Shown: positions 1 through 64,000 of the stretch, one piece after another
Numbering within the stretch: the first letter of the stretch is position 1
How the letters are laid out: every line of letters starts with the position of its first letter
From: an uncultured delta proteobacterium
GTDB taxonomy: Bacteria; Desulfobacterota; Binatia; Binatales; Binataceae
Direction: 5' to 3'
Length of the DNA stretch: 64,000 nt
NCBI GenBank assembly: GCA_963724765.1
Contig: CAVRVY010000004.1
Location: 1,408,001 to 1,472,000, forward strand
Program-made: the position numbers and the translations under genes
Notes under the pieces: generated by a model
Databases searched by the model: none
What the model was told of the DNA's origin: nothing
The model's input: only the letters and a program-made list of their open reading frames with translations

Positions 1-917
1 CGTTCTTCGCCAGCGGCCACGTGCTCATCGAGGGCGTCCCCGGCACCGGCAAAACCACGCTGGTCAAGACGCTCGGCCTCGCACTTAACCTGAGCTTCAA
101 CCGTATCCAGTTCACCGTCGACCTGATGCCGGCCGACATCACCGGCACCCGGGTAATTCTCTCGGGCGAAGACGGCCGGCGGGAATTCTCCTTCCAGCCG
201 GGACCCGTGTTCTGCCACATCCTGCTCGGCGACGAGATCAACCGCGCCACACCCAAGACCCAGTCGGCGCTGCTCGAATGTATGGCCGAGTTGCAGGTGA
301 CGGTCTCCGGCATCACCCACACGCTCAAGCCACCGTACTTCGTGATGGCGACACTCAATCCGATCGAAATGGAGGGCACGTATCCTCTGCCCGAGGCTCA
401 ACTCGACCGCTTCCTCTTCAAGGTGCGGTTGGAGTACCCGGACGAGAGCGAGATGGTGCGTATCGTGACCAATACCACCGGCCCCGAGGACGCGGGCGTC
501 GAGCCGGTATTCTCGGTGGCCGAAGCGGCCGAGCGGATCGAGGCGCTCAAGCACCTGGTGCGCGAGGTGATGGTGGCGCAGCCGATCGAACACTACGCGG
601 CGCGGATGGTGCGCGCGACCCAGCCCAGCACCTCGCGCTTCATCGGCCAGCAAAGCAATGGCTTGCGCGTCGACGCGGTCGACCGCTACGTCAGCTTCGG
701 CGCGAGCCCGCGCGGGGCGCAGGCGCTCATCATGGGCGCCAAGGTGCGCGCTCTGCTCGACGGGCGCGCCAACGTGGCCTACGACGACATCGATCAGGTG
801 GCTCCCGCCGCGCTCCAGCATCGTGTGATGCTTAACTACGCAGCCCACTCCGACGGCATCGACGCGAGCCACGTCGTCGAGCGCGTCATCCAGGCGGTCC
901 GCCCAACCCGCGCCTGA
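1..917 (+). CDS. moxR: MoxR-family AAA+ ATPase (5' truncated by window edge)
   Basis: Frame is open from the window start ([18 protein letters not shown]). Walker [16 protein letters not shown], Walker [39 protein letters not shown]. Confidence 0.95.
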
Positions 918-931
918 GCGGCTGGACCGAG

Positions 932-1840
932 ATGCTCGAGGCGCGCGCATTCGAGCCCGACTTTCTCCGCCGGCTTGACGGCCTGGTGCTCGGAGTTCAG
1001 CGTTCACGCACCGTGCGCGAAGGCCGCCGTTTGCTCGGGCGCGTGCAAGGACTCGGCATCGAACCCGAAAGTTTCAAGCAGTACACCGAGGGCGACGACC
1101 TGCGCTTCCTGGACTGGAACGCGTTCGCCCGGCTCGACGATCTGACGATTCGCACATTTCGGGCCGAGCGCGAAATCGAAGTCACCATCCTGGTTGACGC
1201 CAGCGCCTCGATGGGACTGCCGCGCGACGACGACAAGCTCGGCTTCGCGCTGGCCCTGGCGGCCTCGCTCGCCTACGTCGCGATGGCCAGCAACGATGCA
1301 GTGCGGCTGGGCGCGTTCACCACCGCACGCGGCACCGCGACGCGCCTGGAGACCTCCGCGCTGCATCGCCGGCGCGAGACCTATCCGGCCTTCCGAACGT
1401 TCGTAAGCTCGGTGCGCTCGGGCGGCGCCACGCAGATGGCCGAAGCGGTGGGCCGCCTGCTGCTCGAGCGCCGGCCGGCCGGCACCGTCATCCTGATCTC
1501 CGATTTCCTGGTCTCCGCCAGCGAATACGAACAGGCCTTGCGCAGCCTGCTGCGCGCGCGCCATGAGGTCAAGGTCATCCACGTGCTGGGCGACCGCGAG
1601 AGCAGCGGCAATTATCCGCCGGGCCACTATCGCGTACGCGATTCGGAAACCGGCGAACTGTGCGAGGTCACCCTCGGCGCGAGCGCGGCCGAGAACTGCC
1701 GGCGGCGAGTCGAGCGGCTGTCGGCCGATCTGGCGGCATTTTGCGCGGCCAACGCAATGGCATACGCGCGGGCCTTCGGCGCCAGCCATTTCGACGACAT
1801 CGTGATGCGCGAATTTCCCCGCCTGGGCGTGATGCGGTAG
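932..1840 (+). CDS. DUF58 domain protein (MoxR-associated, VWA-like)
   Basis: G.G.E...F.QY..GDDLRFLDWNAFAR, ILVDASASM, LISDF. Directly follows moxR. Confidence 0.92.
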   Translation: MLEARAFEPDFLRRLDGLVLGVQRSRTVREGRRLLGRVQGLGIEPESFKQYTEGDDLRFLDWNAFARLDDLTIRTFRAEREIEVTILVDASASMGLPRDDDKLGFALALAASLAYVAMASNDAVRLGAFTTARGTATRLETSALHRRRETYPAFRTFVSSVRSGGATQMAEAVGRLLLERRPAGTVILISDFLVSASEYEQALRSLLRARHEVKVIHVLGDRESSGNYPPGHYRVRDSETGELCEVTLGASAAENCRRRVERLSADLAAFCAANAMAYARAFGASHFDDIVMREFPRLGVMR

Positions 1841-1846
1841 CGCGCG

Positions 1847-3727
1847 ATGGGCCTGCTCAACCCCCGCAACCTGGCCTACCTCGCGAGTCTCGCCGTGCTG
1901 GTCGCGATTTACCTGCGCGCCCGCGCCAAGCCCACGCTCGAGGTTTCCAGCCTGATGCTGTTCGACGAGATCGCCGCGCCCGTGGCGAGCTCGCGCGTGT
2001 TGCGCACGGACCTGATGTTCTGGCTCGAGATGGCGGCGCTGGGCGCGCTCTCGATGGCGCTGGCGGGGCTGTACATCCGCGCCACGGCGCCGGCGGCCCA
2101 TCATCAGGCCCGCGCGCTGATTTTCGACCTTGGCGCCGGGATGGGAGCGCGCGAGGTAACCGGCACGCGGATTGACGACGCCCGGCGCCAGGCGCTCGAA
2201 ATCGTCACCGCGGCCAGACCCGGCGACAGCTTCAGCGTGATCGGCTACGCGCTGGAGGCCACGGTGTATCGCGCTCCGACCTCACATCTGGCCGACGTCC
2301 GCCAGGCGATCAGAGAGCTCAAGCCCGCGGCGCTGCCGGCACGGGCGGCCGCGATGCGCGCGGCGCTGATGCGTGCGCGCGGCACGGCCGAAATCGATGT
2401 CTTTGCCGACCGCGCGCCGGCCAGCGACTTGTTGAATTCCGCCGACGCCGGGGCGCGCGTGCATCTGCATCAGGTCGGCGCGCCCGCCGCCAATCTCGCG
2501 ATCGTGGCGCTCGAGCCCGGCACCGTGGGCGCGTCGCCGGGCCGGATGGTCGTGCGCAACTTCTCCGACCGTCCCCAGCTCTGCGAGATTGCTCTCGACC
2601 TCGATGCGCACAGCGTGCTGAGCACCACCATCGTGCTCGAACCGCGCGGGCAGACCGTGATGCCCTTTGGCCCGCTCAAGCGGGGCGGTCTGGTTCGGGC
2701 GCGCATCCTCACCGCCGACGCGCTCGACGCCGACAACAGCCGCTGGGCCTTTGCGCCCAACGACAAGCCCGATAAGGCGCTGGTGATGTCGCCCAGCCCC
2801 GAGGCGCGCGACGATCTGGCGCGGGTGCTGTTGGCGATCAACCAGAACCTGATCGTGACCGCGATCGATCCGGTCAAGTTCGATCTCGCGAGCGCCCCGC
2901 GTTATCGCCTGGCCGTGCTCGACGACGCCTACGACCCCGGCATCAACGCCGCCGCGCGTCTGATCATTTATCCGCCGCCCTGGCTGGAGCACTCGGCGCC
3001 GCCGTCATGGCAGTTGCCGGTGGTCGGCACGGTGGCGATAGCCGAGATGCAGGAGCGCGCCGACGGCGAGCAGCTTGGCCAGCCGCTCGCGCTCAGCCCC
3101 GCGCGCATCCTGAGCCTGCCGCAATGGATGGACGTGCTGGCGCACGGCACCGGCGCGGGCAGCAGCGGATCGTTTCCGCTGGCGGGTTTCGGCTACGACT
3201 CCCGCGGCGCGATAGGCATGATCGCGTTCAGCGTAAATGACCATATGCTGCTCGATCCCGACAAGCTCGAGGCGCTGGTGCTGACGGTGGAGATGGTCAA
3301 GCGCCTGCTGGCGCCGCAGGATTTGCAGGTCGTATCGACCGGCAGCGCGGTCAGCGTCCCGGCCGTGGGCGCCGTCAGGATCGTCGCACCCGACGGATCG
3401 GTGAGCGAGGCCCGGGCCGACGAGATGGGCCGCGTCAACGTGCGACCGATCGAGGCCGGTCGCTACGAGGTCAGTTCGGCGGGCGCCAAGTCGATTATCT
3501 ACGCCAACTACTACGACGCCGGCGAATCGGACCTTTCGGCCGCGCCGCCGGCGCCCGCATCCTCCGCGAAAGGGGCGCCCGAAAGGGCGGCGGCGATGGC
3601 CGTGCCCGCCGTGACCCGGGTGCAGCCGATCGCGACGTGGCTCGTCGCGCTTGCGCTGGTTGCGATGCTGCTGGAGTCGGCGATACTGACACGCAGGGCA
3701 ATGCGCTGGAGGGCGCGCGATGTTTGA
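1847..3727 (+). CDS. BatA N-terminal domain / VWA-like membrane protein
   Basis: N-terminal LLNP...LVAIYL...VSSLMLF double-TM BatA signature, degenerate MIDAS region, D.L.ADN motif, C-terminal TM. In the MoxR operon. Confidence 0.85.
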   Translation: MGLLNPRNLAYLASLAVLVAIYLRARAKPTLEVSSLMLFDEIAAPVASSRVLRTDLMFWLEMAALGALSMALAGLYIRATAPAAHHQARALIFDLGAGMGAREVTGTRIDDARRQALEIVTAARPGDSFSVIGYALEATVYRAPTSHLADVRQAIRELKPAALPARAAAMRAALMRARGTAEIDVFADRAPASDLLNSADAGARVHLHQVGAPAANLAIVALEPGTVGASPGRMVVRNFSDRPQLCEIALDLDAHSVLSTTIVLEPRGQTVMPFGPLKRGGLVRARILTADALDADNSRWAFAPNDKPDKALVMSPSPEARDDLARVLLAINQNLIVTAIDPVKFDLASAPRYRLAVLDDAYDPGINAAARLIIYPPPWLEHSAPPSWQLPVVGTVAIAEMQERADGEQLGQPLALSPARILSLPQWMDVLAHGTGAGSSGSFPLAGFGYDSRGAIGMIAFSVNDHMLLDPDKLEALVLTVEMVKRLLAPQDLQVVSTGSAVSVPAVGAVRIVAPDGSVSEARADEMGRVNVRPIEAGRYEVSSAGAKSIIYANYYDAGESDLSAAPPAPASSAKGAPERAAAMAVPAVTRVQPIATWLVALALVAMLLESAILTRRAMRWRARDV

Positions 3728-6323
3728 GCGTCCCGAACTGCTGTGGCTGCTGCTCGCCGTGCCGCTGTTGGTGGCGCCGGGCCTGATGGCCGTGCGCGCG
3801 GGGCGCCGTGGGGCCGGCGCGGCCGCCGCGGCACTGCGCGCGAGCCTGTTCGTGCTACTGGTCGTGCTGCTCGCCGGTTTGCGGTTGCCGCTCAAGACGC
3901 CGGCGCGGCGGATGGCAGTGGTGGTCGCGATGGACGCCTCGCATTCGATCGCGCCCGACCAGTTCCAGTGGATGCGTCAGCAGCTGGAGACGCTGCGCGC
4001 GGCGATGAGTCCGCGCGACCGCCTCGCGGTGCTCGAGTTTGGCCGCAGCACGCGCCTGCTGGCGCCGCTGGGCGATCCGCGCCTGGTGCGCGTCGATCGT
4101 TCGCGCACCGGCGCCGATCCTGGCGGCACCGATATCGCAGGCGGCCTCACCACCGCGCTCAGCCTGCTGCCGCCGCAGGACGAAAAGCGGATCGTGCTGC
4201 TGACCGACGGCAACGAGACCGATGGCGACGCGAGAGCCGAAGTTCCCGCGCTGGTCGAGCAGGGCGCGCGGCTGTACGCCGCGGCCCCGCCGCCGTCGGC
4301 GGCGGGGCGGGTCGCGATCGTCGACTTTCAGGCGCCTACCCCCGTGCGCGCGCACGCCAGCTTCGCGCTCAGACTCGACATTCTGAGCGAAGCACGCGCG
4401 CCGGCCGTCGCACGCGTGCGGCTGACCAGCAACGGCGAGGAATTGGGCCATCGTTCGGTCGTGCTCCAGCCGGGGCTCAACCGTTTCGCCCTGCCCTACC
4501 AGTTGGATCGTTACGGCGCTTACCTGCTCAACGCGCGGATCGACGTCGACTCGCCGCTGGTCGCCGCCAACCCTGGCGCGGAGACCGCGGTCTCGGTCAT
4601 CGGGCCGCCGCGTGTGCTGGTGGTCTCGACCAGTCCGCCCGACAGCCTGATGAGCGCGCTCAGGCTGCGCCAGTACGAGGTTCAGGAGACGCCGCCGCAT
4701 GGGCTGCCGGCCGATCCCGAGGCTTATCTCGCCTACCAGGTGGTGATCCTGGTCGACGTGACTGCGGCGGCGCTGACGCCCAACGTGCAGGCGGCGCTGG
4801 CCCGCTACGTTGGCGACTATGGCGGCGGGCTGATCGTGACCGGCGACGCGCTGCGCGACGAAAAGTTTCATCGGGGCGAACTGGAAAAAGCGCTGCCGAT
4901 AACTTTCACCCCGCAGCCGCCGCCGCCCTCGCGCGAACCGATCGCGGTCTACCTGTTGATCGACCGATCCAACTCGATGAGCTACAACTCGCGCTACCCG
5001 GCGGTGCGCGACGGCGAACGCATCCGCTACGCCAAGGAGGCCGCGGCCGCCCTGCTCAACCAGCTTGACGACACCGACTACGCGGGCGTGATCGCATTCG
5101 ACTCGGAACCCTACGTGCTCTCGCATCTGCGCCCGGTGGGCGAAGACCGCGCCGAGCTGACCCGCCGGATCGAGCGGCTGGAACCCGGCGGCGGCACCGA
5201 CTTCAAGGAATCGCTGGAAATCGCCGAGCGCGAGATTCTCGCCAGCGGCATTCCGGTGCATCAGGTGATCCTGATCACCGACGGCGACACCAATCGCCAG
5301 TATCACGATCATGATCAGTTGATGACCGATTTCGACAAGCAACACATCTCGGTCTCGACCATCCGCATCGGACCCGACCTGGAGAACCTCCGCCTCCTGC
5401 AGGATTTCGCCAAGATCACCGGCGGCACCTTCTACCGCGTCGAGGACATCCGCAAGCTGCCCCTGTTGCTCGTTCGCCTCACCCATCAGGCGATCGCCGA
5501 CAAGCGCCATCAGCAGAGCCATCTCGAATACGCCGGCGAAAGCACGATCTTAAGCGGCATCAGCCAGCACGAGATTCCGCCGATCGGGCTGTTCGCGACC
5601 ACCGTGCCCAAGGACGGCGCCGCCGTGCCGCTCCGCATCAGGCGCAACAACATCGCCTCGCCACTACTCGCCGCCTGGCAGTACGGCCTCGGACGCAGCG
5701 CGGTCTTCGCCGCCGACACCGACTCGACCGCATCGCTCAGTTGGGTGCGATGGAACCGTTACGCGGAATTCTGGTCACAGCTCGCTAGCTGGGTGATGCG
5801 CCAGGGCGATTCGGGACCATTCAGCCTGCGCGTGCATAACGCGGCGGGCGGCGTCCTCAGCCTGCAGGCGGAAAAGGCCGACAATGGACCGGTTAACAAC
5901 CTGGTCTGCCGCATCAGTGGCACGGGCAACGCGGCAGGTAACGCGATGGACGTGCCGATGACCGAGTCGGGGCGCGCGGTCTATACCGGCGAGTCCGCGC
6001 CGCTGCGGCGCGGCAAGTACAACGTCACGCTGATGGTCAAGGACGGCGACACCGAGCGCGTGCTGGTGCGGCGCGAGGTCGCGGTGCCAGAGGCGGGGCC
6101 GGCCGACCAGGCCGAGCTCAAGCTGCGCCCGGCCAACCTCGACCTATTACGCGAACTCGCGCGCGCCACCGGAGGCGCGGTCGGCGTGCCGCCGGCGCAG
6201 ATGCTCGAACCGCGGGGCCAACTGGTAACTATCTATCGCGACGCCAATCCTTACCTGCTGCCGCTGGTGATCGTACTGCTGCTGGGCGAGGTCTTCGTGC
6301 GCCGCCGCTACCTCGGCGACTGA
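3720..6323 (+). CDS. Large membrane-anchored protein with two VWA domains and a glutamine-amidotransferase-like domain
   Basis: MIDAS motifs DASHS and DRSNSM, LLTDG/LITDG, GGGTD, AWQYGLGRSAVF, terminal TM helices. Overlaps the previous gene by 8 nt. Confidence 0.88.
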   Translation: MFERPELLWLLLAVPLLVAPGLMAVRAGRRGAGAAAAALRASLFVLLVVLLAGLRLPLKTPARRMAVVVAMDASHSIAPDQFQWMRQQLETLRAAMSPRDRLAVLEFGRSTRLLAPLGDPRLVRVDRSRTGADPGGTDIAGGLTTALSLLPPQDEKRIVLLTDGNETDGDARAEVPALVEQGARLYAAAPPPSAAGRVAIVDFQAPTPVRAHASFALRLDILSEARAPAVARVRLTSNGEELGHRSVVLQPGLNRFALPYQLDRYGAYLLNARIDVDSPLVAANPGAETAVSVIGPPRVLVVSTSPPDSLMSALRLRQYEVQETPPHGLPADPEAYLAYQVVILVDVTAAALTPNVQAALARYVGDYGGGLIVTGDALRDEKFHRGELEKALPITFTPQPPPPSREPIAVYLLIDRSNSMSYNSRYPAVRDGERIRYAKEAAAALLNQLDDTDYAGVIAFDSEPYVLSHLRPVGEDRAELTRRIERLEPGGGTDFKESLEIAEREILASGIPVHQVILITDGDTNRQYHDHDQLMTDFDKQHISVSTIRIGPDLENLRLLQDFAKITGGTFYRVEDIRKLPLLLVRLTHQAIADKRHQQSHLEYAGESTILSGISQHEIPPIGLFATTVPKDGAAVPLRIRRNNIASPLLAAWQYGLGRSAVFAADTDSTASLSWVRWNRYAEFWSQLASWVMRQGDSGPFSLRVHNAAGGVLSLQAEKADNGPVNNLVCRISGTGNAAGNAMDVPMTESGRAVYTGESAPLRRGKYNVTLMVKDGDTERVLVRREVAVPEAGPADQAELKLRPANLDLLRELARATGGAVGVPPAQMLEPRGQLVTIYRDANPYLLPLVIVLLLGEVFVRRRYLGD

Positions 6324-6402
6324 CGACAGGTCTCTGAATCCTGCGAAATTGCTGTGGACTGCGCGACCGCGCCGCAATACGACCGGGATGATGCGATGCG
6401 GC

Positions 6403-7587
6403 TCAGCGGCTGCGGCGCGCGGCGAGCTTTTCGCCGAGGTGCTCGAGGCGTTCTGCCGCCGCGGCCAGAGTCTGGTCGCTTTTTGAAAAAGTGAAGCGCA
6501 GCATCCGATGGCCGAGTTCGTTGCGATGATAGAAGCTGGAGCCGGGCACCGCGGCAACCCCGACCGCGTCGAGAAAAAAGTCGGCAGCCTCAAAGTCGTC
6601 ACGAAAGCCAAGCTCACCGATGTCAGTCATGATGTAGTACGCGCCCTGCGGCATCCAGCAGCGCAGCCCCGCGCCCTTGAGCGCCGCCAGCAGGACCGCG
6701 CGCTTGCGCTCATACATCGCTTTCAATTCGGCGTAAAACGACTCGGGCATCGCGAGCGCAGCGGCGCCGGCCTCCTGCAGCGGGTGCGGCGCGCCGACGG
6801 TTAGAAAGTCGTGCACCTTGCGGATCGCCCCGGTCAGCTGCTCGCAGGCGATCGCATAGGCCAGCCGCCAGCCGGTAATCGAATAGGTCTTGGAGAGGCC
6901 GCTGACGGTGATCGTGCGCTCGGCCATCCCGGGCAGGCTGCCAATCGACAGATGACGCGCGCCGTCGAAAATGATGTGCTCGTAGATTTCGTCGGTCACC
7001 GCCAGCGTGTCGTGGCGCCGGCATAGCTCCGCGATATGCTCCAGTTCAGCCCGGTTGAAGACCTTGCCCGAAGGGTTGTGGGGCGTATTGATGACGATCG
7101 CCTTGGTGCGCGGGCTGAAAGCCGCTTCGAGCTCGCCGCGATCGATCGCGAAGTCAGGCTCTCGCAACGCCACGTAACGCGCCGTCGCGCCGGCCAGGAT
7201 CACGTCGGGGCCATAGTTCTCATAGAACGGCTCGAAGATGATCACTTCATCGCCCGGATTGATAACCGCGAGCATCGTCGCGACCATCGCCTCGGTGGCG
7301 CCGCAAGTCACGGTGACGTTACGGTCGGGATCGCATTCGAGCCGGTTGTAGGCGCGCGCCTTGTCGGCGATCGCGCGGCGGAAGTTGGGCGAGCCATGCG
7401 TGATCGCGTACTGATTGTAGTCCTCGTCGATCGCGCGCTTGGCCGCCTCTTTGAGTTCCGCGGGGGCGGCAAAATCGGGAAATCCCTGCGCCAGGTTGAC
7501 CGCGCCGCAAGCCAGCGCCCGTCGCGTCATCTCGCGAATGACCGATTCGGTGAATAGTCGTGTCTTGTGTGATATGTCGGTCGGCAT
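6403..7587 (-). CDS. PLP-dependent aminotransferase class I/II (YbdL/kynurenine aminotransferase-like)
   Basis: VNLAQGFPDF, NTPHNPSGKV, DEIYEH, SKTYSITGWRL (PLP lysine). Confidence 0.93.
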   Translation of the reverse strand: MPTDISHKTRLFTESVIREMTRRALACGAVNLAQGFPDFAAPAELKEAAKRAIDEDYNQYAITHGSPNFRRAIADKARAYNRLECDPDRNVTVTCGATEAMVATMLAVINPGDEVIIFEPFYENYGPDVILAGATARYVALREPDFAIDRGELEAAFSPRTKAIVINTPHNPSGKVFNRAELEHIAELCRRHDTLAVTDEIYEHIIFDGARHLSIGSLPGMAERTITVSGLSKTYSITGWRLAYAIACEQLTGAIRKVHDFLTVGAPHPLQEAGAAALAMPESFYAELKAMYERKRAVLLAALKGAGLRCWMPQGAYYIMTDIGELGFRDDFEAADFFLDAVGVAAVPGSSFYHRNELGHRMLRFTFSKSDQTLAAAAERLEHLGEKLAARRSR

Positions 7588-7783
7588 CGCCCGCCCAGTT
7601 TACGCGCGCCGCACTACGAGCGCCAAGTGGCCGTCGCGTGTGCGCGCGAGCCAAACGCGGCAATCGGCATGGCGCGCACCGATGCGCTGGCGAAAATCAA
7701 TACGCGCTGCGGGAATTAAATCTGAACGACGGCCCGCTGCAGTGAAGACTTGGTCGCAGGCGAAATATGTCGCCAGGAAGGAT

Positions 7784-7999
7784 TCAGTGACCGATTTCGG
7801 CTCGTAGCTCTTCGAGCTGCGCAGCGCCTTGCTGCAGACGCCATTCGTCGATCGCTTCAACGTTGAAGCGCCAGTCACTTCCAATCTTGAAACCCGGCAA
7901 CTGCCCTTTTTTTAGCAGGCGATAGATCGTCGAGCGGTGTACTCTGAGGTACTCGGAAAGCTCGTTGACCGTCAGAACTTTTGCGCCAGTTGATGGCAT
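7784..7999 (-). CDS. Small excisionase-like helix-turn-helix DNA-binding protein (HTH_17)
   Basis: LTVNELSEYLRVHRSTIYRLLKKGQLPGFKIGSDWRF. Purine-rich RBS upstream. Confidence 0.9.
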   Translation of the reverse strand: MPSTGAKVLTVNELSEYLRVHRSTIYRLLKKGQLPGFKIGSDWRFNVEAIDEWRLQQGAAQLEELRAEIGH

Positions 8000-8343
8000 C
8001 TTCCTATCCCCTTTGGACCAAACTAATGCCCAACCTCCGCCTCTTGTTATGCCGATTCCGGTCTAATTGTGCCAATCTTCGGCATTGATATGCATTAATA
8101 GGATAGATTTCTCGAAAAGAAAAGTCCCCTTGAGAACCGAGTCAAGCACTTTTCTCGATATTGTTCACCCGGCGGAATCACCCTGCCAACCGGCGGAACG
8201 CAATACCTGTTGCGACGGTTGCAGTCCACCGAATCTCGATCTGGCGATCAAGAGCCGAAGATCCATAATGCTCCAAGCGATCTCCCGCCGGGCATCGGCC
8301 CCGGCTTGTCCAACCGGACGCGCGCGAATAGGTTCGATCACGG

Positions 8344-9057
8344 ATGGCTCCGCAGGTGAGGATCGGCGCTTCTGGCTTCAGCTACAAGAAATGGCTCGGA
8401 GCCTTCTACCCGCCCAAACTGCCGGGTTCAAAGATGCTCGCCTATTACGCCGAGCGTCTGCCAACGGTGGAGATCAACTACACGTTTCGCGCGATGCCGC
8501 GGCGCGCGATGCTCGAGCGATGGGCGGAGCAGACGCCGGCGCACTTCCGTTTCGCACTGAAAGCGCCGCAGCGCATCACGCACTTCGCACGGTTGCGGAA
8601 CACCGCCGAGACCGTCGGCTTCTTCGCCGAAACCGTCGCCGTGCTGGGCGAGCGGCTGGGCCCCACGCTATTCCAGCTTCCGCCCGACTTCGGCCGTGAC
8701 GTGGCGTTGTTGCGGGAGTTCATCGCGATGCTGAGCGGGCGCCTGCGCGCGGCCTTCGAGTTCCGCAATCACTCATGGTTCGACGACGACGCCGCTCTGC
8801 AAGCGCTGCGCGACGGCGGCGCCGCCCTGTGCATCGCCGAGAGCGACCGCCTGGCAAGCCCGGTCGAGCGCACCGCCCCCTACGTCTACGCGCGCCTGCG
8901 CAAGGAAACCTACGATGACGCTGCGCTTAGGGAATGGGCCGCGCGTCTGGCGCGCGTAAGTGAAGGCGCCGACGAGATCTACGTCTACTTCAAGCACGAA
9001 ACCGGCGCGCCGGAGCTTGCCGCGCGCCTGCAACGCCTGCTCGCCGACGGCATTTGA
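8344..9057 (+). CDS. DUF72 (YecE-like) protein
   Basis: IGASGFSYKKW.G.FYP, TVEINYTF, F.LKAPQRITH, LFQLPP, EFRN.SW, YVYFKHE. Confidence 0.93.
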   Translation: MAPQVRIGASGFSYKKWLGAFYPPKLPGSKMLAYYAERLPTVEINYTFRAMPRRAMLERWAEQTPAHFRFALKAPQRITHFARLRNTAETVGFFAETVAVLGERLGPTLFQLPPDFGRDVALLREFIAMLSGRLRAAFEFRNHSWFDDDAALQALRDGGAALCIAESDRLASPVERTAPYVYARLRKETYDDAALREWAARLARVSEGADEIYVYFKHETGAPELAARLQRLLADGI

Positions 9058-9686
9058 TGACATCCGAACAGGCATCCGTGGCGGCCGCCGCGCTGCCGGC
9101 AGGCGAGTACCGTTACGAGCTGCGCCGCGGCGGCGAGCTGATCGCAGTCGAGGAGGAAACCCTCGACACCGGGTTCATTCGCGGCGTGCGGCGCACTCCC
9201 GACGGGCTCAACCGCCACGAGGTCGAGGCGCGTCTGGACGCCGGCGGCTTCATCACCGCCGTCGCGGTGCGTTACAGCCGCGGGCCGTTCAAGCGCAGCG
9301 CCAGCTACGATGCCACCGGCGATCTCATCCGCGGCCATCTTATCGCGGCCGGCGGCCGTGAAGAGGTGAGCTCCAAGCTCGGTCGCATGCACGAGGTCGA
9401 TGCCGATCTGATCCTGTGCAAGGCGCTGATCATCGCGCACGTCCGCGCCCGCGGGCAGGCGCGATGGATCGGGCGAGTCGCGATGATCGATCCGACCACG
9501 CTGGTGGCCGCCTCGCCCAAGCAGACCTACCGCCGGCTCGACGAGGCGGGGCGGCTATGGATTTTCGAGCCGCGCATGGGCGACGCCGAGGAAATCGAAA
9601 TTGACGAGGCCGGCCGCGTCGTGCGCCGCCGCGCACGCGATGCCGCCGAAACCGCTCTGGTGAGCTTCGTTGCCGCCGACGCTTAA
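9057..9686 (+). CDS. Hypothetical protein (beta-rich)
   Basis: ATG overlaps the DUF72 stop (TGATG). Coding-like GC3. No recognised motif. Confidence 0.7.
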   Translation: MTSEQASVAAAALPAGEYRYELRRGGELIAVEEETLDTGFIRGVRRTPDGLNRHEVEARLDAGGFITAVAVRYSRGPFKRSASYDATGDLIRGHLIAAGGREEVSSKLGRMHEVDADLILCKALIIAHVRARGQARWIGRVAMIDPTTLVAASPKQTYRRLDEAGRLWIFEPRMGDAEEIEIDEAGRVVRRRARDAAETALVSFVAADA

Positions 9687-9717
9687 GGCTCAGCGCGCGC
9701 GGCTTCGGCCGTTATCC

Positions 9718-10053
9718 TCACGCTGCCATCCGGTCGCGCGGCATCCGGCAATCGCCGTCGAATTGCGCGCCTTCGTTGAGGATAAGGCTGGGCGTATTGA
9801 TCGTACAGTGCAGCTGCGCCGAGGACAGCAGCTCCAGGCGCTGGCGCGCCACGATCTCGCCGCTCACGGCGCCGGCGATGGTCAGGCGCGTCGCCGTAAT
9901 CTTGGCCGAGACCACCGCGCCTTCGGCGATCACGATCTCATCGCCAACTATTTCGCCGTCGGCCTCGCCCTCAATTCGTACCGTGCCATGAAAATGCAGA
10001 TTGCCCGAGACTTTCGTGCCTTTACCGATTCGAGATTCTTCCGTAGCTGCCAT
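9718..10053 (-). CDS. Bactofilin / polymer-forming cytoskeletal protein (CcmA family)
   Basis: MAATEESRIGKGTKVSGNLHFHGTVRIEG...GAQFDGDCRM beta-helix repeats. Start reassigned to the ATG at 10053, after the GGGGGAG RBS. Confidence 0.9.
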   Translation of the reverse strand: MAATEESRIGKGTKVSGNLHFHGTVRIEGEADGEIVGDEIVIAEGAVVSAKITATRLTIAGAVSGEIVARQRLELLSSAQLHCTINTPSLILNEGAQFDGDCRMPRDRMAA

Positions 10054-10186
10054 TTCTCCCCCCTTGGATCGACGGCGAACGCGAAAACTATGACGACAAA
10101 ATCGGCCGTGTGCAAACCTTTGCGCGAGGGACACCGCCGCTTGTACGGCTCGTCGCCGGCCGCAGATTTTTGTTAGGCTAGCAGCG

Positions 10187-10957
10187 ATGGGCGAATTCGA
10201 CGGTAAGGTGGCTATCGTGACCGGCGGCACGCGCGGGCTGGGCCGCGCAACCGCGCTCAGGTTAGCCCGGGGCGGCGCAACGCTGGCGCTCAACTACCGC
10301 CGCGACGAGCGCAGCGCGCGGCACACACTGGAGGAAATTCGCGCGTTCGCGCCGCGCTCCATATTGCTGCAGGCCGATCTTGGCGAGGACGAGCAGGTGC
10401 GCGCGATGGTCCGGCGCGCCGGCGAGGAGCTTGGCCGCGTCGACATCCTGATCGCCAATGCCGCCGCGACCGCCTTTCGCCCGCTAACCGAGCTCAAGCC
10501 GCATCATCTTGCCCGCACCTTCAACCTGAGCGTCGGCGGCTTTGTCGCCGCGGTGCAGGAGAGCGCGCGCCTGATGGGCGCGGGCGGCCGCGTCGTGATG
10601 ATCTCGGGAATCGACTCGATTCGCTTCACCGCCGGACATGGCGCACTCGGCGCGGCCAAGGCGGCGCTCGAGAGCATGGTGCGCGACTTCGCCTTCGAGC
10701 TCGGCCCGCGCGGCATCACGGTCAACGGCGTCAACTTCGCGCTGATCGATAGCGACTCCTCGCGCCTTTACATGGGCGAGGACTTCGAACGGATCGCGCG
10801 CGCGGCGGCGGAGCGTTCGGCGCTCAAGCGCGTGGCCAGCGCCGACGCGATCGCGGCCGTGGTCTGTCTCATCTGTATGCTCGACGCCGCCTTTCTCACC
10901 GGGCAGACGATCATGGTTGACGGGGGCCTTTCGCTGGCCTCGCCGTTCGTGCCCTGA
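10187..10957 (+). CDS. SDR oxidoreductase, FabL-like enoyl-ACP reductase
   Basis: TGGTRGLG, NAAATAFRP, GAAKAALESMVR, GQTIMVDGG. Confidence 0.85.
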   Translation: MGEFDGKVAIVTGGTRGLGRATALRLARGGATLALNYRRDERSARHTLEEIRAFAPRSILLQADLGEDEQVRAMVRRAGEELGRVDILIANAAATAFRPLTELKPHHLARTFNLSVGGFVAAVQESARLMGAGGRVVMISGIDSIRFTAGHGALGAAKAALESMVRDFAFELGPRGITVNGVNFALIDSDSSRLYMGEDFERIARAAAERSALKRVASADAIAAVVCLICMLDAAFLTGQTIMVDGGLSLASPFVP

Positions 10958-10999
10958 TCGCGCAAGACTGCGAACTTGAGCCGCGATTAGCGGTCCCGG

Positions 11000-11788
11000 T
11001 TACACCCGGCAGAGCAGGCCGCCGTCGACTGCGATCGCCTCGCCGGTGACGAAACCCGACGCCGGCGAAGCCAGGTAAAGCAGCGCGCCGGCCAGTTCTT
11101 CGGGCCGCACCAGGCGCTTGTACGGCAGGTACTTGAGCAGGTTGGCCGCGAACTCGTCGTTGGCCAGCGCCGGGCTTCCCTCCTCGGTCATCCAGCCCGC
11201 TTCGAGCAGGTTGATACGGATGTTCTGGCGGGCCCATTCCAGCGCCAGCGCGCGCACCAGGTTCGCCACTGCGCCCTTGGCCGCGCAATAGAGCGACGCG
11301 CCGGGCACTCCGCGCTCCGCGAGCACCGAGCTGATGACGACGATCGAGCCGCCGCGCTGACGCATCGCGCGCGCGCTCTCCTGGCACGCCATCCACACGC
11401 TCTTCACATTGCTTACGATCACGCGATCGAAAATCGTGTCGTCGCCCGCCTCGGCCGGCGCGTAGTACGGCGCATCCAGCGCCGTCACCATCACGTCGAG
11501 CCCGCCCAGGTGCTTGACCGCCTTGTCGATCGTCGCGCGAACATCGGCACGGATGCTCGCGTTCTGCACCTGGGTTATCGGCGCCGCCTTGGCGCCGGCC
11601 GCCTGCACCGCCTTGACGATCTCCCTGATCTGCCCGTCGGTGCCCGGTTCCTGCGAGGCGATCATCAATCTCGCGCCGGCCTCGGCCATCGTCGCGGCGG
11701 CAATGCGGCCCGCCGGATGCTCCGCTCCAATAACCAACGCCGCCTTGTCGGCCAGCGTGAAATCGTTCAGTCCCTGGGGAAGCGCCAT
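11000..11788 (-). CDS. SDR oxidoreductase with an atypical cofactor-binding motif
   Basis: YCAAKGA catalytic motif and GEAIAVDGG. The glycine-rich loop is degenerate (VIGAEHPAG). Start MALPQG at 11788. Confidence 0.85.
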   Translation of the reverse strand: MALPQGLNDFTLADKAALVIGAEHPAGRIAAATMAEAGARLMIASQEPGTDGQIREIVKAVQAAGAKAAPITQVQNASIRADVRATIDKAVKHLGGLDVMVTALDAPYYAPAEAGDDTIFDRVIVSNVKSVWMACQESARAMRQRGGSIVVISSVLAERGVPGASLYCAAKGAVANLVRALALEWARQNIRINLLEAGWMTEEGSPALANDEFAANLLKYLPYKRLVRPEELAGALLYLASPASGFVTGEAIAVDGGLLCRV

Positions 11789-11805
11789 GATGCCCTCGCC
11801 TGCCT

Positions 11806-12600
11806 TCACGTGGTCGGCTGCGGCACGACGCCGGTGGGTGTGATGCCGCCGGCCAGTCCGCCGCCGTCGATCTTGATGAGCGCGCCGTTGATATGATTGG
11901 AAGCTTCCGAACTGAGAAAGATCGCCAACGGACCGACGTCCGCGTCCTGTCCGCCGCGGCCCATCGGGATGAACTTGCCGCCCTTGAAGAACGCCATCAG
12001 GCGCTCGTTGTGCGGAAAGATGCCGGGCACGATGCAGTTGGTCTGGATGTTGTAGTCGGCGTAGGTCAGCGCCATCGACCGCGTCAACTGCAACACCGCG
12101 CCCTTGGAACACGCATACATGTAGTTGTGTTTGCCGCCGCGCAATCCATAGCCCGAGGCGACGTTGATTATCTTGCCGCGCTTTTGCTTGAGCATCTGCG
12201 GAGTCACCGCGCGGCAGCCGTAGAACTGGCTGGAAAGGTTGATGTCGATGCCGCGGCGCCATTCCTCGTCGCTTATCTGGTCGATGGTCTTACCGAAGGA
12301 GTCCTCGCCGGCCCCGGCGTTGTTGATTAGCACGTCGATCTTGCCGAATTCCTTGACCGCCGCCGCGACCATCGCGCTTACGTCCTCGGAGCGCGAGACG
12401 TCGGTCGGCACGATCAGGCACTTGCGCCCGAGCTTGCGCACCTCGGCCGCAGTTTCCTCGAGTTGCTCGACCGTGCGCGCCGCGGCAACGATGTCGGCGC
12501 CGGCCCCGGCCAGACGCGTGGCCATCGCGCGGCCCAGGCCGCGGCCGGCCCCGGTGATAATCGCCAGCTTGCCGTCGAGTTTGAGATTGTCGGCAACCAT
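11806..12600 (-). CDS. SDR oxidoreductase (classical)
   Basis: TGAGRGLG, NNAG, YACSKG. GGAGG RBS. Confidence 0.92.
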   Translation of the reverse strand: MVADNLKLDGKLAIITGAGRGLGRAMATRLAGAGADIVAAARTVEQLEETAAEVRKLGRKCLIVPTDVSRSEDVSAMVAAAVKEFGKIDVLINNAGAGEDSFGKTIDQISDEEWRRGIDINLSSQFYGCRAVTPQMLKQKRGKIINVASGYGLRGGKHNYMYACSKGAVLQLTRSMALTYADYNIQTNCIVPGIFPHNERLMAFFKGGKFIPMGRGGQDADVGPLAIFLSSEASNHINGALIKIDGGGLAGGITPTGVVPQPTT

Positions 12601-12780
12601 GCTTCCTCCCGCCTATGCACGCGCGTCGTTGATTGATGCTCGCAGCCCACGCGCCGCTTGCCCTAGCTACTAACACAGCCGCACCACGCCTAGAAAGTTG
12701 CCGCCTTTCGGTACGCAGAAAGGTCGCTTTTGACCGGGCGGTAGGACGCGGCATATATTCGATAGAAAGGAGCAAAAGCG

Positions 12781-13404
12781 ATGGCGATTAACATCACGAT
12801 GTTCTCAGATTTCATCTGTCCCTTCTGCTATATCGGCTTCGCCACGTTGCGAAAGCTCAAGCCCGAATTCGATTTCACCGTACGTCACCGCGGCTTCCAG
12901 ATACATCCTGAATGGCCGGCTGAGGGAATGCCCGCCGAACAGTGGCGATCCGGTATGAGTCCGGCGGCGCGCGAGGCGCTCTGGGAGCGGATAAGCGCGA
13001 TGGGCGCGGCGGTGGGGTTGGAAATGAAAGCGCCCCGCACGCTCGCCAACTCGATGCTCGCGCTGCAGGCGGGCGAGTTCGCGGCGGAAGCCGGCGTAGC
13101 CAAGGCCTTCGAAGATCGCGTTTTTCGCGCCTACTTCTGCGAAGGGCTCAATATCGGCGAGCGCGACGTGCTGCTGGACCTCGGCGCAGAGGTCGGACTC
13201 GATCGCGTCGCGCTGGGTGAAGCGCTCGATTCAGCGAAGTACGCGATGCGTATCAAGAACAACGCCATGTCGGCCAGCCACAAGGGCATAAGCGGAGTCC
13301 CCACCTTGCTAATCGGCGACCTGCCGCTGGTCGGGGCGCAAAGCGAAGACGCGATGCGCCGCGTGCTGCAACGCGCCAGCGAAATGCTCGGGGTTGCTAA
13401 GTAG
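12781..13404 (+). CDS. DsbA family oxidoreductase (FrnE-like)
   Basis: FSDFICPFCYIG (CxxC), GISGVPT, GAQ. Confidence 0.92.
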   Translation: MAINITMFSDFICPFCYIGFATLRKLKPEFDFTVRHRGFQIHPEWPAEGMPAEQWRSGMSPAAREALWERISAMGAAVGLEMKAPRTLANSMLALQAGEFAAEAGVAKAFEDRVFRAYFCEGLNIGERDVLLDLGAEVGLDRVALGEALDSAKYAMRIKNNAMSASHKGISGVPTLLIGDLPLVGAQSEDAMRRVLQRASEMLGVAK

Positions 13405-13454
13405 CCGAAGTGCGATGCGAGCCGGCTGGCGCTCAGATTCGCCACTGAACTGAT

Positions 13455-13700
13455 ATGCTTGACACCGTGAAGCCTGCCGGCGAGACGATTCGGCTCGACC
13501 TCAGAGGTGTCAAGTGTCCACTCAATTGGGCCCATGCCAAGGTGCGGCTGGAGCGGATGGCGCTCGGCGAGACTCTTGAATTAACGCTTGACGATCCGCG
13601 CGGCGTGCGCGATATACCGCGGGCGGCCGAAGCCGAAGGCTACGCCGTCGTCGAAACGCGGGCGGTTGACGGCGGCTGGATACTCAGAATCGAAAGATAG
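13455..13700 (+). CDS. TusA/SirA family sulfur carrier
   Basis: LDLRGVKCPLN, GETLEL.LDDP...DIP. Confidence 0.9.
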   Translation: MLDTVKPAGETIRLDLRGVKCPLNWAHAKVRLERMALGETLELTLDDPRGVRDIPRAAEAEGYAVVETRAVDGGWILRIER

Positions 13701-13711
13701 CCTGCGAGTGA

Positions 13712-14605
13712 CTACATCCCAATCAGATCGGCCCGCTCGATGACGTGGCGAATGCCGCGCACGGACGCGACGTCGATCATCACGCCCTCGTAAGTCACGG
13801 CGCCAAGTCCGTCGGCCTCGGCCTTGGCATAGACCTCGGCCATCTTGCGCGCGCGCGCAACCTCATCCTTGGTCGGCGAATACACTTCGTTGGCGAGATC
13901 GATCTGGCTCGGATGAATCGCCCATTTGCCGACGAAGCCGAGTATCGACGCCCAGGTCGCCTCGCGCCGGTAGCCGTCGGGGTCGTGAAAGTCGGCGAAT
14001 GGGCCGTCGATCGCATCGATTCCCGCCGCGCGCGCCGCAACCACGATCTTGTTGCGCGCGTAATGCCACATGTCACCCGGATAGCCCGCGGCGCCCTTGG
14101 CCGGAAAACGTACGCCCTGCGAAGCGCTGAAGTCGCCAGGGCCGAAAATGATCGCTTCCAGGCGCGGCGTGCATCGCGCGATCTCTTCGACATTGATCAG
14201 CGCCTGCACTTCCTCAATTAGCACTTCGAGCCCGATGCGCCGTTTGCGCTTGAGCCTCATCTCGACGCCCGAGAGCAAGGTGTCGACGAACCAGAGATCG
14301 CGCGGCGCCTTGACCTTCGGAATGATTATCAGGTCTAGGTTGTCGCCGGCCTTCTCGGCAAGCTCGATCACTTCTTGGTAGGCGTATTCGGTCTCGACAT
14401 TGTTGATGCGGACGGCGCGGGTTTTCTTGCCCCAGTTAAGGCCGTTCAGCGCGTCGATAACCCGCTTGCGTGCGGCCACCTTTTCGTTCGGCGCGACCGA
14501 ATCCTCCAGATCGAGGAAGACGAGATCGGCGGTGCTGGCCGCCGCGCGCTCAATCATCCGCTCGTTGCTGCCCGGGGTGGAGAGTTCCGACCTGCGAAGA
14601 CGCAT
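13712..14605 (-). CDS. CitE/HpcH-family CoA-ester lyase (malyl-/beta-methylmalyl-/citramalyl-CoA lyase-like)
   Basis: RRSELSTPGSN, DLVFLDLEDSVAP, VRIN, FGPGDFSASQG, DGPF, GKWAIHPSQI. Confidence 0.9.
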   Translation of the reverse strand: MRLRRSELSTPGSNERMIERAAASTADLVFLDLEDSVAPNEKVAARKRVIDALNGLNWGKKTRAVRINNVETEYAYQEVIELAEKAGDNLDLIIIPKVKAPRDLWFVDTLLSGVEMRLKRKRRIGLEVLIEEVQALINVEEIARCTPRLEAIIFGPGDFSASQGVRFPAKGAAGYPGDMWHYARNKIVVAARAAGIDAIDGPFADFHDPDGYRREATWASILGFVGKWAIHPSQIDLANEVYSPTKDEVARARKMAEVYAKAEADGLGAVTYEGVMIDVASVRGIRHVIERADLIGM

Positions 14606-14707
14606 CGTTGTGGTCCTTTTTGTATAGCTGTCGTGTAGCGTCTGTATAACGCTTGCCTTGCTGCCCGCCGACGGCCGATGCCGCCGAATTTCGCCGGGAG
14701 CGCGCGG

Positions 14708-15394
14708 CTATCGCCGCCGCCGGCGCGCGCCGGCGCCCTTCTTCGCCGCCGCGCCGCGCGCGCGCACTGCGCGCCGCGCCGGCGGCTTCTGCTGCGCCGG
14801 GACGCTCCGCCCCGGCGCGCGCGAGCGTGCCGGCTTCGCCGGCACGCTCGCGCGCAGGTGAAACGCGCGGCGCTTGAGCAACACGCGCCGCTCGCCTTCG
14901 AACACCACCTCGCCGCGCTCGTTCACGCCCCAGTGGCGAAAGCGCACTTCGCCAACCTCGGCGCGGTTGAACCGCGCGAGGTCGGGCCGCCCGGCCGCGG
15001 CCGCGTCAAAGTCGCACGTCTCCATCACTTCGGAAAACGCGTAGAGCGTGTCGCCATGCAGGACGGGGGTTCGAAATCGAATCTTGTCCAGCGCCAGTTC
15101 GGCCAGCGCCTGCTCGCCCGTATCTTCCATCGCCAGGCCGATCACCAGCGAGGCGGTGACGCCGCCGAAGGTGATGCGATGACCGATCGGGTTGGACGCC
15201 ATCAGGTGCTCGTTGAAATGGCCCTGCGCCGTGTTCATCACCAGGTTGGTGATGAGCACGTTGTCGATCTCGCCGACCGTCTTGCCGCGCGCGTGCTCGT
15301 AAACGTCGCCGACGTTGAAGTCCTCGAAGTAATTGTCGCGCCCGGTCAGGTTCTGCGGCCCGGATGCGAATCCATTTCCTGTTTCAGCAGCCAT
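14708..15394 (-). CDS. MaoC-family (R)-hydratase with a basic C-terminal tail
   Basis: NYFEDFNVGDVYEHARGKTVGEIDN...N...HFN, PVLHGDTLYA.SEV. Confidence 0.88.
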   Translation of the reverse strand: MAAETGNGFASGPQNLTGRDNYFEDFNVGDVYEHARGKTVGEIDNVLITNLVMNTAQGHFNEHLMASNPIGHRITFGGVTASLVIGLAMEDTGEQALAELALDKIRFRTPVLHGDTLYAFSEVMETCDFDAAAAGRPDLARFNRAEVGEVRFRHWGVNERGEVVFEGERRVLLKRRAFHLRASVPAKPARSRAPGRSVPAQQKPPARRAVRARGAAAKKGAGARRRRR

Positions 15395-15419
15395 CTTGTC
15401 CGTTCTCGCCTCGCGGCCG

Positions 15420-16574
15420 CTAGTCCTGCGGCCCCAGCAGCCGATCCGAAATCACGCGGAGTTGGATTTGCGAGGTACCCTCGAAAATCTTGGTCAACCG
15501 CGCGTCGCGCCAGTAGCGCTCGATCGCAAAATCCTTGGTGTAGCCGTAACCGCCGTGAATCTGCAGCGCGTCGCTGGTCACCCGCTCGGCCATCTCGGAA
15601 GCGAACCACTTCACCATCGAGGCTTCCTTGTCGCAGCGCCGTTTGCTGTCGACCTCATTGGCGACGAAGTACATGAGCTGGCGCGCGGCCTCTATATTGG
15701 CGGCCATTTCGGCAAGCTTGAAGCGGATCGCCTGGAAGTCGCCGATGGGATGGCCGAATTGCGAGCGGCGCTTGGCGTATTCCACGGAATCGTCCAGCCC
15801 GCCGCGCGCGAGCCCAATCGCGCGCGCCGCCGTATGCACCCGCGCGGTCTCCAGCCCCGACATCATCGCGTAGAATCCGCGCCCTTCCTCGCCCAGCAGG
15901 GCAGCGGCCGGCAGATGAAAGTTGTCGAAGTGCAGCTCGAAAGTCTTCCAGCCGAAGTAGCCGATCTTGCGAATCGGCGATCCCGTAATCCCGGGCGGAA
16001 ATTTGCCGCGCTCTTTTTGGATCAGGAACTGGCTGATGCCGACGTGGCGGCGCTTGGAATCGGTCGGCGGCGAGGTGCGCGCGAACAGCACGATATAATC
16101 GGCGCCGTCGGCGAACGTGCACCAGGTCTTGGTGCCGTTGATCACCCATTCATCGCCCTGGCGCGTGGCCTTGCACGCGACACTGGCGAGGTCCGAACCC
16201 GCGTCGGGCTCGGAAAGCGAAAACGCGCCCAGCCATTCGCCGCGCGCGATTTTCGGAAAATAGCGGCGCTTGTCCTCTTCGGTAACGCCGCCCCACAGCG
16301 AATTGCCGCGCGCGATGATGCTGGCGACGCTCATCCAGGCCCGCGCCAGTTCCTCGGTCACCAGCGCGTACTCGAACGCGCCGAGGCCCAGGCCGCCGTA
16401 CTCCTCGGGAATCAGGATGCCGAAGTAGCCCAGTTCGGCCATCTTGTCGCGCAACGACATCGGGATGTCGCCCTGCTCGGGGTCGAGCTTGTTGGCGATG
16501 GGCAGGACCTGCTCGAGCGCAAAGTCACGCGCCATCTGCTGAATCAGCTTGCGCTCCTCGGTTATGTAACTCAT
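15420..16574 (-). CDS. Acyl-CoA dehydrogenase (methylsuccinyl-CoA dehydrogenase-like by context)
   Basis: FSLSEPDAGSD, NGTKTWCT, R.QFGHPI..FQ, QIHGGYGY, IFEGTSQIQ. Start MSYITEER overlaps the upstream stop (ATGA). Confidence 0.92.
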   Translation of the reverse strand: MSYITEERKLIQQMARDFALEQVLPIANKLDPEQGDIPMSLRDKMAELGYFGILIPEEYGGLGLGAFEYALVTEELARAWMSVASIIARGNSLWGGVTEEDKRRYFPKIARGEWLGAFSLSEPDAGSDLASVACKATRQGDEWVINGTKTWCTFADGADYIVLFARTSPPTDSKRRHVGISQFLIQKERGKFPPGITGSPIRKIGYFGWKTFELHFDNFHLPAAALLGEEGRGFYAMMSGLETARVHTAARAIGLARGGLDDSVEYAKRRSQFGHPIGDFQAIRFKLAEMAANIEAARQLMYFVANEVDSKRRCDKEASMVKWFASEMAERVTSDALQIHGGYGYTKDFAIERYWRDARLTKIFEGTSQIQLRVISDRLLGPQD

Positions 16575-17062
16575 GGATGGGCGTTCCTTTTGCTCACCAG
16601 GTTGGTGCGGCGGAAGTCGATCACCAGCTCGCCGCGGCTGTTGTGCCCCTCGGTGTGCCAACTCACGATTCCACTTTCGGGCCGGCTGGCCGACTCGCGT
16701 TTGTCCAGCACCGTGCTGCGGGCGCTGAGCGTTTCGCCGGGATAGACGGTGCTATGGAATTTCAGATCGTCGACACCCAGGAACAGACCGCCCGCCTCGC
16801 TCAGGTCCTCAACTGAAAGTCCGAAGACCGTCAGGAAAACCAGCATCGGATTCAGCACGACGCTGCCATGGCCGTGGGCACGCGCATAGTCGGCGTTGAA
16901 GTACAGAGGGTTGAAACTGAGCGTCAGGGTCGAGAACAGGCTGTTGTCGCCGTCGTTGAGCGTGCGTCCCCAATGATGCTGGTAGACATGGCCGAGTTTG
17001 AAATCCTCGTAATGATTTCCCTTGGGCCATTTTTTGGCCCGCGATTTGAAATCTTCACTCAT
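16571..17062 (-). CDS. MaoC-family (R)-hydratase
   Basis: GNHYEDFKLG...HHWGRTLNDGDNSLF...NPLYFN, VYPGETL.A.STV. Confidence 0.9.
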   Translation of the reverse strand: MSEDFKSRAKKWPKGNHYEDFKLGHVYQHHWGRTLNDGDNSLFSTLTLSFNPLYFNADYARAHGHGSVVLNPMLVFLTVFGLSVEDLSEAGGLFLGVDDLKFHSTVYPGETLSARSTVLDKRESASRPESGIVSWHTEGHNSRGELVIDFRRTNLVSKRNAHP

Positions 17063-17289
17063 TCCCGTACTCCGAATTCATCCGCCCATGCCGCTGTGGC
17101 AATTGGCGTTAATGCCGATGCGCCCGGTCATAGGAGCATAGACAACCGGCGCCATATTGGCGAGTTTGGCCCCATCGAGGCAAGGCTGCGATCGCTGAGC
17201 CGAGAACCTGTCTTGGACGGTATCTCACCCCATGGTATCGTCACTAATACCGGACGGATGTAGCAAGAGAGACGCGGGAGAGCACCGAT

Positions 17290-17784
17290 ATGCGTAAGTG
17301 GACGGCCTCGATAGCTCTGCTGGCGGTTTTGGCCCTCGCGGGTGCCGCGCCGGCGAGGGCCGGTGGCGGCTCGTCCGCATGGAGCAAGCTTTCGGCGCTG
17401 CTCGGGAACAAGCATGATGCCGACAACTTCAAACTTATCCACGTCGCTGACCTCGCCGCGCTCAGGGCCGATCCAAATTCGCATGTCGTGATCCTCGACG
17501 CCAACGTCCAGGACACGCGCAACAAATACGGCGTGATCCCGGGAGCGCGGCTGCTTCCTTCCTACGACAACTACGACGTTGCGACGGAGCTGCCGCCCGC
17601 GAAAAATGCCAAGCTGGTTTTCTACTGCGCCAATACGCGTTGAATGGCCTCGCACGGCGCCGCCCGGCGGGCGGTCGCAGCAGGCTACACGGACGTGAGC
17701 GTGATGGTCGACGGAATCAAGGGATGGGACGCGGCCGGCCAACCTCACGACCACGCGGCGTCGGCTCAGCACGCGGCGATGTGA
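17290..17784 (+). CDS. Exported rhodanese-domain sulfurtransferase, putative selenoprotein (Sec118, UGA at 17641-17643)
   Basis: Signal peptide ending ARA. ILDAN...IPGA...LVFYCANTR-[TGA]-MASHGAARRAVAAGYTDVSVMVDGIKGW continues the rhodanese fold in frame to TGA 17782-17784. Hairpin downstream of the UGA. Confidence 0.85.
17659..17675 (+). promoter_or_regulatory. Candidate bacterial SECIS hairpin of the rhodanese gene
   Basis: GCCGCCC-GGC-GGGCGGT: 7-bp stem with one G-U pair. The loop starts with G, 23 nt after the UGA. Confidence 0.6.
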
Positions 17785-17869
17785 ACCTTACCGCGTCGGC
17801 ATTCGACCACATCCCGGTAATCATTTTCCTTCGCTGCGGATTTCACCACATTTTGCGACAAGGCATCGC

Positions 17870-19672
17870 GTGGCGCGGCTAACCGGAACATCGCCGGAGG
17901 CCCTCGATACCGCGCCGCGCGAGATCACACCTCGCGCGATCGTGCTTGGCCTTGCACTCGCGTTGCTGCTCGGTGCGGCCAACGCGTATCTCGGGCTGTA
18001 CGCCGGAATGACCGTCTCGGCGAGCATCCCTGCCGCGGTGATTTCGATGGCGGTGCTGCGAGCGCTCGGCCGCGCGACGATTCTCGAAAACAACGTAGTG
18101 CAGACGATAGCCTCGGCCGGAGAAGCGGTCGCGGCGGGCGCGATCTTCACTTTTCCCGCACTCGTGGTGCTGGGCGAGACCGCGGCGCTGCCCTACCGCG
18201 ACGTCACGATGCTGTGTGCGGCGGGGGCCGCGATGGGCAGTCTGCTGGTGGTCTTTTTGCGCCGCGCCTACATCGTCGACGAGCGCCTGCCGTTCCCCGA
18301 AGGCGTCGCATGCGCCGAAGTCTTGCGCGCCGGCGAGGTGGGCGGGGCCAGCGCGTTGCCGCTTTTGTGGGGCGGACTAGCCGCGGCCGCGCTCAAGGCA
18401 TCGCAGGACATCGTCGGCGCGATACCAGGCGCCGTGCAGTCCGCGCGATGGATCGGCACGCGCGTTGTTGCCGGATCGGCCGACCTCTCGGCGGCGCTGC
18501 CGGCCATCGGATACATCGTCGGAATTCGAATCGCTAGCCTGGTCTTCGGGGGCGGCGCCTTCGCCTGGCTCGTCGCGATACCAGTCATGAGCGCGTACCA
18601 TCCCGAGTTGCGCCAGCTCGATCCACAGGTGGCGGCGCACACGATCTGGAGCGGACAGGTGCGCTATCTCGGCGTGGGCGCGATGCTGGTCGGCGGACTC
18701 GCGACGCTATGGCGCCTGCGTACGCCGATTGGACGCGCGCTCGGCGAGAGCATCCGCGTGGCGCGTGCGACTCAGACGGTGGCCGTGGCACGCGAGGACC
18801 GGGACCTCTCGACCACGGCGGTGCTGGGCGCGGTCGCGCTCGCGATCCCGCTCATCTTCGCAATCTGCCTCATTCTGTCGGGTAGCGTATTCCTCAGCGC
18901 GGCGCTCGCGATCGCGCTCGCGTTCATCGGCTTCTTCGCTACCGCGATCGCCGGCTACCTGACCGGAATCGTCGGCGCGTCGAACAATCCAGTTTCCGGC
19001 GTAACGATCATCGTGCTGCTGGCGATCGCTCTGCTGCTGAAACTGTGGGGCGTGCCGGCTGGTGTCGGCCCGCACCTGGCGATCACCGCCGGCGCGGTGG
19101 TGTGCACGGCGGCCGCGATGGCGGGTGACTCCTTGCACGACCTCGCCACCGGATACCACGTCCGCGCGACGCCGCGCTCGCTCGAAATCTCCGTGTTGCT
19201 GGGCGCGCTGGCCTCGTCGCTCGTGATGGCGCCGATCCTCAATATGCTGATTCGCGGCTATGGAATCGCCGGCACGCCGGGCGCGCGCGCCGGTGCGCTG
19301 GCCGCGCCGCAGGCTTTCCTGATGGCGAAAGTGGCGCAGGGCGTTTTCGTGGGCGGCCTGCCGTGGGGCGCGGTCGCCGCGGGCGCGCTGCTCGCCGTGG
19401 CGCTGGTGGTCATCGATCAGATTCTGGAGCGGCGTGGCGCGCGATGGCGGACGCCGGTGATGCCGGTCGCGATCGGGCTTTACCTGCCGTTGGGGCTGAG
19501 CGTGGCGATCTTTCTGGGCTCGCTGACGCGGCTGATGCGCCGTGACGGCGACCGCGAGAGCAATAGCGGCCCGGGGTTGCTGTTCGCAGCCGGACTGGTG
19601 GCCGGCGAGGCGCTGATGGGTGTGCTGAGCGGCGCACTCGTGACCGTGGGAATCAAGCTGCCGCTGATGTGA
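17870..19672 (+). CDS. OPT-family oligopeptide transporter
   Basis: EIT.RA..LG, NAYLGLYAGMTVSASIPAAVIS, ENN.VQT.ASAGE, LPFPEG.ACAEVL, SNNPVSG, APQA.LMA. Many TM helices. Confidence 0.95.
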   Translation: MARLTGTSPEALDTAPREITPRAIVLGLALALLLGAANAYLGLYAGMTVSASIPAAVISMAVLRALGRATILENNVVQTIASAGEAVAAGAIFTFPALVVLGETAALPYRDVTMLCAAGAAMGSLLVVFLRRAYIVDERLPFPEGVACAEVLRAGEVGGASALPLLWGGLAAAALKASQDIVGAIPGAVQSARWIGTRVVAGSADLSAALPAIGYIVGIRIASLVFGGGAFAWLVAIPVMSAYHPELRQLDPQVAAHTIWSGQVRYLGVGAMLVGGLATLWRLRTPIGRALGESIRVARATQTVAVAREDRDLSTTAVLGAVALAIPLIFAICLILSGSVFLSAALAIALAFIGFFATAIAGYLTGIVGASNNPVSGVTIIVLLAIALLLKLWGVPAGVGPHLAITAGAVVCTAAAMAGDSLHDLATGYHVRATPRSLEISVLLGALASSLVMAPILNMLIRGYGIAGTPGARAGALAAPQAFLMAKVAQGVFVGGLPWGAVAAGALLAVALVVIDQILERRGARWRTPVMPVAIGLYLPLGLSVAIFLGSLTRLMRRDGDRESNSGPGLLFAAGLVAGEALMGVLSGALVTVGIKLPLM

Positions 19673-19680
19673 GCCGAACC

Positions 19681-19694
19681 CCCTCGAAAGAGGG
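19681..19694 (+). terminator. Short GAAA-tetraloop hairpin after the OPT gene
   Basis: CCCTC-GAAA-GAGGG, 8 nt after the stop. Weak U tail. Confidence 0.4.
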
Positions 19695-19717
19695 ATTGAT
19701 CGCGGCCGCTTGGCAGA

Positions 19718-19732
19718 TGATAATTATTATCA
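19718..19732. promoter_or_regulatory. Perfect 7-1-7 Fur box overlapping the promoter of the Fur/PerR gene
   Basis: TGATAAT-T-ATTATCA ends immediately before the ATG at 19733. TTGATC-N17-GATAAT promoter elements at 19696-19724. Confidence 0.85.
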
Positions 19733-20230
19733 ATGACGGAAGTTAAACTGCTTGACGGGCTGGGACGCGGCGATTACGCCGAGGCCAGGCTCGCGGAATT
19801 CGTCGCCAACTGCCGGCGAAAAAAGATGGCGGTCACGCCGCAGCGGCTCGCCGTGCTGCGCGCGCTGCTCGAATCGGGCGACCATCCGCGCGCCGACCGG
19901 ATCTACGCCCGCGTCCGCCGCGAACATCCACGCATCTCGCTCGCCACCGTCCATCGCACGCTGGAGCGCCTGTGCGACGTCGGCGAGGCGCACAAGGTCA
20001 CGCCGTTGCATGAGACCGCGCGCTACGACGGCAATACCCGCCCGCACCATCATGTCGTTTGCGTCCGATGCAAACGGGTCGAGGATGTCGAGGCGCCTGA
20101 ATTCGACACCCTGCTCGCCGGGCGACAAACGCTCGGCGATTTCCAGTTGCTCGGATGCTCGGTCGAAGTGCGCGCGCTGTGCCATCGATGCCTCAAGCGC
20201 ACTGCCAGCCACTCCCCGTCGATAGCCTGA
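19733..20230 (+). CDS. Fur-family transcriptional repressor (PerR-like)
   Basis: TPQRLAVL, HP.A..IY, SLATVHRTL, RYDGN..PHHHVVCVRC, C-terminal CHRC. Confidence 0.93.
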   Translation: MTEVKLLDGLGRGDYAEARLAEFVANCRRKKMAVTPQRLAVLRALLESGDHPRADRIYARVRREHPRISLATVHRTLERLCDVGEAHKVTPLHETARYDGNTRPHHHVVCVRCKRVEDVEAPEFDTLLAGRQTLGDFQLLGCSVEVRALCHRCLKRTASHSPSIA

Positions 20231-20236
20231 GCACGC

Positions 20237-22117
20237 TTGCGGCGCTGGGTAGTCATCGCCGCGATCCTCATCATCTTATGCGTGCATGGCGCGCTGTTGC
20301 TCTCGACGCTGACGGACCTGCGCGTCACGCTCGACTCCGGCTATCACGTTTCGCTCGCGCGCGCATACGCCGAGCACGGACTGGTACCCTGGGACCATAT
20401 CAATTTCGGGCCCGCCGGGCGGCCCAATTTGCAGGCCCCGCTGATGTATATGGCAGTCGGCGCGATAGGCCGTGCGATGGGCGGGAGGGGCGGCGATTAC
20501 GTACTCGCCAACGCGATGCTCGCGGCCGTACAATGGGCGGCGGCGATGGCGACCGCGGCCTTCTTCGCGCTGTTGCTCGGCGGCGAATGGGCGATGCTGC
20601 TGGCGGCGGCGCTGCTCAGCGGCGCCGGCTTCGCCGCGACCTCGTTCGCGATCGGAATTCCGTCGGGATGGCTCTTCATCCTGATTCCGTGGGCGATCCA
20701 TTTTTTTCTGCGCCGGCGTCTCGTGCTGGCAACGATCATCATCTCCGCGGCCATTTACGTCCACATCGCCGGCCTGGTCACGGCACCGCTTGGAATCGTG
20801 GTGGCCGCGGTGCTCAGCCGCCGATGGCGCGATCTCCTTTTGGTCGGAATCGCCACCGCGATCATCACCGCCCCTTACTCCGTGCATTGCCTGCGCTACG
20901 TCGGATGGTTCAGCGGAGTGCGCAACTACTCGGCATTGCTATTCGATCCGATGCTCGACGTGCTCGGACTCGTCGGTCTCGTCGCAGCACTCAGGCATCC
21001 GCGCGACAATGCCCTGCTGGTCGCATGGGCGGCCGCGCCTGTGGCGTGGCTTTTTCAGGACCCGAGCCGATTTATCCTGCAATCAGGGCTGGCGGCGAGC
21101 GTGCTAGCGGCGGTTTGGCTGGTGGCGCGGCTCGCACGGATGCGCGGCACGCCTCGCACGGTATGCGTTGCCATAATAACGGCGATCGCAACGCTCTGTC
21201 CGTTTGGAGTGCCCGCGCTGGCAACCGAAGTGGCGTGGTCGCTCGGGTTTCGTTATCCGCGAGCCATCGATTGGAAAAGCGCCGAGACACTTGCCGGCGT
21301 GATCCAGCATAACGATCTTTCCGGAAAACTGGTCTCCGATTACCAACCTTCGCTATGCCCTGCGATCGCGGTCTATGCGCCAATCTCCTGCGACAAGGGC
21401 CACTGGGTTGAAGTACAGCCGCAGGTCGATCCAGCCGACGCGCTTTCCGCCGCGCGCAAGGTCTACGTGCTTGCGCTAAAGTCCGACGACACTGCGCTCG
21501 AGGCGATGGCGCGGCGCGGTTGGCTGCGGGTGTGGGGCGGAACGAGCGGAACGGCCGATTCAACCGTAGTGACCCTTGCCGCGCGTGCTCCACTCGACGC
21601 CGCATCCGCGGCTGTCGGGCAAATGGTCGCGACCGAGGCCGCCTGGCTGTCCTCGCACGCAGTCAACAACTCGTTTCGCGGTGGCGACTGGCTGGCGATG
21701 CTCTCGCCGGTGGCGATGCAAACCCGCCGCGCCCGGTTGCTTGAACAACGCGAGCGCGCGGGACGAATTCAGCTGGCGCTCCTCGTTTATGCGTATGCGC
21801 TGGAGCCCGATTTTCCGCGGCAGGCGGCGCGGATACGGCGCGCGGCGCGCGCCTTCGGTGTGATCGCGAGTTTTTTGGGCGACGGTCTCGCACTCGACTT
21901 CGAAAACGACGCGGCGACGGCGCGATTGAAATGGCGGCTTGGATTGCTCGCGTCTGCGGCGCAATCGACGGGTCGGCAGCCGCCTCCCGACATGGAACTC
22001 GAGCGCGCGCTGGACGAGACGCTCGAGGTTTACCTGGTTACGAAGGGCGCAACCTTCGCCGAGCGGCCGCCGGAAAATCCTCTGCCATGGCTTTCCGCGC
22101 TGCCGTCGGCGCACTGA
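20237..22117 (+). CDS. Polytopic membrane protein, possibly GT-C fold glycosyltransferase-like
   Basis: TM1 followed by DSGYH...WD...GP.G.PN...PL loop, about 10 TM segments, soluble C-terminal domain. TTG start 6 nt after the fur stop. Confidence 0.65.
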   Translation: MRRWVVIAAILIILCVHGALLLSTLTDLRVTLDSGYHVSLARAYAEHGLVPWDHINFGPAGRPNLQAPLMYMAVGAIGRAMGGRGGDYVLANAMLAAVQWAAAMATAAFFALLLGGEWAMLLAAALLSGAGFAATSFAIGIPSGWLFILIPWAIHFFLRRRLVLATIIISAAIYVHIAGLVTAPLGIVVAAVLSRRWRDLLLVGIATAIITAPYSVHCLRYVGWFSGVRNYSALLFDPMLDVLGLVGLVAALRHPRDNALLVAWAAAPVAWLFQDPSRFILQSGLAASVLAAVWLVARLARMRGTPRTVCVAIITAIATLCPFGVPALATEVAWSLGFRYPRAIDWKSAETLAGVIQHNDLSGKLVSDYQPSLCPAIAVYAPISCDKGHWVEVQPQVDPADALSAARKVYVLALKSDDTALEAMARRGWLRVWGGTSGTADSTVVTLAARAPLDAASAAVGQMVATEAAWLSSHAVNNSFRGGDWLAMLSPVAMQTRRARLLEQRERAGRIQLALLVYAYALEPDFPRQAARIRRAARAFGVIASFLGDGLALDFENDAATARLKWRLGLLASAAQSTGRQPPPDMELERALDETLEVYLVTKGATFAERPPENPLPWLSALPSAH

Positions 22118-22139
22118 GCACAGCGCCAGCGCGCGGCCG

Positions 22140-22349
22140 CTAACTCGAAACCGGCCGCGAGATTGAGAATCCGGCGCGCGGCGCGCCGCGATTTCCATAG
22201 CGCCGGAGCAACTCGCGCCGCGAAAGCCATACCTCTCGCGTATATGAATGCGACGTCGTGCCCTTGTCGATACGAGTGAGCCCGTCGACCGTGTAGAGCA
22301 ACAGCAGGCCGGTCATGAAAATCCGGGCGAGCCGCAAACGCAGATTCAT
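22140..22349 (-). CDS. Possible small hypothetical protein (69 aa)
   Basis: ATG-initiated ORF with an N-terminal hydrophobic stretch, in an otherwise empty gap. No clear RBS. Confidence 0.25.
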   Translation of the reverse strand: MNLRLRLARIFMTGLLLLYTVDGLTRIDKGTTSHSYTREVWLSRRELLRRYGNRGAPRAGFSISRPVSS

Positions 22350-22760
22350 GGACCGCTCGCGCGCGCTGAATCCGATCCTGACCGCGGCGTTGGCAATCAG
22401 CGTTATCCCGAAGAAGGGCTCGTGCAAATCCAGACTTCCCCCCGGCGACTCGCATACCCGATGCCCCCATTTCACTATTATTATAGTTACAGACGGCGCT
22501 GCACGGCCAAGAATTCGATACGCGCATCGCGACGGGCTGCGAAATTTGTGCGTGAGCACAGGTAGTCGGCGGAGGTGCGCATAGCCTGCGCATGCAAGGG
22601 GTTTCTGCCCGGTACTCGCGGAGGCCGCGCGATTTTTGCATAATGACCGCCACGTTCGTGTTAGCGCGAAACTCGAGGCTTCGGCTGCCGCCTGAAACAG
22701 CCGCTGCGGCCGCGCCGCGCACTGAGTTCTATCGCCGGGCCACGTCCCGATAACCCACTG

Positions 22761-24371
22761 ATGGCAGAAGCCGCCGCAACGATCGAAGCGCCAGCGCAGG
22801 CGCACGCCTACGTCGAAGGAGCGCTCAAGTGGCTGATCGCGCTGGCCGTCATTCTGTGCACCATCCTGGAGGTGCTCGACAGCTCGATAGTTAACGTCGC
22901 ACTGCCGCACATGCAGGGCAGTTTCTCGGCCAGCGTCGATGAAGTGACCTGGGTCGTGACAACCTACCTGGTGGCCGCCGGCATCATGATCCCGACTACC
23001 GGATGGATCGCCGGCCAATTCGGGCGCAAGAACTACTTCCTGGTCTGCATCGTCACCTTCGTTCTGTCCTCAGCGATGTGCGGCGCGGCGCAGACGCTCA
23101 ATCAGATGGTGGCGTTCCGCTTCCTGCAGGGAATCGCCGGCGCCGCGCTGCAGCCGCTCTCACAGGCGATCCTGATGGAGACCTTCCCGCCCAACGAGCA
23201 GGCGCTCGCGATGGCGATGTGGGGGGTTGGGCTGATGGTCGCGCCGATCATGGGTCCGACGGTGGGCGGCTGGATTACCGACAACTGGAACTGGCGCTGG
23301 AACTTTTACATCAACGTGCCAATCGGCATCGCAGCCGGGTTGATGGTTTACACCTTCGTTCACGATCCGCCGTACTTACGCAGGCTCAAGGGCAAGGGCG
23401 GCGCCGACTACCTGGGAATCCTGTGCCTGGTGCTTTCGCTGGGGCTGGGCGAGATCGTGATGGACCGCGGCGACCGTGCCGATTGGTTCCAGAGCGCGTG
23501 GGTCTGTTATTTCTCGGCGATCGCGCTCAGCGCCTTCGTAGTGCTGAGCGTGCACGAGTGGCGCACGCCCAAACCGATCCTCCAGGTGAAGCTGGTCACC
23601 AACCGCTCCTTCGCCGTTCCGACGATGCTGCTCATCATCCTGACCTTCACCGCCTATGGAATGCAGATTCTCAATCCGGTCTTCCTGCAGGAGTTGCTCG
23701 GCTACACCGCGTGGAAAGCCGGGCTGGCGATGGCGCCGCGCGGTATGGGCGTGATGGCGGCGATGTTCCTGCTGGGCGCAATCGCGCGCAAAGGCTACGA
23801 CACCCGCAAGCTGGTCTTCCTCGGCTTCATCCTGATCGCCCTCGCCCAATGGGAACTGTCGACGCTCGACCTCTCGATGAGCATCTCGAACTTCGTCTGG
23901 CCCACGGTAGTGCAGGGAATCGGGATGGGCCTGATTTTCCCGACCCTGGCGGGCGCGGCGCTGAGCTCGGTCAGCCGCGAGAACATGGGCTACGCGGCGA
24001 GTTTCTTTTCGATGGTGCGCAACATCGGCGCTTCGATCGGGACCTCGACACTGACGACCTATCTCACACGGCTCGAACAAACCCGCCAAAGCTACCTGGT
24101 AAACCATCTCACGGTATTCGACGCCTGGCGCCTCGGAGAAAGCGGCACACATTTGCCCGGATCGATGCGCTTCGACTACATGCATCAACTCGTCACCGGC
24201 CAGAAACAGGGACTGGCAATGATCTACGGCCAAGTGCAGCGGCAGGCGATGATGCTCTCCCTCAACAACATCTACCGCGCGCTGTGCTACCTGATGGCCG
24301 TCGCGCTCATCATCACCGTCTTCCTGCCGCGCACCAGAACGCAAGGCGGCGCAGCTGCCGCGGCTCACTGA
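22761..24371 (+). CDS. DHA2 (EmrB/QacA) MFS efflux permease
   Basis: LEVLDSSIVNVALPHM, WV.T.YL, FRFLQG..G, P..GP..GGWITDN..WRW.FYINVPIG. Confidence 0.95.
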   Translation: MAEAAATIEAPAQAHAYVEGALKWLIALAVILCTILEVLDSSIVNVALPHMQGSFSASVDEVTWVVTTYLVAAGIMIPTTGWIAGQFGRKNYFLVCIVTFVLSSAMCGAAQTLNQMVAFRFLQGIAGAALQPLSQAILMETFPPNEQALAMAMWGVGLMVAPIMGPTVGGWITDNWNWRWNFYINVPIGIAAGLMVYTFVHDPPYLRRLKGKGGADYLGILCLVLSLGLGEIVMDRGDRADWFQSAWVCYFSAIALSAFVVLSVHEWRTPKPILQVKLVTNRSFAVPTMLLIILTFTAYGMQILNPVFLQELLGYTAWKAGLAMAPRGMGVMAAMFLLGAIARKGYDTRKLVFLGFILIALAQWELSTLDLSMSISNFVWPTVVQGIGMGLIFPTLAGAALSSVSRENMGYAASFFSMVRNIGASIGTSTLTTYLTRLEQTRQSYLVNHLTVFDAWRLGESGTHLPGSMRFDYMHQLVTGQKQGLAMIYGQVQRQAMMLSLNNIYRALCYLMAVALIITVFLPRTRTQGGAAAAAH

Positions 24372-24541
24372 ATCCCTGGCGCGCGCCGCCGACGCCCCCG
24401 GGCGCTCGCTATTGCCCACCTTACGCGAATGCTCTAGCGTGATTTCGTGATCGATGAGCCGGGAACTTCGCCGCGTTTCGCGTCGCACGGCAGCCCGTCC
24501 TTTAAGATTCGCGTCACGCTCTTCGCCGCCTGGCGAACCAT

Positions 24542-25531
24542 GTGAGCAAATCGCCTGGAGAATTCCACCTGATCGAGCGGCTGCTGAAGCGCCTGGGCTC
24601 GGGCCGCCGCGCTATCCTGGGGCCCGGCGATGATTGCGCGATCCTGTCACCCGCCCGCGCCCGCCAGCTTTTCACCATCGACTCGATGGTCGAGGACGTG
24701 CATTTCAAGCTTGCGTGGGGAACGCCGGAGGCGCTCGGCGCGCGCGCGTTGACGGTTAACCTCAGCGATATCGCCGCAATGGGCGGGAAACCGACCGTAT
24801 GCGTGGTCAACCTCGCAGTGCGCGACGGACTCGGCATGCGATTCTTCGATCGGCTTTACGAGGGGCTCCGCAGGGCGGCGGCCCGCGCCGAAGTCGAGGT
24901 GGTCGGCGGCAACATCACCCGCGCGGGCGCGCTCGCCATCACCATCGCGCTGCTCGGCGAAGTGCGCGGTGCGGCGCTCCGGCGCGACGCCGCACGTCCC
25001 GGCGATACCGTCTACGTCACCGGCACCCTGGGCGACGCCGCTGCCGGACTGCGCATTCTCTCGGGACGGCTCCGCGCCCGCGCCGCAGCGCGCAAGTTCC
25101 TTATAGACCGCTTCCTGCAACCGGCCGCGCGCCTTAGGGCTGGGCTCGGCCTGGCTCGCATCAAGCCGGCGCCCGCCGCAATCGACCTGAGCGACGGGCT
25201 GTGGCAGGACCTCGGTCACCTGCTCGAACGGAGCCGGGCCGGCGCCGAGATCGACGCCGATGCGCTGCCGCTCTCCGCGGCCTACCGCGCCGTTGTCGGC
25301 GACGACCCGGCGCTCGCACTCGGCGGCGGCGAGGACTACGAACTGCTGTTCTGTCTGCGCCATGCTGTTCCCGCGCCCGCGCTTACCCGCAACCTGGGCG
25401 TGTGCGTCAGCCGTATCGGCCGCATAACTTCCTCCGGCAAAGCGGTCCTGGTGGATGCCCACGGTTCGGTCCGTCCCGGCGCGCCGCGGCTTGCGGGATG
25501 GGACCAGCTGCGCTCACGGGCGGGCGGATAG
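24542..25531 (+). CDS. thiL: Thiamine-monophosphate kinase
   Basis: GEF.LI, GPGDDCA, D.MVEDVHF, VNLSDIAAMGG.P, VGGN, IDLSDGL, GGEDYELLF. Confidence 0.95.
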   Translation: MSKSPGEFHLIERLLKRLGSGRRAILGPGDDCAILSPARARQLFTIDSMVEDVHFKLAWGTPEALGARALTVNLSDIAAMGGKPTVCVVNLAVRDGLGMRFFDRLYEGLRRAAARAEVEVVGGNITRAGALAITIALLGEVRGAALRRDAARPGDTVYVTGTLGDAAAGLRILSGRLRARAAARKFLIDRFLQPAARLRAGLGLARIKPAPAAIDLSDGLWQDLGHLLERSRAGAEIDADALPLSAAYRAVVGDDPALALGGGEDYELLFCLRHAVPAPALTRNLGVCVSRIGRITSSGKAVLVDAHGSVRPGAPRLAGWDQLRSRAGG

Positions 25532-25550
25532 GCGATCGAATTAATCGGCG

Positions 25551-26756
25551 ATGCTGTTGCTAGTGGTTATCGTGCTGCTCGGAGCGAGCGCCCTGCTCGC
25601 CGCGTCGGAAACCGCGCTGTTCGCGCTGGCGCGGATGCAGCATACGCGTGCGAGCCTGGGCGAAGCTGCGGCAAAAGCGGTTGCTTCCTTGCTGCGCCAT
25701 CCGCTCGAATCGCTGATGGTGATCATCGGATTTAACGAGGCGATCAATGTCTTCGCCGAATGCCTCGCGACCACCTTTCTCCTGACCTGGCTGGGACCGC
25801 CGGGAGGATGGATCTCAGTGCCGGTGATGTTTGTGCTGGTCCTGCTGGTCAGCGACATCACGCCCAAGACCTTCGCGCTCGGCTTTCCGGCCGCGGTGGC
25901 GCGGCTCACCGCGCGGCCGCTTGCCGCGGTGGCGTTGACCTTCCATCCGTTGGCGAGGCTTTTGGTGCCCGGGGAGGCGGCGCCCGCCGCGCCGCTCTCG
26001 GAGAGCGAGTTCAAGGCGCTGCTCATTGCCAGCGAGCGGTTTGGCCAGGTGGCGCCGGCCGAGCGTGAATTGATCGACAAGGTGTTTGCATTCGGCTCGC
26101 GGCGCGTCTCCGAAGTCATGACCCCACGCGAACGGATCTTCGCGCTCGACCTCGACACCGCCGTCGACCGCATCATCGCCGAAGTCGCCCACGGCCATTA
26201 CTCGCGCGTTCCCGTCTATCGCGGAAATTCCAACAACATCGTAGGCGTGCTGCGCGCCAAGGATTTGATTGCGCGCCGCCTGGAGTCCGCGCCGCCGCGC
26301 CTGGAGCGGCTAATCCGCGAACCCTACTTTGTGCCGCCGGGCAAGACGCTCGGCGAATTATTCGACGAGATGCGCCGGCGCCGCTTCCAGCTTGCATTCG
26401 TGGTCGACGAATACGGCCGTCTGCTCGGGCTGGTCACGCTCGAGGACCTGCTCGAGGAACTGTTCGGCGAACTGCGCGACGAATTCGAGCTCGAAGGGCC
26501 CGACCTTACCGAAGCCGGCGCGGGCGAATGGCTGGCGGCCGGCACCATCAACCTGACCCGTCTAACGGAGGCGCTCGACGGCGGCAAATCTTTTGCCGCC
26601 CGCGGCCATGAACGCACGTTGAGTTCGCTGGTGCTGCGCCGGCTCGGCCGCGTCCCACAACCCGGCGAGCAGCTCCGCCTGGGCGCCTTCGAGGCGAAGA
26701 TCGAAAAGGTACGCGGCGCAACGGTCGAGCTGGTGAGGCTCAAACAATGCGGCTAG
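25551..26756 (+). CDS. CNNM/CorB (hemolysin TlyC-like) protein: DUF21 + CBS pair + CorC domain
   Basis: ASETALF, DITPKT, V.EVMTPR, YSRVPVY, VVDEYG...GLVTLEDLLEELFGE. Confidence 0.93.
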   Translation: MLLLVVIVLLGASALLAASETALFALARMQHTRASLGEAAAKAVASLLRHPLESLMVIIGFNEAINVFAECLATTFLLTWLGPPGGWISVPVMFVLVLLVSDITPKTFALGFPAAVARLTARPLAAVALTFHPLARLLVPGEAAPAAPLSESEFKALLIASERFGQVAPAERELIDKVFAFGSRRVSEVMTPRERIFALDLDTAVDRIIAEVAHGHYSRVPVYRGNSNNIVGVLRAKDLIARRLESAPPRLERLIREPYFVPPGKTLGELFDEMRRRRFQLAFVVDEYGRLLGLVTLEDLLEELFGELRDEFELEGPDLTEAGAGEWLAAGTINLTRLTEALDGGKSFAARGHERTLSSLVLRRLGRVPQPGEQLRLGAFEAKIEKVRGATVELVRLKQCG

Positions 26757-28033
26757 GCCCTCTCATCGCCGCGATCGCCGCGTGCCTGGTAGTACAGGCC
26801 TTTTTCGCCGCCAGCGAAATCGCGATGGTGGTGATCGACGAGAGCAAGCTCGGCAGCGCCAACCAGCGCGACGGGCGCGAATCTCCGTTGCTGCTCGCGC
26901 TGCTGCGCCGCCGCGAGCGCGTGCTGGCCCTGACGCTCACCGGGGCCAACCTGGCGACCGTTATCGCCGCCAGCGTGCTCACCACTTTCCTGCATCAGTT
27001 CGGTCCCAACACTTCCTATCTCGCTCCCTTCGTGCTGGCGCCGTTGACTCTGCTGATCGGCGAATCGCTGCCCAAGCTGCTAACCTTCCGCCATCCAATC
27101 AGCTTCGCGCGGGTCGCCACGCGCCCGTTGCGCGCGCTGGAGGCCGCCTTCTGGCCTTTGCTCGAAGCCGAAACGGTGGTCAGCCGATGGCTGAGAAGGA
27201 TTGCCGGCGTACCCGCGGAAATGCAAAGCGTGTTTATCACGCGCGAGGACCTCGCATTGATGATTCGTTCGCTTGGCGATCAGCCGCAGCCACCGATCGC
27301 CGACGCGATTTTGCCAGCTGAACGGCAGATGATCAGCCGCATCTTCCGCTTCAAGAACGCCGAGGCGCGGCAGGCGATGGTGCCGTTGCTGCGAGTGGAG
27401 GCGGTCGCGCTCGAGACCACGCTGGCCGAGGCGGCCGAAATCGCCCGGCGCACCGGCTTCAGCCGCATCCCGGTCTTCGAAAAGCGCATCGTGAACATCG
27501 TGGGCCTGCTCCACGTCTTCGACCTGCTCGAAGCGCCCGACTTGAGCCGCTCGGTCCAGGAAGTGATGCGCCAGGTGGTTTACTTCGCCGAGTCCACGCC
27601 GCTCGATGAAATCCTGCTCACCTTCCAGCGCACCGGCCAGAACCTCGCCGTGATCGTCGACGAGTACGGCGGCGCGGCGGGAATTCTGACGCTCGAGGAT
27701 CTGCTCGAGGAAATCGTGGGCGAGATCGAAGAGGAGCACGGCCCCGGCGAGGAACTCGTGCGCGTGATAAGTCCGCGCGCGCTGAGCGCGTCGGCGCGCG
27801 CACCGGTGACCGAGCTCAACGAACGCTTCGGCCTCAGGCTGCCGGAAAGCGGTGAGTATGCTACGATTGGGGGGCTTGTGGTCGAACGTCTAGGTCATAT
27901 TCCCCGGCCCGGCGAACAGCTCAAGGCAGGCGAAGCGACACTCACAGTGGTGCGCGCCGACGCTCGCGCGGTGCGTGAGATCCTGATCACACCGGCGCGG
28001 CCGCTGGACGCCGAATATTCACGCCGGCGATGA
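26747..28033 (+). CDS. CNNM/CorB (hemolysin TlyC-like) protein, second paralog
   Basis: FFAASEIA, GESLPK, FSRIPVF, IVDEYGG..GILTLEDLLEEIVGEI. Confidence 0.93.
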   Translation: MRLGPLIAAIAACLVVQAFFAASEIAMVVIDESKLGSANQRDGRESPLLLALLRRRERVLALTLTGANLATVIAASVLTTFLHQFGPNTSYLAPFVLAPLTLLIGESLPKLLTFRHPISFARVATRPLRALEAAFWPLLEAETVVSRWLRRIAGVPAEMQSVFITREDLALMIRSLGDQPQPPIADAILPAERQMISRIFRFKNAEARQAMVPLLRVEAVALETTLAEAAEIARRTGFSRIPVFEKRIVNIVGLLHVFDLLEAPDLSRSVQEVMRQVVYFAESTPLDEILLTFQRTGQNLAVIVDEYGGAAGILTLEDLLEEIVGEIEEEHGPGEELVRVISPRALSASARAPVTELNERFGLRLPESGEYATIGGLVVERLGHIPRPGEQLKAGEATLTVVRADARAVREILITPARPLDAEYSRRR

Positions 28034-28049
28034 CCCAAGAGCATTTACG

Positions 28050-28820
28050 ATGATTGAGGAGCGCTTGCGCCGGCTCCTGGAGCAGGTCGCGGCAGGCAAG
28101 CTGGCCGCCGCAGCGGCGCTCGAACGCCTGCGCCATCTGCCCTTCGAGGATCTCGGCTTCGCCAAGGTCGACCAGCATCGCGCACTTCGCCGCGGCGTGC
28201 CCGAGGTCATCTTTGGCGAGGGCAAAAGCGCCGCGCAAATCGCGGCGATCGGCGCGCGCGTCGTCGCCACCGGCGCCAATCTGGTAGTCACCCGGCTGGA
28301 GCTGAAAAAGGCGCGCGAGCTGCGCCGGCGCCTGCGCGGCCTCACTTATCATCCCGAAGCCAGGCTCGGCGTGATCCTCAAGCATCGGCCCGCGCCGCGC
28401 GGCCACGGCAGTGTGATGGTGATGAGCGCCGGCACCTCGGACCTGGCGGTGGCCGAGGAGGCGGCGCTGTGTGCCGAACTTTTCGGCAACGCGGTCGAGC
28501 GCCTTTACGACGTCGGTGTCGCCGGCATCCATCGCCTCACCGCCAACCTTGAGCGCGTGCACGCGGCGGCGGTGCTGATCGTGGCGGCCGGGATGGAAGG
28601 GGCGCTGCCCTCAGTCGTGGCGGGGCTGACCGACAAGCCGGTGATCGCGGTCCCGACCAGCGTCGGCTACGGCGCCGCGTTCGGCGGCGTGGCGGCGCTG
28701 CTCGGGATGCTCAATTCGTGCGCGAGCGGAGTCACGGTGGTCAACATCGACAACGGTTTCGGCGCCGCTTTTGCCGCGACGCTGATCAACCGCGTAGGCA
28801 TCGCGCGTGAGCGGTCGTGA
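28050..28820 (+). CDS. larB: Nickel-pincer cofactor biosynthesis protein LarB
   Basis: FAKVD.HR..R.G.PEVIFGEGK, AGTSD..VAEEA, DVGVAGIHRL, AGMEGALPSVV.GL, PTSVGYG, VVNIDNGFGAA. Confidence 0.95.
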   Translation: MIEERLRRLLEQVAAGKLAAAAALERLRHLPFEDLGFAKVDQHRALRRGVPEVIFGEGKSAAQIAAIGARVVATGANLVVTRLELKKARELRRRLRGLTYHPEARLGVILKHRPAPRGHGSVMVMSAGTSDLAVAEEAALCAELFGNAVERLYDVGVAGIHRLTANLERVHAAAVLIVAAGMEGALPSVVAGLTDKPVIAVPTSVGYGAAFGGVAALLGMLNSCASGVTVVNIDNGFGAAFAATLINRVGIARERS

Positions 28821-30145
28821 CAGAGAAGCCGAATAAATCGATCACCTCGGGGCGCACGCGCCGCGCGCTGAAGATCGGCGGGCTCGCCTCGCAGGTCGGC
28901 TCCAGCTACCTGTGGACTTCGATACGCAAGCCCTTCCTCGACGCCGCGCGCCACGAGCGCGAACTGCTCGACACCCACATCCGCAACGCCCAGCGCATCG
29001 TCGAAAGCTCCACCCAGTTGCGCGGCGCGTTCATGAAGCTGGTGCAGATGCTCTCGATGCGGGAGGACTTGTTGCCGATCGAAGCGATCGACCTGCTCAA
29101 GACCACGCGCGACGGCGTGCCACCGATGGACTATCCGATGATCGCGCAGCAGATCCGCCGCGAACTCGGCAAGCGCCCCGAGCAGCTCTTCTCAAATTTC
29201 GAGCCGCGCGCCTTCGCCGCCGCCTCGCTCGGCCAAGTCCATCGCGCGCGCCTCAAAAGTGGCGAGGAAGTCGCGGTCAAGGTTCAGTATCCGGGCATCG
29301 ACGCGACCGTGCGCCAGGACCTTGGCAATCTTAAGCTGCTGCTGCGTACGCTGCAGGCGATCGCCGGCGACGTGATGCGGCAGAAGATCGAGACCCGCAC
29401 GGTCTACCGCGAACTCGAGGAACGGCTGGTCGAGGAACTCGACTACCGAATCGAGGCGCGCAACACGATGGAGTTCCATCGGCTGTACGCTGGCGATCCC
29501 GAGACGATCATCCCGGCGGTCGTCGGCGATCTGAGTTCGCGCCGCGTGCTCACGATGACTTACCTCGACGGCTACCATCTCTCGGACCTGATGAACCCGA
29601 CAGCCGATCTCGAGCTGCGCAAATGGGTCACGCGCAAGTACTACGAGCTGGTCTGGCGTCAGTTGCTCGAATTCGGCGTGCTTCACACCGATCCGCATCC
29701 CGGCAACTACCTCGTCACCCATCATCCGCACATTTGCATTCTCGACTTCGGATCGATTCGCCGTTATCCCGAATCGATTCGCCGCGCCAATCTCCAATTC
29801 GCCCGCGCGCTGGTCGAACGTAACGACCGCGCGCTCGGACAGGCGCTGGTCAAGCTCGGCTACCTCGACCGCGGCCAGAGTCCGCGTCCGATGATCGAGG
29901 CCGTTCACATGTTGTTCGAGCCGGTCCTGGAGGACCGGCTCTACGGGCCTGACGAGTACGACCTGGTCGGCAAACTCGCACTGGTGGGCGAGATCGCGTT
30001 CAAGCACAAGCTTTACAAGTCGCCCGCGCACGGGGTGTTCACCGTGCGCGCACTGGTCGGGCTCGACGGCATTATGCGCGGCCTCGGCGTGCGCGCCAAT
30101 TACCACGATCTGTTTCGGGAATGCGTGGGACGCGTGCGGGCATGA
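28817..30145 (+). CDS. ABC1/AarF/UbiB-family atypical kinase
   Basis: AAASLGQVHRA, VAVKVQYPGI, ELDY..EA.N, HTDPHPGNY, LDFG. Confidence 0.93.
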   Translation: MTEKPNKSITSGRTRRALKIGGLASQVGSSYLWTSIRKPFLDAARHERELLDTHIRNAQRIVESSTQLRGAFMKLVQMLSMREDLLPIEAIDLLKTTRDGVPPMDYPMIAQQIRRELGKRPEQLFSNFEPRAFAAASLGQVHRARLKSGEEVAVKVQYPGIDATVRQDLGNLKLLLRTLQAIAGDVMRQKIETRTVYRELEERLVEELDYRIEARNTMEFHRLYAGDPETIIPAVVGDLSSRRVLTMTYLDGYHLSDLMNPTADLELRKWVTRKYYELVWRQLLEFGVLHTDPHPGNYLVTHHPHICILDFGSIRRYPESIRRANLQFARALVERNDRALGQALVKLGYLDRGQSPRPMIEAVHMLFEPVLEDRLYGPDEYDLVGKLALVGEIAFKHKLYKSPAHGVFTVRALVGLDGIMRGLGVRANYHDLFRECVGRVRA

Positions 30146-31116
30146 GCGCGGGACCCGCGCGTAAAAATCCGTCCGCGAGATCCGCGCGGAAGAATTCGCC
30201 CGCGGGACCGGCGCGTAAAAATCCGTCCGCGGGACCCGCGCGGAAGAATTCGCCCGCACGGGTCGCACCCGCGCCACCGCCGCTTGAGGCGCTCGAACGC
30301 CACCGCGACCATCATTTCTGCCGCGTCCGCCATCGCCGGATAAGCGGCGAGCGCGCCGCGCTCGATTTCATCGAGGAAGTCGGTTTCTGCGCAGCGTTCA
30401 CGGCCGGAATGGGCGTGCCGTGCCTGCGCGAGGCGATCGAGGGGATGCGCGAGCCGCCGCTGCCCGAGCATATCCAGCACGATCGGGCGATCGTGATGAC
30501 CTGGAACATCAAGGACGCGCTCCCGGCCAGGAAACTCGTCTACTACGGCAAAGTGCTGGGCGGACGACCGGGCTTCATCGCGCGCGGCCTGCTTGCCGCC
30601 TTTTTGCGCCTGCGAGCCGAGCCGCGCGGCTACCGTGCGTTGTATGAGCGCGGGATGCTCACGCACTGCGCGAAGCTGGTGATGGATGCGCTCACGCGGC
30701 GCGGCGCCGCAGAGACCAAGGCGCTCAAGCTCAGCGCCGGCTACGCGCAGGCGAAGATGCGCGGCGAATTCGATCGCGCGATGAAAGAGTTGCAGGAAAA
30801 ATTTCTCGCGCTCAAAGTCGAAGAGCGTTACGACCCCTTCACTTACGTGTGGGACACGATGGAGCATCGATGGGGCGAGGCGCAGCGCGAGGCGCGCGCG
30901 CTTACCCGCGGCGAAGCCGCGTATCTGGTCGTGCGGCGATATTTCGAGGTTGCCGGCTTCGGCCATGAGCGCGCCGTCGCGCGCCTGCTGACGATCGATC
31001 CGGCGCTGGTTGACGGTGCTGCGCGCCGGCTCGAACGTGAAAGCCGGATAAGACGGGCGCTCCGCGTCGAGGGCTTGATCGGCCAGCACAGCATCCTTGC
31101 CGGGCTTACAGATTGA
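30142..31116 (+). CDS. Winged-helix AlkZ/YcaQ-like protein (putative DNA glycosylase) with a repetitive basic N-terminus
   Basis: ATGA overlap with the kinase gene. FIEEVGFC, W..KD.LP....VYYGK...G...F, F.RA..ELQ motifs of AlkZ-related winged-HTH proteins. Confidence 0.6.
   Translation: MSAGPARKNPSARSARKNSPAGPARKNPSAGPARKNSPARVAPAPPPLEALERHRDHHFCRVRHRRISGERAALDFIEEVGFCAAFTAGMGVPCLREAIEGMREPPLPEHIQHDRAIVMTWNIKDALPARKLVYYGKVLGGRPGFIARGLLAAFLRLRAEPRGYRALYERGMLTHCAKLVMDALTRRGAAETKALKLSAGYAQAKMRGEFDRAMKELQEKFLALKVEERYDPFTYVWDTMEHRWGEAQREARALTRGEAAYLVVRRYFEVAGFGHERAVARLLTIDPALVDGAARRLERESRIRRALRVEGLIGQHSILAGLTD
30148..30255 (+). repeat. Coding tandem repeat, 4 x 27 nt (2 x 54 nt higher order)
   Basis: AGPARKNPS-ARSARKNSP-AGPARKNPS-AGPARKNSP. 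DNA units alternate cgtaaaaatccgtcc and cggaagaattcgccc. Confidence 0.9.
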
Positions 31117-31153
31117 GGGCAAGCAGCAGATTGAAGGAAAAGAGGACCATCTC

Positions 31154-31696
31154 ATGAAGCAGACTGGAAACCGGGCGATGTTGATTGCGGCGTTGATGGC
31201 GGGCGCGGTTGGCGGCGCCGCTTCGGCGCGAGTATGGCCCGCGCCGGCATCGGCGTTCGCCGACCAACAGTTGCTGACCAGCATCAGCGCGAAGCAATTC
31301 GAAGTGATGGACGAGCAGGGAAATATGCGCGCCAAGCTGAACGTCTCGGGCGAGGGAATGGCACATCTGGGACTGTACGATCAGCAGGGCATCGAGCGTG
31401 CGGCGCTGGTCGTGACCAAGGAGGGGACCTCGATGCTGGCGATGTCGGGCGACGACGGCAAGCCGCGGCTGGCGGTGAACGTCGCGGCTCACGACGGCCC
31501 GGCGGCGTTTGCGTTGCTTAATTCCGACAGCACCACTGCGGCCGAACTCGCCATGAACAAGGACACCCGCTCGCTCCTGCTCGCGAACGTCAAGGGCGGC
31601 GCTCGGCTGCGCCTGCAAACGAACCAGGGAGCCAACGCCGAGACGGCGCTGACGATTTATGACAAGAGCGGCAAACCGCTCAAGAAAATTCCGTGA
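31154..31696 (+). CDS. Exported hypothetical protein with beta-repeats
   Basis: GAGG RBS, signal-like N-terminus, repeated L.D..G..RA.L units. Confidence 0.75.
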   Translation: MKQTGNRAMLIAALMAGAVGGAASARVWPAPASAFADQQLLTSISAKQFEVMDEQGNMRAKLNVSGEGMAHLGLYDQQGIERAALVVTKEGTSMLAMSGDDGKPRLAVNVAAHDGPAAFALLNSDSTTAAELAMNKDTRSLLLANVKGGARLRLQTNQGANAETALTIYDKSGKPLKKIP

Positions 31697-31714
31697 GTGG
31701 CACAGGCGACGGCG

Positions 31715-32446
31715 TCACCATTGCTCGTAATGAACGGCGCGCCGCTCATAGCCGGCGCCGCGCAGCAAATCGCGAAGTCTGAGCACGCTCTTGCCGACGC
31801 CGCAGACGTAGAAGTGGCGGCTGCGATCGGAATCGGAGTCGATCCATCGCCGCTGGGTCTCGGCGATCAACCGATCGTAGAGCTCGGAGGCCGGCGCGAG
31901 AAGAGAAGCGAAGTTTACCCCAGACGCCGCCCACTGTGCGATCTCCTCGCGATAGAGCAGATGGGCGGAATCGGGCGCGGCGTAGAGCAGGCTAAGCGCC
32001 GGACGCGCTCCAGCGCCGAGCGCGCGCCGGATCATCGGACGAACCGGCGCAATCGCGGTACCCTCCGTGATAAAGACGCATTCCTTTTCGGGCACGCGGT
32101 CCATCGTGAACGCTCCGAATGGTCCCGTGAACTGGAGTTCATCGCCGAGCTTGCGCTCGAACAGGTATCGCGCGCCCACGCCGCCCGGCACCCGGTTGAA
32201 GCAAATCTCGATCGCGTCGGCCTCCTCCGGGCTGGAAGCGACGGTGTATGGCCGCACGCGCGTCTCATTTTCCAGCGCCAGCGAGATCGATATGAACTGG
32301 CCGGGCACGAAGCTCAACTGTCCGCCGTCGATTAGCTTGAGGAACAGCGAGCGCGTGTCGCTGTTGTGATCGCGCATCCGCTCGACACGGGCACGATAGA
32401 CTGGCCGTCGCGGCGGCGATGCGCCAGGCGCTCCCTGCTCAGCCAT
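31715..32446 (-). CDS. FAD/NAD(P)-binding ferredoxin reductase (FNR-like)
   Basis: F.PGQF, RPYTVASSP, G.G.RYL, GPFG.F, GTAIAP, YVCG, terminal YEQW. Confidence 0.9.
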   Translation of the reverse strand: MAEQGAPGASPPRRPVYRARVERMRDHNSDTRSLFLKLIDGGQLSFVPGQFISISLALENETRVRPYTVASSPEEADAIEICFNRVPGGVGARYLFERKLGDELQFTGPFGAFTMDRVPEKECVFITEGTAIAPVRPMIRRALGAGARPALSLLYAAPDSAHLLYREEIAQWAASGVNFASLLAPASELYDRLIAETQRRWIDSDSDRSRHFYVCGVGKSVLRLRDLLRGAGYERRAVHYEQW

Positions 32447-32485
32447 CGTAGTGGTAAAGCCCTCGGCTCGAATCGCTGCGTGCGC

Positions 32486-32869
32486 TCACGGCTCCGGCTT
32501 GGCCCCGCCTTCGCTAATCTGATTGATGGTATAGCGGGGAATTACGACCACTAACTCGGCGTCGCGATCCTCGATCACGGCCTGACAGGCCAGGCGCGAG
32601 GTCGGAGTCAGCCCTGGCGCTTTATCGAGCAAGTCTTCCTCCTGTTCGGAGGACTCGGAGAGCTTGTTGAACCCGGATTTGACGATCACGTGACAGGTCG
32701 TGCAGGCGCAATTGCCACCGCAAGCATGTTCGAGGTGAATGTGATTGCCGAGCAAGACATCGAGAATCGAGCCGGGCTGGCCGTCATGATGGAAAGGCGC
32801 ATCGGCGGGGTTGAATTCGATAACCCGGTCGGGCTCACCGCTTTCAAAAATCACGTGAATCTTGGCCAT
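32486..32869 (-). CDS. fdx: [2Fe-2S] ferredoxin, ISC/adrenodoxin type
   Basis: LEHACGGNCACTTCHV...EEDLLDKA.GL..TSRLACQ. Start MAKIHV at 32869. Confidence 0.92.
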   Translation of the reverse strand: MAKIHVIFESGEPDRVIEFNPADAPFHHDGQPGSILDVLLGNHIHLEHACGGNCACTTCHVIVKSGFNKLSESSEQEEDLLDKAPGLTPTSRLACQAVIEDRDAELVVVIPRYTINQISEGGAKPEP

Positions 32870-32929
32870 CTCTTTCCAGTGGATCAGTTTTTGACGCTCA
32901 ATGCGAGGGTTGTTTTCAGGTACTTGCCG

Positions 32930-32947
32930 ATTCGCCTGATTTTCGCC
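32930..32947. promoter_or_regulatory. Candidate LexA operator (direct repeat) in the lexA promoter
   Basis: aTTCGCC-tgat-tTTCGCC with an 11-nt period (ATTC-N7-TTTC), lying in the spacer of a TTGCCG-N17-CATCAT promoter. Confidence 0.55.
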
Positions 32948-32995
32948 ATCATGACGATGCCGCCAACGAAGATTCCGCTGGAGGTTGATAAATCG

Positions 32996-33604
32996 ATGGC
33001 CACGCTCACCAAACGACAGAAACAACTCGTCGACTTCCTTGAGAACTATATCACCGAGCACGGCTATGCGCCGACGCTCAGCGAGGTCGGCCAGTATTTC
33101 GGTCTTTCCTCACTGGCCACCGTGCATAAGCATCTGCACAACCTGGAGGAAAAGGGCTTCATCAGGCGCGTCCACAATCACAGCCGCGCGCTCGAGATCA
33201 TGGTCGAACGCAAGCAGCCGGCGGCGCAGGAGTTAAAGCTGGTCGGCACTGTCGCGGCAGGCGCGCCTATCGAGGCGGTCGAGGGCAACGACACGATTGC
33301 GGTGCCCGAGGAGTTCGTACGGCGCGACAACACGTTTTGTCTGCGGGTGAAGGGAGAGTCGATGATCGATGAGGGCATCCGCGACGGCGATTACATCATC
33401 GTCGAGGGACGCGACGCGGCGAGTCCGGGCGAAACGGTGGTCGCCCTGATTGGCGACGAGGCCACAGTCAAAAAATATTTTCCCGAAACCGACGGTAAAG
33501 TCCGTCTGCAGCCGGCCAACGCAACGATGGAACCGATCTTCGTGAGCGAAGACGACCTCAGGATTCGCGGCGTCGTGATTGGCCTTATGCGCCACTACCG
33601 TTAG
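32996..33604 (+). CDS. lexA: SOS repressor LexA
   Basis: LTKRQ, GYAPT..E, SLATVHKHL..LE.KG, VAAG.P (Ala-Gly cleavage site), GESM (Ser), ATVK (Lys). GGAGG RBS. Confidence 0.97.
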   Translation: MATLTKRQKQLVDFLENYITEHGYAPTLSEVGQYFGLSSLATVHKHLHNLEEKGFIRRVHNHSRALEIMVERKQPAAQELKLVGTVAAGAPIEAVEGNDTIAVPEEFVRRDNTFCLRVKGESMIDEGIRDGDYIIVEGRDAASPGETVVALIGDEATVKKYFPETDGKVRLQPANATMEPIFVSEDDLRIRGVVIGLMRHYR

Positions 33605-33700
33605 GGCACGCAGTCCAGGAACGCCGATCGAGCGGCGCTCTCAACCGCGCCGCCTGCCCGACTCTCTGCGCTTGTCTATCTTGGTCGGCATGAACGCTCG

Positions 33701-34642
33701 TTAGATGAACACAACCGGATCGGCGGCGCTGCCGGCGGCTTTGCGCGGCGATGGTGACGGTGGCTGAATAGCCGCGGGCGTAGGGACGTGCTTGCCTCTG
33801 CTGGTGCGGTCAAAAATTCGCTTGCCGATTTTTCCCGCGCTCTGCTCGGCCACCATGGGGGTCGGCGGAATGCGCACTATGAAGCGCGAGCCTCGCCCGG
33901 GCGTCGAGCTGACCTCGAGCTTGGCGCCCAGCGCCGAGACGTTGCGATGCACCACCGCGAGGCCCAAACCGAGTCCGCGAAATTTGCGCGCACTGGAGTG
34001 CGAGAGTTGCGCAAACGGCTCGGCCGCCTGCTTGATTAGCTCCGGGCTCATCCCCAACCCGGTGTCGGCGACCTCGAGCACGACGCCGGGCTCCGCGCGG
34101 CGAGTCCGTGAGCTGCTGATCCGAACAGTCACGCTGCCGCGCTCAGTGAACTTGATCGCATTTAATACCAGGTTGGAGAGAATTGAACGCAGCGGGCGGC
34201 GCGAGGTGTGAATCGTCAGCGGCGCATGCTCAAGGTCGATTTTCAGAGTCAGTTCCTTGCCGCCCCTGGCCGCTTCGATCGCCGGCGCCAGGTCATTCAG
34301 TAGGCTGCTGATTGACACGTCCTCTTCCATGCGGCTGGTGGCGCCCGCTTCCGACATAACGAACTCCATGATGTTGTCGACGGTCTGGGAGAGGTCGTGC
34401 AGATTGCAGTTCATCCGTTCGAGCATAGCGCGCGGCTCGGGATCGAACTTTTCAGCCCATTCGTCGCGCAGGATGTCGACATAGCCGAGCAGCACCTGCA
34501 ATGGCGTGCGCAACTCGTGCGCGAGGTTGGCCAGCACTTCCAGCCGCACACCCTCAATCCATTGGCTCAGCGGGCCCTTGGACTCGATGGTGGTTTGAGG
34601 CTTCGTACCCGGATCGTCGTCGGATGAAGGTCGGTTTGCCAT
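33701..34642 (-). CDS. Cytoplasmic histidine kinase (HisKA + HATPase) with no sensor domain
   Basis: LAHELRTPL, NLVLNAIKFT, V.DTGLG, GLGLGL, PG.GS.F. AGGAG RBS before the ATG at 34642. Confidence 0.9.
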   Translation of the reverse strand: MANRPSSDDDPGTKPQTTIESKGPLSQWIEGVRLEVLANLAHELRTPLQVLLGYVDILRDEWAEKFDPEPRAMLERMNCNLHDLSQTVDNIMEFVMSEAGATSRMEEDVSISSLLNDLAPAIEAARGGKELTLKIDLEHAPLTIHTSRRPLRSILSNLVLNAIKFTERGSVTVRISSSRTRRAEPGVVLEVADTGLGMSPELIKQAAEPFAQLSHSSARKFRGLGLGLAVVHRNVSALGAKLEVSSTPGRGSRFIVRIPPTPMVAEQSAGKIGKRIFDRTSRGKHVPTPAAIQPPSPSPRKAAGSAADPVVFI

Positions 34643-34844
34643 GAGCGTCTCCTGTTTGCCCTTGCGACGCACGGCATGGCGAGCCTTGGCGGCGAAGCAT
34701 GGGCGAATTCATGCTTCGCAAAATAGTTCACGCACGGCAGATGCCCAATCGGGAAACCGCTTAGAAGGAGGAGAAAAAGCGCCTATTTTTCTTGGGAAAA
34801 GTACCTAGAAAACACGAGCAGCAAAACGCAAAACCCCGGACCGC

Positions 34845-35063
34845 TCAGCAGCATCGATTCGGCCCCTTGCCGTGATGTGCCAGCGTCTGCTTCACGATGC
34901 GCACGCGCTCGCCCCGCGAACCGGCGCCCGCCCCGATACGGTTGAGGCGGCGCAACTCCCAGGCTGTCAGCGACGCCGCTACTCGCATCGCGCGGGCGAT
35001 TCGCTTCATCCGCGCCCACAGCGGAGCGGCGTAGTGTCGTGGGTGGATGGCTGCGCGGTTCAT
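34845..35063 (-). CDS. Small basic hypothetical protein ending in Cys-Cys
   Basis: MNRAAIHPRH...KGPNRCC. Fills the gap between the histidine kinase and aguB. Confidence 0.4.
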   Translation of the reverse strand: MNRAAIHPRHYAAPLWARMKRIARAMRVAASLTAWELRRLNRIGAGAGSRGERVRIVKQTLAHHGKGPNRCC

Positions 35064-35196
35064 CGCGAGGCCAAGCCTATTCCGTATCGCGCCCTGCGCC
35101 AATCGAGATCGGCGATTCTCCGGATCATCGTAGCGACACGAGCGCTTCATGCAAGCTGCTGGCGGCGTCCGCGAACGGTTGCTATCAAGGTAGGTC

Positions 35197-36066
35197 ATGA
35201 CTTCCGAGCCGCTACGTATCGCGCTGGTGCAGATGAGCTGCGAGGCCGAGCCGCGACACAACCTGGACAAGGCGCTCACGCGGATCGACGAGGCGGCTGC
35301 GCGCGGCGCCAGGGTAATCTGTCTCCAGGAGCTATTTCGCTCGCGCTATTTCTGCCAGTCCGAGGAGGCCAGCAGCTTCGACCTCGCCGAGCCGATTCCT
35401 GGACCGACCACCGAGGCGTTGAGCGCGGCAGCAGCCGCGCGCAAGGTCGTCGTCGTGGGTTCGATCTTCGAGCGCCGCGCCGAAGGCATCTATCACAACA
35501 CGGCGGTGGTGATGGACGCCGACGGTCGTCTCGCAGGCCGCTACCGCAAGATGCACATTCCTGACGATCCGCACTACTACGAAAAATTCTACTTCACACC
35601 GGGCGACCTCGACTTCACCGCTCATCGCACCGCCCATGCGACGGTCGGCGCGCTGGTATGCTGGGACCAGTGGTTTCCCGAGGCGGCGCGTCTGGTCGCA
35701 CTGGCCGGCGCGCAGATCGTTTTCTATCCCACCGCGATCGGCTGGGAGCGCGGCGAAGTCGAGCCGATGCGCCGCCGCCAGCTCCAGGCCTGGGAGACCA
35801 TCCAGCGCGGCCACGCGATCGCCAACGGGATGTTCGTCGCGGTGGCCAACCGGGTGGGCGCCGAGGACAGCCTGGAGTTCTGGGGCAACTCGTTCGTGGC
35901 CGATCCGTTCGGCGAGGTAATTGCGCGCGCCGGCGCGAGCACGGAGGAAATTCTCATCGCCGACTGCAATCTCGCGCTTATCGAAGAGACCCGGCGCAAC
36001 TGGCCGTTCCTGCGCGACCGGCGTATCGACGCCTACGGCGATCTGCTGCGCCGCTTCCGCTCCTGA
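35197..36066 (+). CDS. aguB: N-carbamoylputrescine amidase (carbon-nitrogen hydrolase)
   Basis: LQELF, YRKMHIPDDP.YYEKFYFTPGD, VCWDQWFPEAAR, YPTAIGW. Adjacent to agmatine deiminase. Confidence 0.92.
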   Translation: MTSEPLRIALVQMSCEAEPRHNLDKALTRIDEAAARGARVICLQELFRSRYFCQSEEASSFDLAEPIPGPTTEALSAAAAARKVVVVGSIFERRAEGIYHNTAVVMDADGRLAGRYRKMHIPDDPHYYEKFYFTPGDLDFTAHRTAHATVGALVCWDQWFPEAARLVALAGAQIVFYPTAIGWERGEVEPMRRRQLQAWETIQRGHAIANGMFVAVANRVGAEDSLEFWGNSFVADPFGEVIARAGASTEEILIADCNLALIEETRRNWPFLRDRRIDAYGDLLRRFRS

Positions 36067-36108
36067 TTCAACGAAAAGTGGAACCGCCTGACGTGAAAGC
36101 GTGAAAAG

Positions 36109-37197
36109 GTGAAATCTCCTTCGCCTGCATCGCCGCAGCTCGCGGCGGCCTACCGGATGCCGGCCGAATCGGCGCCGCATCTGGCGACCTACCTGGTATG
36201 GCCGCACAACCGCGACACGTGGCCGGGCAAGTTCGAGGCGATCCCGCCGGTGTTCGCCCGGATGGCGGCGGCAATCGCGGAGTTCGAGCCGCTGCGATTG
36301 CTGGTCGGCGACGAGGACATGGCCGAGGCGGCGCGCGAGACGATCCTTGCGACGGCAGGCCCGGCGGCGTGCCTGGATCGAATCGCTTTCACGATCGTTG
36401 CGACCAACGATTCATGGATTCGCGACCACGGACCGATCTTCATCAATCGTGCCGCTCCCGGCGATGCTCCTGCGCAGGTCGCGCTGGATTTCGGCTTCAA
36501 CTCGTGGGGCGAAAAATACGGCGCCTTCGATCTCGACGACGCGGTGCCGCGCCGGCTGGGCGAGCGATGGGGCTTCGAGGTCCTCGAGCCCCCGATGGTT
36601 CTCGAAGGCGGTTCGATCGACGTCGACGGCGCGGGCACCCTGCTCACCACCGAATCGTGTCTGCTCAATTCCAATCGCAATCCGGCGCTCGACCGCGCCG
36701 AGATCGAGCGGCGGCTCAAGTACTGGCTCGGCGTGAGCAGCGTGCTCTGGCTCGGAGAGGGAATCGCCGGCGACGACACCGACGGCCACGTCGACGACCT
36801 CGCGCGGTTCGTCGCTCCCGCAACGGTGGTGACCGTGATCGAGGACGACCCGCGCGACGAAAACCATCGCGTGCTCGCCGACAACCTTAAGCGGCTGAGA
36901 GCCATGCGCGACGCCGAGGGCCGAGCGCTCAAGATCGAGACGCTGCCGATGCCGCCCGCGCTGTTCCACGAAGGGACGCGCGTGCCGGCGTCGTACGCGA
37001 ACTTCTACATCTTAAATGCCGGCGTAATAGTGCCCACGTTCGATTGCCCGCAGGACGCGACCGCGATCGCCACGCTTGTCCGGCTATTCCCGGGGCGCCG
37101 CGTCGTCGGTATCCCGTCACACGACCTGGTCTGGGGCCTCGGTGCAGTCCACTGCCTTACCCAACAGCATCCGGTGCCACCGACCGCGCTCGCCTGA
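36109..37197 (+). CDS. aguA: Agmatine deiminase
   Basis: RMPAE..PH, D.WIRDHGP, FNSWG.KY, LEGGSI, DTDGHVD, SYANFY, GAVHCLTQQ. Confidence 0.95.
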   Translation: MKSPSPASPQLAAAYRMPAESAPHLATYLVWPHNRDTWPGKFEAIPPVFARMAAAIAEFEPLRLLVGDEDMAEAARETILATAGPAACLDRIAFTIVATNDSWIRDHGPIFINRAAPGDAPAQVALDFGFNSWGEKYGAFDLDDAVPRRLGERWGFEVLEPPMVLEGGSIDVDGAGTLLTTESCLLNSNRNPALDRAEIERRLKYWLGVSSVLWLGEGIAGDDTDGHVDDLARFVAPATVVTVIEDDPRDENHRVLADNLKRLRAMRDAEGRALKIETLPMPPALFHEGTRVPASYANFYILNAGVIVPTFDCPQDATAIATLVRLFPGRRVVGIPSHDLVWGLGAVHCLTQQHPVPPTALA

Positions 37198-37231
37198 GAC
37201 GCATACGCGAAGGCATACTCACCGGCATCAT

Positions 37232-38866
37232 CTATGGGAAAAAGCTCGGCGGCGCGGTTCTGACGAGCTCTGGAATTCCGTCCAGGCGCGCGGCAGACGA
37301 ACCGGCGCGCGCAAACAACGCGCATATCGGGTCGCGGTAGATCAGGCGCCATTCGGCCTGCGCCATCATCAGTATATAAGCGGCCGACCCGGTCGGCATC
37401 AGCACGAAATCGTTTGGGTAGGCGTCGAGGACGCGTGCGGCGCCCGGCTCCGCGTAGTTGATTGCGGCAAAAACGCTTTGCACCTGATGCGGATAGTAGG
37501 CCTCGAAAATGCTCTCAATGAAAATCTTCCAACGTGCGGCATCGTGGAAGAGCAGATAGTCGGCCCATCCGAAATCGCTCAGCACGTTGCCGTGGAAATC
37601 ATGCTCCTGCATGAAAGCCAGCGCGCCCACTGGCTTGGCTTCGACCGCGGGCAGCGCTTTCGATAGTAGCCCGGTGTGGATCGCAAAACCAACCGCCAGC
37701 ACGGCAAGTGCGGCGTGCAACGCTTGCCAAATCCGCACCGGGCGCGCCACGTCGGCACTCGATGGAGACCGCAGGCGATCGATGAGCAGATCGGCATGGC
37801 GGCAGAGCGGAATACAACAAGCGATCACGGCCAGCGCCGTGTTGCGTACGGCGTAAAGCGCGCTGACCGTCATCAGCGCCGCGACCGCGAACAAGGCGAG
37901 ATCGTCGGCACGTGGTGTGAGCGCGAAGGTAACCAGGAGCCCGGCCATGATTGCGAGTGCGGAGATGAAGGTGAACAGCGGCCGATGGTTGCGGTGAAAA
38001 TCGACCACGACCGCCAACAGCGAGCGGAACTCGGAGATATGGCGCAGCGTGAAGGGATTGCGCAGCACGCCGGCGATCACGATCCAGTCCTTCATCCCAT
38101 AGGGGTTGAGGAGCGTAGCCAGCGTCGCCGCCGAAGTCAGCGCCGCGAGCTCAATCGCGCGGCTGAGCCCGCGCCCCTCGGCCAGGTCCTGTGTTGCGCG
38201 CACCGCCGTGTACAGGCCCATCGCCACCAGGCCGACGAAGAACCCGCCGTGCAGATTGGTCCACAGGGCGAGCATCGGCACCGCGAGCCACAGCCGTGCG
38301 CTACGGCCATAGCTCTCGCGCGCGAACATCGCCATCAATGCGGCCAGGCAGACGTCGTCGGCGAGGAAGGTGCGAAACTGCATGTGCGCGATGATTGCGA
38401 ATGCCGCCGCCAGCAACGTCAGCCCTTGCACTATCAGCGCCGCTCCGGTCTCGGCCATCCCCAGCGACAGCAACACCATCACCGCCGCGACGCATGCGAA
38501 CTTGGCGAGTTTGAGCCCGACCACGCCGGCCACGTTGTACACCAGCGCCATCAGGACCTCGCCCAGCCAGTCCACCATGATCCAATCTCGCGGACCCGGG
38601 GGGCAGGCATACGACGACGGTGCGTGGAAGAAGAATTGATGCCGCGTGAGGACGATATTGCCGAAATGGATATGGCCCCAGAGATCGGTATCCGCGGCGC
38701 GCATCGCGTCGGCGATCACGATCGCGAACAGCACCACCCCAGGCGCGGAGCGCAGCAGCGAGCGGCCGGGCGGTTGCGAACCGGCTTCCGGCGGCGCGTC
38801 GATGGCAGCGCGGCGCGGCGATGATAGACCAGCGCTCCGCGGCGCCTGCTCAAGACTCCCCCCCAA
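37232..38866 (-). CDS. Polytopic membrane protein, GT-C-like (start uncertain)
   Basis: DTDLWGHIHFG loop after TM1, LWTNLHGGF, LLNPYG, about 11 TM helices. Confidence 0.75.
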   Translation of the reverse strand: MGGSLEQAPRSAGLSSPRRAAIDAPPEAGSQPPGRSLLRSAPGVVLFAIVIADAMRAADTDLWGHIHFGNIVLTRHQFFFHAPSSYACPPGPRDWIMVDWLGEVLMALVYNVAGVVGLKLAKFACVAAVMVLLSLGMAETGAALIVQGLTLLAAAFAIIAHMQFRTFLADDVCLAALMAMFARESYGRSARLWLAVPMLALWTNLHGGFFVGLVAMGLYTAVRATQDLAEGRGLSRAIELAALTSAATLATLLNPYGMKDWIVIAGVLRNPFTLRHISEFRSLLAVVVDFHRNHRPLFTFISALAIMAGLLVTFALTPRADDLALFAVAALMTVSALYAVRNTALAVIACCIPLCRHADLLIDRLRSPSSADVARPVRIWQALHAALAVLAVGFAIHTGLLSKALPAVEAKPVGALAFMQEHDFHGNVLSDFGWADYLLFHDAARWKIFIESIFEAYYPHQVQSVFAAINYAEPGAARVLDAYPNDFVLMPTGSAAYILMMAQAEWRLIYRDPICALFARAGSSAARLDGIPELVRTAPPSFFP

Positions 38867-39099
38867 GACCTCACCTCCGCCCGATTGCCGGGCGCCGACG
38901 TTGCAGCGGCCAGTGCGGCCTTAAGAACCGCGGCTCCGCTCCCCACGGCTGACACTCTAACGGTGCGCGGCGAAAGCGTCAAAACGAAGCGCTGCCGGTC
39001 TGCGGCACATGCCGAAACGGCTCACCACGCGTAGGGCAGACGTCAGGGACGCCGCTACAACTCGGAGCCGCCGGAGCGACGCCGGCAAATCGTGGGCTG

Positions 39100-39151
39100 A
39101 AATAAAGTACGCCCCGAACCCGGCGCGACATTGCGCGCGGGGTGCGGGGCG
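39100..39151 (-). terminator. Probable intrinsic terminator after the VOC gene
   Basis: Imperfect GC hairpin CGCCCCG...CGGGGCG followed on the minus strand by TACTTTATTT. Confidence 0.45.
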
Positions 39152-39186
39152 ATAAGTCGAGCGATACGTCTTGCGGATCGAAACTT

Positions 39187-39780
39187 TCAGGTTTGCGGTG
39201 GGCGCGATTTGGCCTCGGCGCGCCATTCGTTGTTGGTGCTGCGGTCGCCCGCAAGCCACTTGCGCAGGTCCTCATGCGCGCTGGCGGAGCGTTTGGCCGC
39301 AATCTTGTCGGCCGCGGGATGATCGACTGTGAACTCGAGGTTCAAACCATTAGGGTCGGTGACATAGAGCGACACGCAATAGCCATGGTCGATAACCATG
39401 GTCTCGTGGCCGGCGGCTTCGAGCCGGCGCTGCATCTCCTGCTGGCCGGGCGCGTCGGCCACCTTCAGCGCCAGGTGAACAAACGGTGAGTGCGGTCCGT
39501 AGTGCGCGAATTTTTCGTGCTGCTTGGGATTGGCGAAATGAAAGAACGCCAGCGCTCCGCCGTCGGCGATCTGGAAAAACAGATGGCAGTAATACAGTTC
39601 GTCCTCGCCGAACACCTTATCGCACTCGCGCCAGGCCGCGACCATCGGCCAGCCCAATATGTCCTCGTAAAACTTCCGCGTCTGCTCGAGGTCGCGGCAG
39701 ACGTAGGCCGCGTGATGCAGCCGCGTCGGAACCGTGTCCAGTTTGCCGCGCCCCTGACCGTTGGTTTGCGTTGTGCTCAT
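39187..39780 (-). CDS. VOC/glyoxalase-family protein
   Basis: RLHHAAY, FYEDILG, HLFF...DG..LAFF, HLAL, SLYVTDPNGLNLEFT. Confidence 0.92.
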   Translation of the reverse strand: MSTTQTNGQGRGKLDTVPTRLHHAAYVCRDLEQTRKFYEDILGWPMVAAWRECDKVFGEDELYYCHLFFQIADGGALAFFHFANPKQHEKFAHYGPHSPFVHLALKVADAPGQQEMQRRLEAAGHETMVIDHGYCVSLYVTDPNGLNLEFTVDHPAADKIAAKRSASAHEDLRKWLAGDRSTNNEWRAEAKSRPPQT

Positions 39781-39805
39781 GGTGATTTGCCCTCGTAACC
39801 CGTTT

Positions 39806-40378
39806 CTAATCCTTGTACCGGGCCTCGCGCAACGGGACTCGGCGGTCTGCCGGTTGTAGGTCCTGGCGCGCGGACCCAGCGTCCCGAACCGCGTCGGCGT
39901 CTAGGTTGCGCTTGATGCAATCGAGCTGCTCACGCAGCAGCGGTATTTTCTTGGGCGATATTCCTGCCAGCGCGACCTGGTTCACTTCCATCGCGTAGGG
40001 CAGCAGCACTTCGCGCAGCCGCCGGCCTTCGTCGGTGAGACGGATATTGACCTTGCGCCGGTCCTCGGAGTTGCGCGTGCGGCTAATAAGCCCGCGCCGC
40101 TCCATGCTTTCCAGCGCGGTCGCCGTGGTCGGCTCCATCATCCTCACCCGTCGGCTGAGCTCGCGCTGGGTAAGCCCGTCTTCCTCCCACAGCGCGCGCA
40201 GGAAGTACCACATCCCGATACTCACGCGATGCCTCGATACGCGCGCACCCAGGGCGCGGAGAAAGGCGCGATGGGTTTCGCGCACCAGGTAACCGACGCT
40301 CTGGTCGGGCGGAAAATCCGCGCCGGACTTCCGGGCCGGCGGCGCCGCCGCCTTGGAAGCCGCCGCCTTGGTCGTCAT
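39806..40378 (-). CDS. MarR-family transcriptional regulator (alternative start 40411)
   Basis: SVGYLVR, LWEEDGLTQRELS, MERRGLI.R....DRRK...LT..G. Divergent from the Rieske operon. Confidence 0.93.
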   Translation of the reverse strand: MTTKAAASKAAAPPARKSGADFPPDQSVGYLVRETHRAFLRALGARVSRHRVSIGMWYFLRALWEEDGLTQRELSRRVRMMEPTTATALESMERRGLISRTRNSEDRRKVNIRLTDEGRRLREVLLPYAMEVNQVALAGISPKKIPLLREQLDCIKRNLDADAVRDAGSARQDLQPADRRVPLREARYKD

Positions 40379-40533
40379 TGCTCTTCCATTGTTCACGCTA
40401 TGCCGGTTCATTTCTGCGCTTCGTTCAGCCCTTCGCGATCAACGCTTGTCGAAGACTCTGCCATAGCCCGCAGCATAGCAGGCGCTCCGCCCCGAGCTTA
40501 TGCGGTCTTGACGAATAGCCGGGAGGGGGACTA

Positions 40534-40587
40534 CTAAGAATACTTAGATATCTTTGCATTAGATATCCTGGCGTTTAGAAAGCTTGG
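40534..40587. promoter_or_regulatory. Tandem candidate MarR operators upstream of the Rieske operon
   Basis: CTTAG-ATAT-CTTTG (40543), ATTAG-ATAT-CCTGG (40558), TTTAG-AAAG-CTTGG (40574), plus a CTAAG half-site at 40534. Confidence 0.6.
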
Positions 40588-40652
40588 CATTTGGCGCACT
40601 TGCCTGCGAGCAAAGCTGACCGGCGCGCCGCCTTATTATACGGAGCGTTCAC

Positions 40653-41900
40653 GTGGAAGCAGTCGCGCAAAACTCCCCGAAAAATTCCCGTCGCTGGCCG
40701 CCCGAGGGTCTGGGCCGCGTCCCCTACTGGGTCTACAGCGATCCTGAGGTCTATGCCCTGGAGCAGACGCGCATTTTTTCCGGCCCGTACTGGAACTACG
40801 TCGCGCTCGAGGCTGAAATTCCGAAGCCCGGAGATTTTGTCCGCAGCCACGTCGGCGAACGCCCGGTAATCGTGGTGCGCGACAAGCACGGCGGTATCAA
40901 TGTAATGCTCAACCGCTGCGCCCATCGCGGCGTCCAGTTCTGCCGCGCCAACTGGGGCAACACGCGCTCATTCACCTGCCCCTACCACCAGTGGAGCTAC
41001 GATCTGAAGGGCAATCTCACCGGAGTGCCGTTTCGCCGCGGCGTCAACGAGAATGGCGGGATGCCCGGGGATTTCGATCCGTCGCAAAACGGGCTGACGC
41101 GCCTCGAGGTCGCGGCGCGCCACGGCGTGATCTTCGCCAGCTTCGATTCCGCCGTACCGCCGCTGGAGAAGTATCTCGGCCCCGCGATGCTGCCATATTT
41201 CGATCGCGTCTTCGACGGACGCGAGTTGCGCGTGCTCGGCTATTCGCGCCAGCGCATCCCCGCCAACTGGAAGCTGATGTTCGAGAACATCAAGGATCCC
41301 TATCACGCGAGCCTGCTCCACGTGTTCCTGGTCACCTTCGGCTTGTTCCGCGCCGACCAGCCCTCGGCGGTGAAGATGGACTCGAGCGGGATGCATTGCG
41401 TGCTCACCTCCAGCAAGGGCGAACAGAAGCTCAACGCGACCACCAAGGAAATGAAAAACTTCCGCGCCGACTTCAAGCTCAACGACCCGCGGCTACTCGA
41501 CCCGGTGCGCGAGTTTCCCGGCGCGGCCACGGTCGTGATGCAAACGCTGTGGCCCAACATCATCATCCAGCAGCAATCGAACACGCTCGCGATGCGCCAC
41601 CTGGTGCCGCGCGGCCCCGAACTCTTCGACCTGATGTGGACGTTCTTCGGCTATGCGAACGACACGCCTGAAATGACCCAGCGCCGCCTGCGCCAGGCGA
41701 ACCTGATGGGGCCCGCCGGACTGGTTTCGATCGACGACGGCGAGGTGATGGAGTTCTCGCAGCAGGGCGTCCGCCAGCGTCCCGGCGGCGCAGGCATGCT
41801 CGAGATGGGCGGTCGCGGCACGGACGACGAGGATCACATGGTGACCGAGGCGGCGATCCGCGCCTTCTACAAACATTACCGCGCGGTGATGGAGTTCTGA
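40653..41900 (+). CDS. Rieske ring-hydroxylating oxygenase alpha subunit, salicylate hydroxylase (NagG)-like
   Basis: CAHRG...CPYHQW Rieske motif, ENIKDPYHASLLH, QANLMGPAG.VS.DD, DHMVTE. Closely follows the NagG sequence pattern as I recall it. Confidence 0.93.
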   Translation: MEAVAQNSPKNSRRWPPEGLGRVPYWVYSDPEVYALEQTRIFSGPYWNYVALEAEIPKPGDFVRSHVGERPVIVVRDKHGGINVMLNRCAHRGVQFCRANWGNTRSFTCPYHQWSYDLKGNLTGVPFRRGVNENGGMPGDFDPSQNGLTRLEVAARHGVIFASFDSAVPPLEKYLGPAMLPYFDRVFDGRELRVLGYSRQRIPANWKLMFENIKDPYHASLLHVFLVTFGLFRADQPSAVKMDSSGMHCVLTSSKGEQKLNATTKEMKNFRADFKLNDPRLLDPVREFPGAATVVMQTLWPNIIIQQQSNTLAMRHLVPRGPELFDLMWTFFGYANDTPEMTQRRLRQANLMGPAGLVSIDDGEVMEFSQQGVRQRPGGAGMLEMGGRGTDDEDHMVTEAAIRAFYKHYRAVMEF

Positions 41901-41905
41901 TCCCG

Positions 41906-42400
41906 ATGGCGCGCGCGCAGCAGGACTTGCAAAACTTCGCCTTGCGGCTCGAAATCGAAGAGCTGTTCACCGAGTACGCTCACGCGCTGGACAACGGCGA
42001 GCTGGAGCAGTGGCCGGAGTTTTTCACCGACGATTGCCTCTATCAGATAGTCTCGCGCGAGAATCGTGAGCGCGCTCTGCCGCTCGCGCTGATGCGATGC
42101 GAGAGCAAGGCGATGCTGACCGATCGCGTGGTGACGATCCGCCAAACCCAGATGTTCGCGCCGCGCGCCCTGCGCCACCTGGTCAGTTCGCTCAGGATCG
42201 CACCCGCGACGGCCGACGGTGTCGACGTGCAGGCCAACTACGCCGTGCTGCAAACTCTGGTCGACGACGAAACCCGTATCCTGAGCGCGGGCCGTTATAT
42301 CGATACGCTCGTGCGCGACGGCGACGTGCTCAAATTCAAATCGCGGACCTGCGTGTACGACACCGTCTTGGTGCCGAACTCGCTGATTTATCCTCTATAA
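41906..42400 (+). CDS. Ring-hydroxylating oxygenase beta subunit (NagH-like)
   Basis: YA.ALD....E.WPEFF...C.Y....REN....LPL, ML.DRV, VYDT.LVPNSLIYPL. Confidence 0.93.
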   Translation: MARAQQDLQNFALRLEIEELFTEYAHALDNGELEQWPEFFTDDCLYQIVSRENRERALPLALMRCESKAMLTDRVVTIRQTQMFAPRALRHLVSSLRIAPATADGVDVQANYAVLQTLVDDETRILSAGRYIDTLVRDGDVLKFKSRTCVYDTVLVPNSLIYPL

Positions 42401-42475
42401 ACGAGCAGCCCCCTATAAGCGACGAACGCCACTGTGAACGATTATGCTATTGCAAATTTCCACTGAGGCGGCGCG

Positions 42476-43477
42476 ATGAACGTTCAGGCGCTATGGATAA
42501 CGGAGGCGGAGGTCGCCGCGCTCGTCGACATGGGCGATGCGATCGCGGCGCTGGAACGTGGGCTCTCGGCGGAGGCTGCGAGCGCCGCTGTCAACATGGT
42601 AAAGACTCATACCACGTTCGGCCATGACGACACGTTGCACGCGATCGGCGCAACGATGCTCGCCGAGGGCGTGGTCGGCACCAAGACCTGGGCACACACC
42701 GAGGGCGGCGCGAATCCGCTGCTGATCCTGTTCGACGCGCGCAACGGCCAGCTAATTGCAGTGATCGAAGCGTTCGCGCTGGGACAGTTGCGCACCGCGG
42801 CAATCAGCGGGCTCGCCACACGATGGCTCTCCGCGCCGGGAGCCTCCGAAATGGCGCTCATCGGCACGGGCAAACAGGCGCTCGCGCAGGTCGCGGCGAT
42901 CGCCGCGGTGCGCAAGCTGCGGCGCGTGCGGGTGGCCAGCCGCAATCCCGAAAACGCCGCGGCCTTCGCCAAGCGCGCGAGCGCGGAATTGAAATTGGAA
43001 GTCGAACCCGCCGCCACTATCGCCGCCGCCGTGAAGGACGCTGATATTATAACTTTGGTCACGCGCGCGACCGCGCCCTTTTTGCAATCCGCGATGGTCG
43101 CGCCGGGAGCGCATATCAATGCGGTCGGGGCCGTCGTGCCCGAGCGCGCAGAGTTCGAGCCGTCGATGCTCGCGCGATGCGCCGTCGTGGCGGCCGACAC
43201 CGTGCCAGGAGTGCGCGGCCTCTCGCGCGAATTCATCGAGTTCTTCGGCAACGACGATCGCGCGTGGGACGCCGTGCTCGCGCTCAGCCGCGTGATAGCG
43301 GCGGGCAAAGGTCGCCCAGCGGGAGCGGACCTGACGCTGTTCAAGGCGATGGGTATGGGAATTTCGGATCTCTCGATCGGCGTCGAAGTTCTGCGCCGCG
43401 CGCGCGCCAACAGCGTCGGACGGCCATTGGCTCCAACGCTTCGGGCCAAGCCGCGGCTCGGCGGCGGAAAAGCATAA
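42476..43477 (+). CDS. Ornithine cyclodeaminase / mu-crystallin family protein
   Basis: LFDA..G...A, LGQLRTAA.S, IGTGKQA, G.HINAVGA, T.FKAMGMG.SD. Confidence 0.9.
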   Translation: MNVQALWITEAEVAALVDMGDAIAALERGLSAEAASAAVNMVKTHTTFGHDDTLHAIGATMLAEGVVGTKTWAHTEGGANPLLILFDARNGQLIAVIEAFALGQLRTAAISGLATRWLSAPGASEMALIGTGKQALAQVAAIAAVRKLRRVRVASRNPENAAAFAKRASAELKLEVEPAATIAAAVKDADIITLVTRATAPFLQSAMVAPGAHINAVGAVVPERAEFEPSMLARCAVVAADTVPGVRGLSREFIEFFGNDDRAWDAVLALSRVIAAGKGRPAGADLTLFKAMGMGISDLSIGVEVLRRARANSVGRPLAPTLRAKPRLGGGKA

Positions 43478-43533
43478 ACCGGCGCCGGCTCACAGAATTC
43501 GGCGTCTAAAAATTCAAGTGCGAGGCAATACCA

Positions 43534-44622
43534 ATGAGCGAAAACAAATTCCGATTCGTCGATCGCAGCGGTTACGTCACTCCCAAGCTTGATCTGTGGC
43601 CATCGATCGTCATCTCCAAGGAAGAGATCGAAGCCGAGGTGAATCGGCTGGCGAGCCTGCCGCCACCGGCCAATGGACGGCGCCGCTCGCTCATCGTTCA
43701 TCCCAACGAAAACGGCACCGGCCTTGCCCCCGGCATCCAGGTCGCGCTCGACGTGCTCAAGCCGGGCGAGCGCACCAAGCCGATCCGCCACAACTCCTCG
43801 CAGGTCAACTTCTGCATCCGCGGCCGCGGACATGCGGTGGTCAACGGCAGGCAAATCAACTTCAGCCAGTACGACGTCTGGAACACGCCCTCGCTGAACG
43901 TCTACCAAAACTTCAACGATAGCGACGAGGTGCAGGTGCGGTTGACTTACAGCAACGCCGCGCTGCTGGAAAAGATGAACGCGCATATCGTCGAGGAAAA
44001 TCCGCCGGCCGAAGAGATCAAGGGCGAGGCCCCGTCCGGCGAGCCTGACGCGCGCCACGTCAACCCGTTCGGCACCTTCGCACTCAACAACGATGGCGCG
44101 TACCTGCTGCCCTACGAAAAGCTGATAAGTCCCGACGTGATCGAATCGCCCGTGCTGTTCTGGCCATGGCGTCAGGTCAAGGAGCATCTCGACAAGTTGC
44201 AGGCGCTCGGTTCGTCCTACGTCGGACGGCGCCTATACCTGCTGTATAACCCGGCCACCGGACGCACCAACGGCACGACGCACAACTTTTTCGCGACCAT
44301 GACTGTGCGTCCGCCGCACATCGTCGACAAACCGCATCGCCACGCCGCCGCCGCCATCAATTACTATTTCTCGGGCAGCGGCTACAGCACGGTGCAGGGC
44401 AAGGTACTGCCGTGGAAAGCGGGCGACCTGATGCTGTCGGCGCCGGGCTGGGCGGTCCACAATCACGCCTCGAACGACGAGCCAGTGTACGAACTGACTA
44501 TCCAGGACAGTCCGCTCCACATCGCGATGGATTCGCTGATGTGGCAGGAAGATCTGAAACATCCGGCACGCCTGTTGGGCTCGAGCTACGGCTTCGACAC
44601 CAACCGGGTCAAGGTCGCCTAG
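43534..44622 (+). CDS. Bicupin, gentisate/1-hydroxy-2-naphthoate 1,2-dioxygenase-like
   Basis: RRSL..HP, L.PGE....RH, C-terminal cupin HRH...PGWAVHNH, QD.PL. Confidence 0.8.
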   Translation: MSENKFRFVDRSGYVTPKLDLWPSIVISKEEIEAEVNRLASLPPPANGRRRSLIVHPNENGTGLAPGIQVALDVLKPGERTKPIRHNSSQVNFCIRGRGHAVVNGRQINFSQYDVWNTPSLNVYQNFNDSDEVQVRLTYSNAALLEKMNAHIVEENPPAEEIKGEAPSGEPDARHVNPFGTFALNNDGAYLLPYEKLISPDVIESPVLFWPWRQVKEHLDKLQALGSSYVGRRLYLLYNPATGRTNGTTHNFFATMTVRPPHIVDKPHRHAAAAINYYFSGSGYSTVQGKVLPWKAGDLMLSAPGWAVHNHASNDEPVYELTIQDSPLHIAMDSLMWQEDLKHPARLLGSSYGFDTNRVKVA

Positions 44623-44626
44623 CGTT

Positions 44627-45538
44627 ATGCTGGCGCTTAACCGGAATTTTCTTCGCGGCTCCTACCCTCCGCTGGTCACGCCGTTTCGCGGCGGCGCCGT
44701 GGAATACGACGCGTATGCGCGGATGGTCGCGCGACAGGTGGCCGAAGGCTCGCACGGAATCGTCGTCAACGGCACAACCGCCGAGCCGAGCACGCTCAGC
44801 ATCGACGAGCGCAACGAGTTGGTGCGGCTCGCGGTGCAAACCGCGCGCGGCCGCATCCCAGTCGTCGCCGCCACCGGCTCGCAATCGCATGCCGACACGA
44901 TTGAGCTCACCGCCGCCGCGCAAGAAGCGGGCGCCGACGCGGTCCTGGTCGTGACGCCATACTTCATCCGGCCGCCGCAGCGCGGCCTGGTCGAATACTA
45001 TGTCGATATCGGCCGGCGGACGCGGCTGCCGATGCTCATCTACCACATACCCGGACGCGCGGCGGTGAACGTCGAGGCCGCCACCATCGAGCGCATCGCC
45101 GAGCGCACCCCCAACCTGGTCGGGATGAAGCACGCGGCCAACGATCTCGCGCTGGTCACCCAGGTGCTCGCGCGGATGGGCAACGATTTCCGCATCTTCG
45201 TCGGATTGGAAGAGCTGAGTTTTCCGATGATGGCGATCGGCGCGTGCGGCCTGATGAATGCCGCGGGCAACTTGAAACCCGGGGCGCTCGCGCAGATGTG
45301 CGAGGACGTATTCGCCGAGCGTCTCGCGCCGGCACGCACCGCGCACGACGCGCTGTTCGAGCTCAACCAGGCGATCTTCTTCGACACCAATCCCACGCCG
45401 CTCAAATACATGATGAAACGGATGGGGCTGCTCGAAACCGAGGAACATCGTCTGCCGATGATGCCGGCGACGCCGGAGCTCGCCGCGCGGCTTGACGGCG
45501 TGCTTACGCGAGCCGGCCTGATTGGAGCAAATGCCTGA
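44627..45538 (+). CDS. DapA-family aldolase (HpaI-like, probably catabolic)
   Basis: RGSYPPLVTPF, NGTTAE, YHIPGR, GMKHA (Schiff-base Lys), TNP.PLK. Confidence 0.88.
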   Translation: MLALNRNFLRGSYPPLVTPFRGGAVEYDAYARMVARQVAEGSHGIVVNGTTAEPSTLSIDERNELVRLAVQTARGRIPVVAATGSQSHADTIELTAAAQEAGADAVLVVTPYFIRPPQRGLVEYYVDIGRRTRLPMLIYHIPGRAAVNVEAATIERIAERTPNLVGMKHAANDLALVTQVLARMGNDFRIFVGLEELSFPMMAIGACGLMNAAGNLKPGALAQMCEDVFAERLAPARTAHDALFELNQAIFFDTNPTPLKYMMKRMGLLETEEHRLPMMPATPELAARLDGVLTRAGLIGANA

Positions 45539-45569
45539 TCGGGGCAAATGCGTGATTGGAGTGAGTTGA

Positions 45570-46703
45570 ATGAGCAGGGACAAAGGCGCGGACGAACCTC
45601 GGCGCAAAACCAATCCGCTCTTCAACGACCGCAAGCTCAAGCTCGGCACGTTCTCGAGCAACCTGAGCCACGGATGCGCGATCACCACGATCGATGGCGT
45701 GCTGAAGGCCGACTGGCAGAGCACGCTCACGCTGGCACGGCTCGCGGATGAGATGGAGTTCGAGGCCCTGGTGCCGGTCGGCCGCTGGAAGGGCTTCGGC
45801 GGCGTGACGAATTTCAATGGCGCCGGCTTCGAGCCGTACACCTGGGCCGCCGCGATCGGCGCCGCGACAAAATATCCAGCCGTCTTCGCGACCTCGCACG
45901 TGCCGACGATGCATCCGATCATGGCCGCCAAGCAGGCGACGACCATCGATCACGTCACCGGCGGCCGCTTCGCGCTCAACGTCGTCACCGGATGGTTTCT
46001 GCCGGAGATCGAGATGTTCGGCGCGCCGCAGATGGATCACGATCTTCGGTACGATTGCGCAGTCGAGTGGCTCGACATCATCAAGCGCCTCTGGACCGAG
46101 GACGAGGAATTCGACTACAGCGGCAAGTACTACCAGATTAAAAAGGGGATTCTGCGTCCCAAGCCGATCCAGGCGCCATATCCGGTCGTCATGAATGCGG
46201 GCGGTTCGGACAAGGGGCGGCACTACGCGGCCAAATATTGCGACGTGGCGTTCGTCATTTTCGATCCCGACGATGCCGCCGGCGCCAGAGCCCGAGTCAG
46301 GAGCTATCGGGAACTTGCGCAGCGGGAATACGGCCGCGACCTCCAGTTGTGGACCGCCGCCTACGTGGTCCAGGGAGAGACGGAAAAGGCGGCCCGGGAT
46401 TTCTTCGATTACTACGTCCATCAAAAAGGCGATTGGGTCGCGGTGACCAACCTGGTCGAAACCATGGGCATCAACGCGAAAATTCTGCCGCCTGAGACGT
46501 TGCGATCGATGAAGACCCACTTCATCGCGGGATGGGGCGGCTATCCGCTCGTCGGCACCAACGAACAGATCGTCGAAGGGCTGGAGCGGCTATCCGAGAT
46601 GGGTCTCGATGGCGCGGTGCTTTCGTGGCCGCGTTATATCGAGGGTATGCGGCAATTCAAACAGGAAATCATGCCGCTCGTGAGGCAGGCTGGGCTTCGT
46701 TAG
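45570..46703 (+). CDS. Luciferase-like (LLM) flavin-dependent monooxygenase
   Basis: E.LVPVGRWKGFGG, HP..AAKQ..TIDH..GGRF.LN.V.GW, NAGGS..G..YAA. Confidence 0.92.
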   Translation: MSRDKGADEPRRKTNPLFNDRKLKLGTFSSNLSHGCAITTIDGVLKADWQSTLTLARLADEMEFEALVPVGRWKGFGGVTNFNGAGFEPYTWAAAIGAATKYPAVFATSHVPTMHPIMAAKQATTIDHVTGGRFALNVVTGWFLPEIEMFGAPQMDHDLRYDCAVEWLDIIKRLWTEDEEFDYSGKYYQIKKGILRPKPIQAPYPVVMNAGGSDKGRHYAAKYCDVAFVIFDPDDAAGARARVRSYRELAQREYGRDLQLWTAAYVVQGETEKAARDFFDYYVHQKGDWVAVTNLVETMGINAKILPPETLRSMKTHFIAGWGGYPLVGTNEQIVEGLERLSEMGLDGAVLSWPRYIEGMRQFKQEIMPLVRQAGLR

Positions 46704-46727
46704 AACGCGCGCAAGGAGAAATTTCGG

Positions 46728-48233
46728 ATGTCTGACGCGAGCCAACAAACGCAACCGTCGCAACCATCAATCGACCAAAGAGAACTGGTCGCTTCAATTC
46801 CGCGCGACCTCTACTACTCGGGCGGCTGGCACGCCGCCGCCGAGGGCGCTCGCACCGAGGTCTGGAGCCCCTCGACGGGACAATCGCTGGGCAAGGTCGC
46901 GTGGGCCGGAGCGGAGGATGTCGATCGCGCCGTGCGCGCGGCACATGCGGCGTTCTTCCAGTGGCGGGACGTGAAGCCGCTCGAGCGCGCGAAAATCCTG
47001 CGCGAGGTCGCTGCGCTGCTGCGCCGGCACGGACGCGAACTCGCGCTCATCGACGCCGCCGATTGCGGCAACCCGATCGCCGAGATGATAAACGACTCGG
47101 CCATCGGGGCCGCCAGCGTGGAATACTTCGCCGGCCTGGTCTCCGAGGTCAGAGGCAGCACCATCCCGATGGGCCCCGGCGTGCTGAACTACACGCTGCG
47201 CGAGCCTTTGGGAGTGATCGCTCGTATCAACGCATTCAACCATCCATTGTTGTTCGCCGCGATGCGCACTGGCGCACCGCTCGCCACCGGCAACACCCTG
47301 ATCGTCAAGCCGCCCGAACAGGCGCCGCTATCCTCACTGCGATTCGCGGAGCTTGTCGGACCGCTTTTTCCGTCCGGCGTGTTCTCCGTGCTTCCGGGCG
47401 GGCGCGAGTGCGGCGCCGCACTGACGGCGCATCCGTTGGTCGCGAAGGTTGGGCTTATCGGTTCGGTACCGACGGGAAAAGCGATCATGCGGGCGTCGGC
47501 CGATTCGCTCAAGAAGGTGGCGCTCGAACTCGGCGGCAAGAATGCGCTGATTGCCTATCCTGACGCCAACCCCGACAAAGTGGCCGCCGGAATCATCCGC
47601 GGGATGAACTTCACCTGGTGCGGTCAATCCTGCGGCTCGACCAGCCGCGCCTTCGTGCACGAGACGATCCACGACGCGGTGCTGGAGCGTGTGGTCGCCG
47701 CGGCACGCGCGATAAAACCCGGCATCCCTACCGAACAGAGCACCGCGATGGGCAGTCTGATTAGCAAGGAGCAGTTCGACAAGGTCACGCGCTACATCGG
47801 TTACGGCGTCGAGGACGGCGCGCGGCTGGTCGCCGGTGGCAAATCGCCGCAGGATGCGCATCTCAGCAAGGGCTTCTTCATCGAGCCGACCATTTTCGCC
47901 GACGTCACGTCGAAGATGCGAATTGCACGCGAGGAAATCTTCGGCCCGGTGCTCAGCGTGTTTCGATGGTCGGATGAAGCCGAGATGCTGCGGGCCGTCA
48001 ATGACGTCGAATATGGTCTGACGGCTTCGATCTGGACGCGCGACCTTGCCACCGCGCATCGTACCGCCGCGCGCGTCGAAGCCGGCTACGTATGGGTCAA
48101 CTCATCGAGCGCCCATTATCTGGCCGCCCCGTTCGGCGGTTATAAGCAGTCGGGCGTGGGCCGGGAAGAGTCGATCGAAGAAATGATGGACGCCACGCAA
48201 ATCAAGAACGTGCACGTCGAGTTCGATGCCTGA
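46728..48233 (+). CDS. Aldehyde dehydrogenase, PhdK (2-carboxybenzaldehyde dehydrogenase)-like
   Basis: LELGGKN, GMNFTWCGQSCGSTSR (PhdK-like signature), EEIFGPV, PFGGYKQSG.GRE. Confidence 0.92.
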   Translation: MSDASQQTQPSQPSIDQRELVASIPRDLYYSGGWHAAAEGARTEVWSPSTGQSLGKVAWAGAEDVDRAVRAAHAAFFQWRDVKPLERAKILREVAALLRRHGRELALIDAADCGNPIAEMINDSAIGAASVEYFAGLVSEVRGSTIPMGPGVLNYTLREPLGVIARINAFNHPLLFAAMRTGAPLATGNTLIVKPPEQAPLSSLRFAELVGPLFPSGVFSVLPGGRECGAALTAHPLVAKVGLIGSVPTGKAIMRASADSLKKVALELGGKNALIAYPDANPDKVAAGIIRGMNFTWCGQSCGSTSRAFVHETIHDAVLERVVAAARAIKPGIPTEQSTAMGSLISKEQFDKVTRYIGYGVEDGARLVAGGKSPQDAHLSKGFFIEPTIFADVTSKMRIAREEIFGPVLSVFRWSDEAEMLRAVNDVEYGLTASIWTRDLATAHRTAARVEAGYVWVNSSSAHYLAAPFGGYKQSGVGREESIEEMMDATQIKNVHVEFDA

Positions 48234-48978
48234 CGCTGGCGTGCCGGCGCTGGAGAACGCCTCGGACGTGATCGTCGAGCTTGTAGCGGCGAACCATATC
48301 CTGTTCGACCAGGGCGTGGTCGACGGATTCGGGCATGTCAGCGTCCGCCATCCGACGGAGAGTGGCCGGTTCCTGCTAGCGCGCAGTATCGCGCCGGCGC
48401 TCGTCATGGCGGCCGACATCATGGAGTTCGACCTCGACGGGAATCCACTCGACGCCGGCGGCCGCGCGGTCTATCTCGAGCGCTTCATCCATAGCGAAAT
48501 CTACCGCACGCGGCCGGACGCAGGCGCGGTGGTCCATAGTCATTCGCCGGCGGTCGTGCCCTTCAGCGTGGCTAAACACGTGCCGCTGCGTGCCGTCTGG
48601 CATCTCGGGGGAGTTCTGGGCGAAGGCTGTCCGGTCTTTGAGATCCGTACGGCCGCCGGGCCGGCGACCGATATGCTAATCCGCGATCGCGGCCTGGGAG
48701 CAGCCCTGGCCAAATCGCTCGGGCGAGGATCGGTGGTGCTGATGCGCGGACACGGCTGCACGGTTGTGGGATCGACCGTGCGCCACGCGGTTTTCAACGC
48801 GGTCTATACGGAGGTAAGCGCCGCGCTGCAGTCCGAGGCAATGCGATTAGGCACCGTGATCTATCTTACGCGCGAGGAGGCTGAAGCCGCCGCGGCCTGC
48901 AACGCCGCGCAGATCGATCGGTCCTGGGAGTTGTGGAGAATGCGAGCGGAGCGCCAACGGCTTCAGCCCCAGACCTGA
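48226..48978 (+). CDS. Class II aldolase/adducin family protein (decarboxylase-like)
   Basis: ANHIL...GVVD.FGHVSVRHP, ERFIHSEIY..RPD..AVVHSHS, LMRGHG. Confidence 0.9.
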   Translation: MPDAGVPALENASDVIVELVAANHILFDQGVVDGFGHVSVRHPTESGRFLLARSIAPALVMAADIMEFDLDGNPLDAGGRAVYLERFIHSEIYRTRPDAGAVVHSHSPAVVPFSVAKHVPLRAVWHLGGVLGEGCPVFEIRTAAGPATDMLIRDRGLGAALAKSLGRGSVVLMRGHGCTVVGSTVRHAVFNAVYTEVSAALQSEAMRLGTVIYLTREEAEAAAACNAAQIDRSWELWRMRAERQRLQPQT

Positions 48979-50114
48979 CGCGCCGTTTCTACGATCAGTT
49001 CCAGCTTGCGCTTTTGATCGTCCTCGCTGACCAGATTGCCGACGAACTCCGAAGCGAAGCCGCACTGCGGGCTCAACGCCAGTTGTTCGAGCGCGACGTA
49101 GTGGCTGGCTTCGTCGATTCGCCGCTTCAGATCGTCAATCGTTTCAAGTTGCGCCACCTTGGTGCTGACCAACCCGAGCACAATCGTCTTGCCGCTGGGC
49201 ACGAAGCGCAGCGGTTCGAAGCCGCCGGCGCGCGGCGAATCGTACTCGAGCAGGAAGCGATCGTGGTTCAGTTCGTTGAACAGCATCTCCGCGATCGCGT
49301 CGTAAGCGCCCTCGCGATGCCACATGCTGCGCTGGTTTCCGCGGCACAAATGAATTCCGAAGGTCACATCGCCGAAGCCGCGGATCAGATCGTTGTCGGC
49401 TCTGAGCGAACGCTTGAAATTGAGTATCGGATCTTCACCGCGTTCTCGCATCGCGTCGAGTGACGGACCGTCTACGTAGGCGGTGTAGCCGGGCGCATCG
49501 ATATGAACGTAGCGGCATCCCGCGGCGGCGAGGCCCGCGATCATCGCGCGCTCGACCTCGACCACATCGGCGAGAAAATTCTCCATCGCCGGGTAAACAT
49601 GCGCGGAGTTGGCAAGGTCGACGCGCTGCGAAATGCGATCGGGTCCGATCAATGTAACCTTGACCGGCTTGCGCGCGACCGCGGCCGCGTAGCCGTACTC
49701 CTCGAGCACCAGGTTGCGCCTAAGCCGCAGCCGCTCGACCACGCGCTGGCGCTGCACCACGGGCGTTCCCTTGCGCTGTTCAACGCCGAGCGGAAGCTCG
49801 AAACGCTGGAGCGGTTTCGCTCTCGAAGTCCGCTGGTCGTAGAAATCGAGCGTCGCCTGTCCGCGGTCGTAGCCCGAAACCGCTTCGCCGAAGCTGTCCT
49901 GGAAATTGAGCCGGCGAAACTCGCCGTCGGTGACGACGTCGAGTCCGATCTGCTCCTGCAAGCGGATCGCGCGATCGACGGATTCGTTTTCGGCCGCGCG
50001 AAATTCGAGCGCGTCGATCTCGCCGCGCTCGTAGCGAAGCCGGGCCTGCCCCAGCGCCTCGGGCCGCAGCAGGCTGCCGACGACGTCGGTGCGGATGCGG
50101 CCGAAGCGATTCAT
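48963..50114 (-). CDS. Cobalamin-independent methionine synthase II family protein (single-barrel MetE-like, YxjH type)
   Basis: VVGSLLRP, VTDGEFRR, HLCRGN, LEYD..R.G.FEPL, LSPQCGF Zn ligands. Confidence 0.9.
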   Translation of the reverse strand: MNRFGRIRTDVVGSLLRPEALGQARLRYERGEIDALEFRAAENESVDRAIRLQEQIGLDVVTDGEFRRLNFQDSFGEAVSGYDRGQATLDFYDQRTSRAKPLQRFELPLGVEQRKGTPVVQRQRVVERLRLRRNLVLEEYGYAAAVARKPVKVTLIGPDRISQRVDLANSAHVYPAMENFLADVVEVERAMIAGLAAAGCRYVHIDAPGYTAYVDGPSLDAMRERGEDPILNFKRSLRADNDLIRGFGDVTFGIHLCRGNQRSMWHREGAYDAIAEMLFNELNHDRFLLEYDSPRAGGFEPLRFVPSGKTIVLGLVSTKVAQLETIDDLKRRIDEASHYVALEQLALSPQCGFASEFVGNLVSEDDQKRKLELIVETARQVWG

Positions 50115-50879
50115 CTAGATGAACGCAAGGCCACCATCGCAGTTGATCGTCTGGCCGGTGATGAAGCCGGCGTCGTCCGAAGCGAGGAATGCCGCCACGC
50201 CGACCAGGTCCGCCGGCGTTTCGTGATGCTTGAGGCACTGCGCCTTGAGCATCGCCTCCTTCTGTTCCGGGGTGACGGTGGCACGCGCGATCTCGGTGTA
50301 AACCGGTCCCGGCGTGATCGCATTGACGCGCACGTTGAACTCGCCGAGCTCGCGCGCCATCGCACGCGTCAGGCCGAGCACTCCGGCCTTGGACGCCATG
50401 TAGTGCGCGTAGCCCGGACGGGCCAGCATATAGGCCGCCGACGAGATGTTCACGATCGCCCCGCTCTTCTGCTCGCGCATCGGTGCGCTGCACGCCTTGC
50501 CCGCGAGCCACACGCCCTTGAGGTTGACCGCCATCAGGCCGTCCCATTCGGCGACGCTCATTTCCCAAAACGGCTTCATCTGGATGGTCGAGAAAATCGC
50601 CGCGTTGTCGATCAGCACGTCGACGTGGCCGAACGCTTTCAGCGCCTCGTCGACCATCTGCTTGCACGACGGCTCGCTGGAGACGTCGGTGGTGCAAAAG
50701 ATAGCGTTGGCGCCGGAGTCGGTGACCTCGGCCAGCACGCCGCGGCCCTTGTCCGCGTTGACGTCGGCCAGCACCACGTTGCATCCCTCGTCGCGGAACC
50801 GGCGCGTGTACGCGCGTCCGATACCTTGAGCGGCGCCAGTCACGATTACGGTTTTGCCTGCCAATCCGTTTAGAGGCAT
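50115..50879 (-). CDS. SDR oxidoreductase
   Basis: TGAAQGIG, DNAA, HYMASKAG, FITGQ...DGG. Stop abuts the ATG of the MetE-like gene. Confidence 0.93.
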   Translation of the reverse strand: MPLNGLAGKTVIVTGAAQGIGRAYTRRFRDEGCNVVLADVNADKGRGVLAEVTDSGANAIFCTTDVSSEPSCKQMVDEALKAFGHVDVLIDNAAIFSTIQMKPFWEMSVAEWDGLMAVNLKGVWLAGKACSAPMREQKSGAIVNISSAAYMLARPGYAHYMASKAGVLGLTRAMARELGEFNVRVNAITPGPVYTEIARATVTPEQKEAMLKAQCLKHHETPADLVGVAAFLASDDAGFITGQTINCDGGLAFI

Positions 50880-50965
50880 GGGTCACACTTCCTTTGAGCG
50901 ATAAGTTGGTTCGCCCGCGGGCACATTACCTCGGGTTTTGCACAGCGCTTAAGCACCTGGAAAAC

Positions 50966-50981
50966 ACTTAGCAATCTAAGT
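50966..50981. promoter_or_regulatory. Perfect palindrome ACTTAG-N4-CTAAGT, candidate MarR operator of the SDR-MetE-like operon
   Basis: ACTTAG CAAT CTAAGT, about 90 nt upstream of the SDR start. Same consensus as the sites at 40543-40587. Confidence 0.7.
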
Positions 50982-51014
50982 AATTTGCTTATTACCACCG
51001 GCGCGGCTTGAGCG

Positions 51015-51905
51015 TCAAGCCCGACTAGCGCGGGCGCGCGCTTCGAGCAGCGCCTTGAGCCGCGGCGGCAGGGCGCTGTGGAATTCCATCGCGATGCCGG
51101 AGACCGGATGGTGAAACTTCAGCTCGCACGCGTGCAGCGCGAGCCGCCGCGCGGAATCGGTCTTTGCGCCATACTTGCGATCGCCTATGACCGGATGACC
51201 CAGCGCGGCGAGTTGAACGCGGATCTGGTTGCGGCGTCCGGTTTCGAGCGTACACTCGAGCAGCGATTTATCAGCTTTTGCGCACAGCACACGGTAGTGA
51301 GTGATCGCCAGTTCACCGCCGTCGTCAACCCGACGAACCATCAATGACTTGCTTTCAACCAGTCTGTCCCTGAGCGTTCCCTGCGACTCGGCCGGCGCAC
51401 CTTCGACGACCGCGAGATATCTTTTGATGACGCTCTTCCAGTTCCGCTGCAGCGCGGCCTGCGTCGACTCAGTCCTTGCGAACATCATGAGGCCGGAGGT
51501 CTCACGGTCGAGCCGATGCACGATAAAGATCTGTTGCGCCCGCGTTTTCATCAGCGCTTTCAGATGCGTGTTCAGGATTCGATACGCGGTCTTCTCCTTT
51601 TCGCGTTCCGAACCCATCGAAAGCAGCCCCGCCGGTTTCTCGACTACGACGACCGCATCATCCAGATGCACGATTGCGAATCCATGGCGTTCAAGCGCCG
51701 CGCCGCCGACCTGCTTGCGCGCCGTGATAGTCACGACATCCCCGGGCGCCAAGTCGGTATCGTGCCGGACGGTGGTCTTGCCCTTGACCATTACCGCCCG
51801 GAAGCGGAGCAGGTCCTTGGCCTGTTTGCGCGACAATCCCAGCGGCAGTCCGGTCAGGTATGGCAGGAGTTCGCATCTGGATGCGATCAGAAACTGACGA
51901 TCCAT
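51015..51905 (-). CDS. RluA-family pseudouridine synthase
   Basis: KPAGLL, VHRLDRETSG, ETGRRNQIR, HP..GD.KYG, LALHA. Confidence 0.95.
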   Translation of the reverse strand: MDRQFLIASRCELLPYLTGLPLGLSRKQAKDLLRFRAVMVKGKTTVRHDTDLAPGDVVTITARKQVGGAALERHGFAIVHLDDAVVVVEKPAGLLSMGSEREKEKTAYRILNTHLKALMKTRAQQIFIVHRLDRETSGLMMFARTESTQAALQRNWKSVIKRYLAVVEGAPAESQGTLRDRLVESKSLMVRRVDDGGELAITHYRVLCAKADKSLLECTLETGRRNQIRVQLAALGHPVIGDRKYGAKTDSARRLALHACELKFHHPVSGIAMEFHSALPPRLKALLEARARASRA

Positions 51906-51991
51906 CGTTTGAGGAGTTTAGTCATAGACCGCGCCGATTCGGAACTCGGGCGATGGCCTGGATTTTGCTTGCCTCGTGTCGGGATCGACCT

Positions 51992-53068
51992 ATGAAAGTG
52001 CACCCGTTCAGCGATTTCGATCTCGATATCGCCAGCACCCGTATCGTCCTGTCCTTGCTGGCGATGCTCTCGCTCTATATCGATCCGACTACGGCCGGCG
52101 GCTTGTTTCATCTGACCCCTTTCGTGCTGGCGACTCTACTTTGTCACTTGGCCTACAGTTTAGGGACCTACTTCCTCCTTGAATCCCAGGTTGCCAAGCG
52201 CTGGCTGCCGACGGTCACGACGCTGCTCGATCTGTTCTTTGCGATGGCGATCGCGTACCTGACCGAAGGCCAGACCGGTCCTTCTTATGTTTTTTTCGTG
52301 TTCGCGATTATCGCGGTCGGCGTGCGAGCGACACTGCGCGCAATCATCCATGTCACGCTGTTGGGTGTGGGGCTCTACCTGGTGGTGATTTCCGCCAACA
52401 ACCGGTTGACCGGCGCCTACGTGATGCGCGCCGTGTACCTGGCTATCGCGGGCTACCTGGTTGGCTTCTTTGCGCAACAACGGGCGAACTCTGAAGAGCG
52501 GGTGCGTGAGCTCGAGGCGCAAGCTGAACGGCAGTCGATCGCGCGGCTGCTGCACGACAGCTACGTGCAATCGCTCGCCGGCGTCAACCTGCGGCTCGAA
52601 ACCTCCCGCGAGTTGTTGCGCAGAGGACGCCCGGACGACGCCTCGCGGGAGCTGAAAGAGCTTCAGCTTGGAGTAAAGCGGCAATTCGACGAGGTGCGCG
52701 AATACGTGCGCTCGCTAGCCGGGGTCGACTCGAACTCGACGCACGAGATCGCGGACATCTCGGCCGATCCGAAGATCACTATAAGAGGCGCATTCAACGG
52801 CAGCAGCCGGCTGGGCGAACGGATACTTCAGATAATGCTCGAGGGGCTGCGCAACGCGCGCAAGCACGCACGGGCGACTTCGGTGCGAATCGACGCCTCC
52901 GAAAGCGCCGGCCGAGTGCTGATCACAATCGCCGACGATGGGGTGGGCTTTCCGCCCGCGGCCGATCCTCCGTGGACGATTGCCTCCCACGTCGCCGAGA
53001 CGGGCGGCCGGCTGAGCTTCAGCGAGAGCGGTCCGGCCTGCCTGCAAATCGAGATACCCAAGGCCTGA
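51992..53068 (+). CDS. Membrane sensor histidine kinase (HisKA_3 type)
   Basis: About 5-6 TM helices, ER..IAR.LHD...Q.L, E.L.NA.KHA.A, I.DDG.GF. The G2 box is not recognisable. Confidence 0.88.
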   Translation: MKVHPFSDFDLDIASTRIVLSLLAMLSLYIDPTTAGGLFHLTPFVLATLLCHLAYSLGTYFLLESQVAKRWLPTVTTLLDLFFAMAIAYLTEGQTGPSYVFFVFAIIAVGVRATLRAIIHVTLLGVGLYLVVISANNRLTGAYVMRAVYLAIAGYLVGFFAQQRANSEERVRELEAQAERQSIARLLHDSYVQSLAGVNLRLETSRELLRRGRPDDASRELKELQLGVKRQFDEVREYVRSLAGVDSNSTHEIADISADPKITIRGAFNGSSRLGERILQIMLEGLRNARKHARATSVRIDASESAGRVLITIADDGVGFPPAADPPWTIASHVAETGGRLSFSESGPACLQIEIPKA

Positions 53069-53082
53069 GAGGAGAGCGTCCA

Positions 53083-53703
53083 CTGAGCCCATTGCGTTTG
53101 ATAATTGCCGATGACCATGCGCTTTTCCGGCAGGGATTGCGTTCGCTGCTGGCGCTGGAGGGCCTTGAAGTGGTAGCCGAAGTTGAACAGGCGAGCGGCC
53201 TGGAAACCGCGCTAGCGGCCAATCCGTGCGACGTCTTGCTGCTCGATTTGCAGATGGAGCATTGGTCGATGGACCAGGTTCCCGAGCTCTCGCGCAAGAC
53301 GGCCGTAATCGTCCTGACCGCGAACGAGGGCGTCGACACCGGACTGACGGCGCTGCGCCTGGGAGCGCGCGCGATCGTGCACAAACGCTTCGCGATCGAA
53401 TCGCTGATGACAGCTATCCGGGCCGTGGCCGACGGACTGGTCTGGATGCCGCCCGCGATGCAGGCGGCATTGGTCGCGCAGGACAGCCCGGCGGCGAAAA
53501 AGCTGACCCCGCGCGAATCGGAAATCGTACGCTACGTGGCAGTGGGGATGCGCAACGCCGAAGTGGCGGCGCGGCTCTCGCTCAGCGAGAGCACGGTCAA
53601 AACTCACCTGACCAACATTTTCCAGAAACTCGGAATCCGCGATCGGATTGAACTCACCCGCTACGCGATCAGGGCCGGACTGGCAACGGTTCAGGATCAC
53701 TGA
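53083..53703 (+). CDS. NarL/FixJ-family response regulator (start CTG 53083 or TTG 53092)
   Basis: IIADDH.LFRQG, LLLDLQM, LT.RE.EI...VA.G..N.E.A..L..SE.TVK.H..NIF.KL. AGGAG RBS at 53070. Confidence 0.92.
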   Translation: MSPLRLIIADDHALFRQGLRSLLALEGLEVVAEVEQASGLETALAANPCDVLLLDLQMEHWSMDQVPELSRKTAVIVLTANEGVDTGLTALRLGARAIVHKRFAIESLMTAIRAVADGLVWMPPAMQAALVAQDSPAAKKLTPRESEIVRYVAVGMRNAEVAARLSLSESTVKTHLTNIFQKLGIRDRIELTRYAIRAGLATVQDH

Positions 53704-53838
53704 TGACTGCGGGCCAAACCTCCGCCCGCATCGCAGCCTAGCGCCTGCCAAGCGGGCGGCATCTGCTCGCCTCGCCAGCAACCGATTCTGCGCGCGTTTT
53801 TCTATCTCCGTCCGGATCATCGCGCCCAGCGCCAAAAT

Positions 53839-53879
53839 CTACGACCTTCGGATGACCTCGCGTTCGCCTTCGGTCGTAG
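53839..53879. promoter_or_regulatory. Inverted repeat CTACGACC...GGTCGTAG, candidate response-regulator binding sites upstream of amtB
   Basis: Perfect 8-bp arms at 53839-53846 and 53872-53879, with internal CCTTCGG repeats. Confidence 0.5.
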
Positions 53880-53922
53880 CTCTTCATCGGCCTCGGGACT
53901 CGTTCAGCTTTCGCGCAGCCGG

Positions 53923-53938
53923 CGGCACATCCATTGCT
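53923..53938 (+). promoter_or_regulatory. Sigma54 (-24/-12) promoter of amtB
   Basis: CGGCAC-ATCCA-TTGCT with exact GG-N10-GC spacing, 85 nt upstream of the start. Confidence 0.7.
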
Positions 53939-54023
53939 CCGTAGCGCGCTGATCCCAGGCGCGCGTTCCCAATCAGCCCCGCTGACGGCAACGAACCGGA
54001 ACCCAGCAGGAGGAAGCATCAAA

Positions 54024-55589
54024 GTGTTCGGCGAAAAAATAATAGGAACCTACACTCTGTTTCTGGAGAGGCTGCGAGACGCGGACGTTCGCAAAAAAGC
54101 GGGCTCGCTGTTGCTGGGAAAGATGATCGGCCTCGCGATCGTCCTCTTCCTGGCCTCGAAATGGTATCTGCCCGTGCAGGCCTACGCGGACACAACTCCC
54201 CCATTGCCGCCGCCGCACATCAACGCGATCAACACGGTATGGACGCTGGTCGCGGCCTACCTGGTGTTCTGCATGCAGGTCGGTTTCGTGATGCTGGAGT
54301 CAGGGTTTGCGCGTTCCCGTGAGACCGTCAACATCATGGTCGAGGGAATCGCCGACACCTGTATCTGCGGCATTACCTTCTGGCTGTGGGGCTTCGCGTT
54401 TATGTTCTGTCCCGGCACTCCATGGATCGGCACGACCGGCTTTATGCTCCATGGGCTCCCGGCAACATACGGCACCACCGGAGTGCCGTTGCTCGCATAC
54501 TGGGTCTTCCAATACGCGTTCGCGGATACGTGTTCGACGGTGACCTCGGGAGCGATGATCGGCCGCTGCGATTTCATCGGTGATCTGCTCTACAGCGTTG
54601 GTGTCACGGGCTTCATCTATCCGATTATCGGCCACTGGGCGTGGGGTCCGGATGGTTGGCTGGCCAACATGACTCCAATCCCGTTCCATGACTTTGCCGG
54701 CTCCACGGTCGTGCACACGATCGGCGGAACCATCTCGTTGGCCGGAGCAATCGTGCTCGGCCCACGGCTCGGCCGGGTTTTCAAGCGCGACGGCGGACAG
54801 CCGATGAAGCCGCACGATCTCATCATCGGCGCGACCGGCGGTCTCATCCTGTGGTTCGGATGGTACGGGTTCAACCCCGGAAGCACGTTGTCGGCGCTCG
54901 ACGCTCAAGGGATCGGCCGCGTGTCCTTCAACACCACTCTGGCGGCCTGCTCCGCCGGCCTGACCTCTCTCTTTTACTCTTACTACAAGAGCGGGAAGTG
55001 GGATCTGGCTCTGACAGTCAACGGTTTTCTGGCAGGATTGGTCGCGATCACGTGTCCCTGTTACTGGGTAGACCCCGAAGGCGCGTTCCTCCTGGGAATC
55101 GGCGCAGGCATCGTCGTAGTCTGGGGCATCGATCTGCTTGAATACCTGCGCATCGACGATCCGATCGGCGCGGTTCCGGTACACATGATCGCGGGCATCT
55201 GGGGCACACTCTCCCTGGGATTGTTTGCCGCCGGCAAATACGGCGCGCCTACACCGTTGGGGGCTGACACGAGCACGGTCGTCACCGGGCTCTTCTACGG
55301 CGGCGGATTGGGGGTCCTCAAGGCGCAAATGATCGGGAGCTTCTCGATCACGATCGCGACCTTCATCGTATCGATGGCGCTGATGTACGCCATCCACTAT
55401 GGCTTCAGATTGCGTATCCCGACCGAGGGCGAGATCGAGGGACTCGACCTGCACGAGCACGGCTTCCCGGCCTACCCCGAATACGTAGTCACGGGCGAGG
55501 ACGGATGCCCTAAAACAATCGACGATGTGCCGGTTGGCCGCCGCACAGGAACGAAACTTCCGCGGATCGGGATGAAAAAGGCCAGCTGA
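54024..55589 (+). CDS. amtB: Ammonium transporter
   Basis: MQ.GF..LE.G, FQ.AFA, YP...HW.WG..GWL, DFAGSTVVH, LWFGWYGFNPGS, DDP.GA..VH (twin His). GTG start after AGGAGG. Confidence 0.96.
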   Translation: MFGEKIIGTYTLFLERLRDADVRKKAGSLLLGKMIGLAIVLFLASKWYLPVQAYADTTPPLPPPHINAINTVWTLVAAYLVFCMQVGFVMLESGFARSRETVNIMVEGIADTCICGITFWLWGFAFMFCPGTPWIGTTGFMLHGLPATYGTTGVPLLAYWVFQYAFADTCSTVTSGAMIGRCDFIGDLLYSVGVTGFIYPIIGHWAWGPDGWLANMTPIPFHDFAGSTVVHTIGGTISLAGAIVLGPRLGRVFKRDGGQPMKPHDLIIGATGGLILWFGWYGFNPGSTLSALDAQGIGRVSFNTTLAACSAGLTSLFYSYYKSGKWDLALTVNGFLAGLVAITCPCYWVDPEGAFLLGIGAGIVVVWGIDLLEYLRIDDPIGAVPVHMIAGIWGTLSLGLFAAGKYGAPTPLGADTSTVVTGLFYGGGLGVLKAQMIGSFSITIATFIVSMALMYAIHYGFRLRIPTEGEIEGLDLHEHGFPAYPEYVVTGEDGCPKTIDDVPVGRRTGTKLPRIGMKKAS

Positions 55590-55603
55590 ATGTAATGGTG
55601 AGT

Positions 55604-55643
55604 GGGCGGGCCGGCTCCAAGCGGAGCCGGCCCGCTCTTGTTT
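55604..55643 (+). terminator. Intrinsic terminator after amtB
   Basis: 15-bp stem GGGCGGGCCGGCTCC-AAGC-GGAGCCGGCCCGCTC followed by TTGTTT. Confidence 0.85.
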
Positions 55644-55685
55644 GCGGCTGACGCGTCTGGTTCTATCGCAAGACCGAGATCAGCT

Positions 55686-56846
55686 TCAGGCGAATCCGAG
55701 TTCCGTCGCGGCGATCATCTCCAGCACTTCATCGCGCTTGAGCGTGTGCAGCGGTGCCGAGCGCAGGTCGCGGAAGTAGCGTTCCAGCGGATTGCCCTTG
55801 AGATAGCCCTGGCCGCCGGCGATGCGGGTCGCCAGGTTCGCGACCTCCAGCATGTTCTCCGCGACAAACGTGCGCAGCGTCTCGATTGTCATCACCTGGC
55901 GCTCGCCGTAGGTCCGTCCCTCGGACATCTCGCGCGCTAGGCTGTAGATGAGCGTGCGGCAGGCCTCCAGCCGATTGTACATCTCGCCGAGCGCGAAGCG
56001 GGTCGCCGGCAAACTGCCCACCAACTGCCCGCTCTTCTGCAACTTGCGTGTCCGCGCGTATTCCAGCACGTAGTTATACGCGGCCTGGCCAATGCCAAGG
56101 TAAATCGCGGAGAAGGACAGGCAGTACCAGTGCGCCACCTTGACGAACTCCTCGAAAAAGTGACCCTCCTGACCAATCAACTGATCCTGCGCCGCGAAAA
56201 CGTCGCGAATCATAATCGTGTGGCTGCCCGTCGCGCGCATCCCCATCGCGTCCCAGTTTTCGATCACCTCCAGGCCGGGCGCATCGCGCGGCAGCAGGAA
56301 CACGCATCCGCCGGAAGCCGATCCCTTGTAATCTTCGAGCGAAGTGCTGATGCCAAAATAATCGACCACCGGCGAAAGGGTGCAAAAGACCTTCTGGCCG
56401 TTGAGCAGATAACCGCCTGGCACCTTGCGGGCCTTGGTGTTGGGCGAGAGGATCGAGCGCGCGCCGCCGCCCTCGGTGTAATATCCGTTCATCAGCATCT
56501 TTTTGCGGCCGGCGTTCTCCAGGTACAAGCCTTTCTGCGCCGCGCTCATGAACGGCGTATAGAAGCCCACAGAGTTGAGATGCATGTTGATCGCAAAGGC
56601 GGTGGCGCAGCAGCCCTGCACGAGCTGCTCCTGGGCCAGGATGAAGGTAAACGGATCGGCGCCCCAGCCGCCATTCTCCTTCGGCGTGGTCATGGCCGTG
56701 TAGCCGGTTTCCTTCAGGCGCGCGATATTTTCGAATGGGAAGCTGCCTTCACGGTCGTGCTGCTCCGCACGTGGCGCGAACTCCTGCGCAAGTTCCCTGG
56801 CAAGATTGATGATGCGCTGCTGCTCCGGCGTAAGCTCGACAAACAT
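55686..56846 (-). CDS. Acyl-CoA dehydrogenase-fold flavoprotein (YdbM/SfnB-like)
   Basis: FA.RA..HDR.G.FP.EN, LNG.K.F.T, W..MGMRATGS, LERYFRD. Start MFVELT at 56846. Confidence 0.88.
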   Translation of the reverse strand: MFVELTPEQQRIINLARELAQEFAPRAEQHDREGSFPFENIARLKETGYTAMTTPKENGGWGADPFTFILAQEQLVQGCCATAFAINMHLNSVGFYTPFMSAAQKGLYLENAGRKKMLMNGYYTEGGGARSILSPNTKARKVPGGYLLNGQKVFCTLSPVVDYFGISTSLEDYKGSASGGCVFLLPRDAPGLEVIENWDAMGMRATGSHTIMIRDVFAAQDQLIGQEGHFFEEFVKVAHWYCLSFSAIYLGIGQAAYNYVLEYARTRKLQKSGQLVGSLPATRFALGEMYNRLEACRTLIYSLAREMSEGRTYGERQVMTIETLRTFVAENMLEVANLATRIAGGQGYLKGNPLERYFRDLRSAPLHTLKRDEVLEMIAATELGFA

Positions 56847-56876
56847 GGATATCTCCTGCAAAGGGGATGCGCGCTT

Positions 56877-57347
56877 TCAGGCGCGCGTGATCGCGATCGC
56901 TTCGACCTCGATCAGCAGTCCGGGAAAGGCCAGCGCCGCGATCACCACCGCGGTGCTCGCGGGCGGGTCACTGCCGAAGATTTCGCTCCGCACCGCAAGC
57001 ATGTCCATGAACTTCGACCCGTCGGTGATGTAAGTATTGATCTTGACGATATCCTTCAGACCGCTCCCGGCGCTCTCGAGCACGCTCTTGATATTCTCGA
57101 AAACCTGACGGGTCTGCGCTTTCATATCGCCCTCGCCCACCAGCTTGCCGTCTGAATTGTAGGCGACCTGTCCAGAGACATAGATCGTGTTGCCGATCTG
57201 TTTGCCCTGAGCGAGCGGCAAGCGATCGTCCCACGCCCATCCTGGATCTACGGTCCGCCTTTGAGCAGGCGAAGCGGTTACCCGGCGCACCTTGGGGGCG
57301 CTGGTTTTGCCACGTCCGCGACCAAGCTGCTTCTTTTTGCCCGGCAT
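56877..57347 (-). CDS. RidA (YjgF/UK114) family protein
   Basis: IYVSGQV, QTRQVFENIK.VL..AG, PPAST, LIEVEAIA. Basic N-terminal extension. Confidence 0.92.
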   Translation of the reverse strand: MPGKKKQLGRGRGKTSAPKVRRVTASPAQRRTVDPGWAWDDRLPLAQGKQIGNTIYVSGQVAYNSDGKLVGEGDMKAQTRQVFENIKSVLESAGSGLKDIVKINTYITDGSKFMDMLAVRSEIFGSDPPASTAVVIAALAFPGLLIEVEAIAITRA

Positions 57348-57521
57348 ATTTTCTCCTGTCTAAATGGCGGAGCAGTGATGCTATAGAAGAGTCTTTATCC
57401 GGGAAGTTGAGAAAAAAGGCAAAGCTCGCGCGCCATCTTCCCGGAACTTGAGAGCGGCCTCATACGGCTCAGGCGAATTCTGACCAGCCCAAATGCCGCA
57501 GCGGCGCGGAGGAGGTCCCCG

Positions 57522-58373
57522 GTGAAAAGGAAGCTGACTCGGTTGCCCGGCCGTATGCTGGCGGCCGCGTTGTTCGGTCTCGTGCTGGCCGAGGCCGCAC
57601 CGTCGATCGCGCTGGCCCAAGCAAGCTCGCAGGCACAAGCACAGCGAGGATCGCTTGCCGAGGCGTACCGGATCATCGCCTCGAAGCAGTTCGTCGACCT
57701 CACGCACTCCTTCAGCCCGTTGACGCCGGTCTGGAAAGGGTTCGGCCAGGCAACGTTCTCGGCCGCCGCCAACCCCGCGACGGGGCGTCCCTACACAATC
57801 GAGAAGGATGGGTTTCGGGCGTTTTTCTACTCGATGGTCGGGCAGTACGGCACGCACGTCGACCCACCCGCGCACTTCGACCCCGACGGCGAAACGATGG
57901 ACCAGATCCCGCTCAAGCAGATGATCCTGCCGCTGGTGGTCTTCGATATGACACCGATCCTCAAGACGGATCCCAATCACGCGCTCAGCGTCGAGGACAT
58001 CAAGGCGTGGGAGCATCGGCACGGCCGGGTCCCGCCCGGGGCCTTCGCGGCGCTCCGCACCGACATGTACAAGGATTGGAACACCAATCAGCAGCGCTTC
58101 AAGCGCGCCCCATTCCCGGCCTGGTCGCTCGCCGCGATCCAGTTCCTCTACGAGCAACGCGGGATTGTGGCGAACGGTCACGAATCGATGGATACGGACG
58201 CCACCGACGACCTCAAATCCGAGGCCTGGCTACTCAAGCACGGCCACTGGCAGATCGAAGTGATGGCCAACCTGGACAAGGTTCCGGCCACCGGCGCGTT
58301 GATCGTCGTAACGTGGCCGAAGCCCGAGCACGGCCTGGGCTTTCCAGCGCGCGCGTTCGCGATACTGCCGTAA
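57522..58373 (+). CDS. Exported cyclase-family (kynurenine formamidase-like) metallohydrolase
   Basis: Signal peptide, VDLTH, GQYGTHVDPPAHF, GHE..DTD, QIE..ANLD.VP..GA, FPARAFAI. Confidence 0.9.
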   Translation: MKRKLTRLPGRMLAAALFGLVLAEAAPSIALAQASSQAQAQRGSLAEAYRIIASKQFVDLTHSFSPLTPVWKGFGQATFSAAANPATGRPYTIEKDGFRAFFYSMVGQYGTHVDPPAHFDPDGETMDQIPLKQMILPLVVFDMTPILKTDPNHALSVEDIKAWEHRHGRVPPGAFAALRTDMYKDWNTNQQRFKRAPFPAWSLAAIQFLYEQRGIVANGHESMDTDATDDLKSEAWLLKHGHWQIEVMANLDKVPATGALIVVTWPKPEHGLGFPARAFAILP

Positions 58374-58545
58374 CTGCGCGCCGCTGGTTTTGGCAAAATG
58401 CCCGCGTGAAAAATCAGACGTCACGAAAGCTTCACCAATGCCAAGGCGGACAAGATCGGCGCGGCGGGAATCTCCTACGACAAATCCGCTGATGTCGCGA
58501 GAGTGCGCAACGGTGTCAGTGACACAATGGCTGCTTCCACAGACG

Positions 58546-59281
58546 TCAGCAACGCTCTCGGGCCGTTGGCGTTTTCAGTTTGTTTTTGGCGGTTCGACTT
58601 TGCTTGCGGCCCTGAGCACGCCCGTTCAATTTGGCGGAGCGCTGCTGCGCGTGTGAAGATTCCGGGGACGATTCGTCAGTGAACCAGGCCGCGATCGTGA
58701 ATCGCTGACCGAATGTGATCGGGCGAACTTCATGAAGAGTGCTTGGACGAAAAGCGATCAGCAGGCCGGGCGAGGCCTCGAGCGGGAAGCCACACTTCTC
58801 CCACTGAGCGCCTTGGATCAGACCATAGAACGCCAAGGCCCCCCCCGCCGTAGCAATCTTGAGCCGTCGAATTCTCCCCCGCGGCATTCAGGAAGACAAC
58901 TACTGAAACTCGCCGTTTCAAAAACTCGGCGGGAGCGCCACGCGCGACGTCACGATGTGGTTTGTAAAAGTCCTCTGGTCCGTACCTAAGAAAATAAGGA
59001 CCATCACAACCCGTCAATGAGGTTTGAAAATGCTCTTCTAATTTTGGCTTCAGTTGCGCTAGCTGCGATTCGACCAAGAGCTCCGTGGACTTCGAAACGT
59101 GTGAGCACAACACTCGGCGGATGGACTCGTCCACTTCCACTTCGCGGGTCTTCGCGAGAATTTTTCCCTTGCGCGAAGCGGCCTCGAGCATTTCCGATCG
59201 GAGCCGTGCGCAAGACGCGAGGTCCAGGAAATCGTTGACGACGAATAGACCTAGCTTTCCAAAGAACTCAGGACGCGGCAT
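58546..59281 (-). pseudogene. 2OG-Fe(II) oxygenase frameshifted at a G8 tract (58839-58846)
   Basis: The 5' frame has LRY...FYKPHRD and VSVVVFLN...YGGG. The 3' frame has ALAFY...G.LIAF....LHEV.P...G.RFT...WF. Removing one G joins them. Confidence 0.85.
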
Positions 59282-59399
59282 CGTCGTCAGCCCGTAGCGG
59301 CCATACCCGTCACCATCACTTATCGAGCCTTTTGGTCAAGGCAGAGTCAAGTCAGGCAGGTGCTTTGGTGATTTTCTTCGTAATCGGGACGACGGATTC

Positions 59400-60332
59400 T
59401 CAGCCCGCCGAGCGGCGCACGCCGGCGTCGGCCGACCAGTCGGAGCACACGATGCACTCTTCGGCTAACTTGCCTTCCGCGGCCGCCGCTTTGTCGTCCT
59501 CGGTCTGATACGTCGGCTCTTCGGTGCGCTCGGTGCGGTTATCACCTTCGCCCGCTCCGGCATGTTTCCAGGAGTGATCGGCGCTCCACTCGAACGGCAG
59601 CATCTTGATCGAACCCGGCGTCTGAAGCGTCTCGAAGGCACGCAAGGTTTCGATCATGATCTGGCGCTGGAGCCGGCGGTCGAACGCCTTGCCCGCCGTA
59701 TGTCCCAACGGAAAATCATCGAAGACCGCTCGCGGCGGATTGACCGCGCGCGTGATGTCCAGCGCACTGCTCATCGTCATCGTGGGAAAACCGGCCGCTT
59801 CAGCGTGACGTGCGATCAGTCCGACGGACTGATGACACACGGGTCAAACAGGCACCAGCAGCGCGAGGTCGGCGCGCTCGGCCACCAGCCGTTCGGTAAT
59901 CGCCGGGGCCACTTCCTCGCGCACGCGGCGCGACGAATAGATTCCGCCCATGAAGGTAAAGGCGTGTTCGGTCAGTCCGCCGATGAATCCGTCTTGCACC
60001 AGGCCGCGGAGAGTATCGATCGGAAATACGACGTTGGGGTCCTTGCGCGCGTCGGTCTGGTCGTAAGCGAAATGCGAGGTGCGGAGTTCCTCCGTGCGGA
60101 CGTCGGTGGGAATGAGCCGCAAGCTCGTATCGTCCTTGGAATGAAAGGCGACCTGTCCGTGGCGATAGATCCCGCCCGAAGCGATCAGCGCCACGCGCGA
60201 TTGGTTAAGCGGCTTGCGAACCGGCTGCCAGGGCGGCGGGTCGGTGTTATAGACCCATCCGTAGGGTTTGTAGCCGAGCTTGGCATACTGCCTCGTGATG
60301 CTCGCGATATATTCGACCGGTCGTTCAGCCAT
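59400..60332 (-). CDS. PrdB/GrdB-like (glycine/proline reductase selenoprotein B family) putative selenoprotein, Sec163 (UGA at 59846-59844)
   Basis: KPL..SRVALI.SGG, D.S.R.IP, D.NVVFPID.L, FMG, LLVPV-[TGA]-PVCHQSVGL.AR..E..G.PT, PPRA....FPLG. The two ORF-track entries join in one frame to give 310 aa. Confidence 0.92.
59815..59833 (-). promoter_or_regulatory. Candidate bacterial SECIS hairpin of the PrdB/GrdB-like gene
   Basis: mRNA AUCAGUCC-GUC-GGACUGAU: perfect 8-bp stem. The loop starts with G, 19 nt after the UGA. Extendable lower stem GUGU/GCAC. Confidence 0.75.
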
Positions 60333-60445
60333 TCACGCGCTCCCGTGACAATCATTCTAACCAAAGCGGTATCTGCATGACAGCGGCATTACGGCGGCAG
60401 CACAGCGACGCGGCAGCCGTCGCGCCGGTCAACGCTAATTCTTGG

Positions 60446-61585
60446 CTAATGGCCTGCCGCGAGTTCGCGAAAGATCAGGATCTTCTGCACCTCGTTGGTA
60501 CCGTCGTAAATCTGAAACACGCGCGCGTCGCGATAGAATTTCTCGACCGGGTAGTCGTTGATGAAGCCGTAGCCGCCATGGACCTGAATCGCCGCCGAGC
60601 ACACGCGCTCGCACATCCGGGAGGCGAACAGCTTCGACATCGAAGCCTCCTTGATGCAACGTACCTGCTCCTCTTTCAGCGCGGCGGCGTGACGGCACAT
60701 CTGGCGCGCCACTTCGATCTCAGTCGCCATCTCGGCCAGCTTGAACGCGATCGCCTGATGCTCCGTCAGCTTTTTGCCGAACGCCTCACGCTCCCGGGCA
60801 TAAGCGAAGGCGGCGTCGAAAGCGGCGCGCGCGACGCCGATCGATTGCGCGGCGACGCCGATACGCCCGCTGTCGAGGCCGGAAAACGCGACTTTCAATC
60901 CGCGTCCAGGATCGCCGAGCATATTCTCGGCCGGAACTTCGAGATTCTCGAGCTGGATCTGGCAGGTGTCGTTGCTGCGATGGCCGAGCTTGTGCTCGAC
61001 TCGGAGCACATGGTAGCCGGGTTCGTCGGTGCGCGTCAGGAACGCGGAGATGCCGCGCTTGCCGGCCTCAGGATCGGTGACTGCGATCACCACCGCGACG
61101 GCGGCCGAGCGTCCCGAGGTTATGAGGGATTTCGTGCCATTGATCACGTAACGGTCGCCGCGGCGCACGGCGCGAGTGCGCAGATTGGCCGCGTCGGAGC
61201 CGGCTTGCGGCTCGGTGAGCAGCATGCAGCCGAGCTCGCGGCCGCTCGCCACCGGAGTCAGGAAACGATCCTTCTGCTCCGGCGTGCCGAAATCGCGGAT
61301 CTTGAAGCCGTAGGAGTTGCTGGCGCTGACCATGTTGCAGACACCGGCATCGCGGTAGGCGAGTTCCTCCGTCGCCAGCGCATAGGAGGTGAAATCCGCG
61401 CCGCTGCCACCCCATCGCTCCGGAATGCACACGCCGAATAGTCCCAGCGCGCCGATCTTGCGCAGCGTGTCCAGCGGTACCGTCGCGTCGCGGTCCCATT
61501 GCGCGGCGAAAGGAGTGACCTCCTTGCGGACGAACTCGCGCGTCATGTCGCGAATCGCAATCTGCCGCTCGGTGAGCTGGCTCAT
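60446..61585 (-). CDS. Acyl-CoA dehydrogenase
   Basis: LTEPQAGSDA, NGTK..IT, GRIG.AAQ..G, R.AFGK, QVHGGYG, IYDGTNEVQ. Start MSQLTER at 61585. Confidence 0.93.
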   Translation of the reverse strand: MSQLTERQIAIRDMTREFVRKEVTPFAAQWDRDATVPLDTLRKIGALGLFGVCIPERWGGSGADFTSYALATEELAYRDAGVCNMVSASNSYGFKIRDFGTPEQKDRFLTPVASGRELGCMLLTEPQAGSDAANLRTRAVRRGDRYVINGTKSLITSGRSAAVAVVIAVTDPEAGKRGISAFLTRTDEPGYHVLRVEHKLGHRSNDTCQIQLENLEVPAENMLGDPGRGLKVAFSGLDSGRIGVAAQSIGVARAAFDAAFAYAREREAFGKKLTEHQAIAFKLAEMATEIEVARQMCRHAAALKEEQVRCIKEASMSKLFASRMCERVCSAAIQVHGGYGFINDYPVEKFYRDARVFQIYDGTNEVQKILIFRELAAGH

Positions 61586-61723
61586 GCGCCCACCCCCCGG
61601 CGCCGAGGCGCCCAAACCAACCTGACGAATTCTGTTTGCATCACAGACCCGCTGTAGCAACGTTGATGATGAATTTCAAAGGTTGCCGCGCTGTTGTTAA
61701 GCTGCACGGACGAGGCAAGCGAA

Positions 61724-62506
61724 ATGGACTTTGAAACCATAATCACGCAGCAGGCAGGTCCGTCGTTCATCGTCACGCTCAACCGGCCGCATCGGCGCAA
61801 CGCCGTGGACCTTCAAATGATGGAGGAAATAATCGCGGCGGCGCGGCAGGCCGAGGCCGAGCCGACGGTGCGCGCCTTGATTATTACCGGCGGCAACAAC
61901 TACTTCTCGGCCGGAGCCGATCTCAACGACGCGCTGGCGGTCAAATCGCCGGCTGCCGGCGCAGACTACTTCGGCCGCTGGCATCACCTCAACGCGACGC
62001 TGGAGAAGCTGGGCAAGCCGGTGATTGCCGCGATCGAAGGGTTTTGCATGACCGGCGGCTGCGAGATGGCGCTCGCGTGCGACATCCGGGTCGCCGGCGA
62101 GGGGGCGAGCTTCGCCATTACCAGTTCCCGCATCGGCACCGTGCCGGGCGCGGGCGGCACTCAGCGTCTGCCACGTATCGTGGGAATCGCCAAGGCGCTG
62201 GAGTTGATGTTTTCGGCTGAAACGATTGACGCGGCGGAAGCTTACCGCATCGGGCTGATCAATCGTCTCGTGCCCGCGGGCGCCGCGCTCAAGGAAGCCT
62301 GCGCGATGGCGGCGGTCTACGAAAAGCGTGCGCCGCTCAGCCACGCTCTGATTAAGCGAGCGGTGCGCCAGGGCATGCAGGTGGACCTCGCCTCCGCGGT
62401 GGAGTTCGAGACCTTCGTGGTTAACACTATCTACGGCACCGAGGACAAGCACGAAGGAATTTCCGCCTTCCTGGAAAAGCGCGAGGCCTCTTTCAAAGGC
62501 CGCTAG
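61724..62506 (+). CDS. Enoyl-CoA hydratase/isomerase family protein
   Basis: LNRP...NA, FSAGADL, KPVIAAI.G....GG.E.ALACDIR, PGAGGTQRLPR. The second catalytic Glu is replaced (ITSSRIG). Confidence 0.92.
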   Translation: MDFETIITQQAGPSFIVTLNRPHRRNAVDLQMMEEIIAAARQAEAEPTVRALIITGGNNYFSAGADLNDALAVKSPAAGADYFGRWHHLNATLEKLGKPVIAAIEGFCMTGGCEMALACDIRVAGEGASFAITSSRIGTVPGAGGTQRLPRIVGIAKALELMFSAETIDAAEAYRIGLINRLVPAGAALKEACAMAAVYEKRAPLSHALIKRAVRQGMQVDLASAVEFETFVVNTIYGTEDKHEGISAFLEKREASFKGR

Positions 62507-62569
62507 ACATCGATTTCCGGCTGCTAGCGCCCGGCTGCTATTTTCAACCAGCCGTTAGAGGAGACGCGA

Positions 62570-63628
62570 ATGGAATTCGCAATCGCATACCCGGCCCGCC
62601 CCGATGCGTGGAAGGATCTCGTAATTGCCGAAGACCACGGATTCACTCACGCGTGGTTCTACGATTCGCAGATGCTCTACAGCGACGTCTTCGTCTGCCT
62701 GGCGCTCGCCGCGGAGCATACCAAACGGATCAAACTTGGCCCCGGCGTGGCGATCCCGTCCAATCGCATCGAGCCAGTCACCGCTCACTCGATTGCAACC
62801 ATCAACCAACTCGCGCCGGGCCGCGCGATGCTGGGGATCGGCACCGGATTCACCGGGCGCAATACGATGGGCCTGCCACCGATTCCGCTCGGCCGCCTTC
62901 GCGAGTACGTACAGAGCTGCCGGACGCTGCTCAGCGGCGATGAAGTGCTGTTCCACGAGGGCGAGCGCGAGCGATGGATTCGATTCCTGCATCCCGACCA
63001 CGGCTACATCAATATCCAGGAGCCAATTCCAATTCACATCGCAGCCAACGGCCCCAAGGCGATCGAACTGGCGGGCGAACTGAGCGACGGATGGATCACC
63101 ACGCTCTCGGACGCCGACCGGATGCGCAGTGACTTGATCCATCTAAGACGAGGCGCGGAGCGCGCCGGACGCAGCGTCACGAATTTCCCGATCATGATGA
63201 TGACGACCGGTTGCGTGCTCAAGCCGGGGGAATCGGCAAGGTCACCGCGCGTGATCGAGCGGGTCGGCCCGCGCGCGATCGTCCCGCTGCACGCGATGTG
63301 GGAACGGTCGGCGGTCACGCCGCCATGGATGGCGCGCGGCTTATGGGAACGCTATCGCGACGAGTACGTGGCCAGGATGCAAACGCCCGCGGACCGCCGC
63401 TACCTCGAGGTTCACGAGGGCCATCTCATCTATCTGAAGCCCGGCGAAGAGCGGTACCTCGACGAGGGGCTGATCCGCGCCACCACGCTGACCGGCACAG
63501 CCGAGGAAATAACAGCGCGCCTGAGGGCGTTGGAGGCAGCCGGTATCACGCAGGTCGCGATCCAGGTTGTGACGAAAGGGCGGGAGATGATCGAGGAGTT
63601 CAGTCGCGAGATAATCGCAAAATACTAA
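62570..63628 (+). CDS. LLM-class (Mer/F420-dependent-like) oxidoreductase
   Basis: AE..GF..AWFYDS, T.RI.LG.GV, APGR..LGIGTG, IAANGPK...LAGE..DG. Confidence 0.9.
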   Translation: MEFAIAYPARPDAWKDLVIAEDHGFTHAWFYDSQMLYSDVFVCLALAAEHTKRIKLGPGVAIPSNRIEPVTAHSIATINQLAPGRAMLGIGTGFTGRNTMGLPPIPLGRLREYVQSCRTLLSGDEVLFHEGERERWIRFLHPDHGYINIQEPIPIHIAANGPKAIELAGELSDGWITTLSDADRMRSDLIHLRRGAERAGRSVTNFPIMMMTTGCVLKPGESARSPRVIERVGPRAIVPLHAMWERSAVTPPWMARGLWERYRDEYVARMQTPADRRYLEVHEGHLIYLKPGEERYLDEGLIRATTLTGTAEEITARLRALEAAGITQVAIQVVTKGREMIEEFSREIIAKY

Positions 63629-63653
63629 GTGATGATATCCTTGAGACAATAGT

Positions 63654-64000
63654 ATGATCGAACACGGTTCCATTCGCGACGGCCGCGTCTTCGAATCCGC
63701 GAACGCCCTTAAGGTCACGCGCAAAATGATCGCGGACTTTTGCGCTGCGACCGGTGAAACCAATCCGCTGTATACGGATCCCGCAGCCGCGAAAGCGGGT
63801 CCTCATGGAGGCCTCGTGGCGCCGCCGCCGTTCGCCGCCATCTTCGACGACGGTGAAAATATTTTCGAGCATTTTCCCGAACTCGATACGCGCCGGCTGC
63901 TGGCCGGAATCGACGTGGAATTCCTGGCGCCGATCCGGGCCGGGGACTCGATAACGACGGTTTCCCGGGTCAAGGAAATTTACGAGAAGACCGGCCGCAG
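63654..64000 (+). CDS. MaoC/hotdog-fold dehydratase (3' truncated; absent from the ORF track)
   Basis: Manual translation: MIEHG...VTRKMIADFCAATGETNPLYTD..AA....GLVAPP.F...AGIDVEFLAPIRAGDSI...EIYEKTG. Confidence 0.85.
   Translation, partial: MIEHGSIRDGRVFESANALKVTRKMIADFCAATGETNPLYTDPAAAKAGPHGGLVAPPPFAAIFDDGENIFEHFPELDTRRLLAGIDVEFLAPIRAGDSITTVSRVKEIYEKTGR

Follow-up and report, generated by a model that had tools for sequence, protein, structure and literature searches.

The window is a 64,000-nucleotide stretch of one contig from an uncultured delta proteobacterium of soil (GCA_963724765.1, CAVRVY010000004.1:1408001-1472000), whose genome assembly has 4 contigs and 5.4 Mb; positions are counted from the first letter of the window unless a contig is named. 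A 117-amino-acid (aa) open reading frame on the plus strand (17290-17643), preceded 7 nt 5' of its ATG by the Shine-Dalgarno-like GGGAGAG (17276-17282, plus strand; read off the sequence), closes at TGA 17641-17643 right after ...KLVFYCANTR, in the middle of what an initial annotation had recognized as a rhodanese active-site loop. Beyond this TGA the frame runs on as MASHGAARRAVAAGYTDVSVMVDGIKGW..., up to a second TGA (17782-17784). With the first TGA translated as selenocysteine (U), the product is 164 aa long and has C113 and U118 in the loop C113-A-N-T-R-U118. Pfam Rhodanese (PF00581) spans the TGA (residues 53 to 148; 44.2 bits against a cut-off of 22.2), and translation and Pfam match together bear out the continuation to a 164-aa C113xxxxU118 protein that had been proposed. 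Aligned homologs share the ...AAM terminus of this read-through product. The predicted full selenoprotein gene (17290-17784, plus strand) comprises 164 codons, with UGA for selenocysteine (Sec) as codon 118 and TGA 17782-17784 as the true stop. The TGC at 17626-17628 (plus strand) encodes Cys113, which stands where strand 108-112 ends and is the canonical catalytic cysteine of rhodaneses.

An OPT-family transporter gene (17870-19672, plus strand; TIGR00733, 528 bits; PF03169) lies 86 nt downstream of the rhodanese gene. No terminator-like site was found between the two genes, which are probably co-transcribed. An OPT homolog (63 to 93% identity) stands directly downstream in 63 of 94 homologous loci and is often kept where the upstream acyl-CoA genes are not; 31 loci have no OPT neighbor, and the distant Cys homologs outside Binataceae are also without one. 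The loci L035, L077, L084, and L125, which form one clade, have their rhodanese copies in tandem directly upstream of HlyD/CusB-like and AcrB-like RND efflux genes, with OPT missing. The next gene of the window encodes a Fur-family regulator (19733-20230, plus strand; PF01475) that is matched best by PerR models, all below their cut-offs, and has its own promoter-like site at 19696-19724. It was not seen beside the rhodanese gene in homolog loci taken with 3-kb flanks, and its link to the rhodanese is uncertain. Farther on, 20237-22117 (plus strand) encodes a 626-aa predicted membrane protein without a Pfam or NCBIfam match. On the other side, a divergent cluster (13712-17062, minus strand) encodes an HpcH/HpaI-type lyase, two MaoC/mesaconyl-CoA-hydratase-like proteins, and an acyl-CoA dehydrogenase; the cluster belongs to ordinary acyl-CoA metabolism, and about a third of the loci share its synteny.

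The AlphaFold model of the product (29 sequences; mean pLDDT, 80.7) has a pLDDT of >90 over roughly residues 44 to 155, with 10-residue blocks at 89 to 97 between residues 51 and 150, and low confidence in residues 1 to 27, and it places a strand at 108-112, a loop at 113-119, and a helix at 120-130. The top structural matches are rhodanese-like (6mxv, 3nhv, 2hhg, YgaP, Sud, TSTD1, and Cdc25B), and C113 aligns with the catalytic-loop Cys of 6mxv. The protein falls within PF00581 by its score above the cut-off and its catalytic Cys after the central strand, and model and fold matches agree. Since the alignment with 6mxv has a two-residue gap, the modeled active-site loop has seven residues (C113-A-N-T-R-U118-M), with Sec at the sixth, against the usual six.

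In the N terminus (MRKWTASIALLAVLALAGAAPARA/GGG), a basic start is followed by a 17-residue hydrophobic core and an A-x-A motif (A-R-A), and there is neither a twin arginine nor a lipobox; P21 and A22 are nearly invariant in the alignment. A Sec-pathway signal peptide is predicted over residues 1 to 24 (17290-17361, plus strand), with A-R-A before the predicted cut. A crude export rule, which asks for a basic residue, a 12-residue Kyte-Doolittle mean of ≥1.6, and a small-x-small motif, picked out 119 of 121 family proteins, the two misses looking N-terminally cut. These sequence features, which agree with the signal peptide of the initial annotation, suggest that the product is exported by the Sec pathway and that the 24-residue signal peptide is removed. 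Longer, fused relatives of the rhodanese protein were not found in a search that had little power.

A protein search gave 654 relatives at an E value of ≤0.001. Among the 120 matches listed, 29 have a Pfam rhodanese annotation, and 91 database clusters are short forms of 104 to 157 aa that cover 51 to 74% of the query and include the 117-aa open reading frame of the window itself. Where NCBI gives the short forms a name, it is "hypothetical protein" of Candidatus Binataceae. They end at the TGA, just as had been foreseen for standard gene callers.

C113 is invariant in the aligned proteins (29 of 29), and Cys stands at the TGA column in 28 of 28 full-length database homologs aligned (19 of 19 in an earlier alignment). 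In a six-frame search of 61 related genomes, most of the family gave strong matches that contain one in-frame TGA; exactly this codon was TGA in 32 of the loci found and TGC or TGT in 5, and within the same genus it was TGA in 14 of 16 other genomes and a Cys codon in 2. With 80 loci added from a collection of species-representative genomes, 127 homologous sites gave 104 distinct sequences in 94 loci (74 TGA, 23 TGC, and 7 TGT). The in-frame UGA is aligned with Cys of homologs, as in bacterial selenoproteins at large: the Cys that the initial annotation had looked for occupies 30 of the 104 distinct genomic sites and TGA the other 74. By their record titles, nearly all sites come from Binataceae or unclassified "delta proteobacterium" MAGs, and Cys stands at the TGA position in the few relatives from Myxococcota and Bdellovibrionota. 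On the best tree of 103 rows, the site switches between Sec and Cys at least 16 times, with only 4 of these changes on well-supported branches; in the 4 supported contrasts, too few for significance, the hairpin described below accompanied Sec in a mean of 3.7 (sign test, p 0.125).

Two further observations concern the same codon. A TGA form and a Cys form of the exported rhodanese stand in tandem in 8 of the 94 loci (L035, L041, L069, L071, L087, L089, L097, and L125), and L077 and L084 have two Cys forms each; the mixed tandem copies may be a selenium-dependent enzyme paired with a selenium-independent backup. Of the 74 TGA forms, 72 have T as the last base of the codon before TGA (His in 55, Arg in 11, and Leu in 7 forms), and 71 have A as the base after TGA; the Cys forms have no such flanking-codon preference, and the commonest residue before their Cys is Gln. 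The bias around the TGA may reflect what Sec insertion requires of its context, or else a His-Sec pair in catalysis.

An assembly or sequencing error that turned TGC or TGT into TGA, which had been named as a possible refutation, is vanishingly improbable, as the TGA stands in an independent assembly (a contig from a different study's run, identical over 17353-17674) and in 73 other distinct sequences, which come from independent assemblies. The site is further covered by a DNA contig of a relative and by RNA-library contigs of relatives, with no other letter listed at 17641-17643; in run X16 (RNA library) only relatives' contigs with <95% identity lie on the stretch, and transcription of the source gene is not claimed.

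If TGA 17641-17643 were a true stop, the gene would be a pseudogene or encode a 117-residue truncated product, and the downstream frame would be a relic. Gene callers do annotate the rhodanese gene as ending at this TGA, and the single-sequence fold 3' of it is unremarkable (see below), but we consider a true stop very unlikely. The TGA is kept in 74 distinct sequences over many genera, and the rhodanese domain requires the helix and strand that are encoded 3' of it. Over the next 24 codons, a further in-frame stop occurs in 0 of the 74 TGA forms, and change is third-position dominated, with 126, 174, and 512 differences from the consensus at codon positions 1, 2, and 3, respectively, and 388 synonymous versus 213 nonsynonymous codon differences. 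Judged by this pattern of substitution, the codons 3' of the TGA are under protein-coding constraint and translated. A true stop would also leave unexplained a hairpin that is conserved only together with the TGA.

This SECIS-like apical hairpin (17657-17678, plus strand) has a 6-bp core (17660-17665 with 17669-17674) and the triloop GGC (17666-17668); in the source sequence, U17675 is bulged and the stem is longer by three more pairs. Its G-first loop starts 22 nt after the A of the UGA, which fits the 23 nt claimed for it at the outset. Single-sequence folding was not better than chance (z = −0.47 over 86 nt, with 64 of 200 shuffles as good; z = −1.11 over 60 nt, with 28 of 200 shuffles folding as well), and an Rfam scan of 17200-17900 gave chance-level matches only, without a matching model. 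It is the comparison of homologs, not single-sequence stability, that places the hairpin beyond chance. Across the 74 TGA forms, an 8-pair helix is paired in 90.7% of 592 cells, a level reached by 0 of 500 shuffles (slid controls, 27.7 to 59.1%), and its inner six pairs are intact in 68 to 74 of the 74 forms; in the 30 Cys forms, pairing of the same columns drops to 67.1% of 240 cells, a level that 108 of 500 shuffles attained. Three pairs of the helix have two-sided changes (CG to GC, CG to UA, and GC to AU), and covariation is thin (8 double-change cells) because the helix is nearly invariant in the TGA forms. From the 74 TGA forms, RNAalifold recovered just the inner 5 hairpin pairs, together with a short second helix. 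The triloop in these forms is GGC (53), GUC (19), GGA (1), or GUA (1).

Among the sequences with AARRA as the peptide over the hairpin, 65 of 71 TGA forms have a perfect 6-bp core, versus 2 of 16 Cys forms, a contrast that a Fisher test overstates, the homologs being related. Synonymous differences per codon per sequence over the five codons of the hairpin amount to 0.086 in the TGA forms versus 0.373 in the Cys forms, and the codons before and after the hairpin in the TGA forms have 0.305 and 0.235, respectively. Since synonymous change is suppressed in the TGA forms alone, the RNA constraint exists only where the TGA is present. The gene has, like bacterial selenoprotein genes, a stem-loop shortly 3' of the UGA that is conserved with it; the joint conservation that the initial annotation had proposed to look for in relatives is there, with the hairpin accompanying the TGA and decayed in the Cys forms.

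The source genome encodes tRNA-Sec (70.2 bits; anticodon UCA), SelA, SelB, and a SelD whose own gene has an in-frame TGA; all four of the genes that were to be looked for (selA, selB, selC, and selD) are present, as befits a bacterial selenoprotein. The TGA-bearing selD (L011, G000:C3:1462704-1463874) directly adjoins selB. A 6-bp stem with a GGA triloop comes 11 nt after the selD UGA, in a style like that of the element in the rhodanese gene. SelA occurs in 57 of 61 related genomes (totals that take in G033, on which no conclusion depends), including 32 of 32 searched genomes with the TGA form, and also in 5 of 5 Cys-only genomes, so its presence is a necessary condition and not a discriminating one. 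SelB carrying Sec-tRNA(Sec) would bind the hairpin, with its loop 22 nt past the UGA, and insert Sec at residue 118, a step that we infer from established bacterial Sec decoding.

Decoding of the UGA as Cys or another standard residue, through a SelC*-type tRNA-Cys or a reassigned code, has some precedent, since a UCA-anticodon SelC* tRNA-Cys reads UGA as Cys in some deltaproteobacteria, going by the available text of PMC5389517, and the tRNA-Sec model matches a second gene of the source genome at 61.9 bits. We nonetheless regard it as highly improbable: the anticodon of the second tRNA is GCA, not UCA, and so reads UGC/UGU; a bona fide tRNA-Sec (UCA) is present together with selA, selB, and selD; and TGA also terminates the rhodanese gene, which means that the code is not reassigned. 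The second tRNA-Sec-like gene (L002, 1501-1589, minus strand; G000:C4:64277-64365; RF01852, cut-off of 47) has, besides its cysteine anticodon, what looks like a U discriminator, and it is similar to the "SelC* tRNA-Cys" of PMC5389517, which the available portion of that paper lists from Firmicutes, Thermodesulfobacteria, Nitrospirae, and Proteobacteria. No open reading frame of ≥120 aa was found in the 3 kb around this gene.

The assignment of TGA 17641-17643 (plus strand) as U118 draws on the TGA and Cys counts in homologs, the Sec machinery, and the independent assembly. The apparent stop in the rhodanese gene is almost certainly read as selenocysteine. On the sequence evidence, the rhodanese gene is a genuine, conserved, and mis-annotated selenoprotein gene; the function set out below is a prediction.

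A second CxxxxU rhodanese selenoprotein candidate lies in the source genome about 17 kb before the window (L131, 992-2329, minus strand; G000 contig C4, about 1389991-1391328). Its N-terminal rhodanese domain, without a signal peptide, has the loop C-A-K-F-T-U; its fusion partner is a potassium-channel domain (Pfam Ion_trans_2; TVGYG-type filter). A hairpin in the same style as those of selD and the exported rhodanese gene (6-bp stem, triloop GUC) starts 12 nt after the TGA of this candidate. Matches with a single in-frame TGA lie about 35 kb from the exported rhodanese in five related genomes (G001, G003, G004, G005, and G007).

The best explanation overall, which we hold with high though not complete confidence, is that 17290-17784 is one gene for a 164-residue selenoprotein, with decoding, export, and redox mechanism as predicted here. 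The mature protein would consist of one rhodanese domain in which the catalytic Cys is kept and a Sec is added five residues later. An invariant Cys together with an invariant Cys/Sec position points to a selenenylsulfide-forming redox pair: one of C113 and U118 would take up sulfur, selenium, or another electrophilic substrate, and the other would resolve the substrate adduct as an internal selenenylsulfide. The rhodanese-DsbD fusion in the protein TsoB suggests that the selenenylsulfide would be re-reduced from the membrane by a DsbD-type electron transporter. The source genome has a separate canonical DsbD (676 aa, matching TsoB positions 166-571), whose gene (L132; G000:C3, about 858518-860548) lies on another contig than the rhodanese gene and about 4 kb from selA. 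The conservation of an OPT transporter downstream points to a role in uptake: the enzyme may prepare or set free a small molecule or peptide that bears a thiol, sulfur, or selenium. The rhodanese would be a periplasmic Cys/Sec redox or chalcogen-transfer enzyme, and selenoproteins of known function are mostly redox enzymes, according to the text available from PMC9312934.

Two other functions have to be weighed for a real selenoprotein at this locus. It could serve a periplasmic metal or metalloid, reducing or binding arsenate, selenite, tellurite, or soft metals of the Cu/Ag/Hg type, with the Cys/Sec pair as ligand or reductant; this we think quite improbable. Seven residues is the loop length of Cdc25/Acr2-type members of the rhodanese fold, and Cdc25B is among the structural matches, but residue 119, which takes the place of the CX5R arginine, is Met instead of Arg. 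The RND efflux genes directly downstream of the tandem copies of one clade would suit a role in metal handling, yet that neighborhood is found in only 4 of the 94 loci; likewise, the Fur-family regulator gene downstream in the window is not conserved beside the rhodanese gene in wider loci. A His-rich C-terminal tail is compatible with metals, as is the OPT neighbor, OPT relatives of plants being carriers of metal chelates; ars, cop, and mer genes, however, were not seen beside the rhodanese gene.

Alternatively, the selenoprotein could be a classical sulfur or selenium carrier and not an oxidoreductase: C113 would form a persulfide without DsbD-type reduction, and U118 would tune the reactivity of C113 or take over the sulfane sulfur or selenium for delivery. 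This is possible, if on the unlikely side. The rhodanese fold and the catalytic Cys are conserved, the structural neighbors include the sulfurtransferases YgaP, TSTD1, and RDL2 and the periplasmic polysulfide-sulfur transferase Sud, and no DsbD gene adjoins the rhodanese gene in the window. A plain carrier does not account well for the seven-residue loop, which has a two-residue gap against 6mxv and is without the usual loop pattern, nor for a second Cys/Sec that is invariant family-wide, as is typical of resolving pairs; the closest curated relative, TsoB, is moreover fused to DsbD in the description available for it.

Returning to the Cys/Sec redox pair, we offer one wider proposal speculatively and think it rather unlikely as a whole. 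C/U-x4-U in a seven-residue rhodanese loop would be an unrecognized catalytic class that Binataceae use in at least two settings. In one, the exported enzyme would work with the OPT importer as a periplasmic module that processes sulfur- or selenium-bearing peptides or thiols so that they can be taken up, possibly for selenium scavenging; in the other, the cytoplasmic domain on a potassium channel would be a selenenylsulfide switch gating ion flow by redox state. Compared with the exported rhodanese, the ion channel with its Sec-bearing sensor domain may be the more novel of the two.

The mis-annotation is systematic, so that a selenoprotein goes missing from annotations and metabolic reconstructions of a lineage widespread in soil and peat. 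The many Sec-to-Cys switches and the tandem Sec and Cys pairs are a natural experiment that can help in asking what Sec adds at the resolving position. The linkage to OPT offers a route to the function of bacterial OPT transporters, which to our knowledge are poorly characterized.

Among known systems, Escherichia coli PspE and Wolinella Sud, both periplasmic single-domain rhodaneses, share with the protein described here a small exported rhodanese domain, and Sud (1qxn) is among the structural matches. They have one catalytic Cys in a six-residue loop and, unlike the source rhodanese, are not known to have a second Cys or Sec or any selenium. Sec-rhodaneses, which the initial annotation gave as predicted in some bacteria, are an established predicted kind: the available text of the 2026 review PMC13188914 gives five forms, namely, UxxS, UxxG, CxU (NF041203), UxxG, and TsoB with UxxxxU, the earlier of which are tabulated in PMC9312934 and PMC1088965, as far as those papers were available. 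A search of the literature library used here did not find the CxxxxU motif, although supplementary tables of the selenoproteome surveys cited in PMC13188914 and PMC5029168 may list the family; nor did it find Binatia together with selenocysteine, and it met TsoB as a selenoprotein only in the 2026 review PMC13188914.

Forms 1, 2, and 4 (UxxS and UxxG, including the Sargasso Sea "rhodanese-related sulfurtransferase" of PMC1088965) have a rhodanese fold, UGA-encoded Sec, and Cys homologs, as here, in the portions of the sources at hand. Judged by the motifs given in the accessible text of PMC9312934 and PMC13188914, their Sec replaces the catalytic Cys; the source rhodanese lies outside these forms, its catalytic position being the TGC-encoded Cys113 and its Sec an added second residue. 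Form 3 (rhodanese_LYCAU, NF041203, CxU) is likewise a single rhodanese domain that keeps the catalytic Cys and has Sec downstream in the loop, but its Sec lies two residues past the Cys, against five in the source rhodanese, which scores 36.2 bits on that model against a cut-off of 115.

TsoB (NF045694) is the best NCBIfam match, with residues 43 to 160 on profile positions 39-163 of 572. It is described in the available text of PMC13188914 as "rhodanese form 5," a rhodanese/DsbD fusion with UxxxxU and two Sec. The two proteins have in common an N-terminal rhodanese domain with two chalcogen residues at the same spacing (xxxx), and both presumably act outside the cytoplasm, going by the signal peptide here and the nDsbD position in TsoB. 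The source rhodanese stays outside the TsoB family (46.2 bits against a cut-off of 805), with 164 aa, no DsbD part, and one TGA. TsoB has two Sec, whereas the source rhodanese has one and a Cys at the first position, UxxxxU and C113..U118 being matched by motif only; TsoB also has a DsbD membrane and thioredoxin-like part that the source rhodanese lacks, DsbD being a separate gene on another contig. Of the five published forms, as given in the available text, none has Cys at the catalytic position and Sec five residues later, TsoB being the nearest. By the rule of the field that the same domain with a different Sec motif is a separate subfamily (PMC9312934, in its available part), the CxxxxU rhodanese would be a sixth rhodanese selenoprotein form. 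The novelty lies in the CxxxxU form and its setting, not in a Sec-rhodanese as such.

Follow-up and report, generated by a model that had tools for sequence, protein, structure and literature searches.

The gene cluster at 39187-50879 of the window (the whole stretch of 64,000 nucleotides analysed, from an uncultured delta proteobacterium of the Binataceae, a soil bacterium) raises the question of which compound is degraded by an aromatic catabolic enzyme set that, according to the original prediction, belongs to no recognised pathway. About 12-13 genes are present, and the family of every one was confirmed by Pfam and NCBIfam searches of the open reading frame (ORF) list. All genes named in the prediction stand in the place and orientation given to them, and at the level of families its labels "NagGH-like" and "bicupin dioxygenase" are correct. 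The features are as follows.

39187-39780, - strand: single-domain VOC/glyoxalase-family protein of 197 aa (Pfam Glyoxalase, 50.5 bits)
39806-40411, - strand: MarR-family regulator (Pfam MarR, 44.9 bits)
40507-40560, no strand: putative promoter/operator-like block in the marR-Rieske intergenic region (alignment of relatives and palindrome)
40653-41900, + strand: Rieske oxygenase alpha subunit of the NagG/AndAc/PicB/TphA2 aryl-carboxylate family (NagG 7c8z, 506 bits)
41906-42400, + strand: Rieske oxygenase beta subunit (Pfam Ring_hydroxyl_B and SnoaL_4)
42476-43477, + strand: OCD/mu-crystallin-family NAD(P)-dependent oxidoreductase (Pfam OCD_Mu_crystall, 150 bits)
43534-44622, + strand: divergent bicupin with a salicylate/gentisate 1,2-dioxygenase fold (predicted model and motif)
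44627-45538, + strand: DapA-like, DHDPS-family class I lyase (TIGR02313 and dapA models)
45570-46703, + strand: LLM, luciferase-like flavin-dependent monooxygenase (Pfam Bac_luciferase, 175 bits)
46728-48233, + strand: NAD(P)-dependent aldehyde dehydrogenase, ALDH (Pfam Aldedh, 500 bits)
48226-48978, + strand: class II aldolase/adducin-fold protein (201 bits to PDB 2z7b)
48963-50114, - strand: MetE C-terminal-domain-like protein (Pfam Meth_synt_2)
50115-50879, - strand: SDR, short-chain dehydrogenase/reductase (Pfam adh_short_C2, 216 bits)

The eight + strand genes are separated by -8 to 75 bp; the MetE-like and SDR genes, with a 0 bp gap between them, converge on this operon, and the VOC and marR genes diverge from it. 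The flanks look like housekeeping DNA, with CN-hydrolase and agmatine deiminase-like genes on the upstream side and, on the downstream side, genes for RluA and a two-component system. A scan of the ORFs of the cluster and its surroundings revealed no GST- or FAH-family gene, which bears out the predicted absence of nagL and nagK, and no ferredoxin or reductase gene either; genome-wide, ferredoxin-like matches were only weak ones. Regarding regulation, the MarR protein scores 47.6 bits on the HpaR model, below the NCBIfam cut-off of 121. The VOC gene is co-oriented with marR and is kept beside it in close relatives (84-99% identity), in which marR is also retained. The marR-Rieske intergenic region contains CTTGAC at 40507-40512 and an AT-rich, partly palindromic segment at 40532-40560 with repeated CTT(T/G)GCATT half-sites, the imperfect palindrome itself spanning 40539-40560. 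In an alignment of eight relatives, the columns of the block are invariant except 40557 and 40561, against a mean column identity of 57% for the region, and from this pattern we infer a putative regulatory function for 40507-40560.

Conservation was assessed in 59 de-duplicated loci, 28 of which are close (species-level Binataceae relatives). Among the close loci, the Rieske alpha gene accompanies the bicupin gene in all 20 that have enough upstream DNA, the DapA-like gene follows the bicupin gene in 18 of 19 informative cases, and the LLM, ALDH and class II aldolase-like genes occur together with it in 14 of 15. The last combination was found in none of 21 distant loci, and the LLM, class II aldolase-like, MetE-like and SDR genes are restricted to Binataceae loci; the SDR is 91-98% conserved in close relatives, and a 70% homologue of the MetE-like protein is encoded directly upstream of OCD-bicupin in Binataceae locus L029. 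An OCD gene is present within 6 kb of the bicupin gene, in most cases directly before it, in 14 of 26 close loci and in 16 of 28 distant ones. A DapA-like gene follows the bicupin gene in 14 of 26 distant loci and is replaced by HpaH plus HpaI in others. When both flanks are available, OCD and/or a pyruvate-forming lyase (DapA-type or HpaH plus HpaI) adjoins the bicupin in 23 of 25 distant loci (OCD with lyase, 11; OCD alone, 5; lyase alone, 7; neither, 2). The core pairs recur in at least five phyla with varying gene order, and carriers of the bicupin module include Ralstonia, Paraburkholderia, Cupriavidus necator N-1 and Brevundimonas. The genes of the predicted aromatic cluster are truly co-conserved in relatives, and the postulated succession of cupin cleavage, DapA-family lyase and ALDH is upheld by synteny across phyla; the conserved part is a core, and the LLM, class II aldolase-like, MetE-like, SDR, VOC and MarR genes are lineage-specific and lie outside it.

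The gene families, fold, motifs and co-conservation are consistent with a MarR-controlled aromatic-carboxylate operon built around a widespread, uncharacterised ring-fission module, a reading held with moderate confidence, and from them we infer each chemical step and the substrate. The NagG-family Rieske oxygenase, supplied with electrons by a ferredoxin and a reductase presumably encoded elsewhere, would hydroxylate an aryl carboxylate to an ortho-hydroxy aromatic carboxylate, namely 2,3-dihydroxybenzoate or salicylate or, less likely, gentisate. The bicupin would cleave the C1-C2 bond to give a C7 2-oxo-enedioate. In an optional step, the OCD enzyme may reduce this product with NAD(P)H at its far end, on the carbon adjoining the new carboxylate, leaving the C3=C4 enone untouched. 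The DHDPS-like class I enzyme would then hydrate and cleave the chain to pyruvate and a C4 acid-aldehyde, as HpaH plus HpaI would in other bacteria. Oxidation by the ALDH would turn this aldehyde into a C4 dicarboxylate: succinate or malate if OCD had acted, fumarate or oxaloacetate if it had not. The Binataceae-specific LLM, class II aldolase-like decarboxylase, SDR, MetE-like and VOC proteins presumably process substituted precursors, oxidising their side chains or removing carboxyl or methyl groups. Among these, the MetE-like protein scores 276 bits on PRK06520 (cut-off 313) and 201 bits to PDB 1ypx, and the SDR matches many generic SDR models.

The lower part of this route is suggested by three cultured carriers, Brevundimonas, Ralstonia and C. 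necator N-1, in which the OCD-bicupin pair has HpaH and HpaI as neighbours. On NCBIfam equivalog models, the Brevundimonas proteins score 355.5 bits for HpaH (cut-off 351.5) and 386.3 for HpaI (368.8), and those of C. necator N-1, encoded with the pair in one strand block, reach 446 and 402 bits, at or above the cut-offs; the Ralstonia neighbours are annotated hpaH and hpaI. A succinate-semialdehyde-type ALDH gene follows HpaH/HpaI in Brevundimonas and Ralstonia, and in Paraburkholderia a DapA-type gene annotated as 2,4-dihydroxyhept-2-ene-1,7-dioate aldolase takes the place of HpaH/HpaI. Because these genes stand beside the pair, a lower pathway through nitrogen-free C7 dicarboxylates is indicated rather than deamination. 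The redox balance would agree, as a salicylate-type fission product (C7H6O5) after exactly one two-electron reduction would equal the HpaH substrate (C7H8O5), and among NAD(P) oxidoreductases OCD alone is conserved in the module. The lower homoprotocatechuate pathway uses the same genes (HpaH, HpaI and succinate-semialdehyde dehydrogenase), whereas the stretches examined showed neither annotated nor detected HpaD, HpaE, HpaF or HpaG; bicupin, OCD and often a CMD-family gene are found there instead. The DapA-like protein of the window scores best on the DapA-type HpaI model TIGR02313 (293.6 bits, below the cut-off of 396.7). No HpaH above cut-off was found in the window genome, and the DapA-like enzyme would therefore have to hydrate as well. 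The best models for the window ALDH are BADH (475 bits) and HpaE (415 bits), both below cut-off, and its homologues (50-52% identity) follow bicupin-DapA in L034 and L073.

An unlikely alternative is a variant gentisate pathway without nagL and nagK, in which the Rieske enzyme would act as a salicylate 5-hydroxylase and the bicupin as a gentisate 1,2-dioxygenase of divergent sequence. OCD might then reduce the 4-oxo group of maleylpyruvate, after which the DapA-like enzyme would release pyruvate and, as the substrate of the ALDH, 4-oxobut-2-enoate. Alternatively, the Schiff-base enzyme might cleave this 2,4-diketo acid, maleylpyruvate, directly. The nearest characterised relatives of the alpha subunit are indeed gentisate-forming salicylate 5-hydroxylases (NagG, 506 bits; alpha subunits of canonical nag clusters, 55-57% identity). 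In Azospirillum and Tistrella, alpha subunits 57% identical to that of the window are encoded next to gtdA, maiA and an FAH gene. In the tree, however, the window alpha subunit belongs to the NagG family but falls outside the NagG clade itself (support 99/99). The AndAc model gives 458 bits (cut-off 750) and, for the beta subunit, the AndAd model gives 170 (cut-off 230). In favour of the main reading, Arg315 of the alpha subunit aligns with NagG R323, described in PMC9060491 as the carboxylate-binding Arg of the family. Also in its favour, NagG-family Rieske genes are linked to the OCD-bicupin pair in Binataceae, in C. necator N-1 and in the metagenome locus L081, which has the order CMD-OCD-bicupin-DapA and an alpha subunit 75% identical to that of the window.

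The bicupin, the proposed ring-cleaving enzyme, bears on both the main reading and this alternative. Source databases auto-name it gentisate 1,2-dioxygenase. The closest structure to its predicted model (pLDDT 85.6) is that of the salicylate 1,2-dioxygenase from Pseudaminobacter salicylatoxidans (2phd; TM 0.71/0.74, E 6e-22), the next fold class after salicylate/gentisate dioxygenases following at E ~1e-14 with TM < 0.5. The P. salicylatoxidans enzyme also has a 3-His type site but shares only 16-17% identity with the bicupin, in which the motif H268-R269-H270 and H309-N310-H311 (HRH...HNH), invariant in 25 homologues, lies in the C-terminal cupin domain, the opposite one from E. coli-type enzymes. 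Salicylate 1,2-dioxygenase converts salicylate directly to a C7 2-oxo-dienedioate; a downstream pathway for this product was not found in the titles and abstracts of the literature searched. The bicupin scores 62.6 bits on the gentisate dioxygenase model (cut-off 442) and 77 bits on MabB, and it is about 30% identical to canonical gtdA over 109-136 aa of one domain. In C. necator N-1, an FAA-hydrolase-family gene adjoins OCD (best model 2,4-diketo-acid hydrolase, 195 bits, below cut-off) and would suit a maleylpyruvate-type product; FAD_binding_3 hydroxylases, the class of known 3-hydroxybenzoate 6-hydroxylases, occur near the pair in L022, L030 and L034. Against gentisate, the C4 hydratase HpaH beside the pair in the three cultured carriers would have no role if C4 were oxygenated. 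The nag system (NagAaGHAb, NagI, NagL, NagK) likewise combines Rieske subunits of this family with a bicupin of the same fold, but the window lacks its ferredoxin, reductase, GST-type isomerase and FAH hydrolase and has a class I lyase and ALDH downstream.

A nitrogen-bearing substrate, amino-substituted or N-heterocyclic, as the original prediction had envisaged, is improbable. Fission of, for example, an amino-substituted salicylate would give an alpha-enamine or imino diacid for OCD to reduce, and the DHDPS-like enzyme, acting in reverse, would yield pyruvate and aspartate semialdehyde, which the ALDH would convert to aspartate. Imine reduction is the usual chemistry of the OCD family: every named relative has C=N compounds or amines as substrates and, against the main reading, we know of no member reducing C=C or C=O. 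The nearest structures to the window protein are ketimine and pyrroline-2-carboxylate reductases (94-98 bits), with no NCBIfam cut-off reached. On the side of the main reading, its subfamily retains the GxGxxA motif as well as the presumably carboxylate-binding Lys/Arg of GTKTW and GQLRT. With 251.8 bits, the DapA-like protein exceeds the dapA cut-off of 206; it also retains the TT, Y, Y..R and K residues typical of DHDPS, of which the Arg presumably binds the carboxylate of the aldehyde in DHDPS, and two better dapA genes are present elsewhere in the genome; the best 60 of its 124 structure matches are all DHDPS, not the NahE/PhdJ-type hydratase-aldolases to which it had been likened. The LLM is closest to RutA (126 bits; SfnG, 111 bits; no NCBIfam cut-off reached). 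Alpha-subunit relatives of 47-52% identity adjoin xanthine-dehydrogenase-family subunit genes, and in Variovorax additionally 2,5-dihydroxypyridine dioxygenase and amidohydrolase genes; from this gene content, such clusters are read as picolinate-type.

The class II aldolase-like protein is also closest to an enzyme of nitrogen heterocycles, HMPDdc of vitamin B6 catabolism (2z7b; 201 bits, E 2e-58), and scores 79.8 bits, below the cut-off of 200, on the model for PhtC, which acts in the phthalate catabolism of Gram-positive bacteria. HMPDdc and PhtC each decarboxylate the ring position ortho to a hydroxyl, no other gene of either pathway is present in the window cluster, and the protein appears most like an aromatic o-hydroxy-dicarboxylate decarboxylase. 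PDB 2z7b is given in PMC11841055 as the Mn(II)-dependent 3-hydroxy-2-methylpyridine-4,5-dicarboxylate decarboxylase. Against nitrogen, the nitrogen-free TIGR02313 model outscores dapA for the DapA-like protein, no deaminase, amidase or aminotransferase was found in the operon with Pfam, and the HpaH, HpaI and succinate-semialdehyde-type ALDH neighbours suggest nitrogen-free C7 intermediates. Moreover, OCD is dispensable: the operon lacks it in 12 of 26 close loci, and in five close relatives without an operon copy the gene was found nowhere in the genome. As roughly every second close relative has no OCD gene, the main reading too requires a pathway that can proceed without this enzyme, and imine reduction or deamination by OCD is not the obligatory step that had been predicted.

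Very improbable is a role of OCD before ring cleavage, as the NAD+-dependent enzyme that re-aromatises a Rieske cis-dihydrodiol in the manner of TphB or BenD. For it, the OCD gene comes right after that of the Rieske beta subunit in L020, L056, L081 and the window, and the protein has a weak Shikimate_DH-type Rossmann match in Pfam. Two members of the alpha-subunit family, TphA2 and AndAc, are true dioxygenases according to PMC9060491. The pair, however, lacks a NagG-family Rieske enzyme in most distant loci (alpha subunits of at least 45% identity in only 5 of 25), and relatives without OCD still carry the Rieske genes. The hydroxylase neighbouring the pair in Ralstonia is a two-component flavin monooxygenase, a type that makes no dihydrodiol. 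Finally, a mosaic of neighbours from unrelated pathways, co-inherited within one genus and sharing no common pathway, can hardly be credited: the LLM, class II aldolase-like, MetE-like (including that of L029) and SDR genes are confined to Binataceae loci, but the + strand genes overlap or follow each other closely and the core pairs span at least five phyla in varied orders.

For the proposed aromatic-carboxylate operon with its ring-fission module, the PhdI/PhdJ/PhdK route of 1-hydroxy-2-naphthoate degradation offers the same logic: a cupin that performs 1,2-cleavage of an o-hydroxy carboxylate, release of pyruvate by a DHDPS-superfamily hydratase-aldolase, and an ALDH. In this comparison of pathway logic, the variants without OCD fit best, and OCD has no counterpart in that route. 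Neither a description of the bicupin module nor a gene-for-gene match to a characterised pathway was found in the full-text literature searched, in agreement with the original claim. Of the interpretation as a whole, the co-conserved catabolic cluster and its lyase logic survive, the necessity of OCD does not, and the nitrogen-bearing substrate is improbable. As the core enzyme set matches no pathway in the literature searched, it probably marks a new route of aromatic-acid degradation. The same set is present in many other bacteria, including culturable ones, and the route is now open to testing.

ORF listing and family scans confirmed all the genes named in the original prediction, together with their positions and strands, and the cluster is a real and conserved feature. 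Its genes are as follows.

39187-39780, minus strand, VOC gene
39806-40411, minus strand, MarR gene
40653-41900, plus strand, Rieske oxygenase alpha subunit, divergent from the VOC and MarR genes
41906-42400, plus strand, Rieske oxygenase beta subunit
42476-43477, plus strand, OCD/mu-crystallin-family gene (OCD)
43534-44622, plus strand, bicupin, the proposed ring-cleaving gene
44627-45538, plus strand, DapA-like gene
45570-46703, plus strand, LLM gene
46728-48233, plus strand, ALDH gene
48226-48978, plus strand, class II aldolase-like gene
48963-50114, minus strand, MetE-like gene, convergent on the plus-strand genes
50115-50879, minus strand, SDR gene, convergent on the plus-strand genes

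The eight plus-strand genes are spaced by -8 to 75 bp, and the flanking ORFs scanned are unrelated to aromatic catabolism (CN-hydrolase, agmatine deiminase-type, LexA, RluA, two-component system and ammonium transporter). A scan of the cluster ORFs and of neighbouring ORFs (20-64 kb, 200 aa or longer) found none of the NagG operon partners ferredoxin, Rieske reductase, gentisate dioxygenase, GST-type isomerase and FAH hydrolase; the absence of nagL and nagK noted in the original prediction is borne out. The genome assembly comprises 5.4 Mb in four contigs, and the genomes most closely related to it are MAGs under the names Candidatus Binataceae or "uncultured delta proteobacterium". In the intergenic region between the marR and Rieske genes, CTTGAC at 40507-40512 is invariant in 8/8 relatives, as is, except for column 40557, an AT-rich, partly palindromic block with repeated half-sites at 40532-40560; the DNA around both diverges among the eight relatives. 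These elements constitute a putative promoter and MarR operator. A scan for sigma-70 promoters and terminators returned nothing exceeding shuffled controls.

As for the surroundings, a CN-hydrolase and a Porphyromonas-type peptidyl-arginine deiminase-family gene (35197-37197, plus strand) are kept upstream of the cluster in relatives, and this pair looks like an agmatine deiminase with an N-carbamoylputrescine amidase. Between the agmatine deiminase-type gene and the VOC gene lies a 544-aa ORF (37232-38866, minus strand) with no Pfam or NCBIfam match, which has one to three tandem paralogues in relatives (42-81% identity). The overlapping plus-strand ORF at 37676-38824 is less well conserved, so that the minus-strand frame is likely the true gene. 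A small ferredoxin-NADP reductase-like protein (FAD_binding_6 and NAD_binding_1; 31715-32446, minus strand) is encoded 8 kb upstream of the operon, and no evidence was found to link it functionally to the Rieske oxygenase. A possible second catabolic group occupies 55686-63628; it consists of two acyl-CoA dehydrogenases, an enoyl-CoA hydratase, a "Cyclase" family protein (57522-58373) and a further LLM monooxygenase (62570-63628).

The Rieske alpha subunit matches salicylate 5-hydroxylase NagG (PDB 7c8z) at 506 bits, versus 337-338 bits for terephthalate dioxygenase-type structures; its 458 bits against the AndAc model fall short of the cut-off of 750. Both the CxH...CxxH and DPYHxxxxH motifs, which hold the Rieske and Fe ligands, were found. 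Among plasmid and chromid sequences, identity amounts to 55% with an annotated NagG and to 57% with the alpha subunits of canonical nag-type clusters with gtdA, maiA and an FAH gene in Azospirillum and Tistrella, where ferredoxin, reductase, gentisate dioxygenase, GST isomerase and FAH hydrolase are all present. Alpha subunits encoded beside xanthine-dehydrogenase-family genes, in Variovorax also with 2,5-dihydroxypyridine dioxygenase genes, are 47-52% identical, and we read these clusters as picolinate-type. The alpha phylogeny called for by the original prediction was built with NagG/Hyb and pic-like sequences (maximum likelihood, 22 rows), and the alpha subunit of the window fell outside the NagG/Hyb clade (99/99) as well as the pic-like clade (100/100). 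It groups loosely with other alpha subunits adjoining the same bicupin, and the tree does not resolve how these module-linked subunits branch next to the NagG/Hyb clade; a single clade of them was not rejected (p-AU 0.315) and not demonstrated either. Arg315 aligns with NagG R323, a position described as a carboxylate anchor throughout the family in a TPADO paper (PMC9060491). A terephthalate-type substrate was weighed as well; Leu251, which occupies the position of Ser243 in TPADO and Met257 in NagG according to the same source, lends no support to a second carboxylate site but is not decisive.

The AlphaFold model of the bicupin (pLDDT 85.6) retrieved salicylate and gentisate 1,2-dioxygenases at Foldseek ranks 1-14 (TM 0.65-0.71), followed by other bicupins as the next fold class at TM <0.5. 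The predicted fold is thus clearly closest to salicylate/gentisate 1,2-dioxygenases, with a TM of about 0.7. All 25 homologues share H268-R-H270 and H309-N-H311, giving the three-histidine HxH...H metal signature aligned with HRH...H of the solved enzymes; the motif belongs to the C-terminal domain, and the corresponding residues of the N-terminal domain are IRH. At the sequence level, the bicupin scored 62.6 bits against the gentisate model TIGR02272 (cut-off 442.1) and 77.2 bits against NF049978 for MabB (cut-off 650), matched gentisate dioxygenase 3bu7 weakly (58 bits), and was about 30% identical to canonical gtdA over 109-136 residues. Many such bicupins carry the automatic name "gentisate 1,2-dioxygenase" in the source databases.

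The OCD protein belongs to PF02423 (150 bits, residues 9-309), with the Rossmann motif GxGxxA conserved as GTGKQA at 130-135. It stayed under the cut-off of all 13 named-equivalog models (best 156 bits versus 417), covering cyclodeaminase, ketimine or pyrroline-2-carboxylate reductase, alanine dehydrogenase, BhcD, EutC and SbnB, and among solved structures it is closest to ketimine and pyrroline-2-carboxylate reductases. The Lys of GTKTW and the Arg of GQLRT, which presumably bind a carboxylate, are retained in the subfamily. The DapA-like protein exceeded the cut-off of TIGR00674 for dapA (251.8 bits versus 206.15), and TT50-51, Y112, Y139, R144 and K168 are present, which we take to be the counterparts of the catalytic Lys, Tyr, Thr and Arg of E. 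coli DHDPS. A role as the lysine-pathway dapA was rejected, as two other loci of the genome score 362.8 and 352.3 bits and this copy lies in a catabolic operon. Its best model is TIGR02313, DapA-type HpaI, at 293.6 bits (short of the cut-off of 396.7), and in the comparison with NahE/PhdJ structures the best 60 of 124 PDB matches were all DHDPS. Regarding the accessory enzymes, the LLM protein is nearest to RutA and SfnG and is assigned by its Pfam family only, below the curated cut-offs (SfnG 173.7 bits versus 383; RutA 140.1 versus 498), and the ALDH is generic, with the BADH and HpaE models under cut-off. The class II aldolase-like protein scored 79.8 bits against the PhtC model (cut-off 200) and 201 bits against 2z7b, which a 2025 paper (PMC11841055) describes as a Mn(II)-dependent 3-hydroxy-2-methylpyridine-4,5-dicarboxylate decarboxylase.

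Homologous loci were anchored on the bicupin, which gave 27 genome loci, 42 metagenome loci and 11 plasmid/chromid records (3 of the 11 analysed as loci), and genes in high-GC loci were detected by tblastn and Pfam. De-duplication left 59 loci, namely 28 close ones (bicupin identity of 85% or more, with two frameshifted relatives added) and 31 distant ones (46-81% identity), the latter including Vulcanimicrobiota/Eremiobacterota, Acidimicrobiales, Actinomycetes, Acidiferrobacteraceae, Brevundimonas, Ralstonia, Paraburkholderia and Cupriavidus. The co-conservation that the original prediction had proposed as a check holds in the close relatives for Rieske alpha (20/20), the DapA-like gene (18/19) and the set of LLM, ALDH and class II aldolase-like genes (14/15), with OCD in only 14/26. 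Genome-wide searches of five OCD-less relatives, whose genome completeness is not established, gave no OCD match at E<=1e-20. Among the distant loci, OCD occurs in 16/28, a DapA-type lyase in 14/26, HpaH or HpaI in 4/31, a CMD-family protein of about 185 aa in 11/28, a NagG-family alpha subunit at 45% identity or more in 5/25, and the LLM, ALDH and class II aldolase-like set in 0/21. The 25 distant loci with both flanks comprise 11 with OCD and lyase, five with OCD only, seven with lyase only and two with neither, indicating that the conserved core, or module, is the bicupin with OCD and/or a pyruvate-forming lyase. The other genes of the window cluster are a Binataceae-specific shell.

Some individual loci deserve separate mention. 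L050 (metagenome contig, 6192-9083), a close relative whose bicupin is 86% identical, carries just the two Rieske genes and the bicupin; OCD, DapA-like, LLM, ALDH and class II aldolase-like genes are all absent within 8 kb downstream. L099 (Rhodococcus sp. JS3073 plasmid, 476-10029) carries a 44% bicupin homologue and, about 7 kb from it on the other strand, adjacent OCD (46%) and DapA-like (35%) genes with an LLM-like gene, so that the OCD-DapA link may also exist apart from the bicupin. Several cluster genes match only partially by tblastn in L009 (MAG contig), consistent with assembly frameshift errors rather than true gene decay. Beside the module in L021, L029, L032, L037, L065 and L076, an NMT1/THI5-like substrate-binding protein of about 330 aa recurs (48-58% mutual identity). 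In Paraburkholderia its annotation reads ABC substrate-binding protein, and uptake of the pathway substrate is a possible role.

The gene order in distant carriers is informative. Brevundimonas guildfordensis has CMD-OCD-bicupin-HpaH-HpaI-succinate-semialdehyde-type ALDH, where both HpaH (355.5, cut-off 351.5) and HpaI (386.3, cut-off 368.8) score above cut-off. On the megaplasmid of Ralstonia solanacearum strain B2, an HsaA/C2-like two-component flavin monooxygenase, a flavin reductase and a SnoaL gene precede the module CMD-OCD-bicupin-hpaH-hpaI-SSADH-ALDH-SDR. In Paraburkholderia largidicola, the bicupin, a DapA-type "2,4-dihydroxyhept-2-ene-1,7-dioic acid aldolase", CMD and OCD come in this order, followed by a porin, transporters and an esterase, with a VanA-like oxygenase and a PDR reductase on the upstream side. 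Cupriavidus necator N-1 pBB1 encodes on a single strand a reductase, SnoaL, HpaH (446), HpaI (402), LysR, a Rieske ferredoxin, an FAA-hydrolase-family protein, OCD, the bicupin, Rieske beta, Rieske alpha (50% identical to that of the window) and an ABC transporter. The metagenome locus L081 has the order Rieske alpha (75%)-beta-CMD-OCD-bicupin-DapA. The best PDB match of the CMD-family partner, at E 0.13, is a CMD-family entry, and the Atlas gave just "CMD family"; one protein query found no homologue in the window genome.

Dioxygenases of the salicylate/gentisate fold split o-hydroxybenzoates between C1 and C2 to form a C7 2-oxo-dicarboxylate, and the bicupin would perform the same cleavage. 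Two interchangeable options would follow, HpaH with HpaI or a class I DHDPS-like enzyme, both of which would release pyruvate from a 2-oxo-3/4-enoate or a 4-hydroxy-2-oxo acid before the ALDH acts. As a C4 hydratase is sensible only when C4 is unoxygenated, HpaH argues against maleylpyruvate, and hence gentisate, at least in HpaH carriers. By bookkeeping, conversion of the salicylate-type product C7H6O5 into the HpaH substrate C7H8O5 is exactly one two-electron reduction, and OCD is the only conserved NAD(P) enzyme of the module. Because the hydratase needs an intact C3=C4 enone, OCD would deliver its hydride to the distal carbon, the one adjoining the new carboxylate; the OCD family reduces alpha-imino acids at the same position relative to the carboxylate. 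If 2,3-dihydroxybenzoate is the substrate, OCD would act on an alpha-keto carbon and the route would end in malate; for salicylate, it would act on a C=C terminus and the route would end in succinate. In loci lacking OCD, the lyase and ALDH would deliver oxaloacetate or fumarate, which would account for the dispensability of OCD. The ortho-hydroxylating flavin monooxygenase of Ralstonia and the VanA-like enzyme of Paraburkholderia are suggestive of a catecholic substrate such as 2,3-dihydroxybenzoate. Aza-gentisate (3,6-dihydroxypicolinate) was set aside as a substrate by reasoning, since the pyruvate-forming lyase requires a carbon where the ring nitrogen would sit. We give this module-level mechanism of cleavage, optional OCD reduction, lyase and ALDH an even chance of being correct.

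Several observations count against this mechanism. To our knowledge, no enzyme of the OCD family reduces C=O or C=C. The closest characterised relatives of the Rieske enzyme form gentisate, and in C. necator N-1 the FAA-hydrolase-family gene has a 2,4-diketo-acid hydrolase as its best model (195 bits, under the cut-off). The window genome yielded no HpaH above cut-off and, with the one protein query used, no CMD-family homologue, and no electron-transfer partners are linked to the cluster.

The central ring-fission routes are few and well catalogued, namely those through catechol, protocatechuate, gentisate, homogentisate, homoprotocatechuate and hydroxyquinol. The cluster has the hydroxylase family and dioxygenase fold in common with the nag pathway, and the proposed cleavage-lyase-ALDH logic in common with PhdIJK; its proposed lower steps are those of the homoprotocatechuate pathway, and one of its accessory enzymes resembles vitamin B6/phthalate decarboxylases. 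The cluster appears to belong to none of these systems; placement in the NagG clade and the nag operon partners were looked for and not found, and the cut-offs of the DapA-type HpaI and PhtC models were not reached. In agreement with the predicted lack of a characterised gene-for-gene match, no description of an OCD-bicupin-lyase module was found in the literature searched, outside which most subscription journals lie. Among titles and abstracts on salicylate 1,2-dioxygenases, none was found that describes a downstream pathway, and an o-phthalate paper (PMC6362003) proved irrelevant. We tentatively propose, as a possible though rather doubtful reading, that the module is a new central fission pathway for o-hydroxy aromatic carboxylates in at least five phyla, in which OCD would be recruited to reduce a nitrogen-free product (C=O or C=C next to the carboxylate) and the DHDPS-like enzyme would be a catabolic C7 hydratase-aldolase; in the boldest form, the ring would be amino-substituted and DHDPS would run in reverse to aspartate semialdehyde. 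If true, this would add a further central route, run by a divergent salicylate/gentisate-type dioxygenase together with an OCD-family reductase and a lyase of the DHDPS-like or HpaH/HpaI kind. The OCD/mu-crystallin family would gain a first role in aromatic catabolism, and the widespread automatic annotation of such bicupins as "gentisate 1,2-dioxygenase" would be corrected. The module is carried by peat and soil lineages (Binataceae, Vulcanimicrobiota/Eremiobacterota and Acidimicrobiales) and by culturable Paraburkholderia, Cupriavidus and Brevundimonas, so that the hypothesis is directly testable, and it bears on the soil turnover of plant- and lignin-derived phenolic acids.
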